Part shown: positions 1 to 64,000 of the stretch, piece after piece
Numbering within the stretch: position 1 is the stretch's first letter
Layout of the letters: each line of letters begins with the position of its first letter
Origin: Octopus sinensis
Taxonomy: Eukaryota
Assembly: GCF_006345805.1 (NCBI RefSeq)
Contig: NC_042998.1
Location: forward strand, 99,138,001 to 99,202,000
Length of the DNA: 64,000 bases
Reading direction: 5' to 3'
Translations under genes and position numbers: made by a program
The notes under the pieces: model-generated
Databases searched by the model: none
Seen by the model: only the letters and a program-made list of their open reading frames with translations
What the model was told of the DNA's origin: nothing

Positions 1-539
1 TAACATACTTAATTGACCTCACTGAGGCAGTGATTTCAATGTTGCAGTGGCATTTCAATGCTCTTAAAAGAGTTTCATTATAAGGTGCAACCCATTTGCT
101 GTTGTTTGTTTTTCCATTCTTATGAGATTCAACTCCTCCCTTGTAACTGATCTTTGTCTATAAAGAGATAGTCTCTCTGTCTGTTTTTCTGCCTTTTGGT
201 TAAGCTGGTAAAGATTAATATTTTATTTTAAATAAAATAGTAATTTTCCCCTTAAAGAAAAAAAAAATCAAGTACCCATGATTTAAAAGATATCTCATAA
301 AAATATAGGAAGAATTTCTATCTTTCAAGTTCATGGCACTCCAAAAGTTATATAAATGATCAAGGGAAGAAACAGAAAATAAGAAAAAAGGACAGCCGGT
401 GGTAGCTTTGACAACACTTTGAAGTGTTGACATTTTCAACTTGATTTTTTTTTCTTAAAGAGGGAATTGACTATCTTATTTGTAATCTTTATCATCTTAA
501 TCAAATGGCTTGAAAACAGGCAAACTTGAGTTTTAGAAT

Positions 540-543
540 AATA

Positions 544-610
<67 letters not shown>
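540..610. repeat. (TA)n microsatellite
   Basis: Near-pure TA run. Confidence 0.95.
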
Positions 611-611
<1 letters not shown>

Positions 612-613
<2 letters not shown>

Positions 614-1030
614 TCATTATTATCATCATCATCATTGTTTAACGTCTGTTTTACATTTTATCATGAATTAGACAGTTTGACTGGAGCTGATAAGCCGGAT
701 GCCCTTCCTAACATCTACCACTTTAAAGAGTGTGCTGGGTGTCTTTTACATAGCACTGGTATGGGTACTCTTTTATGTTTCACCAGCACAGGTGCCTTTT
801 ATATGTCACTGGCATGGGTGCCTTTTTAACATGTCACTAGCATGGGTGCTTTTTACGTGTCACTGACACTGATACCTTTCACACGTTACTGGCACGGGTG
901 CCTTTTATGTGTCATTGGCACTGGCCATGACCATGATTTCACTTAGCTTGACGTATCTTCTCAAGCACAGTAAATTATCAAAAGTCTCAGTCACTTGTCA
1001 TTGCCTGCATGTGACTCAACATCCGAAAAA
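612..1030 (-). mobile_element. RTE LINE 3' UTR fragment
   Basis: (CAT)n tail followed by GTTTAACGTC and GGATGCCCTTCCTAACA, the reverse complement of the RTE 3' ends at 15130-15273 and 42830-42986. Confidence 0.8.
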
Positions 1031-1339
1031 TATAAGAAAGGGAGATAATAAAGTAGTGGTGATCCTGAAACAGAGGTACACGTGCATATATATGTGAGAG
1101 TGTGTATGCGTGTGCATGTGGAAGGGGGCTGGTGACATTGACATGTGCATGTGTGCATCTGTAGGCATGTGGATGATGGTGTAGGTGCTGAGAAGTGGTC
1201 AGTGCTAGTGTGTGGGGGGTGGTGTGGTGTGGTGTGGTATGGTGATGTGGTGTGGTGTGTAGTGTGTGGTGTTGTGGTGTGGTTTGGTGGTGTGTGGTGT
1301 ATATTTATATTTACCTGTATATGTGTATATGTGCACTTA

Positions 1340-2300
1340 TGACACTTGATCAGCTACAACAATGATTATAGCTCCCTATCCGAGACAGGACAACCAGAAT
1401 GTGGAAGTATCGAGCATGTTTTTGTGCAATGGAAGGATACAAGATTGGCATTAAACCTATTGGTGATTATTTTTGAGGTCTTTGTTCAGGGAATCACTGA
1501 AGGATTGGAGTGGAGTGAGTTGTCTAGATTGCATGTGGATGACACTTGGATGCAGAAGTTTTAGGAGTAGTGAAGATCAGTATCATCTGCATAGGAGTAG
1601 GTTGGTGAGTATATAAAGCAGCGTGGATACAATATTGAACACTGAGGCACATCAGAAATAATAGAGCATTGGTCAGAGAGAGCTGCATTAGTGCACACTG
1701 TGATGGTGTGATCTAACAGAAAGCTTCTGTTAGAATGAGGTGGCTTATTTGCAGCTAATAGGTTTTGCATGCCAAAGTATTGGAGAATGTGTGTGTTGAT
1801 GACTGTCTCTATAATCTTCAAGATATTGGAATTGAGAGTAACAAGTCAATAATTTGTAGTGTCAATAATTGCTCTTGTTAGGTATAGGACACAGTGCAGC
1901 ATATTCGTAAAGATAGACTTTAATAAAGAGAGAAAGAAATTAAGAGAGACACTACCTAGGATAGTTGTTCACTTTGGTTTTTTTGATCAGAGGTCCTTCC
2001 ACACTTGGCATATATGTGTAAAAGTATAGGTGCTGATGAGCCTGATGGAGTTGAGAGTGATAGTTTTGGAGAAGATTTATTTAGTGTGCATTGTGTGAAG
2101 CTGAACTTAAAGAGTGTAACAAATGTAGGGAGTATCATTGTGAGAGTATTGAAAGGATGCAGGTGAGTTCATGAGCTCCATAATTCATGGTGGCTAACTG
2201 TAGATTTCAAGTTAAAGGTCTTCAAGGATTTGTGGTGGTTTTAAAAACTATCTAATTTATAGAGTTTGATTATTTTCTCCAGTGTTGTAGGCTGTATTAT
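1340..2300 (-). mobile_element. Degenerate non-LTR retrotransposon RT fragment
   Basis: ORF 1561-1821 has SDVPQCSIL (cf. SGVPQGS) and YADDT; boundaries approximate. Confidence 0.7.
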
Positions 2301-2484
2301 TTATCTGAACTGGCACCATGTATAAAGTACCCATGCTGGTCCCACATAAAAAACATCCATGCTAACACTATGTAAAAACCACCTGTGCTGGTGCCACATA
2401 AAAAGCATCCACTACACTCTGTAAAGCATTCAGCCAAAGAAACCATGGCAAAACAGACAATTAGAGCCTGGTGCAGATTTCTGG

Positions 2485-2590
2485 CTTGTTGTTGTTGTTA
2501 TTCTTGCTGTTGCTGCTGCTGTTGTTGTTGTTGTTGTTGCTGTTGCTGCTGCTGCGGCGGCGGAGGAGGAAGAGCAGCAGCAGCAGTCAC
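2485..2590. repeat. (TGT/TGC)n trinucleotide tract
   Basis: Source of the poly-C and poly-Q pseudo-ORFs; follows an RTE 3' UTR remnant. Confidence 0.9.
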
Positions 2591-2763
2591 AGCTATAATT
2601 CCATCAATGGAATTATAGTGATTTTGTATATATGAATTTTGGTTGTGTGGGCAGTGAACTACCATGCATAAGAGGATGGTTTTTGTCATGTTAGTTCTCT
2701 CTGAGAAGGGTGAAGTGAGAAAATTATTAATATCATTAAAAATTTTTAATAATAACATATTAA

Positions 2764-3043
2764 TCATCATCATCATTTAGCGTCCGTTTTCCATGCTAGC
2801 ATGGGTTGGACGGTTCAACTGGGGTCTGGGGAGCCCGAAGGCTGCACCAGGCCAGTCAGATCTGGCAGTGTTTCTACAGCTGGATGCCCTTCCTAACGCC
2901 AACCACTCCGAGAGTGTAGTGGGTGATTTTATGTGCCACCGACACAGGTGCCAGACGAGGCTGGCGAACGGCCACGCTCGGATGGTGTTTTTATGTGCCA
3001 CCGACACAGGTGCCAGATGAGGCTGGCGGACGGCCACGATCGG
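2764..3043 (-). mobile_element. RTE LINE 3' end
   Basis: (CAT)n plus CGTCCGTTTTCCATGCTAGCATGGGTTGGAC, matching the RTE terminus at 15230-15273. Confidence 0.85.
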
Positions 3044-3142
3044 ATATACAACGAAAATTCAGTTGCCACCTCTTCTAAGTTTTTCATAATGACTTTTTGA
3101 AATTATCTGAAGACTATGGATCTCTTATATTTCTGGTTTCAG

Positions 3143-3277
3143 CCACTACCCTCAGAGTTTATAAAACTTACTATTAATGGAGCTGATAATGAGAATGACG
3201 TTTTTGACAAGAAACTTCAAACAATGGAACTTTCTTCAGAGGCTTCTCATCTTAGGCTAAACACATTAACTTCTCAG
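3143..3277 (+). CDS. Probable coding exon (phase 0/0), PLPSEFIKLTING...LNTLTSQ; possibly an upstream part of the FAM228-like gene
   Basis: Acceptor tttctggtttcag, donor cag|gtaaaa, 135 nt open frame in unique sequence. Confidence 0.6.
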
Positions 3278-3659
3278 GTAAAAATGTAAAATTCACTTTT
3301 CTTAATCTCTTCTTGTTGCTATGATCACCAGCTTGTTTGTTTTTAATTCATGAATTTACATGAATTTAGTAAGTCATGTAGATCGGATTTTTATCAATTT
3401 GACTCTCAGTTACCTTTAAGGCAGCCCCTCTATTTTATCAGACTCACCACAAACTCAGAGAAAGGGTCAGATGAAATATATAAAGAAAAGCTGAAATATA
3501 TGAATATATTGTGACATTGAAGCATGAATTAATGCCTGCTTGAAACAATTATATTAGAATTACTTCAGGCATTAGCTAGAACATACACTACACCATGTTC
3601 TATATATATATGGTGCAAGAACTCACACCCTGCTGGTAGTGGTTTGCAAAAATCTTTTC

Positions 3660-6600
3660 AGAAGCTGAAAACAACCTATCAATTACCTTTCCCCTCTTCA
3701 GAACGTATCCTTACAGCCACTACAATCAATGTTTGCACAATAAAAGGTAGGTCTGGTGAGATTGCTGAAATGCTAGAACAGAGGTGTGTATATGTACACT
3801 GTGTACAAGAAGTAAGACAGAGAGGAGCCTCTACTAGCCACCTTATGGACAAGGAACACAGGTACAAGTTCTTCTGGGTAAGTAGCAGTGATGGCATGAG
3901 TGGTGTAGGCATACTCTGGCATAGAAATGGACAGAGAAAGTAATTGCAGTAGTCAGAGTGTGTAATAGGATTAAGTTAAAACTGATATTAGGTAATGCTA
4001 CAGTAACATTTATCTTGGCCTATGTTCCACAATCTGACTTGGCAGATAAATAGAAGGACCATTTCTGTGAGGTACTTCTGCAGATTATCTCAGTGATGAA
4101 TGACAATGTCCTTATTATTGTAGCTGGTGACTTCAGCAGACACATTGGGCAGCACTCCAATGGATTTTATGGTGTACATGGAGGTTTCAGCTTTAGAGGA
4201 AAGTACAAGGCTGTTGAAGTTCTGTGATGCAAATGATCTGATAATCTGCAACACTAACTTCAGAAAACCAGCCAGCCAGCTACCTGATGACCTATCAGTC
4301 TGCTGGACACACAAGCCAGATTAACTACATTCTCAACAGATGCTTGTGAATCCAAATTCCTTCTGTTGTGAAGAATGTACAACTCAACATAGATTGGTGA
4401 TTATTGACTTCAGATTCAGAGCTAGAAGGATACAGAGATGTAAACCAACTTGAAAAAGGAAGATTTGGAAGCCTAAAGATCTATTGAACAGACATTTACA
4501 GACGTTCTAACTGAAGTATTTAACAAGAAGGAGACACAGATGTATAACTGAGGATAAATGGAAGTTATTATGGGAAAACCTACCAAGTGCTACAGACTAA
4601 GAGTGATGTGGTTGGTGGAACAGTGAAGAGACTGGCTTGGGAAGATTAAGAGAGCAGAGGCAGTAGAGAACAATATCAGGTAGCTAGAAGAGAAGCTAGG
4701 GGACAAGTCTAATTAGCAAGAGGTTTGTCAATGTTCTATGGCATGAGGACTAGAGACATGAGATGTTCCAGATTACAAGGTAGTGTATCAGAGAAAATCA
4801 ACATGTTGTGCAGGGAAGTGTGTATGGATGGATAATGATATGCTTACATATTGTGATTTTTGATAGAAAGAGGCATGAAATGACTAATATGAAAGGTTAC
4901 TAAATGTGGAGAATGAATAGTAAAAAGAGAGTTTTTCTAATGTGAACCTGATAGAGGGTCTAGCCATTCTAGTTGACAGCAGTATGATAGACAAAGCAAT
5001 TAAGGATATGAAGACAGGAAAACCTTTTCGTCCACCAGGAATAGCTTCTGAGATGCTTAAAATAGCTGTGAAATCGAATTCAGCCTATAGAACCTGTATA
5101 GTTAATCAGATTGTTTAAAAAAGGTATCATATCCAGCAAGTGGTGTATCAGCATCATAGTCAACTGTTATAAGGATAAAGGAGAGGCCTTAGAGAAAAGT
5201 AATTATAAAGGTACCAAATTGTTGGACTAGGTCATGAAGGTTGCAGAAAGAGTTATAGCACAATTAATAGGAAGAGAATTAGTCTAGATGTGATGCAGTT
5301 TAGTTTTGTGTTGGGGAGAAGTACTACAGATGCACTCTTTCTAGTAAGGTAATTGCAGGAGAAATATTTAGCCATAAGGAAACTATTTTCCTTCTATCTA
5401 TCAAAGGAGGTACAAGCACTTTCACACATACACAAACACTACACAGTGTGATGGTATTTGTTGACTGGAAGAAAGCCTTCAGTAAAGTCCCTCATATCTG
5501 ATCTGGTGGTCAATGTGGAAGTTATAAGTTGATGAATGGCTGGTAAGAGCTTTTCAAACCATATACAGAAGTGCTGTCAATAGGGTAAGAATTAACAATG
5601 AGCACACCAATGAATTCAGTGTGCAGGTAGAAGTTCATCTGGCCTTGGTTCTCAGTTCCCTCCTATGCATTATAGGAGATTTAAGCTCTCTGCTGATGAT
5701 CTTGTTCTTATAGCTGAAACTGTAGCAGACTTAGAAGCAAAGTTCCAAGTATGGAAGCAAAACTTGGAATCAAAAGACCTTAAAGATATTTTAGTCTAAA
5801 TTTCTAGTAAGGAGGGAAACTGGCAGGACACTAATCAAATCAAGCAAATAGTCCTGTTCAATATAAAAGAAAGGTGTTGGTAGAAACTTCATATAGTGTA
5901 CTCAGTGCAAGTTATGAACATATAAGAAGTGCAGTGGAATAACAGGAAGGTTAACAGGGAAAGTAGACTTTGTTTGTAGCAGGTGCATTGTAATAATAAA
6001 CATTAAGGACACATACGAAATATATTTTCTTGAATGACCAAGAGGATTCTTAGAGGTAGTAGATAATTTCTTTTACTTAGGAGACTTAATTAGCAGTGTG
6101 TGTGTGTGTGGGGGGATGTTCTGAAAGTATTGTTGTTAGAAAAAGAACCAGCCGGAGAATGTTCAGAGAGCAATTATTTCTGTTGATTACAAAAGGCTTC
6201 TCTCTCAGAGTGAAAAGCAGATTGTATGATGTTTGTGTATAAACAGCAATGCTACATGATTGTGAAACTTGAGCTGTGAATGCAGAGGACATATTTAAAC
6301 TAGAATGAAATAAAGCTAGCATGATCTGCTGGGCATACAACATTAGTGAGCTGGTATAACAAAGTACAAATATTTAGTGAGAGCAGGAGAGCAGTCACTA
6401 ATTTAAAGTATGAAAGTGTTAGTGAAAAAGTCCATTAAATGTGCTTTTGAAAAGCATGTGTAAATGAATATCAGCTAGTGTTTTTAAACAAAACATTGTA
6501 ATTTTATTAAATTAGGAACAAGAGCTGACAAGTAACAAGAAGTGTAGCTTGTATATGAGTCAAGTAAAGCATTGTAACTAACTTTTGAACAAAATGATTC

Positions 6601-6880
6601 TGTTGGAAACCATTGTAAGCTAATATGTTGAGAGAAAAATTGGAAATAAGATGCATCAGATATAGTGTACAAGAGAGAAGATTGCCAGTAAGGCCATGTG
6701 ATGTGGATGGATGAAGACATCTGCATAAAAAGTGAAGATTGCTAAATAAGGATAGAACCTATAGAAGAGGGAGACCCAGAAAGGCTTGTGAGATGAAGTA
6801 GTGAAGACTAACATCAAGATGTGGAGCCTCGCAGAGGAGATAACAAAGGACCAAGATGATTGGCAATATGCTTGATAAGA
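3660..6880 (+). mobile_element. Old degenerate near-full-length RTE LINE (APE endonuclease + RT)
   Basis: TINVCTIKGRSGEIAEMLEQR..CVQEVR and LLKFCDANDLIICNTNFRKPAS; colinear with the 39.5-42.9 kb copy; many stops. Confidence 0.88.
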
Positions 6881-7399
6881 TCTGTCCATCTGCAGAAAAA
6901 ATGAGGTCCTGTCAATCCTTCCCCTACAACTCATCTTCTAATTCCCATTCCTCTATCTTCTTACTACAGCACTACTAAGAGCTCTAAATGATAACATTTA
7001 TCTCCCTACACTTGACATCTTCTCATTAATAATCTCACTTATCACCCACTTCTCATGTTTGATCTACTCCTATTTCCTTCACTCTCCTACCCACAAACTG
7101 ATTCACCATTAACCATGCCTCCACCCATGGGTTCATTCACTGCATCCACCTTTATCCCCCTCCCCAGTCATTTGTCATTCTCCTTTTACATTCTTTCAAA
7201 CTTACCTATCCACCCACCCTTTTTGATCCTTTATCTCTATTCTCTCATATTCACCTTATACTTTGAGGGTATGCTCTCACTATCTCTTTACTCTCTTTCA
7301 AGCTGAGGAAGCCATGTATTCCTCTTCAGCAAGACTCCTGTTCTTGTCTGTCTATCATATAGATACTCAACACTACCTCTCTCAATGCTATACTTCCAC

Positions 7400-7730
7400 T
7401 CAGTTGAGATGTCTTGTGTTGTGAGTTATTTCATCATCTCACCAGTGCTAGTGCTATGAAAATGAATCCTGCACACTATGTAGAATGGTTGGCATCTGGG
7501 AGGGTAATCTGACCACAGCAGCCAAGCCATAGGAGAATTTGGAGCATGGCTTAGTCTTCTGGCTTGTTGCTTCCTGCCAAACCATCCAACCCCTGCCAGC
7601 ATAGGAAATGTGTGTAAGCAGCCAAGCCATAGGAGAATTTGGAGCATGGCTTAGTCTTCTGGCTTGTTGCTTCCTGCCAAACCATCCAACCCCTGCCAGC
7701 ATAGGAAATGGATGTTAAAGAGTGATGATA
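7400..7730 (+). mobile_element. RTE 3' UTR remnant containing a perfect 100-bp-period tandem duplication
   Basis: 7517-7610 is identical to 7617-7710; ends CCAGCATAGGAAATGGATGTTAAA..TGATGAT. Confidence 0.8.
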
Positions 7731-7941
7731 ATAATATATGCATGCATGTGTGTGTGTGTGCATACACACACACACACGCATGTATGCACACACACACACT
7801 ACATAATAGCCACTGCAATAAGGATTAAAGTGAATTTGGCTATTAGAGGATTTATTCAGTTCAAGGTGACTAAACAGATATAGTTTCCAATCTTATTTTG
7901 TCATGGAATATTTTTGTAACTAGTTATATTTCTCATTAAAG

Positions 7942-8064
7942 CCAATAATCCAGAGGATTGCACAAAGTCCATCAAGTATAGCAGTTGTTGAATCTGAAAC
8001 TACGGCTCCCTATACACTCCTTAAAACAGAATGTACTGCTAGAAAAAAGAAGATTAGTCATCAG
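7942..8064 (+). CDS. Probable coding exon (phase 0/0), PIIQRIAQSPSS...RKKKISHQ
   Basis: Acceptor atttctcattaaag, donor cag|gtaaaa, 123 nt open; downstream intron resembles that of exon 3143-3277. Confidence 0.6.
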
Positions 8065-9959
8065 GTAAAAATTAAGAATTCTTTTTTTGCTAATCTCATC
8101 TTGCAGCTTTGATCACCAGCAGACTAATAGCTTTTTATTTATTTAATTTGTTCATGATTATGAAATGCTTTGTTTAGATCTACAACACAATGACTAGCCA
8201 CTGAGAATTACAAATGTTAGGGACTGGAATTAATTAATTTGTTAGGGTTAATGAAGGAGTTTGAGGAAGCTATTCAACCTGTTCAGTGCGACAACTTAAA
8301 CTTGGCCAAAAAACTTGCTACTGAATTTACAAAAGCAAGCTGATGTTTTTAAGTTCTAAATGTTTGGAAAATATTCTTTTCTAAATCACAAGGATTCTTT
8401 AGGCTGATGCAAGCTTTTATATCTGGTTTCTTTTGTGTTAAAGCAAATCAGAGTTAACCTCCCTCTGCATAGGACACTGATCTGTTGCAAGTAGTTTTTA
8501 CATGGCATGAACTGAACTGATCACTGCAAACTAAGGAATCAGCCATGAATTATTACTGCTATTTATAGCAGTAAAATATACTTTCCTACAGTTTCTTCTT
8601 AGAATTAGGCGAACTCAGATGTTTGTAGTGAATTGTCTGCATTCAACACATTGCAGTGGTTGGCTTGTGATATGATATAAACTAAAACCTTTTGGGTTGG
8701 TCATCCAGCATCCTATTGATTGAACTAGGATTTTCCAAACTTTAGTAGGTGTAAGGGGCATTTACTGACAAAGTACTGTGGGCATCATAAAATATATAAA
8801 AACTGATATGCTTAAAAATATTATTGCTACAGATAGAATGTCATTTGGGTATACAATCATATAAGATGTAGAGACAATGTAGAGAGGACTCTTAAATCTT
8901 GGAGAAGACATGACAGCCTCTCTAGTGCTAGTGCTATGATAAAATTCATCTAATACCCAACTGGCATTAGGAAAGGCATCCAGAAACAGGAACCATTATC
9001 AAAATGGAACATAAAAGTAAGACATTATCCTCCTATTCATCTAAGTAAAAACTAACTTGAGTTTTGTCAACTCATCTAATCTTTACCAGTGCGGAAAGCC
9101 AATGTAAACTGACAACAATGGCAACAGCAAGGAGGAAGAGGACAGTGATGATGGCTTTTAAAATATTTTAATGTGATCCTTAACACTGCATTTCTTTGAC
9201 AAGAGTTTGAGTGTCTGGTTCATATTTTGTTTACACCATTCTCATGCAGCCAATAAGATGGGTATCAATTAGTTGTAATCACCCTACAGATTTTAAAATC
9301 ATTATCAAAAATCATAGCTTGAAAAGTCTCCTACATGACATTTTAACTACAAATCACTCTAGATTTTGCTTCATTTGAAAAGAAGAATAGTTTGGGGAGC
9401 GATGTCTTGCACTCATACATTTATAAATAGGTTCAAGATAAATGTGGATGGACCTACAACAGCAGTAAAATTAAAAATTGATCCTGGAAGTTAGCAGAAA
9501 CCGTCTATTGTTCTAAAATCAGACAACAGTTTTTAAACTTGAAAAATGTTGAACATTTTTGTTTGCTATCTGAGATCAGAATTATTAAGTTTCATTGTGA
9601 CATCATTCAAAAATGATAAATCAGCTAATCAACAGAAATCACAAAATTCACAGATTGCTTTGTCTTTACTTAATCAACAGACTTCCATGCATACAATGAT
9701 ATCACCTGACATGGCATCAACTTCTTTCAAAAGGACCTTAAACAGCCTGTGTTATAGAGCTCTACCTGAATGGAATTTATGATTTTAACAAAGATTATCA
9801 TGATGCAGTCATATATAGTAACTTTGGAACATAGAATCAGCCATGAATTATTAAAGTGCTAATGTTGAGCAATGATTAACTGGTAACTAATAAAAGATAG
9901 GAAAGTCTCAAGCTTCTTACAAAGAATAGCAAAACATATTTTTATTGTATCTCTTATGA

Positions 9960-10450
9960 TTGGGCTCGAATTTTCAGAGGAGGGAATAAGTCAATAACAT
10001 TGCTCCCCCATTGCTCAGCTGGTACTTATAAACCTTGAATGGATGAAAAGCAAAGTCAACCTTGGTGGAATTTGAACTCAGAACATTAAGATGGATGAAA
10101 TGCCACTAAGCACTTTGCTTGGTATACGAACAATTCTGCTAGCTCACTGCCCTGGAACTGACACTCTGTTATGACAATTGATCTGATCAATGGAAATTAA
10201 CATGCAAGTAGCTGAGCACTCCACAGACACATGCACCATTAATGTTATTCTCATGAAAATTCAGTGTGACACAGAATGTGACAAGGTTGGTCCTTTGAAA
10301 TACAGGTACTACTCATTTTTGCCATTTGAGGGGACTGGAGCAATGTAAAATAAAGTGTCTTACTCAAGGACATAGCATGTTGCCAGGAATCGAACTCATG
10401 ACCTTATGATCATGAACTGAATACCCTAACCACTGTGCCACACACCTTCC
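9960..10450 (-). mobile_element. Two adjacent tRNA-derived SINEs
   Basis: 9960-10150 is the reverse complement of the family at 21716; 10160-10450 has A/B boxes on the minus strand (GGCACAGTGG...GAGTTCGATTCC). Confidence 0.7.
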
Positions 10451-11899
10451 CCCTATCTCTTGTCATTGAAACTAACTTTTGAAAGTTGTGCATCATTTTC
10501 ACAAACAAAGTTCTTGAAAAGCTTAATATCCTTATCAAGCATTTTCCCTTTTTGAGGAATGATATTTTAAAAACCCCTTTTCTAATGTTGGCTGAGAAAT
10601 CCTTTCATGTGAAAAAGATCACTGAGCTAGGGAAAATTGACCGTCTCATTTAACTCAACAAACTGCCAAGTAACAAAAGAAGAGATGTCTTCATTTTTTT
10701 TTTTTTTTCAAAATCACATTTTACTTTGTTTTGTACATTTTGAAACATAGTTTGTATTCTGTAACTGTATTCCTTGAAGATGGTATGATTTTATTGCAAA
10801 TATAATATATCTACTTTATTTATGAAACAAAGCCATGTTAGCCACAAACATGTATTTTTTCATTACTTCCTACTGTCAACTTTTTTCTTTACCTTTTTTT
10901 TTTTTCAAGCACTTTGGCAACAATGGAAGAATGATGCTGAAAGTGAAATAAATTTTGTTGAAGTTTTTTTTTTCTGTTCACCAACCAACTCATTTTTCAA
11001 TTACTTTATCAACCAGCTCATTTTTCAGTTATTTGTATTTTAGTCTTTCTTAAGGTACTGTTAGCCTGATATTTAACATTACAATCTTTATGACAGGTTG
11101 AACAGTGGTATTCTATGTATATTTTCTTAAAATGCACTTCAGCACTGGGGCATATCAAGAAACCAGGCAAGCACACTTTTCTTTAAAACTAGTAAAAAAT
11201 ATTTGTCTTCCCATTTCCTCCTGAAAAAGCAGAGTTATGAATTGATTTCTTTCATGTCATCATGGATTAAAAGTTATAAAAGCAATACATTGATCATAGT
11301 TTAATTTTAAAAATCTCTCTGAAGGAACAAGAATTTGTCCTTCCTGTGACATCATCAGTAATAAACTGACCACTGTGTAGCAACAAAGTTATCACATGTC
11401 ACAATATTATTTGCATTTTTTTATAATTTATTAACACTTTGTTCAATAAATATAGAATAATATATTTCAGCACTACGGAACAACATGGTCCATTAATTTA
11501 CTTTCATTATTGAATGTTTTCAGTCTTTAAATGCAAACATCATTGAGCCTGTTAGAGGGATACACAATGTGGAATGTATATAGATGAATTGTACAAAAAT
11601 TACTCAAGTCTAATTATATGTATTTTCTCTACAATGTTTCCTGGTTATTTAGATAAATTCATGTGGTGGCAGTTCTATAGAGGAACTGTTGATGAAGGCT
11701 TGACAATATTTTAACTGCTATTTCCATGTTTCTATCCGACTTTGTATTATCCATATGGATTAGTTTCTCACTCTATATACATATTTTCATTGCTATTAAA
11801 CAAACATAAACAACTTAGTTGGTGCTCCAGCATGACCACAATCAAATGACCGAAACAAATGAAAAAGAAATAAAAAAAATTATAAAAATAAAAATATAT

Positions 11900-12124
11900 A
11901 GATTTAGTGTTCAGATTACTTTGTCATATGTAATATTTATTTATTTACATTGTTTTGAATTAATCATATATTATCTTGTACCTTTGAGATTTTGATAATG
12001 TGATAGTGTATTTTTAGAATGACATTGTTAGGTTAATATGAGAAGTCAGATCTGGCCAGTTTGAACATAAAACAGGTAGAAAATTTGGGCCTGATATGGC
12101 TAATTTAAATGCGAGTGGGTTAAA
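11900..12124. mobile_element. piggyBac-type MITE copy (degenerate)
   Basis: Same family as 23088-23315, 25120-25337 and 30386-30610; ends GGG|TTAA. Confidence 0.7.
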
Positions 12125-12179
12125 GACAGACTAGTCATTTTTGGTATGTATTTAACATCATTACTAGAATTTTTTACCA

Positions 12180-12430
12180 TTTATCTTTTATCTTTTATTT
12201 GTTTCAGTCATTAGACTGAGGCCATGCTGGGGTACCACCTTGAAGAATTTTTAGTCAAATGAATTGACTTTAGTACTTTTTTTTTTTTAAGCCTAGTACT
12301 TATTCTATCGGTTTATGTTGCTGAACTGCTAAGTTACGGGGACATAAATACATCAACACTGGTTGTCAAGCAGTGATGGAGGACAAACACAAACACACAC
12401 ACACATAGATGTGTGTGTGTGTGTGTATGT
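12180..12430 (-). mobile_element. SINE 3' half (family of 27005-27398)
   Basis: Reverse complement of the GGTGC..CAGCATGGCC..CAGTC..TGACTGAAAC tail and GTCCCCGTAACTTAGC body. Confidence 0.8.
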
Positions 12431-12444
12431 ATATACACCCTCAA

Positions 12445-12750
12445 TCTTACGACTGTGAGGTTGTGAGTTCAAATCCCGGACTGGGCTGCGTGTTGTGTTC
12501 ATGAGCAAGACACCTTATTTCACGTTGCTCCAGTTCACTCAGCTGTAGAAATGAGTTGCGACATCACTGATGCCAAGCTGTATTGGCCTTTGCCTTTCCC
12601 TTGGATAACACTGGTGGCATAGAGAGGGGAGGTCGGTATGCATGGGCGACTGCTGGTCTTCCATAAACAACCTTGCCCAGACTTGTGCCTGGGAAGGTAA
12701 CTTTCTAGGTGCAATCCCATGGTTATTCCTGACCGAAGGTGGTCTCCGCA
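12445..12750 (+). mobile_element. tRNA-derived SINE (related copy at about 61190-61480)
   Basis: B box GAGTTCAAATCC followed by TTGTGTTC..GAGCAAGACAC. Confidence 0.7.
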
Positions 12751-12762
12751 CATATATATATA

Positions 12763-13400
12763 CTAGCTGAGTGTCCTGGCATTGCCAGGATTGCTACTGT
12801 TCTTATTCAGATCAGTAAACAATAAATATGAAGATATATTTTATTTTTCATAATTATTTCAAAATGTCTATTCTTTATTTTAAAATATCCAAATTGTAAT
12901 GCTAATAGAATTTAGAACTGAAAATCTGTCAATCTTCAAGCACCTCAGGGTAAACAACATTCATTGAATAATTTTTTGTTAGTGACCAAATGAATAAATT
13001 ATTGCTACTTCCAACTCATGAGCAACCAGCATAGAGTTGGCCATGGGAGAAGCATGTAGTAGAGGGATCAACTCCAACTACCTTGAGGGATTGATCCTGA
13101 GATTTGTTAATTGAAATACCAAAACTTAGTTTGACTCCTAAACAACATAATGGGAGCACCCAGCTTTAGTGTCAAGTTGTGTGGTAGCATCCCATTGGGT
13201 TCAAGGGTGTTCAGCAATTCAACAGGGTATTGAACAGTCAGATCTTGATCAGCTGTTCTGTGAATTGATCAAAAAGTAATTTCTGGTGTATCTGTTAACT
13301 TTTGAAGAAGTTCATGATTGAGTTTATCAGCTATTTCATTAGTTGGAGCCAGTATAGCTCTTTCACATAACCAGTTTACAAAAGCGTAATTGACAGTCAC
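12763..13400 (-). mobile_element. Helitron 3' part with PIF1-type helicase fragments
   Basis: Minus strand reads ERAILAPTNE, PNGMLPHNLTLKLGAPIML and SINKSQDQSLKVVG..FSHGQLYAGCS*V; subterminal palindrome TCCTGGCATTGCCAGGA (12774-12790) and terminal CTAG (12763-12766). Confidence 0.88.
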
Positions 13401-13945
13401 ACATACGCTCACATACGCATACACTCTCATGTACACTCACACATACACTCACATATATATACTAAGACAGACACGCACAGACATACATTCACGCACACCT
13501 CAGGGTAAACAATATTCATTATATACTTGTCAGTTATCACATATGTATATATGCATATAGATATGTGTAGATAAAGTGTTATATTGTTTTAATCCAAATG
13601 AAAATAAAAATGATCACACATACACTCACATACACATACACACTAACACATGCACTCACATACATATACTAAGACAGATACACAGACATACATTCACACA
13701 CACCTCAGGGTAAACAATATTCATTATATACTTGTCAGTCATCACAAATGTATATGTATGTGGAGATGTGCATGTGAACCAATTCTAGACTTTTGTGGTA
13801 CATCACACACACACACACACTCTCTCTCTCTCACATGTGCACATGTGTGTGTGTGTCAATCATCACAAAAATATATGTATACTCACACATACACTCTCAC
13901 ATACACTCACACACATATACTTGACAGTCATCACATATGTATATG
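13400..13945. repeat. About 205-bp CA-rich tandem repeat, probably Helitron-internal
   Basis: CACCTCAGGGTAAACAA recurs at about 12941, 13496 and 13701. Confidence 0.65.
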
Positions 13946-15273
13946 TTTTTGTATGTGGCAGATGCTCGGGAGCAATAAACACTGAAAATGCGCAGAGACC
14001 AACTTCCGCCACATTCCAGGGAGAAAAACTAGAAGTAGTTGATAGCTTCCGTTACCTAGGTGACCAAGACAGTAGTGGAGGAGGGTGCGCTAAAAGTGTA
14101 GCTGCTAGAATAAGAATAGCTTGGGCAAAGTTCAGAGAGCTCTTACCTCTGCTGGTGACAAAGGGCCTCTCGTTCAGAGTAAAAGGTAGACTGTATGATG
14201 CTTGTGTATGAACAGCCATGCTACATGGCAGTGAAACATGGGCTGTGACTGCTGAGGACATGCGTAAGCTCTCAAGAAATGAAGCCAGTATGATCCGATG
14301 TTATGTGTAATGTCAGTGTGCATACTCGACAGAGTGTTAGTACCTTGAGAGAAAAGTTGGACCTAAGAAACATCAGATGTGGTGTGCAAGAGAGACGTCT
14401 GTGCTGGTATGGTCATGTGACAAGAATGGATGAGGATAGCTGTGTGAAAAAGTGCCACACCCTAGCGGTTGAGGGAACCTGTGGAAGAGGTAGACCCAGG
14501 AAGACCTGGGATGAAGTGGTGAAACACGACCTTCGAACTTTAGGCCTCTCTAAGGAAATGACTAGTGAACGAGACTTTTGGAAATATGCTGTGCTTGAGA
14601 AGACCCAGCAAGCCAAATGAGACCATAACCTCATGGCCTATCCCAGGAGCATAATCAGCCCATTTATGCGTACCTTTTCCTTCTTTGGACACTAAACTGT
14701 GCTTGCGAAGACCTGTTGAGGCAAGTGAAATCAAAATCAAATTTGATGACTGGCATCCGTGCTAGCGGGGTGTAAAGAGCACCATACGAGTGTGATCGTT
14801 GACAGAGCGGCTAACCGGCTTCCATGCCAGTGGCACATAAAAGGCACCATATGAGTGTGATTGTTACCAGCATTGCCTTACTGGCACTAGTTCCCATGCT
14901 AGTAGGGTGCCAAGAGAACCATCTGAGTGTGATCATTGCCAGAGCGGCTAATTGGCTTCCATGCCGGTGGCACATAAAAATCACCATTCAAGCGTGATCG
15001 TTACCAGTGTTGCCTTACTGGCACCTGTGCCAGTGGCATGTGTAAAAAGATTCAAGCAAGGTCATTGCCAGTACCGCCTGACTGGCCCCTGTGCCGGTGG
15101 CACATAAAAAGCACCCACTATACTCTCGGATGGCTGGTGTTAGGAAGGGCATCCAGCTGTAAAAACTCTGCCAGATTAAGATTGGAGCCTGGTGCAGCCA
15201 TCTGGTTCACCAGTCCTCAGTCAAAATTGTCCAACCCATGCTAGCATGGAAAGCGGACGTTAAACGATGATGA
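13946..15273 (+). mobile_element. 5'-truncated young RTE LINE with full 3' UTR
   Basis: VVDSFRYLGD, RGRPRKTW, (GAT)n tail. Confidence 0.92.
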
Positions 15274-15864
15274 TATATATATATACACTTATATATATAT
15301 ATATATATATATATATGACAGGCTTCTTTCAGTTTCTGTCTACGAAATCTACTCACAAGGCTTGGGAAGCAAACTTACCACATAGCCATACCTATGCTTA
15401 TAACCATGAAGTTTAATTGTCCAGTTAAAAGGGATTAATACTACCATCTGATGCCTTGATTTCTCTAGTAGGGACTCTTGCAAATGTTCAGGCCAGGTCT
15501 GTAGTTTGAAAACACCTCTGTTCTGCTAGTCTTGGAATCCCCATAAAGTGTCATGAGCACTGCCTTTCCTCCTGATCAAAAGATAAAAAAAAAGTTCCAT
15601 TGATGATTCTAATTCTTTCTACAATAGACACAAGGCCTGAAACCTTGGTGAAACTACATTATTTTTCTTTCTTTTTTTTTTTTATACTAATAGAACGAAA
15701 GGTAAAGTTGACCTTGGCAGAATTTGAACTCAGAATGTAAAGCCAGAAGTACCACTAAGCATTTTGTCTGGTGGGCAAAAATTGGTTTTGCACCAGGAGT
15801 TCAGGGTGTTAGATAATGACTCGATTATGTAACCCTATGCTTTTCAGAGATGGCAGTTATGGAA

Positions 15865-15910
15865 TATACATATATATATATATGTGTGTGTATATATATA
15901 TATATACATA

Positions 15911-15962
<52 letters not shown>

Positions 15963-16135
15963 GTATATATATATAATATATATATATATATGTATGTAAT
16001 ATATATATATGTATGTTATATATATATATATGATGTATATATATATGTATGTATATATATATATATGTATGTATATATATATATATGTATGTATATATAT
16101 ATATATGTATGTATATATATATATATATATGTATG

Positions 16136-16198
<63 letters not shown>

Positions 16199-16211
16199 AT
16201 ATATATATATG

Positions 16212-16242
<31 letters not shown>

Positions 16243-16532
16243 GTAATATATATATATGTATATATATATATATGTATATAGATATATATATATATATATA
16301 TAATGTATATATATATATGTATGTATATATATTATATATATATGTATATATTATATATGTATATATTATATATATATGTATATATATATATAGTATATAT
16401 ATGTATATATGTATATGTATATATATGATATATATATATGTATATATGTATATGTATATATATATATGTATATATATGATATATGTATATATATATATAT
16501 GTATATATTATATATATATATGTATATATATG

Positions 16533-16618
<86 letters not shown>

Positions 16619-16708
16619 GTATATATATATGTATATATATATATATATATATGTATATTATATATATATATATGTATATATATATATGTATATAGATATA
16701 TATATATG

Positions 16709-16776
<68 letters not shown>

Positions 16777-16790
16777 ATTATATATATATG
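15865..16790. repeat. About 0.9-kb compound (TA)n/(TATG)n microsatellite
   Basis: Direct inspection; explains the YI-rich ORFs. Confidence 0.97.
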
Positions 16791-16794
16791 TGAC

Positions 16795-16945
16795 ATACTC
16801 TTTCAGTTTCCTATTACCAGATCCACTCACAACACTGGTTAACCTGGGGATATTGTAGAAGATACTTGTCCAAGGTACTGTGCAGTAGGACTGAACCTGA
16901 AACCACATGGTTGAGAAGCAAGTTTCTAGATGACATAGCTACAGC
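16795..16945 (-). mobile_element. SINE 5' part (family of 27005-27398)
   Basis: Reverse complement of the AACCATGTGGTTTCAGGTTCAGTCC..GGAAACTGAAAGA head. Confidence 0.75.
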
Positions 16946-17324
16946 TGCACCTTTCACCTGTATAAAAGTAACAATCCATTGTTCCAATGCTGCCAACAGA
17001 CACAAATCTATCCACCTTCAGTTTTCTATAATCAATAAAATAAATATAGCTACAATAAAAGAGAATGAACCATTTTGAATTTCCATTGAATTTGTGCAAT
17101 GATTGTCTGTCTTGCCAACCAGTCAGTGGCATTGTATAATATATCTATATCTATATATATATATAGCTGGAATTTACAAAAAAACAAAACAAAAGACGAA
17201 GACAGGTATGCAAACAACAAACAGATGTATTAGTTTAACACTCAGGAAGTGAGAAAGTCTTCATCATCATCATCATCATCATCATCATTTAATGTCTGTT
17301 TTCCATGCTATCATGGGTTGGATG

Positions 17325-17355
<31 letters not shown>

Positions 17356-17502
17356 ATATAGGCACAAGCATCGCTATAGGTGCAGTCTTACTGAGTGGTA
17401 CCTCAGACAAGTGTCTATTACTACAGCTTCAAGCTAACCAAAGCCTTGTGAGTGGATTTGGTAGACAAAAACTGAAAGAAGCCTTCATGTGTGTGTGTGT
17501 GT

Positions 17503-17550
<48 letters not shown>

Positions 17551-17553
<3 letters not shown>

Positions 17554-18829
17554 GGTGCAGTAAATAAATTATCGTCTAAATTACACAAAAATGAAAATAA
17601 CACTGACAGCTCATTTTAACATATATATTAATATCTTGAAATACTAAAGAGTAAATTTATTCAATAAAATCGCCATTGGCTTCAATCATAGCCTCTAGAT
17701 GACTTTGGAATCTCCTGCAGCTCTTCTGGACAGTCTCCTTGTTTAAGTTGGTCAATGCTGCCATAATCCTTCCTTTCAATTCACCTTGTTATGTTAGAAG
17801 CAGTTTTGATGGTTTCTCACTCAACTGCACCCCACACATAATAATCAAGGGGGTTACAGTCTGGGGAGTTAAGAGGCTAGATGTTAGAGGTGATGTGGTT
17901 GCAGAAATAGTCTGACAGTCATGACTGGGTTCTCCTGCTTGTGTGACATATTGCGGAGTCCTGTTGCTAGATATAGGGTCTTCCGGAGGCCGCCTTCTTT
18001 ACCCAAGGCAGCACCACCTCCTCCAGGCACTTGATGCAGGCTTCCATGTTGAGTCTGAGGCTGTGTGGAAAGATGAATGGAGGCATAACGTTGCCATCAC
18101 TAGTGATCACTCCAAACACCATGATGTTGACTGGATGTTTGACTTTTATCACTCTTAGTACATGTTTCAGGGACAAGACAAGCCAACAGTTGTTCTGTGA
18201 GTTCGCCATCTGATCCTGGCTGAAATTTTCTCAGAAAAACTAAAGCATGTTTGGTTGGAGGGGATGCTTGAATTTGTTAAAAAACTTTTCATAGCATGAT
18301 CTTTCCTTTTGTCATTGATAGTTTGGGATAAAAATTGATGCGTTCTCATCTTGTATGAGGAACACGAAATGTCTTCATGTGGTACCTGCCTGATAAGAAA
18401 CTCAGACACTCCCATATCCCTGGCAATGGACCTGATTGAGTTGGAGGGATCGTTGTCAATCATGGCCTGGATCTTACCAACAAATTCAGGAGTTCTTTTC
18501 TTATCAGAATGATCAGAGTGAGTTTTCTGAGCTTCTGTATCTTTGTAATCACCATTAGACTCATCCAACTCTTTCCAAATCCTCTGCACTGTCCTCAGAT
18601 TGACATTCAAACACTCTGAAATGTTCATATTGGAGCTTCTGGTGCGAATGCCAAACAGTACAGCATATTGTTTCCAAATTTCTGGCAGAGTGAATTGTGT
18701 CATGGTGCTGTTTTTCTCATAGACAGTGCCCAACTGACCCTACTATACTGTGTAGTCAACAAAATCAAAAACAAATAGTGCAGATGTGCAAAATTGAAAA
18801 TATAAAATGGTGACAATTTACCCATCACA

Positions 18830-18834
<5 letters not shown>
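17551..18834 (-). mobile_element. Tc1/mariner-superfamily transposon (maT/DD37D-like), full length, decayed
   Basis: Imperfect TIRs CAGGGTG.../...CACTCTG within TA runs; HTH ORF 18167-18733; KHPVNIMVFGVITSDG, QQDSA and SPDCNPLDYYVW motifs. Confidence 0.88.
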
Positions 18835-18875
<41 letters not shown>

Positions 18876-19249
18876 GTTTATATATATATGTGTATGTGTT
18901 TATATGTATGTATATATTTGTTGTGTCATTGTATCTTGACAATTATTGTTGGCGTGTTTACATATCTGTAACTTAGTGGTTTGGCAAGTGAGACCAATAC
19001 AATAAGTACCAGGCTTAAAAAGAAATAAGTACTGTGGTCAATTCATTTGATTAAAACTTTTTAAGGTGGTGCCCCTGCATGGCCACAGGCAAATGACTGA
19101 AGCAAATAAAAGGTAAAAGATATATGGTGGAAGTTGACATGTGTCTGAATACATCCACTTCTTGATATGCTGTAAATTTTAGAAGCCCACAAACAGAGGG
19201 ATGACCACAACCATGACTAGTTCCAGAATTAGACAAACTTTGTTTAAAT

Positions 19250-19555
19250 CAGTGGTTCTCAACAAGGGTCCTTGGGGCTTCATTCAAGATTTTGTTGTTA
19301 AAATTTATGTGCAGAACATTGGTTATACTTCTTAAATACCCCAAATAATTTAATTATTTTTAAATATACGGCAGTGCATCAGCATGGCCGCAGCTCTGAG
19401 CTGAAACTACAGGAAAAAAAATACAACTCCTAATAATATTTAATTATGAAAATATAATAGAATTTTTCTAAACATTAAATGGTTACGAGTGTCTACCCAA
19501 GTGAAATAGAAATGAAAGGGGGTCCATAGAAAGAAAAAATGGTTGAGAACCTCTG
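19250..19555. mobile_element. hAT (Charlie-like) MITE with an inserted short LINE-tail copy at about 19370-19420
   Basis: TIRs CAGTGGTTCTCAAC / GTTGAGAACCTCTG; flanks gtttaaat and ctttagac. Confidence 0.75.
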
Positions 19556-21561
19556 CTTTAGACCATCTTTTCTAGGTCCTTCCTGATTAATATGTGAACA
19601 GTTTTCTATCTAGAAAGGGCTGCTCAGTCACTTGAAGTGCTGGTGAATTTCTCCATTGCCATTGTTTGGAAAAATTGCATCCAGTACTCTAAGCCATTGA
19701 TGTGCGGTTTTTCAACTCCTTACTTCCAACTGGTCAAGCCTGTATGTTCCAGTACTCCCTTTTGCTGCATTACTATTCACCTTAGAGTGTTTGATAAGAA
19801 GTCCCTCTGTGTGAAATTAATTGTAGAGAATGAAGCAAGCTCAGAATTGCATTCAGTTTTCAGATGAACAGCTTTCTTCTCATTAGTCCAGCATTGGCTG
19901 GGAGGATCCTAATCCCAGCTGTTCTCAGGTTATCCTTCTCCCAAGTAGATGCTCTAATAAAAACTAAGGGTCCATCATTCCCAGGTTGTCTTGTGACACA
20001 CTCATTCACTATCAAAAGTATTTCTATATCCCTGTGCACTTGCTATGTAATCTTTTTTCGTTGTTTTTGTTCTGCTAGATTTGTAGTAATCCTTACCAGA
20101 CATTTTAGTCACTGTTGACCTAACCATGCTACAGATTGTACCAGATTACATGTTACCAGTAGTCTGGTAACATGTATGGTACACACATGCATACATTTAA
20201 AAACATCTGTAGGTGCAGGAATGGCTGTCTAGTAAGCAGCTTGCTTCCCTAGCACATTACTTCAGGTTCAGCCCCACAGTATGGCACCTTGGGCAAATAT
20301 CTCCTACTATAGTCCTGGGTCTGACACCAAAGCCTTTTGAGTGGATTTGTTATATGAAAACTGAAACTTACAAACCTGATTTTTAGTAATGGAATTAATA
20401 GTTTTCAAGCAAAATGAAAGATTTTTGAATAATCTAAGAGCTTCCCTTAAAGTGTCCATCTCAGACCTGGTTAGTTTTTTCTAATAGTGTATTCAGAATG
20501 ATCATTTACTTTTGGGTCAATAAGACAGCCAAGTCTTAATGCAGAAATATTTCATTCTATTAGTAAGAACTCTCATCAAGGCAAGTTTAGTTAGTAAGCA
20601 ACAAGTAACTGAGCAAAGCCAAGTCAAAATTGCAGCTGTTGTTGATCACCATATCCTTCTAGTTCCTATCCTGCATATTGGAAGAAATTGCTTTAATTCT
20701 AGTGAATTGTGTCATCATCATCCTCAACATCATCATCATCATTTAGTGTGTTTTCTTTGCTGACACAGATTTGATTGATTTGACAGTTCTACTGTCAGCT
20801 TTGGCATGGCTTCTACTGCTAGATGCTCTTCCTAATACTGACCACTTTACAGGATGTACTGAGTACTTTTAACATGGTACCAGCACCATTACTTCATCAA
20901 ATTCTGCTGGTCAAAACTCATTTTGGAACAATGTTCACTGGTATGCATAAGTGCAAAGTCTTTTTCCCTTCAATTGATTTAATGAGTGCACACTAGCAGA
21001 TTAGTTTGGATGAGGAGTGATAAAATATTGTGTGTGATAGATACAAATAATGGTCTTTAGTTAGTCAATAGATTTGAGAAAGGTCTGAAAAATAACAGTT
21101 CCATTTTCCAACATTATATGAAGTCTGTATTGGAGGGAATTAATTATCTATCAGGATTGCATAATCATCTTTGCAGCAACCCAAAGTTAACTGAAGAATC
21201 AATAACATGCAGTTATTGCTAGACAGAAAGGAGCCAGTGTATCAATATATCCAAATAAATGCATTAATCATGCATCCTTAACAGATTTCCTAGGAATGAA
21301 TATTTCAAGGGAATGTTTCGAGCCATCATATAATTTAATAGACAAGAACCAACAGATTAGTGTTCCTTTATCAAAATAAGTATTTGAGAAATAGTTGGGG
21401 GTAAACTAGGTATTGCTACCACTTTATGCCAAAATTTATGAACATCGTTGAGCCTCTTCTTGCTCTGAAATGGTATGTATACATTTGAGGAGCTCAAGAA
21501 AAAGTCTTTAAAAAGACAAAAGAACTTACAATATACTCTGTTTTGGTAATGTACTCTACAG

Positions 21562-21627
21562 ATCGTAAAACAACTCTAATTGTTGATACTTCTGAATTCA
21601 TAGCAGCAGGAATAATATCTCAAAAGA
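21562..21627 (+). CDS. Candidate exon (phase 1/1), RKTTLIVDTSEFIAAGIISQK
   Basis: Acceptor ctctacag, donor aga|gtgagc; phase joins exon 30958 in frame; upstream partner not found. Confidence 0.4.
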
Positions 21628-21715
21628 GTGAGCTCATAGTCTATGTTAGGCATACTCTTAATAATATTTAGAGAAATTGGAGTGGTATTGAAGGTATGGT
21701 GTGTTGTATGATTGA

Positions 21716-21932
21716 GCGGCGAGCTGGCAGAAACGTTAGCACGCCGGGTGAAATGCTTAGTGGTATTTCGTCTGCCGTTACGTTCTGAGTTCAAATTCCA
21801 CCAAGGTCGACTTTGCCTTTCATCCTTTCAGGGTCAATAAATTAAGTACCAGTTACACACTGGGGTCAATGTAATCGACTTAATCCCTTTGTCTGTCCTT
21901 GTTTGTCCCCTTGTGGGCAATAAAGAAATAAG
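21716..21932 (+). mobile_element. tRNA-derived SINE with Nin/Deu-like central domain (other copies at about 31132, 31482, 54122, 54490, 63570)
   Basis: GAGCTGGCAGAAACGTTAG..GAGTTCAAATTCC..GCCTTTCATCCTTTCAGGGTCAATAAATTAAGTACC. Confidence 0.85.
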
Positions 21933-22559
21933 AATGAGACATTTTCTCTGAATACTATCAGACATCATGGTGCAGCAGAATTATCTATCTGTGCAAACAA
22001 TTGAGTCTGCATTAAATGATTACAGTCCATTGATTGGAATATTTGATGATAACCTGCTAATGACTGTTTCCAACCATTGTGGTGAATATGATGCATGCAA
22101 ATTACTTTATCTGAGAAATTACTTGATAAATAATTAAGACTAAGTAGTGCATTCTTTTTATGAGGATGGGTCATTACAAGATGCACATTATCTGAATAAT
22201 GCTGGCAGACACACAACCTGCAAATAAAAAGGCTCAGTTGGCATCAATTGTACTAAAACTCTTAAACATCTTTCCCATCTGCTAATCAATGGGCCGATAG
22301 CATCAGATTATCCATGTCTTGTAGAGCTGTTGCTTGATGTTTGATTTGATACTCTAAAGTAATGTTTCTGATGAAACTGAGCATCATCCATTTTTCTAGT
22401 CACTACTACTATTTATCTCGAACACCTCCCGTACAGACAGCATTATTAAATTATGCTAATCCACTCTGCAATTTTAACTGTTCATGGCTGTCCTAATTGT
22501 CCATTCTTATTTTCAAACTTTTAGTTAGCCCTTGTTTTCATACATTCTAAGTAATATAA

Positions 22560-22861
22560 GTGGAGGCACATGGCCTAGTGGTTAGAGCAGCGGTTGAGGA
22601 ATCGCAGGTTCGAATCTCAGACCAGGCGATGTGTGTGTTTACGAGCGAAACTCCTAAGCTCCATGCGGCTCCAGCAAAAGGTAATGGCGAACTTCTGCTG
22701 ACTCTTTCACCACAACTTTCTCTCACTCTTTCCTTCTGCATCTTGCAGCTCACCTGTGATGGACTGGCGTCCCGTCCAGGTGAGGAACCTATATGCCAAG
22801 GAAACTGGGAAACCAGCCCTATGAGCCAGGTGTGGCTCGAAAACGAACAAACAACAACAAG
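22560..22861 (+). mobile_element. tRNA-derived SINE with (ACA)n tail (second copy at 35917-36192)
   Basis: A box TGGCCTAGTGG, B box GGTTCGAATCT; two similar copies in the window. Confidence 0.85.
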
Positions 22862-23087
22862 TAATATAAAGCTTTCCTTTCAAATGTCCCAAGTTACTCT
22901 GATAGCTGAAAATAATTGGGAACATGTATTGTATATGATGCATGGACACTAAGGAATATGTTCTGTGTACTATATGTGCTACACAGGCCAAGTAAACAGT
23001 TAATGAATAGTACAATACCATGAAATAGGAGACATAATCTGTAAATGACTCAGATGATTTATCCTTTCTAGCTGTATTTATAGTGTT

Positions 23088-23315
23088 TTAACCCTTTAGT
23101 GTTCAGATTATTCTGTCAAATGTGATGTTTGTTTATTTAAAATGGTTTGAATTAATCTTGTATTATCTTGTAGTTTAGAGATTTCAGTGATGTGATTTTT
23201 TAGTTTTAGAATGACATGGTAGGGCTGAGGTGAGAGGCAAGATCTGGTCAGTTTCAATATAAAACAGGTTAAATATTTTGGCTGGATATGGCCGGTTTGA
23301 ATGCTAAAGGATTAA
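23088..23315. mobile_element. piggyBac-type MITE
   Basis: TTAA|CCCTTTAGTGTTC ... GAATGCTAAAGGA|TTAA; multiple copies. Confidence 0.8.
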
Positions 23316-23340
23316 ACATCTGTTTATTATGAATAAATTT

Positions 23341-23630
23341 CATCATCATCATCATCATTGTTTAACATCTGTTTTCCATGCTAGCATGGATTGGACGGTT
23401 CGACTGGGGTTTGGGAAGTCAGGAGGCTCCACCAGGCTCCAGTCTGATCTGGCAGTGTTTCTACAGCTGGATGCCCTTCCTAACGCCAACCACTCTGTAA
23501 GTGTAGTGGGTGCTTTTTATGTGCCACCGCCACAGGGTCCAGAGGAAGCTGGCAACGGCCACATTCGGTTGGTGCTTTTTACATGTTACTGGCACGGGTG
23601 TCACAACTACAATTTCCATTTCCATTTGAT
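23341..23630 (-). mobile_element. RTE LINE 3' end
   Basis: (CAT)n tail and conserved terminal sequence. Confidence 0.85.
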
Positions 23631-24013
23631 TTCAATTTATCATTAATAATTTTGTGTGTGCAGTAAATAAGGTGCAAATAAAATTTGGTTCCTATTTCCG
23701 CCTCAAATCAGCTGGATAATGGTGGTGAACCACAAGACACAGTTATAACAGAAGCCTGAAGACCTGAACTTAGTCATTGTTTATACATTTTATGCAATTA
23801 GTAGATAGATGAAAAACAAAAAACATAAAAGAAAAGGAAGGTGATTATGTCGTAAAGACATGTAAAATAATGAGTCTCTCCTCTTTTGCTTTAAACTTTT
23901 GATTCAGTCATGTAAATGATCATATTTTTATTTATATTATTAATTACATTCATTTTTTTATATAAATTGAACAGAATAATACTAATATCAGGAGAAACAC
24001 ACACACACACAGA

Positions 24014-24055
<42 letters not shown>

Positions 24056-24242
24056 CACAAGTGTGACAGAGTGGTAAAAAGTTTGCCTTCCAGTCACATG
24101 GTTCTGGGTCCAGACCCACTGAGCAGTACCTTGCGTAAGTGTCTTCTACTGTAGCCCCAGATTGACCAAAGCTTTGTGAATGGATTTCATAGTAGGAAAC
24201 TGAAAGAAGTTTGTCATACAAACACACACACACATGTATATA

Positions 24243-26031
24243 CAGTAGGGGCCAAAATTAGTGAATGGAAATAAAATTTAAAGATATTCAAATTTTACTT
24301 CCTTTTCACGAATGGGATTTTATTGCATATACTTTAAAGTATGTTCATTATTTGCAATGAATTTTGTAGGAAGTGTTTAATAACTAAATGATTTATAATA
24401 GAGAAACTGTTTATTTGAAAAATACAAGATGGACAAAATTAGAAAACATCTGGTCTAAAATTCAAAGAGTAAAATCTGGCAACACTCTGACCAATGTAAA
24501 CTAAGTTGAACTAATAATGCAAAAATTTATATTGAAAAGTAGTGAATTAACAACTATGGAAAGCCAATGTAAAGTTGATGAAAGCCTCAGGAAGCAAGTA
24601 GTCACAATGAAAAAAGAAGGAATGGCAATTTCTGCTATCATTAGAGACATTAACAGATCAAAGGTTGTTCTTTCAAGAATACTGAAGCTTCATGAAGAAA
24701 CAAGTTCATTTACTATGTTAGACAAAACGAGGGAGACCACGGAACACAAGTGTTCAGCAAAGCTGTGTGATTCAGAGGCTGTTGTTAAGAGACCATTTCA
24801 ATACCACTGCAGGAATTTTTTGCTAAGTAAATCGTGATTATGGAATGAATGTGTCTCAGAAGACTGTGGCTTGTCATTTGAAGGAAGTCAGACTTCAAGC
24901 CCATTACCTTGCCACTAAACTGTTCATCAGTATGAAGAGCCAAAAAGTGAGGTTAGTCTTTGCCAATGAGCCTATACTTTGGATGGATGACAACTGGTTG
25001 TGCATGTTCTTCAGTGTTGAAAGTAAGTTCAATTTAGTTGTCTCTGATGGTAGCCAATACTTGAGACATCATAAAAGTGAAAGATTGCTCCCTAAATGCA
25101 TGAAGAAATCGGTGGAGGTTTAACCCTTTAGTGTTCAGATTACTCTGTTAAATGTAATACTTTTTCACTCAAATTGTTTTTAATTAATCATGTATTATCT
25201 TACAGTTTTCAGGTTTCAATGATGTGATTGTTTATTTTTAAAGTGTCAATGTAAGTTAAGTGTGAGAGGCTAGATATAGCCCATTTGAATATAAGACATG
25301 TAGAATATTTAGGCCGGTTTAAACACTAAAGGTTTAATGGTATAGGGAATGATTTCTGCAGCAGGTGTTAGGCTTTTGATCCAGATCCATGGTAATGTGA
25401 ATGCAGTCATATACAAAAACATTGTTCTGCAGCATGTTGTGTCAGCTCTGGGGTCATCTCCAACTCATCAGCCCATCTTTATGCAAGATAATGCACCATG
25501 TCACAATGCTAAAATAGTTAAGAGAGTGTTTGAAACTGAAAACCTTACTGTGATGCATTGGTCAGCTCAGAGCCTGGCCTTAATCCCATTGAAAACTTGT
25601 GAAAGATACTTGGTGATAAGATCAGAGAGCACTGACCTGTGGGTGTTACAATTTAGTGGGAAAAACTTCAGGAAGGATGAAATAAAATTATGTCAGAACA
25701 ATGTAAGAAATTGGGCAAATCCTGTTGACAGAGATGTGCTGAAGTCATTAAAAATAAAGGATTGTACACATCTTATCAATTTATTGTGGACTGTAAAAAT
25801 TTGTGGCAAAATTTTGATTTCTTGAATTTTATGTCATACATTCTGTCCATCTTGTATTTTTAAAATAAACATTTTTTATATTATTTAGTTATTGATCATT
25901 TCCTACAAAATTTATAGTAAATAAGGAACATATTTTAAAATATATTCAGTAAAAATCCCATTCAGAAAAATGAAGTAGAAATGTAAATATTTTTACTTTT
26001 TATTTATGTTCTCTAATTTTGACCACTAATG
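24243..26031 (+). mobile_element. Tc1-type transposon with long TIRs, decayed, interrupted by a piggyBac-type MITE at 25120-25337
   Basis: TA|CAGTAGGGGCCAAAATTAG ... CTAATTTTGACCACTAATG|TA; FFSVESKFNL, FMQDNAPCH and WSAQS motifs. Confidence 0.9.
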
Positions 26032-27004
26032 TATACACACACGTGTGTGTGTGTGCATACATTATTGTCTCATTGCCTTGACATTTAATGATAGGTATAA
26101 ACAAGGCAAGTAGTATTTCTAGTATCCCATGAAAGTATGCCTGGCCATGGGGAAATATTACCTTATTTGGAAACAGGTATAGATTAGTGACAGGAAGGGC
26201 ATCCAGCCATAGAAAATCTACCTCAATAAATTTCATCTGACTCATGCAAGCATGGAAAAGTAGACATTAAATGATGACTATTGGTATAATTGCATTAAGT
26301 TAGATGAGAGGAGGGGGGTAAAGATATAGAGGTTCCAGTAAGCCTGTAAAAGTTGTTCATAGTCAATGGATTGAGACGTTTTCTGAAAAGGTTAGTGACA
26401 ATACCATGATCTTAACCTGAGTCATCCAATTTGTTATAAGCCACATTGTTTAAACATGTATATAAGTTCTGAAAATAGCCCATTATAAGACTACTCATTA
26501 CTGCTGATATCTCAAATGTAGCTACAAATAAAACTTGTAAATATTCAGGCCTGGGTAGAAAGTTGAGGAATTCAGCTGAGATACATTGCCTTTGTGTTTT
26601 AAATGATTTGAATAATTTATAATAATCATTATAATAAAAATTGTTGAGTTGATTCACTAAGCTGAGATTTAATGAAATATATTACTAAAAAATACTTGTT
26701 AAGTCTGAAAAGGTTATGGTCTTTAATTTGGCTGGTTAATGTAATTAAGTAAAATATCTGCTGGGAAAAATTTCTTGTTTCAAACACTATGTTTTTTAAT
26801 AAGGTTATTAAATAATTTTAGGTATAGCAAGCAACAGACAGCAAACTCTTTTTCAATTATTATTGATAAATATATGCATTCAACAAAGGAGAACTTAGTT
26901 CATTGGATCAACAGCTATTTTTTGTGGTCAGTGAGGAATTTCTAGAATTTTTTGCTTGCTGTACATAAAATCTTCAACAATATTTTCAACTGTCATAGAC
27001 ATGC

Positions 27005-27398
27005 TCTGGCTGTGAGGTAAGTAGCTTGCTTACCAACCACATGGTTCCGGGTTCAGTCCCACTACGTGGCACCTTGGGCAAGTGTCTTCTACTATAGCCT
27101 CGGGCCAACCAAAGCCTTGTGAGTGGATTTCGTAGATGGAAACTGAAAGAAGCCCGTCGTATATATGTATATATATGTGTGTGTGTTTGTGTGTCTGTGT
27201 TTGTCCCCACCAACATAGCTTGACAACCGATGCTGATGTATTTACGTCCCCATAACTTAGCGGTTCGGCAAAAGATAGAATAAGTATTAGAATAAGTACT
27301 AGGCTTACAAAGAATAAGTCCTGGGGTCAATTTGCTTTTGTTTGACTAAAGGCGGTGCTCCAGCATAGCCGCAGTCAATTGACTAAAACAAGTAAAAG
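27005..27398 (+). mobile_element. Full-length tRNA-derived SINE with internal (TA/TG)n and a LINE-derived 3' tail (partial copies at about 20215, 24055, 32895, 56800, 57180, 60108)
   Basis: Head TGGCTGTGAGGTAAG..GGTTCAGTCCC; tail GGCGGTGCTCCAGCATAGCCGCAGTCAATTGACTAAAAC. Confidence 0.88.
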
Positions 27399-27399
27399 G

Positions 27400-28600
27400 G
27401 AGTAACTGTAAAAGATGATACTTTAACAGAGCAAATCTAGAGTTGTCAAGCTTTTGGAAGAACTTCAACTGAAAGTTTTAACAATGCCACATTGTCAAGC
27501 ATATTCCTTAAATGTGATTATAAAGGAAGCTACAATATCTCTCATGAGGGGAGTTGTTACTCTAATCAAGTATACATTCAAGATGGAGAATTTACATGGT
27601 AAGGTGTAATAAAACAGATGAATCTGAAAGCAAATTGATGTTTAGTAGTATCCTAACTTTGTGTGGAACTAGAACAGTACTTGCTGCTTGTTTTCTATAA
27701 ATTCTTGATAATTATACAGTTTTATTTAAGTGCTGGCAAGGAAGTGGACAATCACAATTGGAAGCTGATATTCAGAGCCATATAATTAGATCCTAAACTC
27801 AAATGAAGATGTTAATTTCTCTTGTAGGCAAAATTTTAATCAGCTTTTAGTCTTGCACATAGACAATTTGTCAAAGTCACTGTAAGCAGCTAAAATGCTA
27901 TAAACAGGTGAATTGGGAATAGCTGAAATTATTAAATGACATCATGAAAAATATGAGGAATGAAGATCTATTCAATACTTGATGATATTTTGCAGAAAAT
28001 GGGGACACATTATTCTGTCTCAGAATCTGTATTACTACATTAGTAAAAGACCTCTAGAAAAATTGAAATAAAATTGAAGAACATGAATTTTCATTGATAT
28101 GATGCACCTGTTATAAATATGTTTTAAGATTGTATATTCAAAGCTGGAGATATTGCTTTTAAAGTCAATCAACAAAGAAACTAGCTCTTCAGAAATCAAT
28201 TTCTGATAAAGGGAAGATATGTTGACATTGACATTAATTCTTTGATTGCTCAGCTTCTGACTGACATTATAGACCACTTGAATGAATAAACAGCTGATGG
28301 CAAACACCTAATATCAGATATTTATACAATTTTCCAACTTTCACAAGCACATCCTACAACATCTGCTAAATTAACTAAACATTTTCTTTAACAAAACAAT
28401 AAATGACATGCCTCTGGTCAAGAATGACACAAGAACAATTAAATTCTTTGGTTTGTATCACAAAGACCAGACAGCTAAAATGCATTTAATTGCAGTCACA
28501 GCTGAATTTGCATCTTGAAATGTGACTAGGCAAAAGAATTTTATTTGATTCTGATTGATGAGAAATTGAATTGAATAATCATTTACAATTATGACTGTTT
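27400..28600 (+). mobile_element. Possible heavily decayed hAT-type transposase remnant
   Basis: Coding-like composition; ISDIYTIFQLSQAHPTTSA near 28310-28370 resembles the hAT dimerisation region; no continuous frame. Confidence 0.3.
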
Positions 28601-29416
28601 TTCACTCATAGAATGACATCCAATAATGGATATTTTAATCAATGCTTTCCAAGCCTCCAAGTCACAAAATAATACCGGTTACAACTGCAAAGAAATTATG
28701 TATTTCATCATGTCTGTGGTTTACATTTGATGCCATCTTTTAACTTTAGTTTTCATTTAAACAAATCTAAAACCATGTACATTAGCCAATAATTTAATTG
28801 TCTTTACCATGTGCTAAAATGCTTACATTAATTTTAATAGACACTCTTAAAACAACTTCATAGTGCTTGTATATTTCTTTGTTGTAGAAGTTAGGAAATC
28901 ACCCATTTTGTCCCATTGAGGAGGATATACGAAGTATGAAGATAAATATTACTTCTCATGTTTGTGAGAATGTGTGAATCCTGTGCTGCTCAGAAATTTT
29001 AGACATTGAACATGTTTCTCCTTAACATCACCATTATATAACTTTGATATTTTAAACTATATTACATTGTTGACTTCCATTTAGACTCACATCTTCTGTT
29101 AAGCCTTGCAGGATATTAGCCATGGAGTGATTTTTTTCTCTCCTTTTCTTCTTTAGTATGTTTTGTAGTTCTGTTTTCATGTGGAGTAGTTTTTTTTTTT
29201 TATTATTTCTGTTGCTTGTCATTGGGGTTCTAGTTTTTCTTCTTTTAGTTTTGTTTCCATTCCTAGCCAATTGTCTTCTTAATACCTAGGGCAAAGGAAT
29301 TCACTGTATACACTGATAGGCCATTAAACTAAATATACCAAATTGTTAATTTACAAAATGAAATGAAGCTATGTGAAAAAACTAGTAATAATAAAACACA
29401 TAGGTAGAAGCCATTC

Positions 29417-30052
29417 TCACATCAACAATGCTCTTCTCAATATGTGTGACGTACCAGTTAAAATAATCTTTTGCACTTCTTGTATGGATGGTAAGCCAGG
29501 GATCATTCTCAAATACTTTTTAGTTCCGTTTTTTATCATTCCAAGTGCTCCTACATTTACTGGTATTGTAACCACCTTGAAATGCCACATTTTTTTGATT
29601 TCAATGAGCAAATCTTTTTATTTTCTGAGCTTGTCAAATTCTTTTGCCAAGATATTATGATCACAAGGAATACTCAATTTAATCAATAAACAAACTTTAT
29701 TGTTTTAATCTTTGGAAACAATACCTGGTTTATTAGCTGTGATAGTTTTGTCTGTATGTACTGGAAAGTCTCAAAGAATTGTTACATTTTCTCCCTCAGT
29801 TACAGCCACAAGGCATTGATTATACCACTTGTCAACAGTTTTGATTTTATAATGTAAACATATTAACCAGTGTAGATGTTGGCCAACTTTGTCATGTCTT
29901 GATTTATACTCCTCTGGTGCTAAACTTTATATCCAGAAATTAGGCAGTTCACTGTTTCAATCACATCATTGCAGAATCAGCATTTTGCATCTATTCCATT
30001 TTTGATAACATCGGTGTGGTAGTTCTGGGTCAATAAGCTTTGATCCTGAGTT
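29417..30052 (-). mobile_element. R4/Dong-like non-LTR retrotransposon C-terminus (zinc knuckle + restriction-like endonuclease)
   Basis: QDQSLLTQNY..RHDKVGQHLHW..DFPVHTDKTITANKP..EIKKMW..IPVNVGALG..QKIILTGTSHILRRAL*. Confidence 0.82.
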
Positions 30053-30957
30053 GTTTTTCATTTTGATTGTGTCAATGCTTTATATCCACCAAAAGAAGGA
30101 AAGTATTCAATAAAAAATTGATGAGAGCCAAATTGTATAGTAGTGCTTATATTTCTTACTGAATTTAAAATAACTTATATTTTATATATTATTTTGAGCC
30201 TGTTTGTCTTAAAAGACAAAATTATTCTTAAGATTTAAGCCAAAATTAAAATTTTAAAAACCATTGCTAGTTGCTAGTAGACAAACAATGTATATTTTTG
30301 GTTGAAGATAGGTGCAAGAAATGCCTTCACAGGCATCATGGCACCTGTCAATTATACGTTAGATATTCTTGAGTGTAAACTATATTTAACCCATTAGCAT
30401 TTAAACCAGCCATATATAGCCAAAATAATCTACCTGTTTTATCTTCAAACTGGCCAGATCCAGCCTCACACACTAACCTTACAATATTATTCTGATGTGA
30501 TTCTAACAATCATGCCATTGAAATCTCACAGCTCCATGGTAAGGCATGACTAAGTCAAATCAATCTGAATAAATAAGCATTACATTTGACAGAGAAATCT
30601 GAATGCTAGAGACATCAGCAAAACACTTCTGAAATGGTTTGCTCAATCTACTTTGTCTTATAGGTCCACTTGGTAAGAAGAAAGCGATGCTTTTATTTTT
30701 TTTTATTATCATTATTATTTTTTTATTTATATCTTTTATTGGTTTGGTCTGAAGGAAAAGGCTGTGCTTATGGTCTATGCTGGCCCTCTGAGACCAGTGA
30801 GCTTCCTGCTGTTAACTTCCACTTGAACTGTTGGAAGTCAATGACGACAAGAAAAACATGCTATGCAACAAGTGTAACAAGATTTTCTTATATTTCTATG
30901 CAAATATAAATGTTTCAAAACCTCTTTCTGATGAGTGATTAATAATTTTTACTTTAG

Positions 30958-31049
30958 AACCCCTAGAGCTCTACCAGGAAATGCTCGACACTATACAAAT
31001 GTTAATAAAAAAAGGAAAAAATTTAAAAGCTGATGGAAATACAGAACTG
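30958..31049 (+). CDS. Probable exon of the FAM228-like gene (phase 1/0), PLELYQEMLDTIQMLIKKGKNLKADGNTEL
   Basis: Acceptor ttttactttag, donor ctg|gtaaaa; in frame with exon 32654. Confidence 0.6.
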
Positions 31050-32653
31050 GTAAAATATCTCATAGTGTTTTCTTTTTTCCTTCTTTTATCCAAAGGTTGA
31101 TTTTACTTTTTAACCTTTTGTGGTTGATTAAGGCAGTGAGCTGGCAGAATGGTTAGCATGCCAGGTGAAAAGCTTTGCAGCATTTCGTCCATCTTTACAT
31201 TCTGTGTTCAAATTCTGCCAGAGTCAACTTTGTCTTTTATTCTTTCAGGTTCAATAAAATAAGTACCATTTGATCACTGGAGTCAGTTTAATCTTCCAAA
31301 GCTGCTGGCCTTGTGCCAAAATTTGAAATCTTCTGTGGTTAATGAAATTAAGTCCTAATCATTTGCACTTATTGTTATTGTTCAACTCCAGACTAGCTCT
31401 AGTCAGACAGAATTGTGATTTGAAGCATTTTTGGACTCACTACTAACTTGACTGCACATTTTTTAAGACAGCTGGTTTAAAGGCGGCAAGCTGGCAGAAA
31501 CATTAGCATGCCGGGCGAAATGCCTAGCGGTATTTTGTCTGCCTTTATGTTCTGAGTTCAAATTCCGCTGAGGTCGACTTTGCCTTTCATTCTTTCAGGG
31601 TCGATAAATTAAGTACCAGTTATGCACTGGGGTCAATGTAATTTACTTAATCTCTTTGTCTGTCCGTAATTGTCCCCTCCATGTTTAGCCCCTTGTGGGC
31701 AATAAAGAAATAAGCAGGTTTATTAGAGTGAGATTTAGCTGCTATTTCTAGCATGTCAATCGAATATGTAAAGGCTCTTCACTAGGTGTTTATCCTCCCT
31801 TGCAGACCGTAGGTCTTGTGTTTTATATAAAGAGTTAGTAAATAATGTAGGAGACATCTAGAAAGAAATTAGTTACCTTACAACTGAATAGGAGGGGAGG
31901 TTAAAAATTACTAAAAAGTTATATCACTGCTTTTATGTATGAACAAACTAATAAATTTTTTATGAATTTGTTTCCAAGAGAAGGAATTTGCACAGCAGTT
32001 AACATGGGTTACTAATAAATATTTAAATAGTGGCTATTAATTTTGAGCTAAAAATGAACTAGAATTTTTCTTTACTTTTGTACTTTTTTTTTTCTGTTTC
32101 TAACTCAAAATCACAACAGAATGAGGAAGTTTGGTCTATTTAATTTGATCAACTTCTATATAATACTGAAAGGCAATTGTGTGCCAGCGATTAGAGCTGT
32201 GAGAAGACCTGTGGGTCACATCATTGCTGGCATTGCACTGTTTCTGTGGCAAAGATTAGTTCTCAATAAATGTCTCCAACTCCAAACATTGAGTGGTACA
32301 TTAGTATTGGTGCTTAACTTAAATTCCATGTGCTGAACATAGAGATTAATTTCTCCTTAGCTAGAATGCCACTTAGATAGGATGTGTCTATACCAAACAT
32401 GAATGTGAAATTATGTTCACAGAATTAAGTGCCTTGTATATAGATAATATCTAAAGAACTTGAAGGTTCCTGTAGGTTGATTTACACTAGGTATACTACA
32501 CGAAGTTTGCAGTGGTGCTCCAGTGATCTATCTATAACATATAATGTTTCTTATTTTTAAAGATGTTGAACTTAGCAGATATTAAAACCTAAAATATCTA
32601 TTCTATATTTTCTTTATTAAAAAGCATCATCTTTTTTATTTTCTTTCTTTCAG

Positions 32654-32725
32654 AAATCTTCAGAGTTCAGAGAATTTAAAGAAACATATGATAATCTTTT
32701 AAAGAAGGAACATGAGATGAAACAG
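32654..32725 (+). CDS. FAM228B: FAM228-family gene exon, KSSEFREFKETYDNLLKKEHEMKQ
   Basis: Strong polypyrimidine acceptor, donor cag|gtaaaa, phase 0/0. Confidence 0.7.
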
Positions 32726-33074
32726 GTAAAACTGACAAGCATTGGAATTTTTTTTTGTTTAATGTGACACTGCTTACTTTGGTCAGCCTATGAGAGAAAA
32801 TAAGTACTGCTTCTATTGTTTGCTTCATTGGTTATTGCTGTGAGAACACATTTTAAAGAATTTGTTTGTCTGAGAAAATTATGTATAATAGACACAGGCA
32901 TGGCTATTGGTACAAGCATGAGTGTGTGGTAATAAACTCGCTTCCCAGTCACATGATTCTTGGTTCACTCCCACTGAGTGGCACCTTGGACAAGTGATTT
33001 CAACTGTAGCCTTAGGCTGACCAAAGCCTTGAGTGGAGTTGGTGGATGGAAACTGAAACAAACCTATCATATAT

Positions 33075-33575
33075 ATGATGCTGAACTGAAAAGTTCATAG
33101 ACTGACCAGAATACTCTCATGGAATGTGACCAAATGCAATTTGTTTTTCAACATACTCCCCTTTATGAACCTCACACTTTTTTTATCAGTGTTGCATTGC
33201 TTAAGTCTCATTGAAGAAGCTTTCATCCTGTTGATCAAAAAACTCCAGCCAAGTGTTTTTGCCTGTTGGGGAACATAATAGTCATATGGGACCAAATAGG
33301 GAGAATATGGATGGTGATCAACCAGTTCAAAATTATAGTCACGTGTAGCAGCCATTGAAGCCAAGCGCTTGCATGCTGGAATATTATCCTGATGAAACAC
33401 GAACCCTTTCATCAGTTTTCCTGAGCATTTGGTCTTGATAGTCTTTGAAAGTGCTTCAGAAAATTGGCATAATACTCTCCACTGATGGTGTGATGCTTTT
33501 GAAAATAGTCAATAAGCACAATGCCTTTTGTTGAAAAAAAAACTGAGGCCACCACCTTCCCTGCATATGAAATTA
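33075..33575 (-). mobile_element. mariner transposase 3' fragment
   Basis: AGKVVASVF..GIVLIDY, FHQDN, HHPYSPYLVPYDYY (YSPDLAPSD-like). Confidence 0.85.
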
Positions 33576-34654
33576 CCCAGCAGAAACAGTGGGAGCAATG
33601 GTGCCAAAATAAGTTAGCCAAGATAAGTGGGGTAGTGTCTGTCACTTTTACCGACTGGTAAGATGGAGGTGCTTGGCATTCATTTTCTTGGGCCTCCACG
33701 ACTAGTGGGAGTAAGAGAAGAAAAGAAGCCAACACTCACAACACTTAGCTTGAATGCTTGAAACAGAATGGACTCTGTTAAAAATATTCAAGAGATATAT
33801 GTTGGTGTTAAAGTTGGCAACAGCTTACTCCTACCCAAAGCCAACTTAGCAGCATTATAGGACCCTGGGCAAATCAATGCACTGGACCCTGCAGTACTTA
33901 TTTATTGACAGCAAACCACAGCATACATAGATCAGGCTCTTGTGCAACTATCCAGTGTACCATACCTTAAGATGGCACTGTGCCTACCCCTACCCTTAGA
34001 ATAGGTACAGTTCATTCAGTGATCTTCCACACAGATTCTGACTTCACAGTTTCCCCTTACAAGTTTTGAGTTAACCTCAGACTATGCTAGAATACACTTA
34101 TATAGGGTTGTGCACAGTGGGATCTAACCCAATCTAGGACCATGTAACTACAAAGGATAAAGCCATGCTTGTACTCACAGAATTGTATGTCCTTTCTATA
34201 TACACAACAAAATATCTGGTTTTGAACTAAAAACTTAATGATCTGGTTATCTAAAACAATACCTAACCAGCTATTTCTTCTTTTCTATGATTTTAGAAAA
34301 GGAATGTGTGTTAATGTTAGCAGTGAGGACAATCAATATGTGTGTGTGTGTGCGTACCTATTTCAGAGAAGGAAGAGATTATAGTTTGTGTCTAACTGAA
34401 GGGAGAAAAAGCTCCCAAGCTGAGCCTTTCATGTAAGTAATGTTGCAGGCCTGAGACTTTGAAATATTGATGTTGGAAATGTCAAGTGCTAAAACATAAT
34501 CCTTATCTTAATATCTAGAATTTACTTGACTTTGTCTATTCAAAGCTTTTGACACTAATTAGTTCTTATTCATTATCTATGTTGATATCTTCTAATAGTA
34601 TAGTTAGTCATTCTCATTTAAATTACATTTATTTTGCTTTCTCTTTCTTACCAG

Positions 34655-34852
34655 GAAATACATTCAAAACTTAATTTCAATGAAATGAAAAAGAAAAAGC
34701 ACCAGGAAAATATTTACAGACAATGGACAAAAAAAGTGTATAATCCTCTGTCTAAAAGACTACAAGAAAATGTTCAATGCTCTCCCTGGTTATTTACATA
34801 TAGCAAGAAACGTGAGGTGTACAAAAATTATTTAAAATATGTTAACACTAAG
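34655..34852 (+). CDS. FAM228B: FAM228-family gene exon, EIHSKLNFNEMKKKKHQENIYRQWTKKVYNPLSKRL...YLKYVNTK
   Basis: Canonical splice sites; from recall, resembles the FAM228 core (LYKRW...V..PLQ..I...FLKHVNKKG). Confidence 0.78.
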
Positions 34853-35277
34853 GTAAGGTATTTGAAGCCATATGTAATTGACTTTTGCTGTTTTACACCA
34901 GTTGGAGCAATTTTTTCTTATATGTAATTGACTGTCTTTTATCATTCAACCATAATTTATGGGTGGATTCTATTATCAGGTGGTTAAACTACATCAAGAA
35001 GTATTAAGTGCGAACCAGAGTTATGGAACTAAGTCATTTTGTATTTCTTTTCTTAGTTCTGTACATAAAACAAATTGGTGTATAATTACATAGGTGATGA
35101 TAATAGATATTTCAATGAGGTTAGTTGACGTCACAAACACTGAACTAAGCTTAGCTGCTTTGCAATATTGAATATTAATAGAATAACACTAACTGACAAA
35201 ATAGTTTAGCTAAAGTGTTTGAAGCAACTTATAGTGTCTATATAGTACATTCTTGTATTTTATAGTTTAATAAAAAA

Positions 35278-35803
35278 CAAGGTGTCCCAGAATTAACTAT
35301 CTATTTCAATGAAATAGGGAAAATTTTTGAAAAACTGACAGAATTTTATGTTTATTACTTAATTATGATACCAAAACAAATAGATTTATAAATCTTATGT
35401 CAAAACTTACTGAAAATTTTGAATATGTGCTGTCTGTACCTCTGCAAATTTCAAATCAATCCTTAATATTGTGAAACACATTTTGAAGCATTTTAGAACT
35501 TATCTCCTGCACTGCTAGCTGAATGCATTCTTTAAGTTCAGCTAAACTATTGCTCCATCCTAGGGATGGATGTAGGGAAAATGATTGCAGCCAAATTGAA
35601 AATAAACAACTGTGGACAGATAATGGGTTCCAACAGGAATGAACATAAAATTATAAAAACAAAAATTATAAAAATTATAGAATTATGAACAGAATTGAAA
35701 ATTTACACACTTTTAATACATATTAAACATGATAAACATAAATATAAATGTTTAAAAAAAAATTGTCCTATTTCACTGAAATAGTTAATTCTGAGAGAGC
35801 GTG
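35278..35803. mobile_element. Tc1/mariner-type MITE
   Basis: Inverted termini CAGAATTAACTAT..TTTCAATGAAATAGG / CCTATTTCACTGAAATAGTTAATTCTG. Confidence 0.65.
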
Positions 35804-36450
35804 TATACATACTTCAAGATTTATCAGTGGGCCTGTTCATCTTTCTATCTCAAGATGGTGCTCATAATATCTAATATTATTTACATTTAAAATCATAGCA
35901 GGTAATACATATATGTGGAGGCACATGGCCCAGTGTTTAGAGCAGTGGACTCACAATCGAGGGATCACAGGTTCAAATCTCAGACCAGGCGATGTGTGTG
36001 TTTATGAGCGAAGCACCTAAGCACCATGCAGCTCTGGCAGAAGGTAATGGTGAACTTCTGCTGACTCTTTCACCACAACTTTCTCTCTCTCTTTCCTCCT
36101 GCATTTAGCAACTCACCTGCAATGGTGAAACCGGGAAACTGGCCCTTATGAACCAGGCATGGCTCGAGAAGGAACAAACAACAATAACAACAATTCATAC
36201 ATAAGTGGAAGCCTTGTGACAATTTTCATTTTCCTTGGTTTCTATTTCATATTCAGTACTTTTCTCTTGGTTCACTTGTTAATAATGGTCATCACCAAAA
36301 GACCCCACTTTTCTTAGTTAAATGCAAATGTTACAGACAGAAAATCAGCACACACTGGTAGGTTTGCTTTGTCATAAGAAGATATAAAATTTATAAAATA
36401 AAGTTGGTTAAACAACATATTTTCAGTTAAACATTTATATTTCCTTCCAG

Positions 36451-36525
36451 GGCTGTGCTTATCTTGATACTGTTGACCCAGAGGAATATTCAATATATCC
36501 CTACCCTAACAAAGTTCCTGCAAAG
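36451..36525 (+). CDS. FAM228B: FAM228-family gene exon, GCAYLDTVDPEEYSIYPYPNKVPAK
   Basis: Acceptor ttccttccag, donor aag|gtaagg; matches the G..F...YDP.EY motif; missed by the ORF track. Confidence 0.78.
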
Positions 36526-36619
36526 GTAAGGCTTTAATTAGAAGAATATTTTACAGTTGAAAATCTATATTGTGGTGAAACTGAATTTTTTAAACTCATT
36601 TATATATATATATTTGACT

Positions 36620-37229
36620 AGGCAAGCCAAGTGAGACCATAACCTTGTGGCCTATGCCAGGGGTGTAATCAGCCCATTTATGCGTACTTTTCCTTCATTG
36701 GACACTAAACTCTGCTTGCGAAGACCTGTTGAGGCAAGTGAAATCAAAATCAAAATCAAATTTGATGACTGGCATCCATGCTAGTGGAGCGCTAAGAGCA
36801 CCATCCAAGCGTGATCATTGCCAGAGCAAAAAACTGGCTTCCATGCCGGTGGTACATAAAAAGCACCATTCGAGTGTGATCATTACCTGCATCGCCTTAC
36901 TGGCACTTGTGCTGGTGGCACGTGAAAAAACATTTGAGCAAGGTCATTGCCAGTGCCGCTGAACTGGCTCCTGTGCAGGTGGCACATAAAAAGCACCATT
37001 GGAAGATGGCCGTTGCCAGTACTGCCTGACAGGCCCTCGTGCTGGTGGCACGTAAAAGCACCCACTACACTCTCGGAGTGGTTGGCGTTAGGAAGGGCAT
37101 CCAGCTATAGAAACTCTGTCAGATCAGACTGGAGCCTGGTGCAGCCGTCTGGTTTGCCAGACCTCAGTCAAATCATCCAACCCATGCTAGCATGGAAAGA
37201 GGACATTAAACGATGATGATGATGATGAT
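36620..37229 (+). mobile_element. RTE LINE 3' UTR-only insertion
   Basis: Colinear with 14608-15273; (GAT)n tail. Confidence 0.9.
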
Positions 37230-37613
37230 ATATATATATATTCAGGTTTTGTTGCAGGGATTGAAACTTGAGCCCATAGCTTTTTTATGTTAGAGATGGA
37301 TATTTAAGTAGAATCACCTGCATGTGTTTTCCTTGAATTCTTATAATTTTTTTATCCTTCTGCATAAATTATATCTTGTTTACTCAAAGAAAAACAAAAT
37401 CAAATGGTACTATACCCCATTTAATTTTATTTCTATAAGTCCTGGATTTTAAATCCCACCAGTGTTGATTATGCCCTCAAGGTTTATACAAATACAAATA
37501 TAAATAATATTTTAGAAGTAACAGTTAAATCCAGTTAAATTGTCCATATATATAATCCCATTATTACAGTCATTTATTCATGATTCGTTTGTGTATTGTA
37601 TTATATATTACAG

Positions 37614-37846
37614 GTTAATGTGACTGAGCCAGATAATCCTCTACACTTCACTTCACAGCAATATGATGAAGAATTGCAAGTGATTCTGTCTCTCTTAACA
37701 GGTAAAAATTACAGTAGGAGTGATATTGTGAATCTCAAGCTGTTCTCTCGTCCTGATAGCTCATCAAGTCGACAGAAGATGGATGCTACAAAATGGTTGC
37801 TAATGCCTGAAAACAACATTTTAAGTACACCACGGACAGCTAGTAG
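37614..37846 (+). CDS. FAM228B: FAM228-family gene exon, VNVTEPDNPLHF...TGKNYS...SRQKMDATKWLLMPENNILSTPRTAS
   Basis: Acceptor ttacag, donor ag|gttagt, phase 0/2; DPL..TGK.YS..SR..W..P pattern of FAM228. Confidence 0.78.
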
Positions 37847-38699
37847 GTTAGTAATGCTTTTTTCATATCTCCTTTATATACTTTCATTCAGTTAAAACTA
37901 ACAGGGCAAAAGTATTTGGACTAGTGAGCAGTGTTATTTAAGACAAAATGGAATGAAATTAAATAATATTATCAACATATAAAGTGTTGCTGTGACCAAA
38001 ATATTAAACTGAGCAGAATACCATATAGTTTTAAGTATTACCCTTTAATATTCTGAGTTCAGTGCTTGCTAGGATTGACCTTACATTCATTGTCTCAAGG
38101 TTTGCTGTTTTTGTTATTGCTATTAATGTTGTTACATAAACCCAGATCAGCCTGATCAAGCAGCCTTAACCACTTTACAACATATACTGTGTGCTTTTTC
38201 TTTTGTGCCACCATAACTAGTGAGGCTACCATACAGCTTGCAAGACTATGAAATCCAAGGGGTCAGAGATGAGGGATTTAAATATGAAAGAAGGGACCAG
38301 AGCAGAACATGTTTTTTGCTATAGAACTACAAGACTACTCGCATTTTAGAGGAGTGGAAAATGATACAATTTTGTGGTGATGAGGTGTCTAGGAGGACCC
38401 TCAAGATATGAGATGAACAGAAATGGGTGGAACAGAAAAACCGGGAGTTAGTTGGAGGTTGCAAGAATCTATACATACAAAAATGGACTTGAATCAAATA
38501 ATTCATACCAAAACAAACTCAACTACAAAATACTTCCAAACAATTATAATAGAAGAACACAGTAAAATAAATGGTAAAACCAAAGGAAACAGTAAAAATC
38601 TACTAAAAGCAAGCTAATATAGCAAGGAAGCTGGTTAATACTAGGCGTATCAACAACTGGAAACCCTCCTTCCCCCAAAAAATAGAATTAGAAAAACAG

Positions 38700-41600
38700 A
38701 GTACAAATGATTCTCAAAATAAAACAAAGTTTTGTTCTGAACATGAAAAAAAGAAAGCACAATAGAAAGATTCCAGGAAATACTGAACCATCTGATCCAA
38801 AAGTAATAAATTTATCATGTGACTTTGTGAAAATGAAGTAAAACTTTTAGAATATGAACTTAAATTTACACCAACTTAGAAAACCTGGCACAATAGATCT
38901 TATAAAAGGTACTGAAGAATTTTGTCTAAAACTTCATCAACTGGAGTTTTTCTAAAAGAAGGATCATGAAGTTCTATCACTTGTGAAAAAGCAAAATGGA
39001 GTTTAAACCTCCAAAGAACAAGAATAAACACTTAGAGGTGTATATAATGTGTCTGAAAAAATCAGTAAACTCAAACATTCCAGAAAATTGTATAAAATCA
39101 AATATTATAAATGAAAAGCATAAAGTATTCAAATGTCTACTGAAAGATTAGCCTATGGTCATTATCTTAATAAAGGGGAAATGATCTTTGAACAACTAAA
39201 TGACCAACATTTCTACAAACAATTAGAAGCTAAAATAAATAAACAATTAAAAACTTGGTGAATTAATGAGCAACTTCAAAAGCAATTTAACCCTTTAGCA
39301 TTCAGATTATTCTGTCAATTGTAATGCTTATTCCTTTACGCTGTTTTGAATTAATCATGCATTATTGTGTAGCTTCAAGATTTTGATGATGTGATTATTT
39401 ATTTTATAATGACATCGTAGGGAAGATGTGTGGTCAAATCTGGTCAGTTTGAACATATACATTCAAGAATTAAGGTGGAGAGGAGGCTCTGCTAGGTTCC
39501 TCACAAGCAAAGAACAAAGATGCAAGATCTTCTGAGCAGGGAACACTGACGGGGTCAGGGGCGTGGTTATACTTCTTGCGGAGAAATGGGTTGATAAGGT
39601 AATCGAGGTAGTCAGAGTCTGTGATAGAATACTTAAGATTAGATTAGTGCTACATTATGGGTTAGCAACCATTATCACGGCATATGCCCCTCAGCTGGGG
39701 CTACCTGATGGACAGAAAGACCAATTTTATGACACCCTCTTGCTGACTAACTTGTCGACGAATGACAGGGACCTTCTCTTTGTGCCTGGTGATTTCAATG
39801 GACATGTTGGACAACTTGCAGGGAACTTCTATGGCATACATGGAGGCTATGGTTTTGGTTCCCACAATGAGGAGGGAACCAGGCTGCTGGAGTTCTGCAA
39901 TGCAAATGATCTTATGGTATGCAATACTAACTTCAGGAAACCTGCCAGTCACCTAGTCACCTACCGATCTGGTAGACACATTAGTCAAATTGACTACATC
40001 CTCACCAGGAAAAATGAAAGATGGCTACTTATAATTGCCAAAACCTTCCCAAGTGAAGAATGTACCCCACAACATAGACTAGTAGTTAGTGACTTCAGGA
40101 TCAGGGCTAAATTGATGCCCAGAAGACAACCAGCATGGAGGAGAAGGGTCTGGAAGCTTAAAGATCCTGAAAATGGACAGAGATTTAGAGACGTATTACT
40201 TGAAGCTTTTGATGAAATAGAGGAGGATATAGCATCACATGACATGGAAGACAACTGGAGGTTTCTACGGGACAACCTGCTGAGGACCACTGACCAGATC
40301 TGTGGATGGTGCAAAGTCCCCTCTCGACCCAAGGTAACGTGGTGCTGGAACAATATTGTTGACAGGGCCATTAGGGAAAAGAAACAGACTTGGAAGGACT
40401 GGAAGAACGGTGGTAGCAGGGAATCATATCTGACTTCCAAAAGGGAAGCTAGGAGGCAAGTTTATTTAACCAATGGGGAAGCAGAGAAGAAAAAGTTTGC
40501 CAATGTTCTGCACCATGAGGACCAAAGACTTGAGGTATTTTGTGCTGCAAGACAGTGTGTGAGAGAGAATTGTGATGTGATAGGAGAGAAATGTGTTTGC
40601 ATGGATAATGGTTCACTTGCATTAAACAAGGCTGGAAAGAGAGAGGTATGGAGACGCTACTATGACAGGTTGTTAAATAAAGAGAATGAATGGGAGAAAG
40701 AGAGACTGCCGAATGCCAACCCAACAGAGGGACCAGCTATCCGAATTGATAGTGCCTTGGTAGATAAAGCAATTAAGGGTATGAAGACAAGGAAAGCCCC
40801 CTGCCCTTCAGGAATCACCGCAAAGATGCTCAAAATATCTGGCAGTATCGGCTATAGCCTAGTCACCTGTATAGTCAATCAGGTAATACATGAAGGTGTC
40901 ATACCCAATGACTGGTGTAGCACCGTAGTCAGCTGCTACAAAGATAAAGGTGATGCATTAGATGCAAATAATTACAGAGGTATCAAGCTGTTGGATCTGG
41001 TAATGAAGGTCATGGAGAGGGTCATAGCCCAACAAATTAGGGAGAGAGTCAGTTTAGATGAGATGCAGCTTGGGTTCGTGCCAGGGAAAAGCACCACTGA
41101 TGCTATATTTCTGGTAAGTCAGCTGCAGGAGAAATACCTAGCCAAAGATAACCCTCTGTACCTGGCTTTCGTTGACATGGAGAAAGCCTTTGACAGGGTC
41201 CCCCGATCCCTTATCTGGTGGTCAATGAGGAAACTAGGAATAGATAAATGGTTAGTGAGAACTGTGCAAGCCACGTACAGGGATGCTGTCAGTAAGTTGA
41301 GGGGAGGGTTGGCAATGATTACAGTGAAGAATTCCAGGTAGAGGTAGGGGTCCACCAAGGTTCAGTCCTCAGCTCTCTCCTATTTATCATAGTCCTACAG
41401 GAAATAACAGAGGAATTCAAGACAGGATGCCCCTGGGAGCTCTTCTATGCTGATGACCTTGCTCTTATTGCTGAGTCACTATCAGAACTAGAGAAGTTTC
41501 AGGTGTGGAAGCAAGGATTAGAATCGAAGGGACTTAGAGTCAACCTAGCTAAAACCAAAGTCTTAATAAGTAGGAGGGTAGACAAACCACAAATCCCTTC

Positions 41601-44600
41601 AGGTAGATGGCCCTGCTCGATCTGTAGAAAAGGCATAGGTAGAAACTCTATAAGACGTACCCAGTGTAAGCTATGGACACATAAGAGGTGCAGCAATATC
41701 AAAGGAAGGCTAACTGGGAAGATAGCTTTTGTATGTGGCAGATGTTCAGGAACAGTAAACACTGAAAATGTGCAGAAAACAACTTCTCTCACATTCCAGG
41801 GATAAAAACTAGAAACAGTTAACAGCTTCCGTTACCTAGGTGACCAAGTCAGTAGCGGGAGTGGATGCTCTGAAAATGGAGCTGCTAAAATAAGAATAGC
41901 CTGGGCAAAGTTCAGAAAGCTCCTACCTCTGCTGGTGACAAAGGGCCTCTCACTCAGAGTAAAAGGTAGACTGTATGATGAATGTGTATGAACAGCCATG
42001 CTACATGGCAGTGAAACATGGGCCATAACTGCTGAGGACATGCGTAAGCTTGCAAGGAATGAAGCCAGTATGCTCCGCTGGCTGTGTAATGTCAGTGAGC
42101 ATACACAACAGAGTGTAAGCACCTTGAGAGAAAAGCTGAACCTTAGAAGCATCAGATGTGGTGTGCAAGAGAGATGACTGCGCTGGTATGGACATGTGGT
42201 GCAAATGGATCAGGGCATCTGTGTGAAAAAGTGTCACACCCAAGCAGTTGAGGGAATCTGTGAAAGAGGTAGACACAGGAAGACCTGGGATGAGGTGGTG
42301 AAGCACGACCTTTGAACATTGGGCCTCACCAAGGCAATGACTAGTAACTGAGACCTTCGGAAATATGCTGTGCTTGAGAAAACCCAGTAAGCCAAGTGAG
42401 ACAATAACCCATGGCCTATGCCAGTGGTGTAACCAGCCTACTTATTCGTTGCTTGTGAAGACCTGTTGAGGCAAGTGAAATCACAATCAAGATCAAATTC
42501 ACTGATGTGGCCAGTGACAGCACCGCCTGACTGGTAGAACGTTAAAAGCACTATCCGAGTGTGATTGTTGCCAGGGCTGCTGACTGGCTCCCATACTGGT
42601 GGCACATAAAAAGCACCATTCGAGTGTGATCATTACCAGTGTCGCCTTACTGGCACTTCTGCTGGTGGCACGTGAAAAACAACATTTGGATGAGGTCGTT
42701 GCCAGTGCTGCTGGACTGGCTCCTGTGCAGGTGACACATAAAGAACACCATGTGAGCGTGGCTGTCGCCAGTACCACCTGACTGGCCCTCGTGCCAGTAG
42801 CATGTAAAAGCACCCACTACACTCTCAGAGTGGTTGGCATTAGGAAGGGTACCCAGCTGTAGAAACTCTGCCAGATCAGATTGGAGCCTGGTGCAGTGAT
42901 CTGGCTCGCCAGTTCTTAGTCAAACTGTCGAACGCATGCCAGCATGGAAAGCAAACGTTAAACAATGATGATGATGATGATGATGACCATTTCAAATGCT
43001 AACAGGTTAACAAAAAAAATGTTGGATTACTGACTAATTTGGAGGTAAAAACAAATAACTTTTATGAACTACCAAAACTTTATAAATCTTAAGAAATTCA
43101 TATCTGTTTAAAGGACTTTAGTACACCATATGTAAAGACTGCCAAAGTGTCTGATGTAAAATTATGCCCAAGTGTCACAAGACAACATCAAGCACTAATC
43201 AATTAATCAATTTACTGGACATAATTTTGAAATTTGGTCCCTAGTTTCATCAGAAATTATATGAACTTCCTAAACCATGTTCTAGAAAGAGTAAATATAG
43301 AGATGATCCTGGTTAGTTTCAACATGAGCAGCTTCTACATAAATAACCCCCATGAATTAGGATTGGGAGCAGTATAATTCTGGATATGGATAGACAAATA
43401 TCCAAACAGAATTCAGGAGAGATTCTGAAAAGAATTTATCCTAGCAGGATTACAATTAGTGCCACAACTTCTATAATAACCAATAATTCCTTCAAATAAA
43501 AGGGACAGCAATGAGCATGAAAGTTACACCCACATTTGCAACACAAGTGATAGGATTTCTTGAAGAAAAATCACTCTATGCCTGATGATCTAGGATTACT
43601 TAATCAGCATTTCCTATTCTATTTAAAACAAAACTGGAAAAGATTCCTGGATGACTGCTTCATATCATGGAACAGAATTAAGGAAGATCTTACATGATTT
43701 CTGAAATTAATGAATTGGTCCAATTCACTATGAAAATGAATGAAAGGGAACTTTCTTTTTGGACATCTTGAAAATTATTGAAAATGTGATTTTTACAGCT
43801 TATTTCTACTGCAAAAACATAGACACACACCAGTCCTTAGATTTTAGATCTTGTCACCCATCATATATTAAAAAGAATATCCCTCTTAATATAGCAATAC
43901 ATATATGTTCCCATTATTATATGCTCTAGTCAATGAGATGACTGGTGGAATTAAAAATATTCCTTTAGTAGCAAAAATACCTGAAAACTTTAGTAAATAA
44001 TACTGTAACCAATGTAAAAGAGATCTCAATCTCTGTTTTATAGAGAACCTCTCACACTGAGGGTAAAGATAAAAACAAAAGCATAAATATTCCATGTCCT
44101 AGTCACCCATAATGCTAGAAACTATAATATCTTACAGCTGGTTAAACAATACCTTCCAATTCTATACCAGTCACAAAACTCAGGAAATAACTGAAGAATC
44201 ACAAATTATTAAGAGCTGAAGACAGCCACCAAATCTTGAAAGACTTGAAATGTGAAATTTACTCCAGAAGAAAAGAAAAGCAAGTAATAAAATGTAAAGA
44301 TCTGTTATGTGGGACATGTGAGTTAATTGAACAGGGCAAAACCAAAAAATTTGAGAATGAGAAGGAACTGAAGGTTAATGCAAATATGAATTGCAAAACC
44401 AAAAATCTCATTTACTACATCACATGCCCACATTGCAATGAGTATTATATTAGCCAAACAGGATCAAAATTTGTAGATTGGGTTACGGTTCATAAACAAG
44501 TCAAAGATTCATCTCTTGAAAATGTTCCATGTGGTGAACATCTAGATATTTGTGCAAGTGGAAAACTCAAAATTTTAATTTTTTTCAAAATAAAGGAAAG

Positions 44601-44670
44601 GAGTGATCAACTATAAAAACCAAAAGAAAAATATTTTATAAGAATTTCAAATCCAAAGTTAAACTGGAAA
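38700..44670 (+). mobile_element. Decayed Penelope-like element (RT + GIY-YIG), split by a MITE/RTE insertion at 39287-43010
   Basis: LVSFNMSSFYINNP, QIKGTAM, WKRFLDDCF; CGTC..CKTKNLIYYITCPHCNEYYISQT (GIY-YIG with upstream CxxC); 5' boundary uncertain. Confidence 0.85.
39460..42986 (+). mobile_element. Young near-full-length RTE LINE (APE, RT, PHD-like finger, 3' UTR), frameshifted
   Basis: 592-aa ORF 39563-41341 (GDFNGHVG, QIDYIL, QHRLV, NYRGIKLL, FVDMEKAFDRVP); YADD at 41446; (GAT)n tail. Confidence 0.96.
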
Positions 44671-45019
44671 TATTCAGCACCACTACTAAAAACAACAGCT
44701 TCTCAACAGATAACCTTATAACATGTGTGCTTGAAACAGCATAAAGTACTTATATGACAGGAAAACTTCCTTCCATAAGGTTTGTGTCTGTTTTTTTAAG
44801 ACTTTTTTATTTAGTTAATTTTTAATTTACAAAAATCTCTCTTTAAATATTATGACTAAATCAAGAATTTTTACCAAAAACTTTGTGTGTGTGTGTGTGT
44901 GAGTGTATGCATATATGCTTATATGTTTGTGTGCATTTGTGTATAACACACATAAACACACACACACACACACACGTACACACATATAGATATAGATCTA
45001 TTTATCTATACCTATATAC

Positions 45020-45790
45020 TCAACTTAGCTACCCTCAGATTCCACCATTGCCTCAAGACAGCTCCAGAACCTAGCACATGCATTTCTCACTGTGTCCCAA
45101 GGAAGAACTTTGACCATCTCCTTGATCTTGGTCCTCGGCCCAGACTTAGTGTTGCAAGCAGAGCAGTTAGTGTTTTTCTCAACCATGCACCCCACCACAC
45201 ATACATACATACATACATTCAGTGAATCATGGGACTACAGTCATGGGAATTAAGAGGCTAGAAATTGTGGATGGTTGAGTCATATAAATTCTCCAACCCT
45301 CACTTCTGACTCTTTCCAGTGGTATGGCAAAGAACTGAATCCTGCTGTCGCACATATGGCCTTCTAGTAGCAACTCTCTCAGCTAGGGTTTGACCAGTCT
45401 GCATCAGCTTCGCATAGTCATCTAAATTAAGCTTAAGGCTCTGTTCAAAGATGTGGAGTGACATGATGCCATCCTTACTGGAGACATGCCCAGTGACAGC
45501 TTCATAGTCTCTGTTGCAGCTGCCCATGTCATGTCTTACTGCTTTTAGTGTTCACAGAGCATTGAACAGCAGCCATAATGTTAGCATTTTGATACCTGAT
45601 GCAAATCATCATGATACAGGTGACACTTTTCCAATATTCAAACAGCTTCCAGGTATCCATGTCAGCTAACATTTCCTCGGCTACAACTTTAACCTTTATG
45701 CTCTCAAACGCTGTTCATTGTTCACCAATACAAGGTATTCCTGATAAAAGAAAATATAAAATTTTGTCAAATTTAGCTAAAATACCCTGT
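45020..45790 (-). mobile_element. Decayed maT/DD37D-like transposon
   Basis: RRPYVRQQDSVLCH and ACARFWSCLEAMVESEG; terminus ACCCTG|TA; related to 17551-18834. Confidence 0.7.
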
Positions 45791-45958
45791 ATATCTATTT
45801 ATATATATATATATACTTCAAATAGAGGTCATAATAAATTCATGAAGGGATGGTATCATCCAAAGAAATACTGGTTCAATACCTAATATTTTTGTGAGGG
45901 AGGTTAATATCCATAAAATAATAGGTTTATATATAAATGATGGTTTATAATCATGCAA

Positions 45959-46304
45959 ATGAATAATAAGAAAATGGAGATATTGAAGTTAATATGAGTT
46001 TATTATCAGCAAAAAAATTTATCATTATCCCTTATAGCTGTTTCAATTAAGCTCAGTGAAATTTAATAAGTATTAAAATCATATTTCTGAGCTTAATCTT
46101 ATACTGCCATGATGATTCAAATAACTAACATATAAAATATCTAAGGGTATATTCTTCCTCCCTCTGAAGAGATTAAGCTCAGAAATATGATTTTAATACT
46201 CATTAAATTTCACTGAGTTTAATTGAAACAGCTGTAAGGGATAATGATCGATTTTTTGCTTATAATAAATTCTTATTTACTTCAATATCTCAATTTTCTT
46301 ATTA

Positions 46305-46308
<4 letters not shown>
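45959..46308. repeat. Inverted repeat (arms about 45959-46100 and 46170-46308), Penelope pLTR-like
   Basis: Arms are reverse complements; bracketed by (TA)n. Confidence 0.9.
46159..46241 (+). ncRNA. Type I hammerhead ribozyme motif
   Basis: tccct-CTGAAGA-[gattaagctcag...ctgagtttaatt]-GAAA-cagctg-TA-aggga; GUA site after 46236. Confidence 0.82.
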
Positions 46309-46401
<93 letters not shown>

Positions 46402-46634
46402 TATATATACAAATATCATTATTTCTAATTCTCTCTAAAGGAGACTATGGCAGTAGTATTGGATATTAATAGTTATCGCCAAGCTAACATGGCAGTCCAG
46501 AAAAATAGGACGAATGCTGCCGTTGTTTAGCTCCAAGAGGCCATCGCCTCTAGCTAGCTATGTGACACACAAACCTGTGTCCATTTTAACCTTTGAAAAG
46601 GGGAGATCAGCAGCTTACCCTTGCTGGTCTGGCA

Positions 46635-46677
46635 TCCACAGACTAGTTTCAAGGTGGTTGCTTCTTATCAATGTGGA
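46635..46677 (-). ncRNA. Minimal type I hammerhead motif, U3-A8 variant
   Basis: tccaca-TTGATAA-gaagcaaccacctt-GAAA-ctag-TC-tgtgga. Confidence 0.72.
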
Positions 46678-46828
46678 GTGGCCTAACCCAGCAGGCGTCG
46701 CTGCTGACCGACTGTTCAAAGGATTATTTACCTAAATTCAGTGGAATACATCCACTGGTTTTTACTGAATTTAGGTAAATAATTCTTCGAACAGTCGGTC
46801 AGCAGTGACGCCTGATGGGTTCGGCTAC

Positions 46829-46871
46829 TCCACATTGATAAGAAGCAACCACCTCAAAACTAGTCTGTGGA
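46829..46871 (+). ncRNA. Minimal type I hammerhead motif, U3-A8 variant, G12 mutated
   Basis: tccaca-TTGATAA-gaagcaaccacctc-AAAA-ctag-TC-tgtgga. Confidence 0.62.
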
Positions 46872-48341
46872 TGCCAGACCAGCAAGGGTAAGCTGCTGAC
46901 CTCCCCTGTTCGAAGGTTATAATGGACACAGGTTTGTGTGTCACATAGCTAGCTAGAGGCAATGGCCTCTTGGAGCTAATCAACGGCAGCATTCGTCCTA
47001 TTCTTATGGATGGATGGGTGGATATAAATATAAATATAGATATCTTTTAAATTTGTTTGTGGAAAATGTTTTGAATATGCAAATAAAGCTCCTATTAGCC
47101 TTCATACTGGTCAAAAAGGATAAGCATCCCTCTGCTGTACATCCATTAATGCTATATCACCTGAAGAAATGGATCACTGAAGATGATCAACCTGATACCA
47201 ATGGATACTACGAACTACACTGTTATCATCCTAGGAATACAGACTATGATCTTAAGAGTTGTGATTTGTGGAAACACACATAGCGATGCATTAAATGTTT
47301 ATAAATTCTATCCAAGGATTATGTGTGTGTGTGTGTGTGTTTTATATAGTTATATGATGTTTGTGGTATTTTTATAATTTTGTTACTGTTTATTATGTTC
47401 AGCATTTATTTATATGTTTATTATGTTCAGCATTTATTTATATGTTTATTATGTTCAGTTTATTATGTCCAGCCTCACTGGAAATTTACAGATTGTGCAT
47501 CCATACTGAAAGCTCTCCCTGTTCCTCTGCCTTAATAATTGTTATTAACAAAGAAAAACAAAACCAAAATATTGAGAGGAGGCTTTGAACTAACAATGTT
47601 CAAAATTGGAAGAAATATTACAAAGCATTTTGTTCAACACTCTAACAATTCTTCCAGTCTACCACCCTTCATAACAGTCTTAATAATGGCAATTTTTAAG
47701 TCCAAATCAACATGGATGCATTATTAATTAACCAAATACTGTGATATTCACCTTGAGAGGTCCTCTCATATAGACACATGATGCATAAAAGCACAGACAT
47801 AGTGTAGCAGATGAAAATCATATAGTATAGATACCAGGACTGCTAGATCACAGGATTTCAGCATACTGCACTTCTTCAGTGGTACATACTGGTGACCACA
47901 TATCAACCAAATTTCTCTGCCAACAATATATAGAGTAATAGCATCTTTCAGCCACTAGTTTTGCAAATAGCCAGTTGGCTTATTAAAAAATAATCATTTG
48001 CAAAGGAAGCAAATACTATGTGTTTTTATGAATCTCTCACAACAAATACTGCAGTATTTGGTGTTCTAACAAGACTTCCACTTTAAGTTGGATTTAAAGA
48101 TAGTCTTTTAATACTAATACTTCTTCTATTACTAATAATTTTTTCTAATATCTTAATGATATATAATTTTTCATGAAACTTTATGTAGATATGTTTTTGG
48201 GTATGTGGATGAACTCACATTGATGAAATTATTTGCTTTTTTGGGGGGGGGGGATGGTTATTTACCTTCTTAACCATTCAATGACTTTCTGCATGACATA
48301 AAAACCTATGATATTATTCCAGTAGATATTATTCTCTACTA

Positions 48342-49603
48342 TTAGGTTGTTCCGAAAATAATGGCCGCTCTAAGTGTTGTATTTTGAAACACAATTTTAT
48401 CATAGTATTTTAATTATAGTTTAAGTGAATTTTGATATATCTAATAATTGATGTATGCTCTTTAATAATTTTCTGCATCCTTGAAGCTTAGTTGCCCTTA
48501 ATTATGAGTATGACAAAAAAGGACCTTTGCTTACTTGTCTTGCATGAGTTCAAGCTTGGGCATACTGCCTCCCAAACTGCTGCTAATATCAACAGAGCAT
48601 GGGGAGAGGCGTCCACAAGTGACTGCACAGTACAAAGGTGGTTTCAGAAATTCTGTAGTGGTGATGAGAGCCCTGAAGATGAAGAAGGTAGAGGACGGTC
48701 ATGCAGTCTTGACAATGAACAATTGCTTACAATTGTTGAACAAAACCATGTCAAAGTGTCAGAGAAATGTCTCAGGCACTTGGTGTCGGTATTACAATAG
48801 TCTCACACAATCTGCAGAAGATTGGTAAGGTGAAGAAGTTTGATAAATGGGTACCACATGAGCTCAATGAACATCAAAAAGTTCGTATTTTGAAGTGTGC
48901 TCAATGCTCTTTCTGCAAATCACCAATAATCCTTTTCTTGACCGAATAGTCACTTGTAATGAAAAGTGGATCCTTTATGATACCGTAAATGATCAGGTCA
49001 ATGGCTTGATCGTGATGAGTCCCCCAAATATTTCCCAAAGCCAAAGTTGCATCAGCAAAAGATTATGGTGACTGTCTGGTAGTCTGCAATTGATGTTGTC
49101 CATTACAGCTTTCTGGAAGCCAATCAGAGTATTACAGTAGAGGTTTATTGCAATCAACTCATTGAAATGCATGCTCACTTGCAAAAAATGAGACCTGCAT
49201 TGGTGAATCGGCATGGCCCAATTCTGCTCCACGATAATGCAAAGCCACATATTCCAAGAATGGCATGGCAGAAACTCACAGACTTGGGATATGAGGCTTT
49301 ACTACATCCTCCATATTCTCCTGATCTTTCATCTACTGACTACCATTTTTTAAAACTTTAAGCATGTTTTTAAGTGATAAAACTTTCAGGTTCAAACCAG
49401 AGGTGGAATCAGCTTTCATAGATTTCTTAGCATCAAATCCAATAAGTTTTTATCAATGAGGCATAAATAATCTTGTTGATCAATGGCAAAGATGAATAGA
49501 TGTTCATGGCTCATACTTTGACCAATCAAAACATTTCTATTGTTAATTTTTCCAGAATAAAATTATGTTTCTGAAATTGGCTATTATTTTCCGAACAACC
49601 TAA
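48342..49603 (+). mobile_element. Full-length decayed mariner (DD34D)
   Basis: TA|TTAGGTTGTTCCGAAAATAAT ... ATTATTTTCCGAACAACCTAA|TA; WVPHEL, LHDNAKPH and HPPYSPDLSSTDY motifs. Confidence 0.95.
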
Positions 49604-50212
49604 TATTACGAATTTGGAAGGTTTAATGAAAAAATTTTCAAATTTTCCTTTCATAATCAAAATATTCTGGATGATATTCTGCAATATTCCCCCTTTCATA
49701 CATCTAACATCAAACATGTTGTTTAACGCTCATGAGCAAGTTGTTGAATGATTACAGATATGAAGATTTATTTAGTTTCTGAACAAAATAATAATAATTA
49801 TTATTTTTTGTCTCTAAATTGTATCAGCATAATTATGACGTGTACCCTCTACAAAATTTATATAAAACGTAAATGGGAATTTCAGTACTAAACTGTAGTT
49901 ATGTCTCAGACATTAAGCTCTACTATTTATTAACTTGGACAGTTGGTTAAAACACACAACATTCTTTATTAATACAGTTTAATGTGAGTTCACTATGTAC
50001 AGTGTGCATGGGGTGCTTCACCTGCAAGGTCATGTGCTGTTTATCTTGATATAAGATCACCATCTCACACACATATAGCTGTGATGCATGTGCCTGGTGT
50101 ACCCTTATCATATTGGTAGTCATGATGGATAAATTGAGCATTGTATATTTGTGCCCTAGTCTCACTTTGATGGCATGTGCTGTCCTCTCACTCAATATAT
50201 ATATGTGTGTGA

Positions 50213-50296
<84 letters not shown>

Positions 50297-50299
50297 TTA

Positions 50300-51290
50300 T
50301 ATTTATGTATTCATTTTGCAAGATTCTTGATGTGAACTTGTGTGTTGAAACAGATATTGTTGTATTTGGAAATGGTCATGTTGCCAATTTAGCCAATGAA
50401 AACACATGCACTATTTATTCGGTGTTCGCTTACTTCAGCTTTATTTCCTAGCTTTACAGTTTGTGGGCTAACTCTTTATAAACTGTAAAGCTAGAAATGT
50501 AGTCTATAGAATAAGATGTACAGAGGGACAAGGCAAAAACAAGACAATGACGTATGTAGGGGAGACAACACGTAGCATAGTTAATGAGCATTGGAGGGAA
50601 CTCAAGGAAGAGAAGAGCTTGTCGGTACTATACCAACATGCTGAGTGGGACCACGGGGGATCACTCAACAACATAGAAGTAAAAATTTTGTTGCCACATA
50701 AGATGGACACAACACTTAGACAAATTACAGAAGCTACATAGATAATAGAAAATAAAGCTAGCCTAAATAGAAAACTAGAATGAAACACTAGCACACACAC
50801 CCCACACCACAACCTGATGACGGAATAAGATCCCCATAAGCTAATAATAATATGAAACTAATACAATAGATAGATAAATAAATGGAATTAAGTAATTAAA
50901 GACATAAACAAAATACAATAAAAAGGTAAGTATATAAAGACAAATAAATAAAATAAAATAAAATGAACGTGGATAAACAGGGGATACTAATAATGCAGGT
51001 ACCATACACATTGCCCCACACACACACTTATCAAACATAGACACACACAGGGATACATGCATGCGCAAATAAAGACACATGCAACAGGAACACAAAATGG
51101 CAGATCGTGAGGAAGGAAAGACACAAAAAAGAAAGAAGAAATCAAAGGAACACTGATGAGGTCACAGAAGTGTGTCGAAAGAACTCTGGCCAAAATATAA
51201 AGCTGAAGCAAGTGAACACCAAATAAATAGTGCATGTGTTTTCATTGGCTACATTAGCAACATGACCATCCCCAAATACAACAATATGTA
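50300..51290 (+). mobile_element. 5'-truncated Penelope-like element: GIY-YIG fragment between inverted pLTR-like arms
   Basis: YVGETTR..H..E motif (50547-50741); 50355-50445 is the reverse complement of 51197-51287; flanked by TA runs. Confidence 0.8.
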
Positions 51291-51432
51291 TGTGTGTATA
51301 TATATATATAGAGAGAGAGAGAGAGCGAGAGAGAGAGAGAGAGAGAGAGATGTATATGTATATATTTATATATAGATATACACAGATACATCACACACAC
51401 ACACACAGATATATATTATGTGTGTGTGTGTA

Positions 51433-51507
<75 letters not shown>

Positions 51508-51616
51508 GGTGATGGAGAGCTAAATGGCGGTGCCCCAGCATGGCCACAGCTCGTGAGCTGAAACTAGATAAAATTTTTTTTTTTAAATATATATATATAT
51601 AGATAGATAGATGATT

Positions 51617-51652
<36 letters not shown>

Positions 51653-51891
51653 CACATGCATACATATGCACACACACACACACATGAAAATTCAAAATCA
51701 AGTGAAAAAAATAACAGAATGGAGAATTAATTGTGTTGCAATATATAGATTCATCTTTTCACATTCTGAAATTAGTATGTGTTATTGGCACTGGTTCTAA
51801 TGAAGATTGTAAATAATCTACATTGTACCACTCTTTGAAATCACCATTGATCAAGCTACTAATTCTTAGTTATTTAACCCTTTCCTTTCAG

Positions 51892-51946
51892 ACGGAAGAT
51901 ACATGCTGGCCGGTACAATAAGAGCATGCTGAGTGAGTCCTGCTGA
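51892..51946 (+). CDS. FAM228B: Probable last coding exon of the FAM228-like gene, (R)RKIHAGRYNKSMLSESC*; alternative donor at 51933
   Basis: Acceptor ccctttcctttcag; phase 2 joins exon 37614-37846 in frame. Confidence 0.6.
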
Positions 51947-52708
51947 CTAAATACAAAAACATAGAAAACCAGAGACTTTTTTCTTTACAGAACAATAGGC
52001 TGGAAGAGATCTGAATTCTATTTTTATCTGAATGAACAGTATCATAGGACACAATCTACTCCAGTCCAATGCTTGTTAAGCAAATATAGATATTGATCAA
52101 CACTCATTGACTTGGATATTTTCACAATCTAAAGGAATTTTCTAGTTCACATCTTTTAAGATGATACTTTTATGAGTTTTCAGAATGATTTCTAACATAG
52201 GTACAAGACTATACATTTTGTCTTCTTTTTCTTTTTTCTTTTCTCTCTCTCTCTTTTGCTGTGGGAGAGAATTCTTTCAACATTGATACTTTATCAGTAC
52301 TTAATTTATCTACTCCAGAAAAGCTAATGATGATAGGTTAAGTTGACCTTGGACAGATTTCAACAAGTTTCTAAAAGATATTAGGGTGTTGCCTGATTAC
52401 CCTAGTGATAATAATTATAAGAGTTTCTGATTTCTGAAAGCCAGAAAATTTTTAGGGGAACAGGTTAGTAAATTCCAGTAACCTCAATATTTGACAGGTA
52501 CTTTATTTTATAGACCCCCTAAAAGTTTAAAATCAATATCGACCATAGCAAGATTAGAACTCAGTTCATAAAAATCCTGAATACTAAAGATAACAAAATT
52601 TAGTGAAGACATGGTTGATTATATCAACCCCAATTGTTGACTAATACTTAATTTTATCAACCTCTACATGGGAACTGCTAAGTTGATCTGAGATTTCACC
52701 TCAAATGG

Positions 52709-53066
52709 TAACCTTTTTGTTACTATATTTCTGTTGAAATGCACAAAGTCCATTTCAATTAATTTTGATATTAATGCAGAAATTAGTAAAAAAAAATCTT
52801 TGCCATTATTAAACTGATGTTTGATACATAAATTAACATGAAATTTTGGTGGAGAGTTTTAATTTTTGATACCAACCTGTCTAGACTACTCCTGAGTCTA
52901 TGATCTCTTTTAAAGAGATCTTAATTAAAATCTTCCATCAAAATTTGATGCTAATTATGTTCCAAACATCAGTTGGATAATGATAAAACTATTTTACTAA
53001 ATTTGTCATTAGTTTCAAAATTAATTAAAACTAAAGTAGTGTAAATATGGTAGCAAAAGGATTAAG
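52709..53066. mobile_element. Palindromic piggyBac-type MITE (related half copy at 63028-63185)
   Basis: TAACCTTTTTGTTAC.. / ..GTAGCAAAAGGATTAA; internal inverted arms. Confidence 0.6.
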
Positions 53067-54343
53067 ATAGAAATTTGTATCATAAAAACGAGAGTGGTGT
53101 CAGGTGGGTTGGTATCAAAAGAGCTAATGGAAGTTACTAAATATAGCCAGGCAGTTTGTTCACTGCTTTATAAATTCTGTTATCTTTCTATTGCCTGATG
53201 TCCAACATAGACTCAAAGTCACAATTTAAGGATGCTGATGACGGGACTAATGTTTATTTAATTGACCTCTAAAGGGGAAAAAGCATAATTCGCCATGCTC
53301 GGATTTAAATGATTTCTCACATCAGCATAACACCACAAATTTGTTGGTGAGGGGTGCAGTCAATTTAATCATCTTCAAAAGGATGAAAGACAAAGTTGAT
53401 TTTGGCAGAATTTGAACTCAGAATATAAGGAACCAGAACAAATACCACAAGTATTTGTTCTGGCTTCTGATATTCTGAGTTCAAGTCCCCCTGAGGTCAA
53501 CTTTGCCTTGATAAAATAAGGTACCAACCAAATAATGGGGGTTAATTTAACTGACTAAATGACTGACCTTTCTCTCTAAATTTCATGCCTTGTGTCTGTG
53601 TTAAAAGCAATTATTATGATTGTGTACAAATCCCACCAAGATCAACTTCGCCTTTCATCTTTTTGGCATCAGTACTATAAAGTACCAGTCTAGTACTGGG
53701 ATTAAATCAACTTATCCTCTCCCACAAATTTCTAGCCTTTCTTAGAAAGGATTATTATTATTGTTTATGTTGACCAAGTTCAAATAATTTTTTTTTTTTA
53801 CTTTTCACAAGGCCACAATTTGTATAAGGGATCAGAATAAGTAATTTGTCATGTTCATGTTTTCTTCAAAAAAGATGAAAAATACCAGTCAAGTTATTCT
53901 CTACTATTATAATTATATGTTTGGCTTTCGCTTTGTATTTGCACAAGTTGACTCCAAGTCTCACCCGGAAACTTGAAGAGACAAGTTAGAAGTTCAGTTT
54001 GGTGTTATGACTAGGGTACCTTTTATTGGAGCTCCTGGAGTCTTGTATGCATAGCGGGCTTGCTACCTGCAGCCTACAGTACCATGCTATCCATTCTTTT
54101 TCATTATTATTATTATTATGAAGGCAGAAAGCTGGCAGAATCATTAGCATGCTGAGCAAAATGCTTAGCAGTATTTCGGCCGTCTTTATGTTCTGAGTTC
54201 AAATTCCACCAAGGATGACTTTCGGGGTCGGTAAATCAAGTACCAGTTGAGTACTGTGGTCAATGTGATTGACTGTCCCCCTCTGCACAAAATCCAGACC
54301 TTGTGTTTATAGTAGAAAGGATTATTGTTATTGTTATTATTAC

Positions 54344-54377
<34 letters not shown>

Positions 54378-54727
54378 TCTCTTTATCACAGGTTTTGTTG
54401 GAGCTCCTGGTGTCTTGCATGCGTAGCGGGCTTGCTACCTGCAACCTATGCTACTCGTTCTTTTCATTATTATTATTATTATCATGAAGGCGGCAAGCTG
54501 GCAGAACTATTAGCATGCTGGGCAAAATGTTTAGTGGTATTTTGCCCATCGCTACATTCTGAGTTCAAATTCCACCAAGCTTGACTTTGCCTTTCATCAT
54601 TTTGGGGTCAATAAATTAAGTACCAATTGTGTACTGGAGTTGACCTAATTGACTGGCCCCCTCCCCGCAAATTTCAGGCTTTGTGCCTATAGTAGAAATT
54701 ATTATTATTATTATTATTATTATTATT

Positions 54728-55229
54728 GAGTGAGAGAGCATTGCATGCCATCAAAGTGACACAGGGGTAAAATATACGAAGCCCAGTATACCCATCATGA
54801 CTACCCATCTGATAAGAGTACACTAGGCACATGCATCACAACCATGTGTGCGTGACATGGTGATCACATATCAAGATAAACAGCACATGGCCTTGCAGGT
54901 GGGGTCCAGTTAGAATTTTCTTCTGGTCAAGTAACCCATCCCACTCAAAAGGTCCCTGAATAGGGGTTTAAGAATGTTGAACGAAACACCCATGTTTCCA
55001 GGGGTGAATTATTCAAACCCCAAAGAATCCCTCTCGACACATAGCAATGATGCTCCCCCTCTACTTCTGCTTGAGATCAGAGATGCACATATCGTCAGCC
55101 ACTAAGGGACATGCTCAACTGGTTACAGTCAAACAACTGACAAGCAAATCTGTGGTATTGAGCAGAATATTTGCTGTAGCTCATCTTTTATACCAAGACA
55201 AAACAATGTATATGAGAGCCACTGCCTGG
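54728..55229. mobile_element. Unclassified repeat inserted in (ATT)n; related inverted copy at about 50010-50195
   Basis: Shared GAGTGAGAGAG..CATGCCATCAAAGTGA..GGCACATGCATCACA..ATCAAGATAAACAGCACATG. Confidence 0.7.
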
Positions 55230-55251
55230 TATTATTATTATTATTATTAAG

Positions 55252-55286
<35 letters not shown>

Positions 55287-55480
55287 GATTATTATTATTA
55301 CTATAAGAGTAATGAAGTAAAAGGAACGGTAGAACACCAGTCTGGTAAGTTGTATTTAATTTTGATACTCTTTTTTCGTCCCAGTGATAGATAGATATCA
55401 ATAGAATAAGTAATAGCTATGTCTCTTCCTTCTAAATTTGTGGCCTTGTGTTAAGTGGAAAAATTTATAATTGCTACTAC

Positions 55481-55516
<36 letters not shown>

Positions 55517-55743
55517 ATCTGTTATGCAATTGTAATAATAAAAGATTTTGTTACTGATTCTCTGTAAAGCATTTTGTTTTATTTAAAAAAAGGAAAACTT
55601 AATCAGTCATTGTGTTGTCTAGACAGGTAATGCATCTTATTGTAATTGTTTCATATCTCATTCTATAACTGACTTGCCCCAAGCCAACAAGGGTGCTTCT
55701 ACATGGTTGCTCAGCCTGTTACAAATAGCTCTTCCCTCTAAAA

Positions 55744-55906
55744 CAGGCATAGGCAGCCTTTTTTCAAGAAGCAGGTCGCATGAGACATACCTCATCATCA
55801 GATAGGGTGCCTTACTAAAATTAGCAGGTAATGTTTTGTTAGGCATGTCTTTCAGAAAGTCCTGCAGACTGCATGTTGCCCATAGACCACAGATAGCCCA
55901 TGACTG
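55744..55906. mobile_element. hAT MITE
   Basis: CAGGCATAGGC / GCCCATGACTG termini; flanks ctctaaaa and ccctaaac. Confidence 0.6.
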
Positions 55907-56087
55907 CCCTAAACACAGCATATCACATTAAAAAGAACACAATACACTGTATTTGAATAAAAGACAAAATATTCAAGGTTGGAACATGTTCCATCATAGG
56001 CCTTCTCAATCGCAGCCTACCAGAGACTAAACAACAGCAACAACTGACTGGTCAGTATTGGAATAGCCAAGCTACAAAGATACTTAC

Positions 56088-56501
56088 TCAAATAATTCAT
56101 ATTATTTACATTCAACAGATATTTGTCCTCATCTTGTTTATTGTTAACACAACGTTTTGGCTGATATACCCTCCAGCCTTCTTCAGGTGTCTTGGGGAAA
56201 TTTCGAACCTGGGTTCTCATTTCTAAGATATTTTTCGATGTTATTTGTTAGAGTTCGATTCCAAGCAGTGACCTGAACACTAACAACAACAACAACAATA
56301 ATAATGATAATAACATAGAAAAATACCTTAGGAATGAGAACCTAGGTTCGAAATTTCCCCAAAACACTTCAAGAAGGCTGGAGGGTATATCAGCGGAAAC
56401 ACTGTGTTAACAACAAACAAGATGAGAATAAATATCCATCAAATGTAAATAATGTACAGAATTCCTCATCTCTTAAATATAAAACTGTATCAAATAATTC
56501 A
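56088..56501. mobile_element. ORF-less inverted-repeat element with two degenerate hammerhead motifs and a 12-bp TSD
   Basis: Arms about 56100-56245 and 56308-56454; TCAAATAATTCA at 56088-56099 and 56490-56501. Confidence 0.82.
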
Positions 56502-56939
56502 GTCGAAACTTTCCATCCCATAGTAAGTATGGAAAACTAGTTTTAAAGTGTTTGATGTACATCAATTAAATGCAGAATAAAATTAACCACTACCTTTTCA
56601 ATGAATTACAGTAGACGTTGTCATTGTTTAATTCCCAAGTAAACTCAGATGAAGCAAACATGATCAGAGGTATTCTAGTTGTGGTCATTCCAAAGGAATT
56701 TTGTCTAATGTGTCCTTTCCTTATTTAAGGGTGTGATTTAAGAGATATTTAACTGCTAATTTTTGTAGGACAAGGGACTGTGATGGACGTTGACACATAT
56801 ATGGCTGTGTGGTTAAGGAGTTCACTTTGAAACTATGTAGTTTCAGGTTCAATCCCACTCATGGCATCTTGAGCAAGTAACTTCTACCATAGCCTCAAGC
56901 TGATCAACATCTTGTGAGTTAATTTGGTAGAAACCCTCA

Positions 56940-57155
56940 CCCATGCTTGTGCCACATAAAAGCCCTCATGCCAGTGCCATGTAAAAATCACCCAGCACAC
57001 TGTAAAGTGGTTGGTGTTAGGAAGCGCATCCAGCCATAGAGACCATACCAAATCAAACCTGGAACTTGGTGCAGCTCTCTTGTTTGCCAGCTCTGGTCAA
57101 ACCATCCAACTCATGCCAGCCTGGAAAATGGACGTTAAAGAACGATGATATTGAT
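56940..57155 (+). mobile_element. RTE LINE 3' end
   Basis: CATGCCAGCCTGGAAAATGGACGTTAAA..GATGAT. Confidence 0.8.
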
Positions 57156-57339
57156 ATATATATATATATATATATATACTCTTTTACTCTTTCACTTGCC
57201 TTTAGTTGAGCAAATTGACCCCAGGACTTATTCTTTGTAAGCCTAGTACTTATTCTATTGGTCTCTTTTGCTGAACCGCTAAGTTACGGGGACGTAAACA
57301 TACCAACATCAAGTGATGTTGGGGGGACAAACATAAACA

Positions 57340-58701
57340 CACACACCTATACATATATATATATATGGACACATAGGTGTGGAGACCTGTATATTTCAGG
57401 AGTTACACGTACCCTTGCGTGGAAGTATGTACCTGCGTAGGTGCACACACATTAGTGCACGCGCGTGTATATGCGTATATGGGCATATATGTGCATATGA
57501 GTATGTCCATGTGTGTGCGTGTAGTGGTGGGTGTATATACACGTTTGTATGGATGTGTACATAGGTATATATATGTGTGTGTATATGTATATGTGTGTAT
57601 GTTTGTACACTTATGTGTATGTGTGTGTATGTATATGTGTATGTATACATGTATATACATTTCTAGTACCTCTTTGTTCAAGTGCATAAGGATACATATG
57701 CACGTGTGTGGACATGTGAATGGGTATACCTGTTTCTGTGCATGTGGGGATATATGTACATATGTCTATGTTCTTGAATCTGGGTGTGTTTATATATATG
57801 CATTTATGTGCACTCGTGCATGCGTGAGGACGGGTGTATGTATGCATATATAAACAGGTGTGTGTACACATGAACTTGAATGAACCTCTATGGATGCATA
57901 CATGTCGATGTATGCATGTGTTTGCTTGTGTATGGGTTTCATGGAATATGTGTACACATGTACTTATACATATGTATATGTATACATATACATGCGTGTG
58001 TGTGTATGTGTACTGTATATATGGGTGTAAGGATGGGTATATATATGTATATATATATATATATATTATATGTATATATAGATATGTGTGTGTGTGTATG
58101 CGTATGTATACATGCCCGTGTGTGTATCTATGTGTGTGGGTATATATATATTTTTTTAGTTGGGGGGGGATGTATGTGTGAGTGTACATAGTCTGGCGCA
58201 ACATGGTAAATTCCATTGTCTCGACCACGGTCGAACAATGATGATGATGATGATATATATGCGTATATGCATATGTGTGTATATGCATAGAGATTTGCTT
58301 ACTTATGTATGTGTGTATGTACGTGTGTGTGCATAGGTACGTATGTGCGTGGGTTCTTATACCTAGCTGCATGCACATTTTTCCATGTGTGTATATGCGT
58401 ACCTATATGTTTGTGTATGTATGTGTATATTGAGATATATATGTATGTACGTATATGAGTATGTATATGTGCGGGCACGTATATATGTATGTGTGTGTAT
58501 GTATTTGTATGTATATGGATATGTGTGCAGATGTATGGGTGTGCGTATATATATATGTATTTAGTTTGGGTATCTGTGTGTAGCGGTATGTATGTATATG
58601 TGTATATCCGTGGCGGTACTATTATACATGTGTATATATATGTGTGCGTGTGTATATATATATGCATGCATATGTGTGTGTGTGGACGTGTATATGTATG
58701 T

Positions 58702-58742
<41 letters not shown>
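57340..58742. repeat. About 1.4-kb degenerate alternating purine/pyrimidine (TA/TG/CA) tract
   Basis: Direct inspection. Confidence 0.9.
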
Positions 58743-58746
<4 letters not shown>

Positions 58747-59145
58747 TTGATTGATAATAACACGGGGGGGGGGCAGACGTTTTTTATGAGAAAATAGATA
58801 AGTTTATAGACACACACCAACTTGGAGCAGACAACTTAAACTGACCATCCGCCTTCTATCATACAGCTCCCCAGATAATTAAGTTTTAATTTATGACACT
58901 CACTAATACATCCTAAAGCTTCATCCTCAACCGGCATATATTTTTTTCTGTATCTCCTTATTCTTACCTTACTTTATCCTTATGTCCACTTTTTAAAAAA
59001 ATTTTTATCCCTTTATATTTTTTTTTTCGCTTCTTTATCTTTATTTATTTATATTTCCATGTTATTTTTCACGGCTACACTGTCACAATACAGCTCTAGA
59101 GCTCTAGACCAGACACACGACATCCTTTGTATCTTTATATACTTA

Positions 59146-59515
59146 CTAGCAGTATCGCCCGGCGTTGCTCAGGTTTGTAAGGGAAATAACTATAAAGCAT
59201 TTTTAGAGAGTTATAGCCAAAGAATAGCAAAAAAATGGAAAAAAATGATGGTAAATTTTTTAGGTGGAGTTGCGTCCCCTACACAGTTTGTGGTTTGTGT
59301 TCCTGATTCTCAACCCCATGTCGAATTTATCGATTTTTTTCAGAACTGGGAGAACTTTTCAAAATTTTCACTGCGTTAGTTTTGAATTATGACATTGGGC
59401 TATGTGTGTGTCAAGTTTCATCAGAATCGGTTGAAAGCCGTGGTCAGGGTGAGGGTACAAGCAAACAGACACACAGAAACACGCACAGACAAACTGCCGT
59501 TTATATAGAGAGAGA
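59146..59515 (-). mobile_element. Non-autonomous Helitron
   Basis: Minus strand A|TCTCTCTCTATATAAAC..(GTCT/GTGT repeats)..GC-rich subterminal segment GAGCAACGCCGGGCGATACTG-CTAG|T. Confidence 0.8.
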
Positions 59516-60056
59516 TTTTTTTACATTTTTACTCTTTTTTTACCATTTTACTCTTTTATTACATTTTGCACTTACTATTATCCTGTATAATAATGTTTAG
59601 ATTTATACATATACTTTTTCCTCTTTGTGATCCCAAATTCATTAAAGATTCACCCCCTCCCACTCCTTCCCTCTTTATCTCAACATCCAACCTCCTCATT
59701 CTATATCCAGTGAAAAAACGGTATGGACGTTTTGTTTTGGTGTCTCGCTTTGCCATATACAACTATGAGGATTTGCATTCCCAACGAAGAAACTCATCTC
59801 TTTCCCAAACTTCTTCTCAAACCTGCTATAATGTAATACATGTCTTTAGTGTGGTAATTGTGCATGGCTGAAGAAGGCTATTGACATACATGTTACATCA
59901 ATTATGCATTGATATAAACTGTCCAATAAAGCCATAAACATATGTACCGCTAAATCCATTGCATCCTGTTTTTCTTTTGATAAATATACCCTATCACCTA
60001 CACCACTAACTGGCATATACAGGTGCTTACAGTTATCAAGTATTCACCCTGAATTT

Positions 60057-60109
<53 letters not shown>

Positions 60110-60266
60110 GACAGGCTTCTTTCAGTTTCCGTCTACCAAATCCACTCACAAGGCTTTGGTCAGCCGAGGCTATATTAGAAGACACTTTTGGCCAAGGTGC
60201 CACGCAGTGGGAATGAACCCAGAACCATGTGGTTGGTAAACAAGCTACTTACCACACAGCCACTCC

Positions 60267-60301
<35 letters not shown>

Positions 60302-61819
60302 TCATCTAAGAAACCATAAGTCAGAAATAGTAGACACTCATATATTTGTCAATAGGAGTGGGTATATTAATCAAAGTATGCATTATTAGAGATCTATCAT
60401 AGCTGATCTAACCAATTAGTTTTGCACCTGATATTAGGTGATTGGAGGATCATCTATTTACTGTGTTCAGTGATAGCAGATATAGAATGAATGGCAACTG
60501 CTCTCTGTTGCTGGAGGTGAGGAAGTGCTACATCCGATTTGTGGGTGTTGTGAAAAAGATGAAACAAAGTTGCAGGAGGCAATTAAGAGAGGGATTCATC
60601 AAGTGTTATGTCCCTTAACCCCAAAAATCCAGTTGAGATGCCAGTAAAAGTGCAGTGGGTTGATAAGTTTGTAAGGGCGTATGTGCAGGGTTGGGGGCAA
60701 AACCAAACCTTTAACCTCTTGTGTGGGTGTGTATGAACATGTGTGTTTATGTGTACATGGATTGATCAAAACATTGCTGGGATCAGAAGTTGTGATGGTG
60801 GAAGGACCAATAGTGGAAGTCCTGGCATTTACAATCATGATGGAACTCATAGGTAAGTAATCATGTATCTTCATTCATGTGGGCACAAACAAAAAAATTT
60901 CACTCCTGCAGTTTATGTAGATGTCTCAGTGATGCAACATTTTAACATAATTCTTTTCTTGGTTAGGTATAGCCTACACTTTCTGATTATTTTAATATAA
61001 GGCTTGCACTTCTCCAGGATTCTCCACTTGTTGCTGTAATCTGTTGAACTTTCCTTCAATAACTATATGTGCCTAGCCAGGGCTGTAATGTTGTGTCTCT
61101 CCTAAATATTAAAGGTGGATTTACAGTTGTTAAGTCTGGTCCCCAAAAAGTGCGATAGATTCATTAATAATAATTGGAGTGTAAGCGGGATCAGAAAAAA
61201 AATTGTGAGATCATGGTTTCAATTCCCAGACTAGGCAGTGTGTTGTATTCTTGAGCAAAGCACTTCATCTCACATTGCTCTGAGACCTTTTCAATATCTG
61301 GCATGTGATACACCATGCACCTGCATAGGCAATGTCAATTTGATTGAGAGAATGAGTTAATGTCCAGCAAAAACATGATCATTATAAATAAATCACCTGT
61401 GCAGGTTGTTTGGCTAGAAATTGCTGAATCCTCATCTGTCAGTTACAGCAAGAGATGTCACTACAAGCAATGTAAGTGAAACTTTTTTAACTGTACTGAG
61501 AATTGTTGTATATCCAAAATTTACAGGAGTAAAATTCCTGCATACTCAGTATTTACATTGTTGCATACTCAAAATTTTAGTGGGGAAATGCCTTGGATTT
61601 AAGAAAGGGAATTATGTGTGATGGTTGTAACTTTCTCAAGAATATCAGGAAGGAAAAATAGCTACAACTGACAAATGCAAAACAAAACAGGAAAAATTCA
61701 CGGTTCAGAGGCTTGGATCAGTACATGAGTAAATGAAAACGTTTTTCAATATATCTTAATAATAAATGTTTGAAAAGAACTTATCACAGCTGATAATAAG
61801 CTTGTGTGGCTTTCATGAT

Positions 61820-62820
61820 CTCTTTAATCTTTAAATTGTTTCAGCTTTGAAGCTGCAGTCATGCTGGGGCACCACCACTGACTGTGCTACACCAGTATTT
61901 GAAACTTCCTCTGATATGTGGCATTTGGTGAATGAGGGAATTTGATGATGCTGCCTTCATCCATGTTTTCTGCCATGAGGTAGGCTCATCTGGAAACCTT
62001 GACCGGAGAAAATCCAGTTTTGTTTTGAAGACACCTACATCCAACCCATGCAAGTCTCTCAGGCATTATGGAAGGATATTGAAGAGCTGTGGACCTTTGA
62101 AACACAAGCTGTTGCAGTATCACGTCCTGCAGATGGAGATGCTGGGATCATTGACAGTATGCTGTGGTGCCCTATTCTGCTGTGTATGTAACTTTCAATG
62201 CCAAAGTTTGATACAAGGCCTTTCAGGATTTTCCAGATGCATATCATTGCATATCTTTCCTGCTTTCATTCTAGAGAGAAGAGTTTTAATTCTTTCAGTC
62301 TTTCCCAGTAGTTGATATGTTGCATTAAGGCAATTTTCTTTGTGTAGCTTCATTAGATTGCTTCAAGTTCCACTGTTAATTTTATATTGTGTGGTGACCA
62401 TAGTTGGGACCAGTAGTCCAAGTGGCTGAGGAAGTATGTCCTCCAAAGGACCATCATTGTTTCCTTTTCTCTTGTTTTGAAAGTTCAGAGGATCCATCCA
62501 ACTAGCCATCTGCATTTTATTACCAAATTGGTAATATGCACTTGTAAAGATGCATCATTGCTCATGTCAATGCCCAGGTCACACACTGATCTTGATTCAG
62601 GGATTACAATTCCTCCTGGGCCAGTGTATACTGTCTGCATGTTATTCAGCTTTGTGTACTGGTAGTACAAGGCTTGGAATTTTCCTGCATTAAACTGCAT
62701 GTTGTTGTCCTCAGCCCACCTGTATATTGCATCCAACTCCCATTGCAGAGGTGCAATATTTCCTGGATTTTGTATTATCTGAGAGCCTTTTGTGTCATCT
62801 CCATAGCTAGCAAGGGTGAG
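61820..62820 (-). mobile_element. 5'-truncated CR1/L2-group LINE with intact 3' tail
   Basis: LASYGDDTK, WAEDNNMQFNAGKF, DLGIDMS, LDYWSQLWSP, FKTKLDFLRSRFPDEP. Confidence 0.88.
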
Positions 62821-62926
62821 AAAATATGAAATGCTTCATGAATTTGCCTGTCATCCTCGTACAGGGGCAATGCTAATCTTCTTTGCATCATTCCAATTTT
62901 AGAATATGTACTGCCATAGCTAGCAT
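62821..62926 (-). pseudogene. U6: Full-length U6 snRNA retrocopy
   Basis: Minus strand ATGCTAGCTATGGCAGTACATATTCTAAAATTGGAATGATGCAAAGAAGATTAGCATTGCCCCTGTACGAGGATGACAGGCAAATTCATGAAGCATTTCATATTTT is colinear with U6; ACAGAGA box mutated. Confidence 0.93.
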
Positions 62927-64000
62927 GGCATATTAGGTAAAACAAACTAAAAAAACTTAACATGTAGATGTAATTTTTCTTTCTCCATGAAAACATCAAA
63001 ATCTAGCTTACAGACATAGCTATATTATTAACCCTTTTGGTAACATTCCACCTGTATGTTAATTTATGCTCCATACACCAGCTAAATAATGACATAGTTA
63101 TTTTTCTAAGTTCTTAATTCTCTTCAAAATTCATTGAAACAAAGACAGGGTAATTTTAACAGAAACATAGTAATAAAGAGGTTAAATGTTAACTTGCATG
63201 AGGATTTTGTTTAAGAGTTCTGATAAGAGAAGTCTTTTAATGGGGTGGTTTATGGAAATGTTGAATGGTTATTGAAGTATCTCGAAAGCTTTTAATCCAT
63301 GGGACATATATGAAATCAAAAATGGTTGTTATGTTGTGAAAATGAAAAAGATATGATATCAAACCCAAATGAAGTTAAATTAATGGATTAGAATTTCAAT
63401 TATTTTGTGTGTTGATATAGATCCAACTGATGGTGATGAGTGAAATGATCAATGGAATTAATAATCATCATATTGAAAAGCTAGAAGTCTAACAAAGTTC
63501 TGTTTCCAAAACTAGTGCTGAATGTTATTAGAAATATTGGCATTATTAGGCAACAAATAAGTCACAAACTGGCAGAATCATTTGCATGCCAGACAAAATT
63601 CTATTTTGTCTATCTTTACGTTCTAAGTTCAAATTCCACCAAGTTGACTTTGCCTTTCATCCTTTTGGGGTGATTCAATTTCTTGTGCTTATAGCATAAA
63701 AGAGTAGAAAAGATAGTAGGCAGTGATTAAAATTCTAAAACTATATAAAGCAATGCTTTTTTTATGTTTTCTTAACATTTTTGTGTCAGAAGACTCTTCT
63801 CTTATTCTTTCGTAAACACATCATTCTCTTCTCTTCACAACAACATTCAACAGCTACTGCAGTGCACCAACTCCAGATATATTTGTAAACCAAACATCTA
63901 CAATGGTGACCAAACTGATGTACAAAAAAATTTATGCTGGTAACCTGAATGGAAGAGCACGTTGTAATTTCTGCCTTCAACAAGTTAGACTACACCACCT

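Follow-up and report, generated by a model that had tools for sequence, protein, structure and literature searches.

The region from 45820 to 59950 of a 64,000-nt window of the Octopus sinensis genome (the whole stretch of contig NC_042998.1 that was analysed) holds several short inverted-repeat elements with hammerhead ribozyme motifs in their arms, which raises the question of what is mobile here: the hairpin itself, as an RNA, or something that leaves a hairpin behind on insertion. Our main reading, to which we give a probability of about 0.8, is that each hairpin consists of two head-to-head arms of one repeat, written at an AT-rich site in one event by a Penelope-like enzyme. Because both arms were likely written in a single event by the enzyme of a Penelope-like element (PLE), the hairpin would be an insertion scar and not a mobile RNA.

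Four hairpins with one architecture

Sequence analysis of the window confirmed four hairpin elements as real, each composed of two inverted arms:

E1: arms 45959-46099 and 46170-46309, 92% identity
E2: arms 46496-46742 and 46764-47010, 93.5% identity
E3: arms 56101-56245 and 56309-56453, 88% identity
E4: arms 50354-50444 and 51197-51287, 92% identity

All four have a tail at one end. An earlier note on this DNA described the elements as unrelated in sequence, and in 36 cross-element alignments no pair was convincingly related: 34 were equalled by at least 13 of 200 shuffles, while a single shuffle in 200 equalled the two between the E1 right arm and E2, a borderline result given that 36 tests were made. 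On that basis, homology between E1 and E2 was not accepted. We found no second copy of any of the four within the window, and in E1 to E3 no open reading frame of at least 90 aa with recognisable homology, one 92-aa frame over E2 having been left out of the homology search. Most of the elements had been placed in or beside (TA)n; this holds for E1, E2 and E4, whereas E3 is framed by a 12-bp direct repeat (56088-56099 and 56490-56501).

Hammerhead motifs in the arms

Hammerheads were sought with a type I descriptor that accepts C3-G8 or U3-A8, an optional extra base after A9 and a self-complementary stem III; it was written after the motifs had been seen, and an earlier, stricter version had overlooked both U3-A8 and the additional A. 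Two intact cores were matched in the whole window, one in the E1 right arm (plus strand, 46164-46236) and one in the E2 left arm (minus strand, 46671-46641). Against these two matches, shuffles of the region 45820-59950 averaged 0.02, and none of 60 reached two, which bears out the existence of hairpin elements with hammerheads. When one core mismatch was allowed, the same region gave five matches against 0.6 expected (0 of 60 shuffles); one of the five, at 59362, falls outside E1 to E4. The Rfam search returned 145 matches at E≤10, none of them to a hammerhead family.

The proposal that E1 to E3 each read a complete or partial hammerhead on the minus strand of the left arm and on the plus strand of the right arm was borne out. 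The E1 right and E2 left copies are intact; the E1 left arm is cut within the core, the E2 right and E3 left copies carry G12A, and the E3 right copy fails the descriptor, so that an intact core is kept in two of six arms and is broken or missing in four. A further motif, at 59868-59945, was not confirmed as a hammerhead element (no hairpin, no GAAA, and 89 of 200 shuffles fold as well). Six other short motif stretches folded in isolation did no better than shuffles (24 to 146 of 200).

E1 has the following features:

45930-45958, minus strand: one-sided tail, ~23-29 nt past the right-arm end, delimited by sequence only, with a boundary blurred by TA
45959-46099, minus strand: left arm, with its 5' truncation at the foot of stem II, the start of the core missing and a mutated palindrome in stem III
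46100-46309, plus strand: right arm, including a 70-nt loop that is its longer 5' part
46159-46241, plus strand: intact type I hammerhead, stem I of 5 bp, core 46164-46170, stem II of 12 bp, GAAA, palindromic stem III
46310-46409: (TA)n run separating E1 from E2

The E1 ribozyme is predicted to cut after 46236, and its fold was matched by none of 200 shuffles (z -3.5).

E2 belongs to a head-to-tail repeat

E2 comprises the following features:

46412-46763, minus strand: left arm, 351-352 nt of a ~361-nt unit, including a 21-nt loop and a 33-nt tail (46463-46495)
46635-46677, minus strand: type I hammerhead, U3-A8 core (46671-46665), stem I of 6 bp, stem II of 4 bp, CUAG stem III
46764-47010, plus strand: right arm, stopping 33-34 nt before the family's long end, hammerhead with G12A

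Cleavage is predicted between 46641 and 46640; one of the four stem II pairs is broken in this left-arm copy. A CTG-TGG-like box 23 nt upstream of the core was rejected as a ribozyme core, as no stem I forms with it.

Family data for E2 and E3 came from contigs of public sequencing runs (labelled X1-X3, X13, X15 and X16). In runs X1-X3 the long end of E2 lies at 46463/4 (72, 90 and 60 contigs), and in X15 it lies at 46463 (41 contigs); the flanks are rich in TA. The left arm at this locus extends 51 nt past that usual end, for which a model with two start sites offers no explanation. The short end is known from this locus, with none among the 24 of 838 loose ends listed. A head-to-tail joint from 46762 to 46412, with ~10 letters between, was found in 7, 6, 3 and 0 contigs (it is not listed for X15), and loose ends behind 46762 (27, 36 and 20 contigs) continue into the start of the same unit. 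Joints between opposite strands behave differently from copy to copy: among the 15 of 67 joints listed, all seven of this kind lie at different places, each in one contig per run and at single-copy depth, counts that are to be read with the tendency of short-read contigs to break at the centre of a perfect palindrome. On the earlier note's own test, inversion points among the E2 joints listed therefore differ between copies.

Several changes in the family fall on paired positions. Stem II positions 46663 and 46652 change together (35/43, 27/37, 29/31 and 88/81 percent of depth in four runs), and stem I positions 46675 and 46637 both show the majority change in X15. From the presence of U3-A8 in both arms and its absence among the 40 of 152 differences listed, we infer that this pair is family-wide.

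Upstream of the E2 arm the same unit begins again, with no reverse transcriptase (RT) and GIY-YIG coding sequence. At 361 nt, the non-coding head-to-tail repeat lies within the 150-450 bp of retrozymes and carries one type I hammerhead per unit; no contig among those listed spans two E2 ribozymes. Judged by its sequence, E2 is a retrozyme-like non-coding unit with a fixed 3' end, neither a fixed hairpin nor the stub of a coding element, and what moves is the sequence of a single arm, as a head-to-tail repeat, and not the hairpin. This supports the suggestion that a dedicated non-coding family exists here.

E3 belongs to an abundant family with two fixed ends

E3 comprises the following features:

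56088-56099, plus strand: left copy of the 12-bp target-site duplication
56100-56245, minus strand: left arm (short end), with a minimal hammerhead at 56191-56146
56246-56308, plus strand: loop, with a B-box-like 12-mer (56251-56262) and then an (AAC/AAT)n run
56309-56489, plus strand: right arm, with a decayed hammerhead and a 33-34-nt tail (56457-56489)
56490-56501, plus strand: right copy of the 12-bp target-site duplication

The left-arm hammerhead has an extra A after A9, an ACGU stem III and a GUU site in addition to G12A; its right-arm counterpart has several core changes. The right arm is probably the longer of the two at its 5' end and includes the loop.

The E3 family is very abundant in the public-run contigs. 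Among the 24 of 567 loose ends listed, one set lies at 56456 (218, 141, 12 and 12 contigs) and another at 56489/56490 (292 in X2, 237 in X15) or 56490 (13 in X13, 11 in X16), and the flanks are AT-rich and mutually unrelated (agreement 0.40-0.49). The two fixed ends are 33-34 nt apart, and the 12-bp duplication sits exactly at the mapped ends. E3 pieces also occur in two runs guessed to be RNA (1001 and 570 contigs); there they end at the same positions, next to unrelated flanks, which cannot show a discrete RNA, its strand or its level. Positions 56246-56317 were skipped as a repeat in this analysis, leaving inversion points there mostly out of view; since coverage is high right up to the edge of the skipped part, a preferred junction may lie further upstream. 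Searching metagenome, prokaryote-genome and viral contigs with a 22-nt E3 pattern gave no locus.

The B-box-like 12-mer is identical to a 12-mer of a SINE-like repeat at 10386-10397, and the A-box region is cut off by truncation in the E3 copy here. An ARAGORN tRNA search gave no match. For E3, as for E1, the source would be either a PLE terminal repeat or a non-autonomous derivative.

E4 derives from a coding element

E4 comprises the following features:

50300-50444, minus strand: left arm (50354-50444) and one-sided tail (~43-54 nt), in (TA)n, no hammerhead
50445-50500: small palindrome at the inversion junction, seen in the sequence
50478-50783, plus strand: remnant of a PLE's C-terminal GIY-YIG endonuclease, with one internal stop and motifs that on inspection look Nematis-like
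51153-51186, plus strand: degenerate hammerhead-like motif with both core boxes, stems I and III imperfect, failing the descriptor
51197-51287, plus strand: right arm (short 3' end)

The left arm starts downstream of the hammerhead-like motif, and E4 therefore carries at most one. The GIY-YIG remnant reported earlier was confirmed: its peptide has 76 relatives, the best of them at E 4e-19, with sequence of the RT region upstream and a weak match to Pfam GIY-YIG in two of six tested. For the E4 peptide itself a Pfam search gave no match (the frame at 44191 had one unrelated weak match), nor did a word-based protein search. By eye, motifs of the nearest relatives look like those in the Nematis rows of supplementary Fig. 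S2 (C-terminal EN, CCHH, short CX2-5CxxC linker); the linker is absent from E4 itself. Only the endonuclease remnant is retained, the RT having been lost by truncation, and by these sequence features E4 is a truncated coding PLE.

Comparison with Penelope-like insertions

According to PMC8557442 and PMC3846280, PLE insertions show an inverted pLTR with a 30-40-bp tail, and PMC11167929 describes two RT start sites that bound the tail in vitro in the Poseidon element. The hairpins here resemble insertions of EN+ PLEs as described in these sources in their head-to-head arms from an inverted, 5'-truncated copy, in their junction palindromes and in their (TA)n or AT-rich targets with variable duplication (12 bp at E3, 8-10 bp in the rotifer PLE copies reported). 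A type I hammerhead lies near the 3' end, in degenerate form in E4. The 30-40-nt tail at one end is bounded by two fixed 3' ends, family-wide for both ends of E3 and for the long end of E2, and at this locus for the short end of E2 and for E1 and E4. Unlike those insertions, E1 to E3 have no ORF between the arms, and no partner element was found. The tails, fixed 3' ends, AT-rich targets and E3 duplication together support the Penelope-type mobilisation that the earlier note had suggested, and they place the hairpins in a known class of PLE insertions.

The ribozymes also have precedents. In the passages available of Cervera and de la Pena 2014 (PMC4209133), PLE hammerhead pairs lie on opposite strands 100-700 bp apart, and U3-A8 cores and palindromic stem III were already described; the motifs here share these features, together with U3-A8 covariation, the extra base between 9 and 10.1 and predicted dimer activity. 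The same source reports U3-A8 for the minimal Schistosoma PLE motif, from which E2 differs in that its ribozyme has stems of canonical size (6 and 4 bp) and lies within a short tandem repeat; the 12-bp stem II of E1 is unusually long.

E2, known here from contigs, in which the junction of a circle would look the same as that of tandem DNA, is like metazoan non-LTR retrozymes in being non-coding, 361 nt long and head-to-tail, with one type I hammerhead per unit; mussel units of 350-390 bp are given in PMC7229834 and bioRxiv 10.64898/2026.07.22.740005. The available text of that preprint favours local tandem amplification, unlike the dispersed PLE-style ends of E2, and no inverted insertions or tails of retrozymes are described in the available text of either source. 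The link between retrozymes and PLEs is otherwise supported, in the literature as far as available, by co-occurrence and phylogeny; E2 adds sequence-level evidence (fixed end, tail, variable inversion) for PLE-style insertion of a retrozyme-like unit. Non-autonomous PLE derivatives have been reported for Chlamys (PMC8557442).

A model of insertion and its alternatives

We propose the following course of events. By analogy with the in vitro work on Poseidon, an RT/GIY-YIG protein would cut both strands of AT-rich DNA, and reverse transcription would start at two sites within the RNA, one at each limit of the tail; each cut end would then prime one cDNA, both cDNAs would stop early, and a short palindrome or microhomology would link them head to head. 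The sequence supports this in that the 3' ends of the arms are fixed across the family and separated by 33-34 nt (both ends in E3, the long end in E2), the 5' ends of the arms vary (E2) and a 12-bp duplication frames E3. The two fixed ends point to candidate RNA sites for the start of PLE reverse transcription. Templates would differ, with E4 copied from a coding PLE and E2 copied in trans from the protein-free ~361-nt head-to-tail unit with its one hammerhead. At an earlier stage the hammerhead, working as a dimer, would cut multimeric precursors of the same polarity. Its copies in the hairpins are decaying, and pairing between the two arms is predicted to lock them away.

Folding predictions agree with such locking. 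Whole elements are predicted to form rods in which 78-87% of the bases pair, and forcing stems I and II would cost 74, 76 and 58 kcal/mol in complete hairpins of E1 to E3 versus 0.6, 6.5 and 0.6 in single arms; the ribozyme stems have a predicted probability of 0.0 within the whole hairpins.

A more speculative extension, which we consider rather unlikely as a whole, is that two protein-free RNAs parasitise Penelope-type enzymes: E2 as a U3-A8 retrozyme, its circular or multimeric RNA being copied from both ends of a single DNA cut, and E3, among the most abundant repeats in the genome, as a SINE that has a Pol III tRNA promoter, a hammerhead, ends of the PLE type and, in place of a LINE, a PLE as its partner. 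Literature searched at listing level gave no description of a SINE with a hammerhead and a PLE partner. If E3 does have a Pol III head, SINE parasitism would extend to PLEs. The schistosome Sm-alpha and Sj-alpha repeats have a Pol III promoter. These SINE-like hammerhead repeats (from titles cited in PMC8490949) would be a possible model for E3 if its B-box belongs to a tRNA-type promoter.

That all four elements are instead extreme 5' truncations of autonomous coding PLEs, with no non-autonomous family involved, is improbable. Truncation with inversion is typical of PLEs (PMC8557442), and this account is true of E4 and could apply to E1 and E3; it is opposed by the recurrence of the same unit, and not coding sequence, upstream of the E2 arm, and by the lack of homologous frames in E1 to E3 noted above. 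Links to autonomous Penelope 3' ends, which the earlier note had named as the mark of ordinary truncation products, accordingly hold for E4 and fail for E2.

Avsunviroidae and viroid-like RNAs have a hammerhead readable on both strands and a rod-like fold. E1 to E3 formally share both traits, the first because of the inverted duplication, and the E3 junctions are out of view in the contigs. Dedicated hairpin families of this kind, amplified as a unit and cleaving as rod-like RNA in both polarities, are nevertheless very improbable here: there is no fixed unit, as E2 inversion points vary; arms differ by 6-12%; four of the six arms have broken or missing cores; a single ribozyme per strand could not, on rolling-circle reasoning, release a unit-length monomer; and in a read-through RNA the complement of the ribozyme would be transcribed first, with the ribozyme predicted to be sequestered. 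We therefore set aside the viroid-like reading.

MITE-like DNA transposons with long terminal inverted repeats inserted at TA would be short and ORF-less with inverted termini at TA-rich sites, as these hairpins are, yet the ends are asymmetric and carry a tail, the centres vary, E3 has a 12-bp duplication, the units run head to tail and the ribozymes covary, all of which makes such transposons the least credible source. PLE-written hairpins of this type are easily mislabelled as MITEs, and they are likely a source of double-stranded RNA.

Hairpin elements and hammerhead motifs

The window consists of animal DNA rich in microsatellites and decayed transposons. All four inverted repeats (E1 to E4) were found in it, each as two head-to-head arms with 88-93.5% identity and with a tail, i.e., extra sequence beyond one arm only:

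E1, 45959-46309, hairpin
E2, 46412-47010, hairpin
E3, 56088-56501, hairpin
E4, 50300-51287, hairpin with a coding body

Cross-element alignments, compared with shuffles, gave no convincing sign of mutual relatedness, in agreement with the earlier note's description of sequence-unrelated elements. Its report of hammerhead motifs in the arms was likewise borne out: an intact-core descriptor, composed after the motifs had been seen, matched the studied region twice versus 0.02 times in block-wise shuffles, and allowing one mismatch it matched five times versus 0.6 (0/60 shuffles reached two and five matches, respectively). Of the six arms of E1-E3, in which the note reads complete or partial hammerheads, only two (E1 right and E2 left) keep an intact core; in the other four the core is broken or missing, the E1 left arm being truncated within it. 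An Rfam search of the window recognized none of the E1-E4 hammerhead motifs.

The start of the E1 loop (46103-46127) and the E2 tail (46465-46496, minus strand) have a 9-mer and a nearby 7-mer in common; this similarity is borderline (reached by 1 of 200 shuffles; 36 tests) and could reflect a template switch or a tail motif common to both. A stretch of 110 nt (45817-45927) with a B-box-like motif at 45874 separates E1 from a TA run; it may belong to the E1 unit or represent a short repeat of its own.

E2 as a tandem repeat

Family data for E2 and E3 derive from assembled contigs of public sequencing runs, not from a genome assembly; the E2 data comprised 2929, 4008, 2669, and 2111 contigs in four runs. 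The E2 core has the U3-A8 form, and the right-arm hammerhead carries G12A. Contigs stop at 46463/4, with TA-rich flanks beyond, and this family end is 33-34 nt past the right-arm end at this locus. Contigs that continue beyond 46762 run into the sequence of 46412 with ~10 letters in between, a joint that gives a unit length of 361 nt. Found in 7, 6, 3, and 0 contigs of the four runs, it is the sole multi-contig joint among the 15 of 67 joints listed. Seven of the same 15 are opposite-strand joints (46442/46611, 46497/46655, 46498/46563, 46514/46722, 46536/46636, 46583/46730, and 46626/46661), tabulated without orientation; each occurs in a single contig per run, at the depth expected of a single copy; the window's own copy adds an eighth, 46763/46742.

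Within the E2 ribozyme, positions in stems I and II vary as pairs between runs, and a stem II pair broken in the window's copy is mended by the family majority letters. Together with the tandem joint and the differing opposite-strand joints, these paired changes show the family to be a non-coding repeat, arranged head to tail, whose ribozyme is maintained. Its copies do not share one hairpin centre: the common inversion point for which the earlier note had proposed a test failed for E2, as the seven listed joints and this locus all differ.

E3 as an abundant family

The E3 left-arm hammerhead carries G12A, and the right-arm core is broken at several positions. Family majority letters restore an intact minimal hammerhead in which A9 is followed by an additional A, stem III consists of the two pairs of ACGU, and the site is GUU; because the majority has CpG at the site of the left-arm G12A, methyl-C decay is its likely cause. 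In all four runs, contigs end at two positions, 56456 and 56489/56490, with unrelated, AT-rich flanks; at this locus, the left arm has the short end and the right arm the long one. A 12-bp direct repeat lies directly outside both E3 ends (the same 12-mer occurs once more elsewhere in the window), and the whole hairpin therefore likely arrived in one event. The family is very abundant, with summed contig depth up to 4.7 million (run X2) versus 59 on unique flank, although depth is no measure of copy number.

The contig data cover E3 downstream of 56246-56317, a stretch of 72 letters with the loop that was masked as repeat, and so do not extend to its inversion points and head. At the start of the 63-nt loop stands the same 12-mer that forms the B-box of a SINE-like repeat at 10386-10397. 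A looser B-box pattern has 10 matches in the window versus 2.0 expected, an excess that probably reflects SINEs, so the single match in the loop is suggestive only.

E4 as a truncated Penelope-like element

The E4 frame at 50478-50783 terminates in a GIY-YIG domain, confirming the remnant previously noted there (76 relatives, best E 4e-19). The longest of the relatives inspected have, as judged by eye, RT-region sequence upstream, and two of six relatives tested gave Pfam GIY-YIG matches, both weak. By eye, the linker of these relatives is similar to that of the Nematis rows of the supplement to PMC8557442. One degenerate hammerhead motif lies in the body, the left arm has none, and a small palindrome marks the inversion junction. 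By sequence, E4 appears to be an ordinary truncated, inverted Penelope-like element (PLE); it serves as an internal control, with an outer architecture like that of E1-E3 but a coding body. Just past its stop codon (50814-50845, plus strand) is a second hammerhead-like core box with a short hairpin, lacking an intact GAAA, whose folding was no better than that of shuffles.

Folding and proposed insertion mechanism

In predicted folds of whole hairpins, the probability that the ribozyme stems pair is 0.0, and forcing them takes 58-76 kcal/mol, compared with 0.6-6.5 kcal/mol in single arms. The motifs face outward, such that any read-through RNA has the antisense arm transcribed first, and monomer excision is impossible with a single site per strand. 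Hammerheads on both strands would thus be a consequence of inverted duplication. Of the earlier interpretation, mobilization by Penelope-type machinery is supported, as is a dedicated non-coding family, in E2 with its tandem unit; the rod self-cleaving in both polarities is not supported.

E1-E4 belong to already known kinds of element. Published work describes inverted copies and tails of PLEs (PMC8557442, PMC3846280), their opposite-strand hammerhead pairs, U3-A8, extra base, and palindromic stem III (PMC4209133), and mollusc retrozymes of 350-390 bp (PMC7229834). Within the literature covered, as far as its text was available (Repbase and subscription journals lie outside), we found no description of PLE-style inverted insertions of animal retrozymes or of the E1-E4 families themselves.

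According to PMC11167929, Poseidon protein in purified form cleaves AT-rich DNA on both strands, reverse transcription begins at two internal sites bounding the tail, and insertion in vitro does not require hammerhead cleavage. The evidence in hand comprises fixed 3' ends, the tail, variable E2 junctions, the TSD, the tandem unit, and covariation. Two primed DNA ends would yield two cDNAs, which would then be linked in head-to-head orientation; an alternative path to the same scar would be self-priming, with an antisense strand as template (PMC3846280). The ribozyme, as a dimer, would process multimers of the same polarity (cf. PMC4209133). The E2 left arm, nearly exactly one unit long, extends 51 nt (46412-46462) past the family's usual long end, an overrun not accounted for by two fixed start sites.

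Other repeats in the window

39536-42980, plus: LINE remnant, by eye RTE-like, whose AP-endonuclease/RT frame spans 601 aa; further, partial copies lie at 3800-6900, 13950-15270, and 36620-37230
43000-44700, plus: older, heavily broken PLE, by eye Neptune-like, with RT-like sequence and then a region of long-linker CxxC and GIY-YIG type (frame 44191-44616)
48341-49605: decayed DNA transposon with terminal inverted repeats
52753-53030: older fold-back, 69% self-match; second partial copy at 63056-63184
54021-54727 and 53387-53509: SINE-like repeat, as a head-to-tail dimer and a short inverted pair
59860-59950, plus: solitary degenerate hammerhead-like motif with a candidate palindromic stem III and no inverted partner; hammerhead not confirmed
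62820-62926, minus: U6 snRNA-like copy with many changes (Rfam, 84 bits)

Neither the fold-back nor its partial copy matched the hammerhead descriptor. The DNA transposon is mariner-like by its transposase motifs, and the U6-like copy is probably a retropseudogene.

Follow-up and report, generated by a model that had tools for sequence, protein, structure and literature searches.

A hairpin of Octopus sinensis as a likely decayed head-to-head insertion of a dispersed 361-nt repeat with a U3-A8 type I hammerhead motif

Introduction

Metazoan non-LTR retrozymes are described as non-coding units of 350–390 nt that carry one type I hammerhead, are highly self-paired and have a GC content of ~45% (Cervera and de la Pena 2020, PMC7229834; Li et al. 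2026, bioRxiv 10.64898/2026.07.22.740005). According to the first of these sources, mollusc retrozymes of 350–390 nt make circles, the axolotl ribozyme HHR_Amex1 cuts well only as a dimer, and Penelope-like elements (PLEs) are proposed to mobilize retrozymes (PMC7229834). Hammerheads with a U3-A8 core pair occur in nature and, according to Perreault et al. (2011, PMC3088659), are active in vitro. The same core covariation is reported for Cercyon PLEs of Schistosoma mansoni, with ~1,300 genome motifs and with two opposite-strand motifs 100–700 bp apart (Cervera and de la Pena 2014, PMC4209133). The U3/G8 combination, too, has been published as a natural variant (PMC7151607).

PLE insertions are described with partial tandems, AT-rich or microsatellite targets and two fixed 3′ ends, inverted 5′-truncated copies and a tail being typical (Craig et al. 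2021, PMC8557442; Frangieh et al. 2024, PMC11167929). The tail, published as 30–40 nt, is reported to equal in vitro the distance between two start sites of the reverse transcriptase (RT), and a PLE protein is reported to insert in vitro without need of hammerhead cutting (PMC11167929). The way in which tandem and inverted insertions are produced by Penelope-like proteins is called undefined in PMC8557442.

Here we analyze a window of 64,000 nt of Octopus sinensis DNA (NC_042998.1, positions 99,138,001 to 99,202,000, forward strand; coordinates below are those of the window). We propose, with a probability of roughly 85%, that a hairpin in this window arose when a dispersed non-coding 361-nt repeat bearing a type I U3-A8 hammerhead motif inserted once, as two copies joined head to head, and that it has since decayed. 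The repeat is likely a non-LTR retrozyme that a Penelope-like RT copied into a TA tract.

The octopus family resembles the published retrozymes in unit size, lack of coding capacity, single type I hammerhead, self-pairing (known here from the predicted fold) and GC content, and differs from them by its U3-A8 core. Published retrozymes form long tandem arrays, whereas octopus copies are mostly dispersed monomers to 1.6-mers with inverted arms. Its stem III, like that described for HHR_Amex1, is one pair capped by a palindromic tetraloop. The core covariation and the opposite-strand motifs recall the Cercyon PLEs, but the motifs reported there are minimal and lie in terminal repeats, whereas the octopus motif has a canonical build in a unit without a reading frame. 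The family shares the insertion features of PLEs listed above; it differs in lacking RT and endonuclease, in a tail of 56 nt (44 nt in a sister family) and in pairing the two ends one per arm.

Results

Two inverted copies of one repeat form the hairpin

The 515-bp hairpin that a first-pass annotation had placed at 46496..47010 is real. Its arms (46496–46742 and 46764–47010) are 247 nt each, 94% complementary and separated by a 21-nt gap; the predicted fold has −456 kcal/mol and a z-score of −50, and none of 100 shuffles reached equal stability. The repeat element is larger than the hairpin, with the left copy continuing to 46407, outside the hairpin arm. The insertion is a minus-strand copy plus a partial plus-strand copy, head to head, in a TA tract:

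46303..46410, no strand: TA microsatellite at the insertion site
46407..46762, minus strand: copy of nearly the whole repeat unit (positions 1–356), 95% identical to the family majority sequence
46739..46757, no strand: mini-hairpin with a 7-bp stem and a 5-nt loop at the head-to-head junction (unit positions 6–24)
46764..47037, plus strand: partial inverted copy, clear for unit positions 21–267 up to 47010 (96%)

The 3′ end of the left copy is the family's "long" fixed end and adjoins the TA tract. In the right copy, the alignment of 47011–47037 to the unit is loose and reaches position 300, the family's "short" fixed end; judged by it, the degraded copy probably extends to 47037. The arms differ at 16 of 247 sites, and CpG positions account for 20 of the 247 sites and for 7 of the 16 differences (p 1.4e-4). 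Both arms carry two family-rare changes, a G>A in stem II and a G>T at unit position 146, and we therefore assign both arms to one template. The mini-hairpin noted earlier in the loop is present; it is not special to the loop, being a standing component of the repeat unit. The inverted arms of four further loci (L009, L071, L086, L089) and of the window copy at 46764 start at unit positions 17–21, inside this mini-hairpin, in a sample partly selected for full-length matches from position 21. The position of these starts may favor the head-to-head join.

Elsewhere in the window, two long frames of 601 and 169 codons (39536–41802, plus strand) resemble by eye a LINE endonuclease and RT, and frames at 25346–25822 (plus strand) and 18170–18739 (minus strand) resemble by eye remnants of Tc1/mariner transposases.

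The hammerhead motifs of the window are degraded

Both arms contain the arrangement TCCACA-TTGATAA-(14 nt)-(G/A)AAA-CTAG-TC-TGTGGA, and the layout claimed for each arm in the first-pass annotation, a 6-bp stem I, a palindromic stem III and a GUC site, was found:

46635..46677, minus strand (read 46677–46635): type I hammerhead motif of the left arm, with an intact G12, a U in place of C11.1 and a stem II mismatch shared with the right arm
46829..46871, plus strand: type I hammerhead motif of the right arm, with a 6-bp stem I, a mismatched stem II and a palindromic ACTAGT stem III

The right-arm motif has its U3-A8 core at 46835–46841, a G12A change at 46856 and a predicted GUC cut after 46865. 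G12 is required for hammerhead catalysis. In both window copies stem II has GAAG against CCTC, which leaves only 2 bp, compared with the 4 bp of GAGG/CCTC in the family. Stem I has a predicted probability of 0 in the folded hairpin, and stem II of at most 0.02 in the right arm alone. Neither copy combines an intact G12 with a stable stem II in a foldable context; the right-arm motif is predicted to be inactive and the left-arm motif weak or inactive.

A functional pairing of the two motifs in this insertion is unsupported: they lie on opposite strands, which the first-pass annotation had not noted, share the stem II break, include the right-arm G12A and are joined in a fold with a stem I probability of 0. 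Any single transcript holds one motif and the antisense of the other; the two motifs therefore cannot pair within one transcript, and a cis dimer of them is ruled out. An Rfam search of 44000–50000 gave no hammerhead match on the arms; it gave only sub-threshold miRNA matches on hairpins and a weak hammerhead match on a neighboring motif.

When the whole window was searched for relaxed type I motifs whose stem III is palindromic, four matches appeared: the two arm motifs, a canonical neighbor at 46164 and one weak AT-rich match. The neighbor (46159–46241, plus strand), which lies across the same TA tract from the hairpin and within an inverted repeat at ~45907–46361, is a canonical CUGAAGA type I motif with a 12-bp stem II, a palindromic stem III and a GUA site. 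It belongs to a separate repeat family (at least 47 matches among 529 candidates), which also occurs as inverted pairs and keeps the CUGAAGA core in most parsed copies; its Rfam Hammerhead_1 score of 18.1 bits is sub-threshold. An assignment of this neighbor family as the pLTR of a PLE at L107 proved unsupported, the PLE frame found beside 1 of 20 neighbor loci having its own terminal motif.

The repeat family has a circularly permuted 361-nt unit

Searching the 2.7-Gb genome with the right arm gave at least 55 matches (40 scored of 1883 candidates), and two pattern searches gave at least 64 and at least 100 exact motif matches, with 0 in reversed-pattern controls. The repeat unit is 361 nt long with 46% GC and is circularly permuted, copies crossing from the unit end into the unit start. 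It is non-coding, the longest ATG frames being 25 aa (sense) and 55 aa (antisense), and has the make-up of a non-LTR retrozyme: a short (170–400 nt) non-coding repeat with one type I hammerhead motif and no LTR. Colinear runs longer than one unit occur in 28 of 76 distinct loci, with a maximum of 585 nt; most copies are monomers to 1.6-mers, and no full dimer was found among the 76 loci.

Insertion geometry suggests a Penelope-like machinery

Half of the distinct loci (38/76) are head-to-head and none is tail-to-tail; the other 38 lack an inverted arm. The 3′ ends cluster at unit positions 300 (short) and 356 (long), 56 nt apart, and are mostly followed by AT-rich DNA. Among the 22 head-to-head loci with both outer ends fixed, a count that leaves out 16 loci with at least one end elsewhere, the window locus among them before its right copy was traced to 47037, 19 combine one short and one long end (p 3e-4). 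The sister family repeats this arrangement, with 20 of 48 loci head-to-head, 1 tail-to-tail, and mixed ends, 44 nt apart, in 13 of 14. The family thus has the elements of a Penelope-like insertion, namely an inverted 5′-truncated copy, a partial tandem, a tail and an AT-rich target, and the pairing of two fixed ends at head-to-head loci is likely a Penelope-like signature.

The same genome holds a Penelope-like family with an RT, a cysteine linker and a GIY-YIG domain (L168–L197; for example L170, 1153–3057, minus strand). Its copies end at two sites ~55 nt apart, mostly into TA repeats (10 long, 10 short and 1 other of 21). In this one family, examined at 30 of 151 loci, no sequence in common with the 361-nt unit was found, the only matches being a separate retrozyme-like insertion; for this reason the family is a candidate only for the mobilizing element.

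The 3′ region of this Penelope-like family also contains a minimal hammerhead-like motif that can be read with an A3-U8 core (AUGAAUA), a 2-bp stem II, a palindromic ACCGGU stem III and a GUC site. A literature search for A3-U8 cores found no paper, and a published survey of hammerhead variants in PLEs may list A3-U8 or U3.G8.

The family hammerhead is conserved and covarying

Copies from across the genome bear out an ancestor with an intact G12 and a U3-A8 type I hammerhead. We compared 31 hammerhead copies from 28 distinct loci, chosen by overall similarity: U3 is present in 31, A8 in 29 and a full GAGG/CCTC stem II in 28. The consensus predicted by the first-pass annotation agrees with these copies apart from one base, a stem II position that is G in 28 of 31. 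Its account of the two arms (CTTGAAA versus CTCAAAA) as CpG-decay products of CTCGAAA is upheld, positions 11.1/12 reading CG in 20 of the 31 copies, TG in 5, CA in 4 and other bases in 2. Among 100 listed motif matches to a pattern with positions 3, 7 and 8 left free, which give lower bounds and a few of which belong to the sister family, U3 occurs in 97, A8 in 99 and C3-G8 in 0, with C3.A8 scattered in 3; position 7 takes all four bases. The second stem II pair, among at least 64 matches, is A-U in 38, G-C in 21, G-U in 3 and mismatched in 2.

Across four related families, 97% of 208 cells are paired, and both sides have changed in 10 of 16 pairs, compared with at most 1 in slid controls; this alignment consists of 13 hand-picked rows with intact motifs, without the window arms, and its structure was drawn from the sequences. 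Covariation affects stems I, Ib and II, whereas the core, the CAANNA loop II and the UAC that precedes stem I are fixed. The covarying changes are few events inherited by many copies, yet most of stem I has been replaced. Core positions other than 3, 7 and 8 are invariant or nearly so in the four-family alignment; G12-A13-A14, the A15.1-U16.1 pair and a pyrimidine at position 17 are kept across families that are, by eye, ~55–60% alike. At family level the motif thus has the type I core: a 3-8 pair, U4 G5 A6, A9, G12 A13 A14, A15.1-U16.1 and H17. This conservation makes the family a convincing type I hammerhead, predicted from sequence to be self-cutting. Selection on the motif, as first proposed, is supported by the covariation of stems I, Ib and II with the fixed core across the four families.

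Folded as a circle, the family majority sequence has a z-score of −9.95 (60 shuffles) and is predicted to be 63% paired, with stem I formed at probabilities of 0.8–1.0 and stem II at 0.98–1.0; stem III is absent from the predicted monomer, and two copies are predicted to pair via the 6-bp palindromic ACUAGU duplex that makes stem III. In Rfam, C3-G8 relatives match HH9 at 33.6 bits (E 1.8e-5) and Hammerhead_1 at 30.9 bits (E 1.7e-4), below the gathering scores of 52 and 34 bits, respectively, and no hammerhead match was returned for L020, an intact U3-A8 copy.

The 3-8 pair varies among sister families

The sister family has a 357-nt unit that is colinear with the 361-nt unit over most of its length, and it is younger and abundant. 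It includes U3.G8, U3-A8 and C3-G8 cores and a C.A mismatch in stem I (L131, L152, L160, L122 and others), and it forms arrays (a dimer at L165, a trimer-plus at L160). A pattern that does not cover one U3-A8 loop variant gave 174 matches, of which the first 100 comprise 78 U3.G8 and 22 U3-A8; C3-G8 occurs in three sister-family copies, and in run X16 position 8 is A in ~9% of contig depth. Further relatives at L120 (1175–1567) and L124 (350–431) have a 2-bp stem III closed by a tetraloop, and L120 is an inverted pair with C3-G8 in one arm and U3.G8 in the other.

In a midpoint-rooted tree of 62 rows picked by motif, two long rows being kept, the three C3-G8 copies nest, with good branch support, inside the clade of U3.G8 copies, and another clade, mostly U3-A8, is separate from it. 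The tree is most simply read as amplification of a U3.G8 wobble lineage followed by its resolution to U3-A8 and C3-G8, the direction of change being an interpretation. The rarity of C3.A8, found only in scattered copies, makes this series compatible with selection for pairing; a Watson-Crick 3-8 pair was not required for spread, because the wobble lineage was amplified too. The argument that the double change in itself demonstrates selection on activity is weakened by the sister family, in which 78 of the first 100 listed matches are U3.G8. A literature search for U3-G8 found no dedicated paper, though the natural variant cited above is in print.

Family-like reads occur in RNA runs of a related organism

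Family-like reads, 85–95% alike and in both first-mate directions, occur in all three RNA runs of a related organism that we searched. The runs gave 473, 486 and 432 reads aligned to L028, some of them on an unrelated repeat at the end of that stretch. No pile-up of read ends was seen at the predicted cut site in these runs. Read joints that go back ~360 nt could come from tandem DNA copies as readily as from circles, and reads of diverged variants are found where the depth dips ahead of the cut site. Support at the RNA level is weak. The sister family gave 0 reads in the same three runs.

Discussion

Based on the family-wide geometry, we propose a plausible route by which the window hairpin arose. 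First, a tandem master copy would be transcribed, and two hammerheads would come together by their palindromic stem III (ACUAGU) and cleave after GUC. The resulting monomers may then be ligated into circles. A Penelope-like RT/GIY-YIG protein would nick AT-rich DNA, and reverse transcription would start at two RNA sites 56 nt apart, one per DNA strand. Finally, joining of the two cDNAs at their 5′ ends would produce the inverted repeat. Because it would result from such a head-to-head cDNA join, the hairpin is best regarded as a by-product of insertion and not as a designed RNA.

One alternative concerns catalysis, and we consider it unlikely: the family hammerhead may no longer cut, having been crippled by U3 and spread without cleavage, with its fold kept for protein binding. 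The U3.G8 majority of the sister family (78 of the first 100 listed), the dispensability of cutting reported for PLE insertion in vitro (PMC11167929) and the lack of a read-end pile-up at the site agree with such a loss. Nevertheless, U3-A8 is stated to be active in vitro (PMC3088659), and a U3/G8 hammerhead exists in nature (PMC7151607). The conservation of G12-A13-A14, A15.1-U16.1 and the pyrimidine at 17 across families also argues against loss of function, as does the resolution of U3.G8 to U-A or C-G in subclades, with C3.A8 only scattered (3/100).

Less probable still, the unit could be the pseudo-LTR or 3′ end of an autonomous PLE, and the loci heavily 5′-truncated insertions and not an independent retrozyme. 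Its insertion geometry and two-end tail are the same as those of PLEs, U3-A8 cores and opposite-strand pairs 100–700 bp apart are described in truncated Schistosoma PLEs (PMC4209133), and a relationship between retrozymes and pLTRs is reported (bioRxiv 10.64898/2026.07.22.740005). However, copies that run past one unit re-enter the unit and never a reading frame, as seen in 28 of 76 loci and in the sister-family trimer-plus. The 76 loci have neither a flank nor an adjoining long reading frame in common, no RT frame lies beside any of them, and none of these loci has an RT plus GIY-YIG frame between repeats as an autonomous PLE would. Moreover, the hammerhead has the full canonical build (a 4-bp stem II, a 6-nt loop II and an extended stem I) and not the minimal build of PLEs.

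That the hairpin itself is functional, whether as a MITE (a foldback DNA transposon) or as a hairpin RNA under selection in which two ribozymes are hidden or regulated, is highly improbable: the 515-nt hairpin is very stable and a spanning transcript would be double-stranded and could feed small-RNA pathways, but arm lengths and junctions vary among loci, the outer ends are two different unit positions and not fixed terminal inverted repeats, half of the loci have no inverted arm, the arm differences are enriched at CpG as in neutral DNA and the motifs are on opposite strands, and a MITE is rejected on the terminal repeats and the loci without inverted arm.

We thus return to a decayed head-to-head retrozyme insertion as the preferred reading. 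Several of its components are known already: U3-A8 cores, opposite-strand hammerhead pairs and retrozymes have been described (PMC3088659, PMC4209133, PMC7229834), the U3-A8 swap itself is not new (PMC3088659, PMC4209133), and the supplements of PMC4209133 and PMC7229834 may include this family or close ones. The window locus is a dead copy and in itself matters little. The family adds a further likely invertebrate retrozyme, one in which a hammerhead of canonical build is fixed for U3-A8, and the amplification of a sister family with U3.G8 is a second usable fact. The strict pairing of two ends in inverted insertions bears on how Penelope-like proteins make tandem and inverted insertions, and also on the mobilization of retrozymes by PLEs. 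More tentatively, and at somewhat below even odds, this retrozyme lineage may record the evolution of a core pair through a viable wobble, with U3.G8 at high copy number giving rise to U3-A8 and, in reversion, to C3-G8, and A3-U8 may be in use in a Penelope-like element of the same genome. If the wobble reading and the short/long end rule are true, these families would offer sequences from nature with which to test how a catalytic core evolves by compensatory change, as well as two-site, two-strand priming by a Penelope-type RT dimer.

What the first reader, a model, noticed from the sequence alone, without database searches (positions are those of the whole stretch)
61820..62926. U6 snRNA-LINE chimeric retrocopy made by a CR1/L2-group element
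A full 106-nt U6 copy ending in TTTT is joined directly, on the same strand, to a LINE truncated about five codons before the RT Y(G)DD motif. This is the signature of template switching or RNA ligation described mainly for vertebrate U6/L1 chimeras. An invertebrate CR1/L2-type example appears unusual to me, but I cannot verify novelty. No clear TSD is visible.
Basis: partly seen in the sequence, partly recalled or inferred. Interest (0 to 1): 0.7.

Follow-up and report, generated by a model that had tools for sequence, protein, structure and literature searches.

The report
Dead U6–LINE fusion copy, likely octopus
A decayed copy of the U6 splicing RNA is joined directly to the tail end of a LINE retrotransposon, likely in one insertion event in a likely octopus genome; such fusions are already known from vertebrates, so this likely extends a known process to molluscs.

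Summary
The structure is real. On the minus strand a U6 match (62926-62820, 84.2 bits) ends in TTTT at 62821. It abuts about 1 kb of a 5'-truncated, decayed APE-RT LINE that starts five codons before Y(G)DD and ends in a 3' tail shared with local SINEs. No LINE homology lies upstream of U6, there is no TATA near -30, and no target-site duplication brackets the whole element.

The nominal U6 nt 1-12 look like a second copy of the LINE's first bases; chance from a true U6 5' end gave this in 1-10 of 40,000 simulations. So 'full-length U6' is doubtful.

Best reading (0.6): one retrotransposition event captured U6 at its 3' end, and the 5' joint was patched with about 14 LINE-templated bases. Main rivals: the same event with an intact U6 (0.16), or a later U6 insertion with a 14-15-bp duplication (0.12).

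U6 chimeras with non-L1 LINEs are published for platypus and Anolis, and one unconfirmed CR1 case for turkey. I found no invertebrate case in a limited library. New member of a known kind; one dead copy.

The parts
62821..62914 (-). U6 snRNA copy, about nt 13-106, ending in TTTT; a pseudogene (two changes in the ACAGAGA box)
   Evidence: Rfam RF00026 84.2 bits. 8 of 52 upper-case consensus columns of the core differ, 4 of them at CpG (counted by eye from the alignment; intervals).
62914..62928 (-). Upstream copy of a 15-nt direct repeat; covers 2 flank bases and nominal U6 nt 1-13; likely a second copy of the LINE's 5' end
   Evidence: 14 of 15 identical to 62815-62801; score reached by 0 of 3993 random zones and 0 of 179 LINE-body zones; 1-10 of 40,000 simulations per setting from an inferred true U6 5' end.
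62816..62820 (-). Five bases between the U6 TTTT and the downstream repeat copy; the last two begin the Thr codon found in 5 of 7 aligned relatives
   Evidence: Sequence; alignment of relatives; tblastn start at 62817.
62801..62815 (-). Downstream copy of the 15-nt repeat, inside LINE codons T-L-A-S-Y-G; also the site in the retained LINE that best resembles the inferred U6 5' end
   Evidence: family D14; 9 of 12 matches at 62813, best of 988 positions, next best 7.
61905..62820 (-). 5'-truncated, decayed ORF2 of an APE-RT LINE, from just before Y(G)DD to the C-terminus; 4 stops in the first 233 codons, one frameshift near 62130-62140, 2 stops in the second frame
   Evidence: Profile hits E 1e-93 and 2e-23. 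Relatives carry endonuclease plus RT. Only named relative: Argonauta hians protein P0165, 49% to this copy.
61820..61876 (-). LINE 3' terminus: about 57 nt shared with the tails of short repeats elsewhere in the window, ending in a short A-rich repeated tail
   Evidence: blastn to 12239-12184 (77%, E 1e-5), 51525-51572 and 19065-19123; five-way alignment, 66% mean column identity.
63028..63185 (.). Context, not part of the chimera: short TTAA-flanked element with terminal inverted repeats (likely a piggyBac-type MITE) ending about 100 nt upstream of U6
   Evidence: 74% over 133 nt to 52709-52839; TTAA ends read from the sequence; the piggyBac label is recalled, not from a call.

Best explanation
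This is a dead U6-LINE fusion that was likely made in a single insertion by a likely CR1-group LINE, with about 14 LINE-derived bases likely patched in where the U6 5' end should be. SHOWN: U6 nt 13-106 ending in four T, joined on the same strand to a 5'-truncated LINE with an intact 3' end; a 15-nt repeat bracketing U6; decay of both parts; no LINE sequence further upstream. INFERRED, step 1: the LINE reverse transcriptase primed at the LINE 3' tail and copied about 1 kb of RNA. Step 2: it continued onto the 3' end of U6, either by template switch or because U6 had been ligated to a cut LINE RNA (RtcB route); these cannot be separated here. Step 3 (least certain): during 5' joining, the upstream chromosomal end annealed near the end of the LINE cDNA and was extended by about 14 nt. 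It then re-annealed on the U6 cDNA, where the U6 5' end happens to resemble these LINE codons. The result is flank / 14 nt LINE / U6 from nt 13 / LINE. A second jump of the RT back to LINE RNA would give the same product. The copy then decayed and has no apparent function.
For: Precise junction at the mature U6 3' end, same orientation, as in known chimeras that end in about 4-8 T (PMC6789731 passages). Intact LINE 3' end shared with SINE-like tails, as expected for a stringent LINE that must prime on its own tail (PMC4476161 section 10). No upstream LINE sequence: no profile hit in 62927-64000; a back-translated model scores at background, 409 of 700 null windows as high. Similar decay: non-CpG about 8.5% (4 of 47; 2-20%) for U6 and about 5% (2-10%) for the LINE, from 12 of 75 invariant columns changed. 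The repeat is unlikely by chance. L2-clade insertions often carry 5' extra nucleotides copied from flanking sequence, and CR1/L2 TSDs are only 3-5 bp (PMC4245944 passages). Almost all platypus U6-L2 chimeras have a 5'-truncated U6, with 1-9-bp TSDs in 72.5% of 40. Tripartite double-jump chimeras exist (PMC2104539, first of 5 parts).
Against: No TSD ties the two parts into one event. A 14-15-bp repeat around U6 is also the typical TSD length of L1-clade insertions (13-15 bp), and L1 and Tx1 families are abundant in Octopus vulgaris. The junction lying within 7 nt of the best U6-like site of 988 is a roughly 1% coincidence that step 3 uses but does not explain. In a blind scan the repeat is one of 29 direct-repeat families in 1.8 kb; its weight comes from its position, which was noticed before testing. 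The true host U6 5' end was inferred from stem pairing and the Rfam UUCG loop, not observed. The age intervals are wide and would not detect a moderate age gap. No family DNA consensus, second copy or empty site was available.
Confidence: 0.6

Rival explanations
1. Single-event chimera with a truly full-length U6; the 15-nt repeat is a chance product of decay or of later local conversion between two similar stretches 113 nt apart.
For: The Rfam model aligns from position 1. The inferred U6 5' end already matches the LINE site at 9 of 12 positions. Full-length U6 is the rule in U6/L1 chimeras (PMC11838501 sections 4 and 29). It needs no extra step.
Against: Decay of a true U6 5' end gave an equal repeat in 9, 10, 7, 6, 4 and 1 of 40,000 runs across six settings. 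The bases at positions 10 and 11 that break the UUCG loop equal the LINE bases, as do two flank bases.
Confidence: 0.16
2. Two events: a 5'-truncated CR1-group fragment inserted first; later a U6 retrocopy, mobilised in trans by an L1/Tx1- or RTE-type LINE, landed in its 5' tip, and the 15-nt repeat is its target-site duplication.
For: The repeat brackets U6 exactly and has the length of an L1-clade TSD (13-15 bp; RTE 10-12 bp). It explains the replaced U6 5' end as microhomology joining. Both copies carry the G that turns YADD into YGDD and the Ala where 5 of 7 relatives have Thr.
Against: The nick must fall within about 5 nt of an existing 5' truncation point, in the same orientation. No LINE sequence remains upstream. 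The U6 is neither polyadenylated nor 3'-truncated, unlike the stand-alone retrocopy classes read in PMC4476161. The five bases after TTTT would have to be untemplated yet complete a conserved Thr codon. The shared G is also the normal U6 G13.
Confidence: 0.12
3. A former genuine U6 gene, with a LINE whose 5'-truncated end later landed exactly at the Pol III terminator.
For: No TSD links the parts. Some LINEs target snRNA genes, such as Keno in U2 genes (PMC4494074 passage). The octopod PSE is unknown to me, so a decayed promoter cannot be excluded.
Against: The only TATA-like word in 300 nt upstream is at -98; the -30 zone is a T7 run. A MITE occupies -102 to -259. Both parts are decayed to a similar degree. 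The snRNA-targeting LINEs in the passage read are Tx1 clade. The 15-nt repeat is unexplained.
Confidence: 0.06
4. One member of an amplified U6-headed non-autonomous family, or of a recurrent junction hot spot, carried by the CR1-group machinery.
For: The 3' recognition tail is intact. The junction sits beside the most U6-like site of the retained LINE. The O. vulgaris annotation lists one 'U' SINE family (369,490 bp) and one 'U-L1' family (52,753 bp) without saying which snRNA (PMC13282606 Table 1 and supplement).
Against: Only one U6 copy in 64 kb. snRNA genes rely on upstream promoter elements, and the T run at the junction would stop Pol III (established knowledge). No preferred L1 site was seen for human U6/L1 junctions.
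Confidence: 0.06

Closest known systems
U6-L2 and U6-Mon-1 chimeras of platypus; U6-L2/RTE/L1 chimeras of Anolis; U6-CR1-like copy of turkey (Doucet et al. 2015, PMC4476161; abstract and sections 6, 8, 10, 14 read)
   Same: U6 3' end joined in sense to the 3' part of a stringent, non-L1 LINE; U6 usually 5'-truncated; TSD short or absent.
   Different: Host is likely an octopod; the LINE part is about 1 kb rather than short; the copy is far older than that survey's young copies; a 15-nt LINE-derived repeat brackets the U6.
Mammalian U6/L1 chimeric pseudogenes (Moldovan et al. 2019, PMC6789731, passages; Law and Burns, PMC11838501, abstract and sections 4, 29)
   Same: U6 ending in a short T run directly joined to a variably 5'-truncated LINE in the same orientation.
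   Different: Not L1 (E about 1e-23 to solved L1 ORF2p, against E = 0 to its own relatives); no poly(A); no 6-19-bp TSD around the element; U6 5' end likely replaced.
Tripartite chimeric retroelements (Gogvadze et al. 2007, PMC2104539, first of 5 parts read) and 5' extra nucleotides of ZfL2 insertions (PMC4245944 and PMC2666801, passages)
   Same: An extra 5' piece added during the same insertion; in ZfL2 the extra bases often come from adjacent sequence.
   Different: Here the third piece is only about 14 nt and copies the element's own LINE 5' end; there is no TSD to prove one event.
SINEU, crocodilian SINEs with U1/U2 heads (Kojima 2015, PMC4494074, passages)
   Same: snRNA-derived 5' part on a retroposed element.
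   Different: SINEU are multi-copy families with fixed structure, U1/U2 heads and likely Tx1 partners; here one copy, U6, and a coding LINE 3' kb.

Membership tests
U6 / stringent-LINE chimeric retrocopy (platypus, Anolis type) | U6 3' end intact and directly joined to a LINE | tested here: met
   TTTT at 62824-62821; LINE frame from 62820, homology from 62817.
U6 / stringent-LINE chimeric retrocopy (platypus, Anolis type) | Same transcriptional orientation | tested here: met
   Both on the minus strand.
U6 / stringent-LINE chimeric retrocopy (platypus, Anolis type) | LINE part 5'-truncated with intact 3' end | tested here: met
   No upstream LINE; tail shared with SINE-like repeats.
U6 / stringent-LINE chimeric retrocopy (platypus, Anolis type) | Short TSD (1-9 bp) around the whole element, present in about 72% of known cases | tested here: inconclusive
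   Only 4-nt shared words, reached by 1500 of 1500 random zones; such a TSD would be unrecognisable at this decay.
U6 / stringent-LINE chimeric retrocopy (platypus, Anolis type) | Both parts arrived together (empty orthologous site) | not testable with these tools
   No eukaryotic genome collection; decay levels overlap but with wide intervals.
Mammalian U6/L1 chimeric pseudogene | Partner is L1 with poly(A) tail and 6-19-bp TSD | tested here: not met
   Distant from L1 ORF2p; short repeated tail; no TSD. Works like one; not a member.
Mammalian U6/L1 chimeric pseudogene | Full-length U6 | tested here: inconclusive
   Model aligns from position 1, but nt 1-12 duplicate the LINE 5' end.
CR1-group LINE (CR1, Zenon, L2, Crack, Daphne, Rex1) | ORF2 with APE endonuclease followed by RT | tested here: met
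   Met in the three full-length relatives P0003-P0005; the window copy has lost that part.
CR1-group LINE (CR1, Zenon, L2, Crack, Daphne, Rex1) | No RNase H and no C-terminal CCHC knuckle (criterion recalled, not from a call) | tested here: met
   No such Pfam hit in 5 of 5 relatives; C-termini read by eye.
CR1-group LINE (CR1, Zenon, L2, Crack, Daphne, Rex1) | 3' end shared with partner SINEs, stem-loop plus short repeats | tested here: inconclusive
   Sharing is clear. A hairpin is predicted in all three related tails folded, z -2.0, -2.3 and 0.0, and z -0.95 in this copy.
CR1-group LINE (CR1, Zenon, L2, Crack, Daphne, Rex1) | RT groups with named CR1-group references in a tree | not testable with these tools
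   No named CR1, Zenon or L2 references among 276 relatives fetched or in the PDB hits.
Functional U6 gene | Intact ACAGAGA box | tested here: not met
   Two substitutions.
Functional U6 gene | TATA box near -30 | tested here: not met
   Only TATA-like word in -300..-1 is at -98.
Functional U6 gene | PSE near -60 | not testable with these tools
   No mollusc PSE found in the library (0 papers; listing only, none on molluscs by title).
snRNA-headed SINE (SINEU-like) | Many copies with a fixed junction | not testable with these tools
   One copy in the window; no genome to search.

The most novel reading that the evidence does not exclude
In octopods, a CR1-group LINE captures U6 at a homology-defined hot spot: the codons just before YADD mimic the U6 5' end, which tethers U6 to the nascent cDNA and repeatedly yields LINE-U6-LINE copies with one shared junction, possibly the source of the unexplained U-headed repeat families annotated in Octopus vulgaris. 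This would be a sequence-guided route to U6 capture, unlike the site-independent ligation described for human L1.
Probability: 0.1. Interest if true: 0.65.

Novelty: new member of a known kind. Interest (0 to 1): 0.33.

Why it matters
If it is a single event, U6 capture by LINEs reaches beyond vertebrates to molluscs and to a likely CR1-group enzyme. That would suggest it depends on conserved properties of U6 (its 3' end) rather than on L1. It also gives a cheap test of ligation against template switching outside mammals: look for U6-LINE junction reads in octopus RNA that have no genomic copy. The duplicated 14-15 nt is a small, readable trace of how a 5' joint is finished. By itself it is one dead copy with no sign of function.

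Tried and rejected
1. U6 inserted into a longer pre-existing LINE. A 9-residue stretch just upstream of U6 resembled the relatives' residues before the junction (rank 11 of 127,942), but that window was chosen after I saw it. A 16-residue version ranked 3149 of 127,900, the profile HMM found nothing there, and back-translated DNA models scored at background: 409 of 700 and 111 of 700 null windows as high. Rejected.

2. TSD around the whole element: none above chance.

3. Other copies of this LINE body or of U6 in the window: none. A 32-nt match between U6 and a SINE at 21838 has E 0.26 and is treated as chance.

4. The upstream repeat as a host element spanning the insertion: it ends about 100 nt before U6, so it gives no empty site.

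5. DNA of the LINE family: one scan of genome contigs gave 1 weak locus from 30 candidate stretches (33%, E 3e-5), which was of no use. The metagenome and viral collections stayed unchecked, and accession look-up for the relatives could not be made, so their organisms are unknown apart from P0165.

6. Pfam found no family in the window's own fragment, as expected for a piece that starts near the end of the RT domain. Folding the U6 copy gave no signal (z 0.36). ARAGORN found no tRNA. The relaxed Rfam scan of 60000-64000 added only microsatellite noise.

7. Promoter motif from the literature: not found.

Full report
1. WHAT IS THERE. Rfam finds one RNA at gathering level in the window: U6 at 62926-62820, minus strand, 84.2 bits, model positions 1-105. 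The copy ends in TTTT at 62821, 106 nt from 62926. The next base opens the frame L-T-L-A-S-Y-G-D-D. Its translation matches LINE ORF2 proteins at up to 64% identity, continues through one frameshift near 62130-62140 to the C-terminus at about 61905, and carries 4 stops in the first 233 codons. The last 57 nt (61876-61820) are shared with the tails of four other repeats in the window, so the LINE's 3' end is intact.

2. HOST AND LINE TYPE. The host is inferred, not given. The only named relative among 276 proteins fetched is from Argonauta hians, an octopod (P0165; 65% to the best relative P0003 over the region searched, 49% to this copy). The window is AT-rich, with microsatellites, SINE-like repeats and a long second LINE at 39.5-43 kb that I read as RTE-type from recall; this fits published octopus repeat content (PMC8967140 passages; PMC13282606 first two of three parts and supplement). 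Three full-length relatives have endonuclease plus RT and no RNase H hit, and are distant from L1 and R2. With the SINE-shared tail, which parallels CR1- and L2-type tails in bivalve SINEs (PMC4824008 and PMC4758252 passages), this fits the CR1 group. Absence of a C-terminal zinc knuckle as a marker is recalled. CR1, Zenon or L2 could not be resolved; the tail is a short A-rich repeat rather than the poly(A) given for Zenon (bioRxiv 10.64898/2026.01.13.699120 passages).

3. NOT A WORKING GENE, PROBABLY NOT A FORMER ONE. The ACAGAGA box has two changes, and 8 of 52 upper-case core columns differ, 4 at CpG (counted by eye). The only TATA-like word in 300 nt upstream is at -98, and a T7 run sits near -30. 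A TTAA-flanked element fills -102 to -259. I found no mollusc PSE to test. Decay is similar in both parts: U6 4 of about 47 non-CpG columns (8.5%, interval 2-20%); LINE 12 of 75 invariant residues changed, about 5% non-CpG at DNA level (2-10%). The intervals are wide, so this is compatible with one age but does not prove it.

4. 62928-62914 and 62815-62801 are identical at 14 of 15 bases and bracket U6 nt 14-106; the shared 12-mer occurs at only these two places on either strand. None of 3993 random zones or 179 LINE-body zones scored as high. That null is too easy, because a real U6 5' end already resembles these LINE codons. I therefore inferred the U6 5' arm from its 3' arm and the Rfam UUCG loop, decayed it, and scored it against the LINE start: 9, 10, 7, 6, 4 and 1 of 40,000 runs reached the observed score. 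The inferred 5' end matches the retained LINE best at 62813 (9 of 12; best of 988 positions, next 7), 7 nt from the junction; position 3 was set to the observed G in that count. Further LINE sequence upstream was tested and rejected (the one suggestive result was post hoc). No TSD brackets the whole element.

5. MECHANISM. Best (0.6): one insertion. The RT primed on the LINE tail, copied about 1 kb, and continued onto the U6 3' end by template switch or on a ligated RNA. At 5' joining about 14 nt were copied from the LINE cDNA end before the strand settled on the similar U6 5' end. The first two steps follow known chimeras. The third is my inference, by analogy with the 5' extra nucleotides of L2-clade insertions, which are frequent (about 40-50% of genomic ZfL2-2 copies) and often copied from adjacent sequence. 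Rivals: same event with intact U6 (0.16); later U6 insertion whose 14-15-bp TSD is the repeat (0.12; the length fits L1-clade TSDs, but the nick must hit within about 5 nt of an old truncation point); old U6 gene plus LINE (0.06); amplified family or hot spot (0.06). These weights are my judgement, not computed posteriors.

6. COMPARISON AND NOVELTY. It works like the U6/L1 chimeras but is not one (other LINE, no poly(A), no long TSD). It fits the U6 chimeras with stringent LINEs in platypus and Anolis, where U6 in platypus is nearly always 5'-truncated and TSDs are 1-9 bp; a CR1-like case in turkey was left unconfirmed. That survey covered 48 genomes, and those named in the sections read are vertebrates. 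Five searches bearing on an invertebrate U6-LINE chimera listed none by title or abstract start. The library lacks most subscription papers and Repbase, the term 'U6' alone could not be searched, and I did not read the supplements of PMC4476161 or any bioRxiv supplement, so absence from print is not shown. The O. vulgaris annotation lists 'U' (19 recent insertions, 13,954 bp; 369,490 bp in all) and 'U-L1' (2 recent; 52,753 bp in all) SINE classes without detail, so snRNA-headed repeats in octopus may already sit in a public library. PMC7245038 (passages) added nothing on U6.

7. VERDICT. Real, most likely a single-event U6 / CR1-group chimera in a likely octopod, with a small unusual 5' joint. 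New member of a known kind. Interest 0.33; 0.65 if a genome-wide search shows a recurrent junction at this site (probability about 0.1).

Noticed in passing
window 12184-12420, 18935-19128, 51525-51572, 11820-11860: SINE-like repeats and short tails that end in the same 3' 50-57 nt as this LINE, so this LINE family or a close relative is their likely partner.
   Followed up: partly
window 39536-42983, with fragments at 3806-6872, 13947-15285 and 36622-37229: A long second LINE (endonuclease plus RT, 601-aa and 169-aa open stretches, a PHD-like Pfam hit after the RT); less CpG-depleted than the U6-linked LINE (o/e 0.24 against 0.05). RTE-type by recall.
   Followed up: partly
window 63028-63185 and 52709-53128: TTAA-flanked short element with terminal inverted repeats; the relative at 52.7-53.1 kb has long inverted arms and may be nested.
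   Followed up: partly
window 1579-1920 (minus strand): Very decayed RT fragment ending in YADDT, a different and older LINE.
   Followed up: no
window 21716-21932, 31130-31714, 54021-54727, 63565-63680, 9981-10151: Abundant short repeat family with at least eight copies; ARAGORN sees no tRNA.
   Followed up: no
window 18167-18739, 24216-26058, 33095-33508, 44191-44616: Open stretches that look by eye like Tc1/mariner transposase pieces and a GIY-YIG (Penelope-like) fragment; labels recalled, not tested.
   Followed up: no
L001 3001-3294: A bacterial MAG contig holds a weak match (33%, E 3e-5) to the region between endonuclease and RT of the LINE relative; chance or contamination.
   Followed up: no
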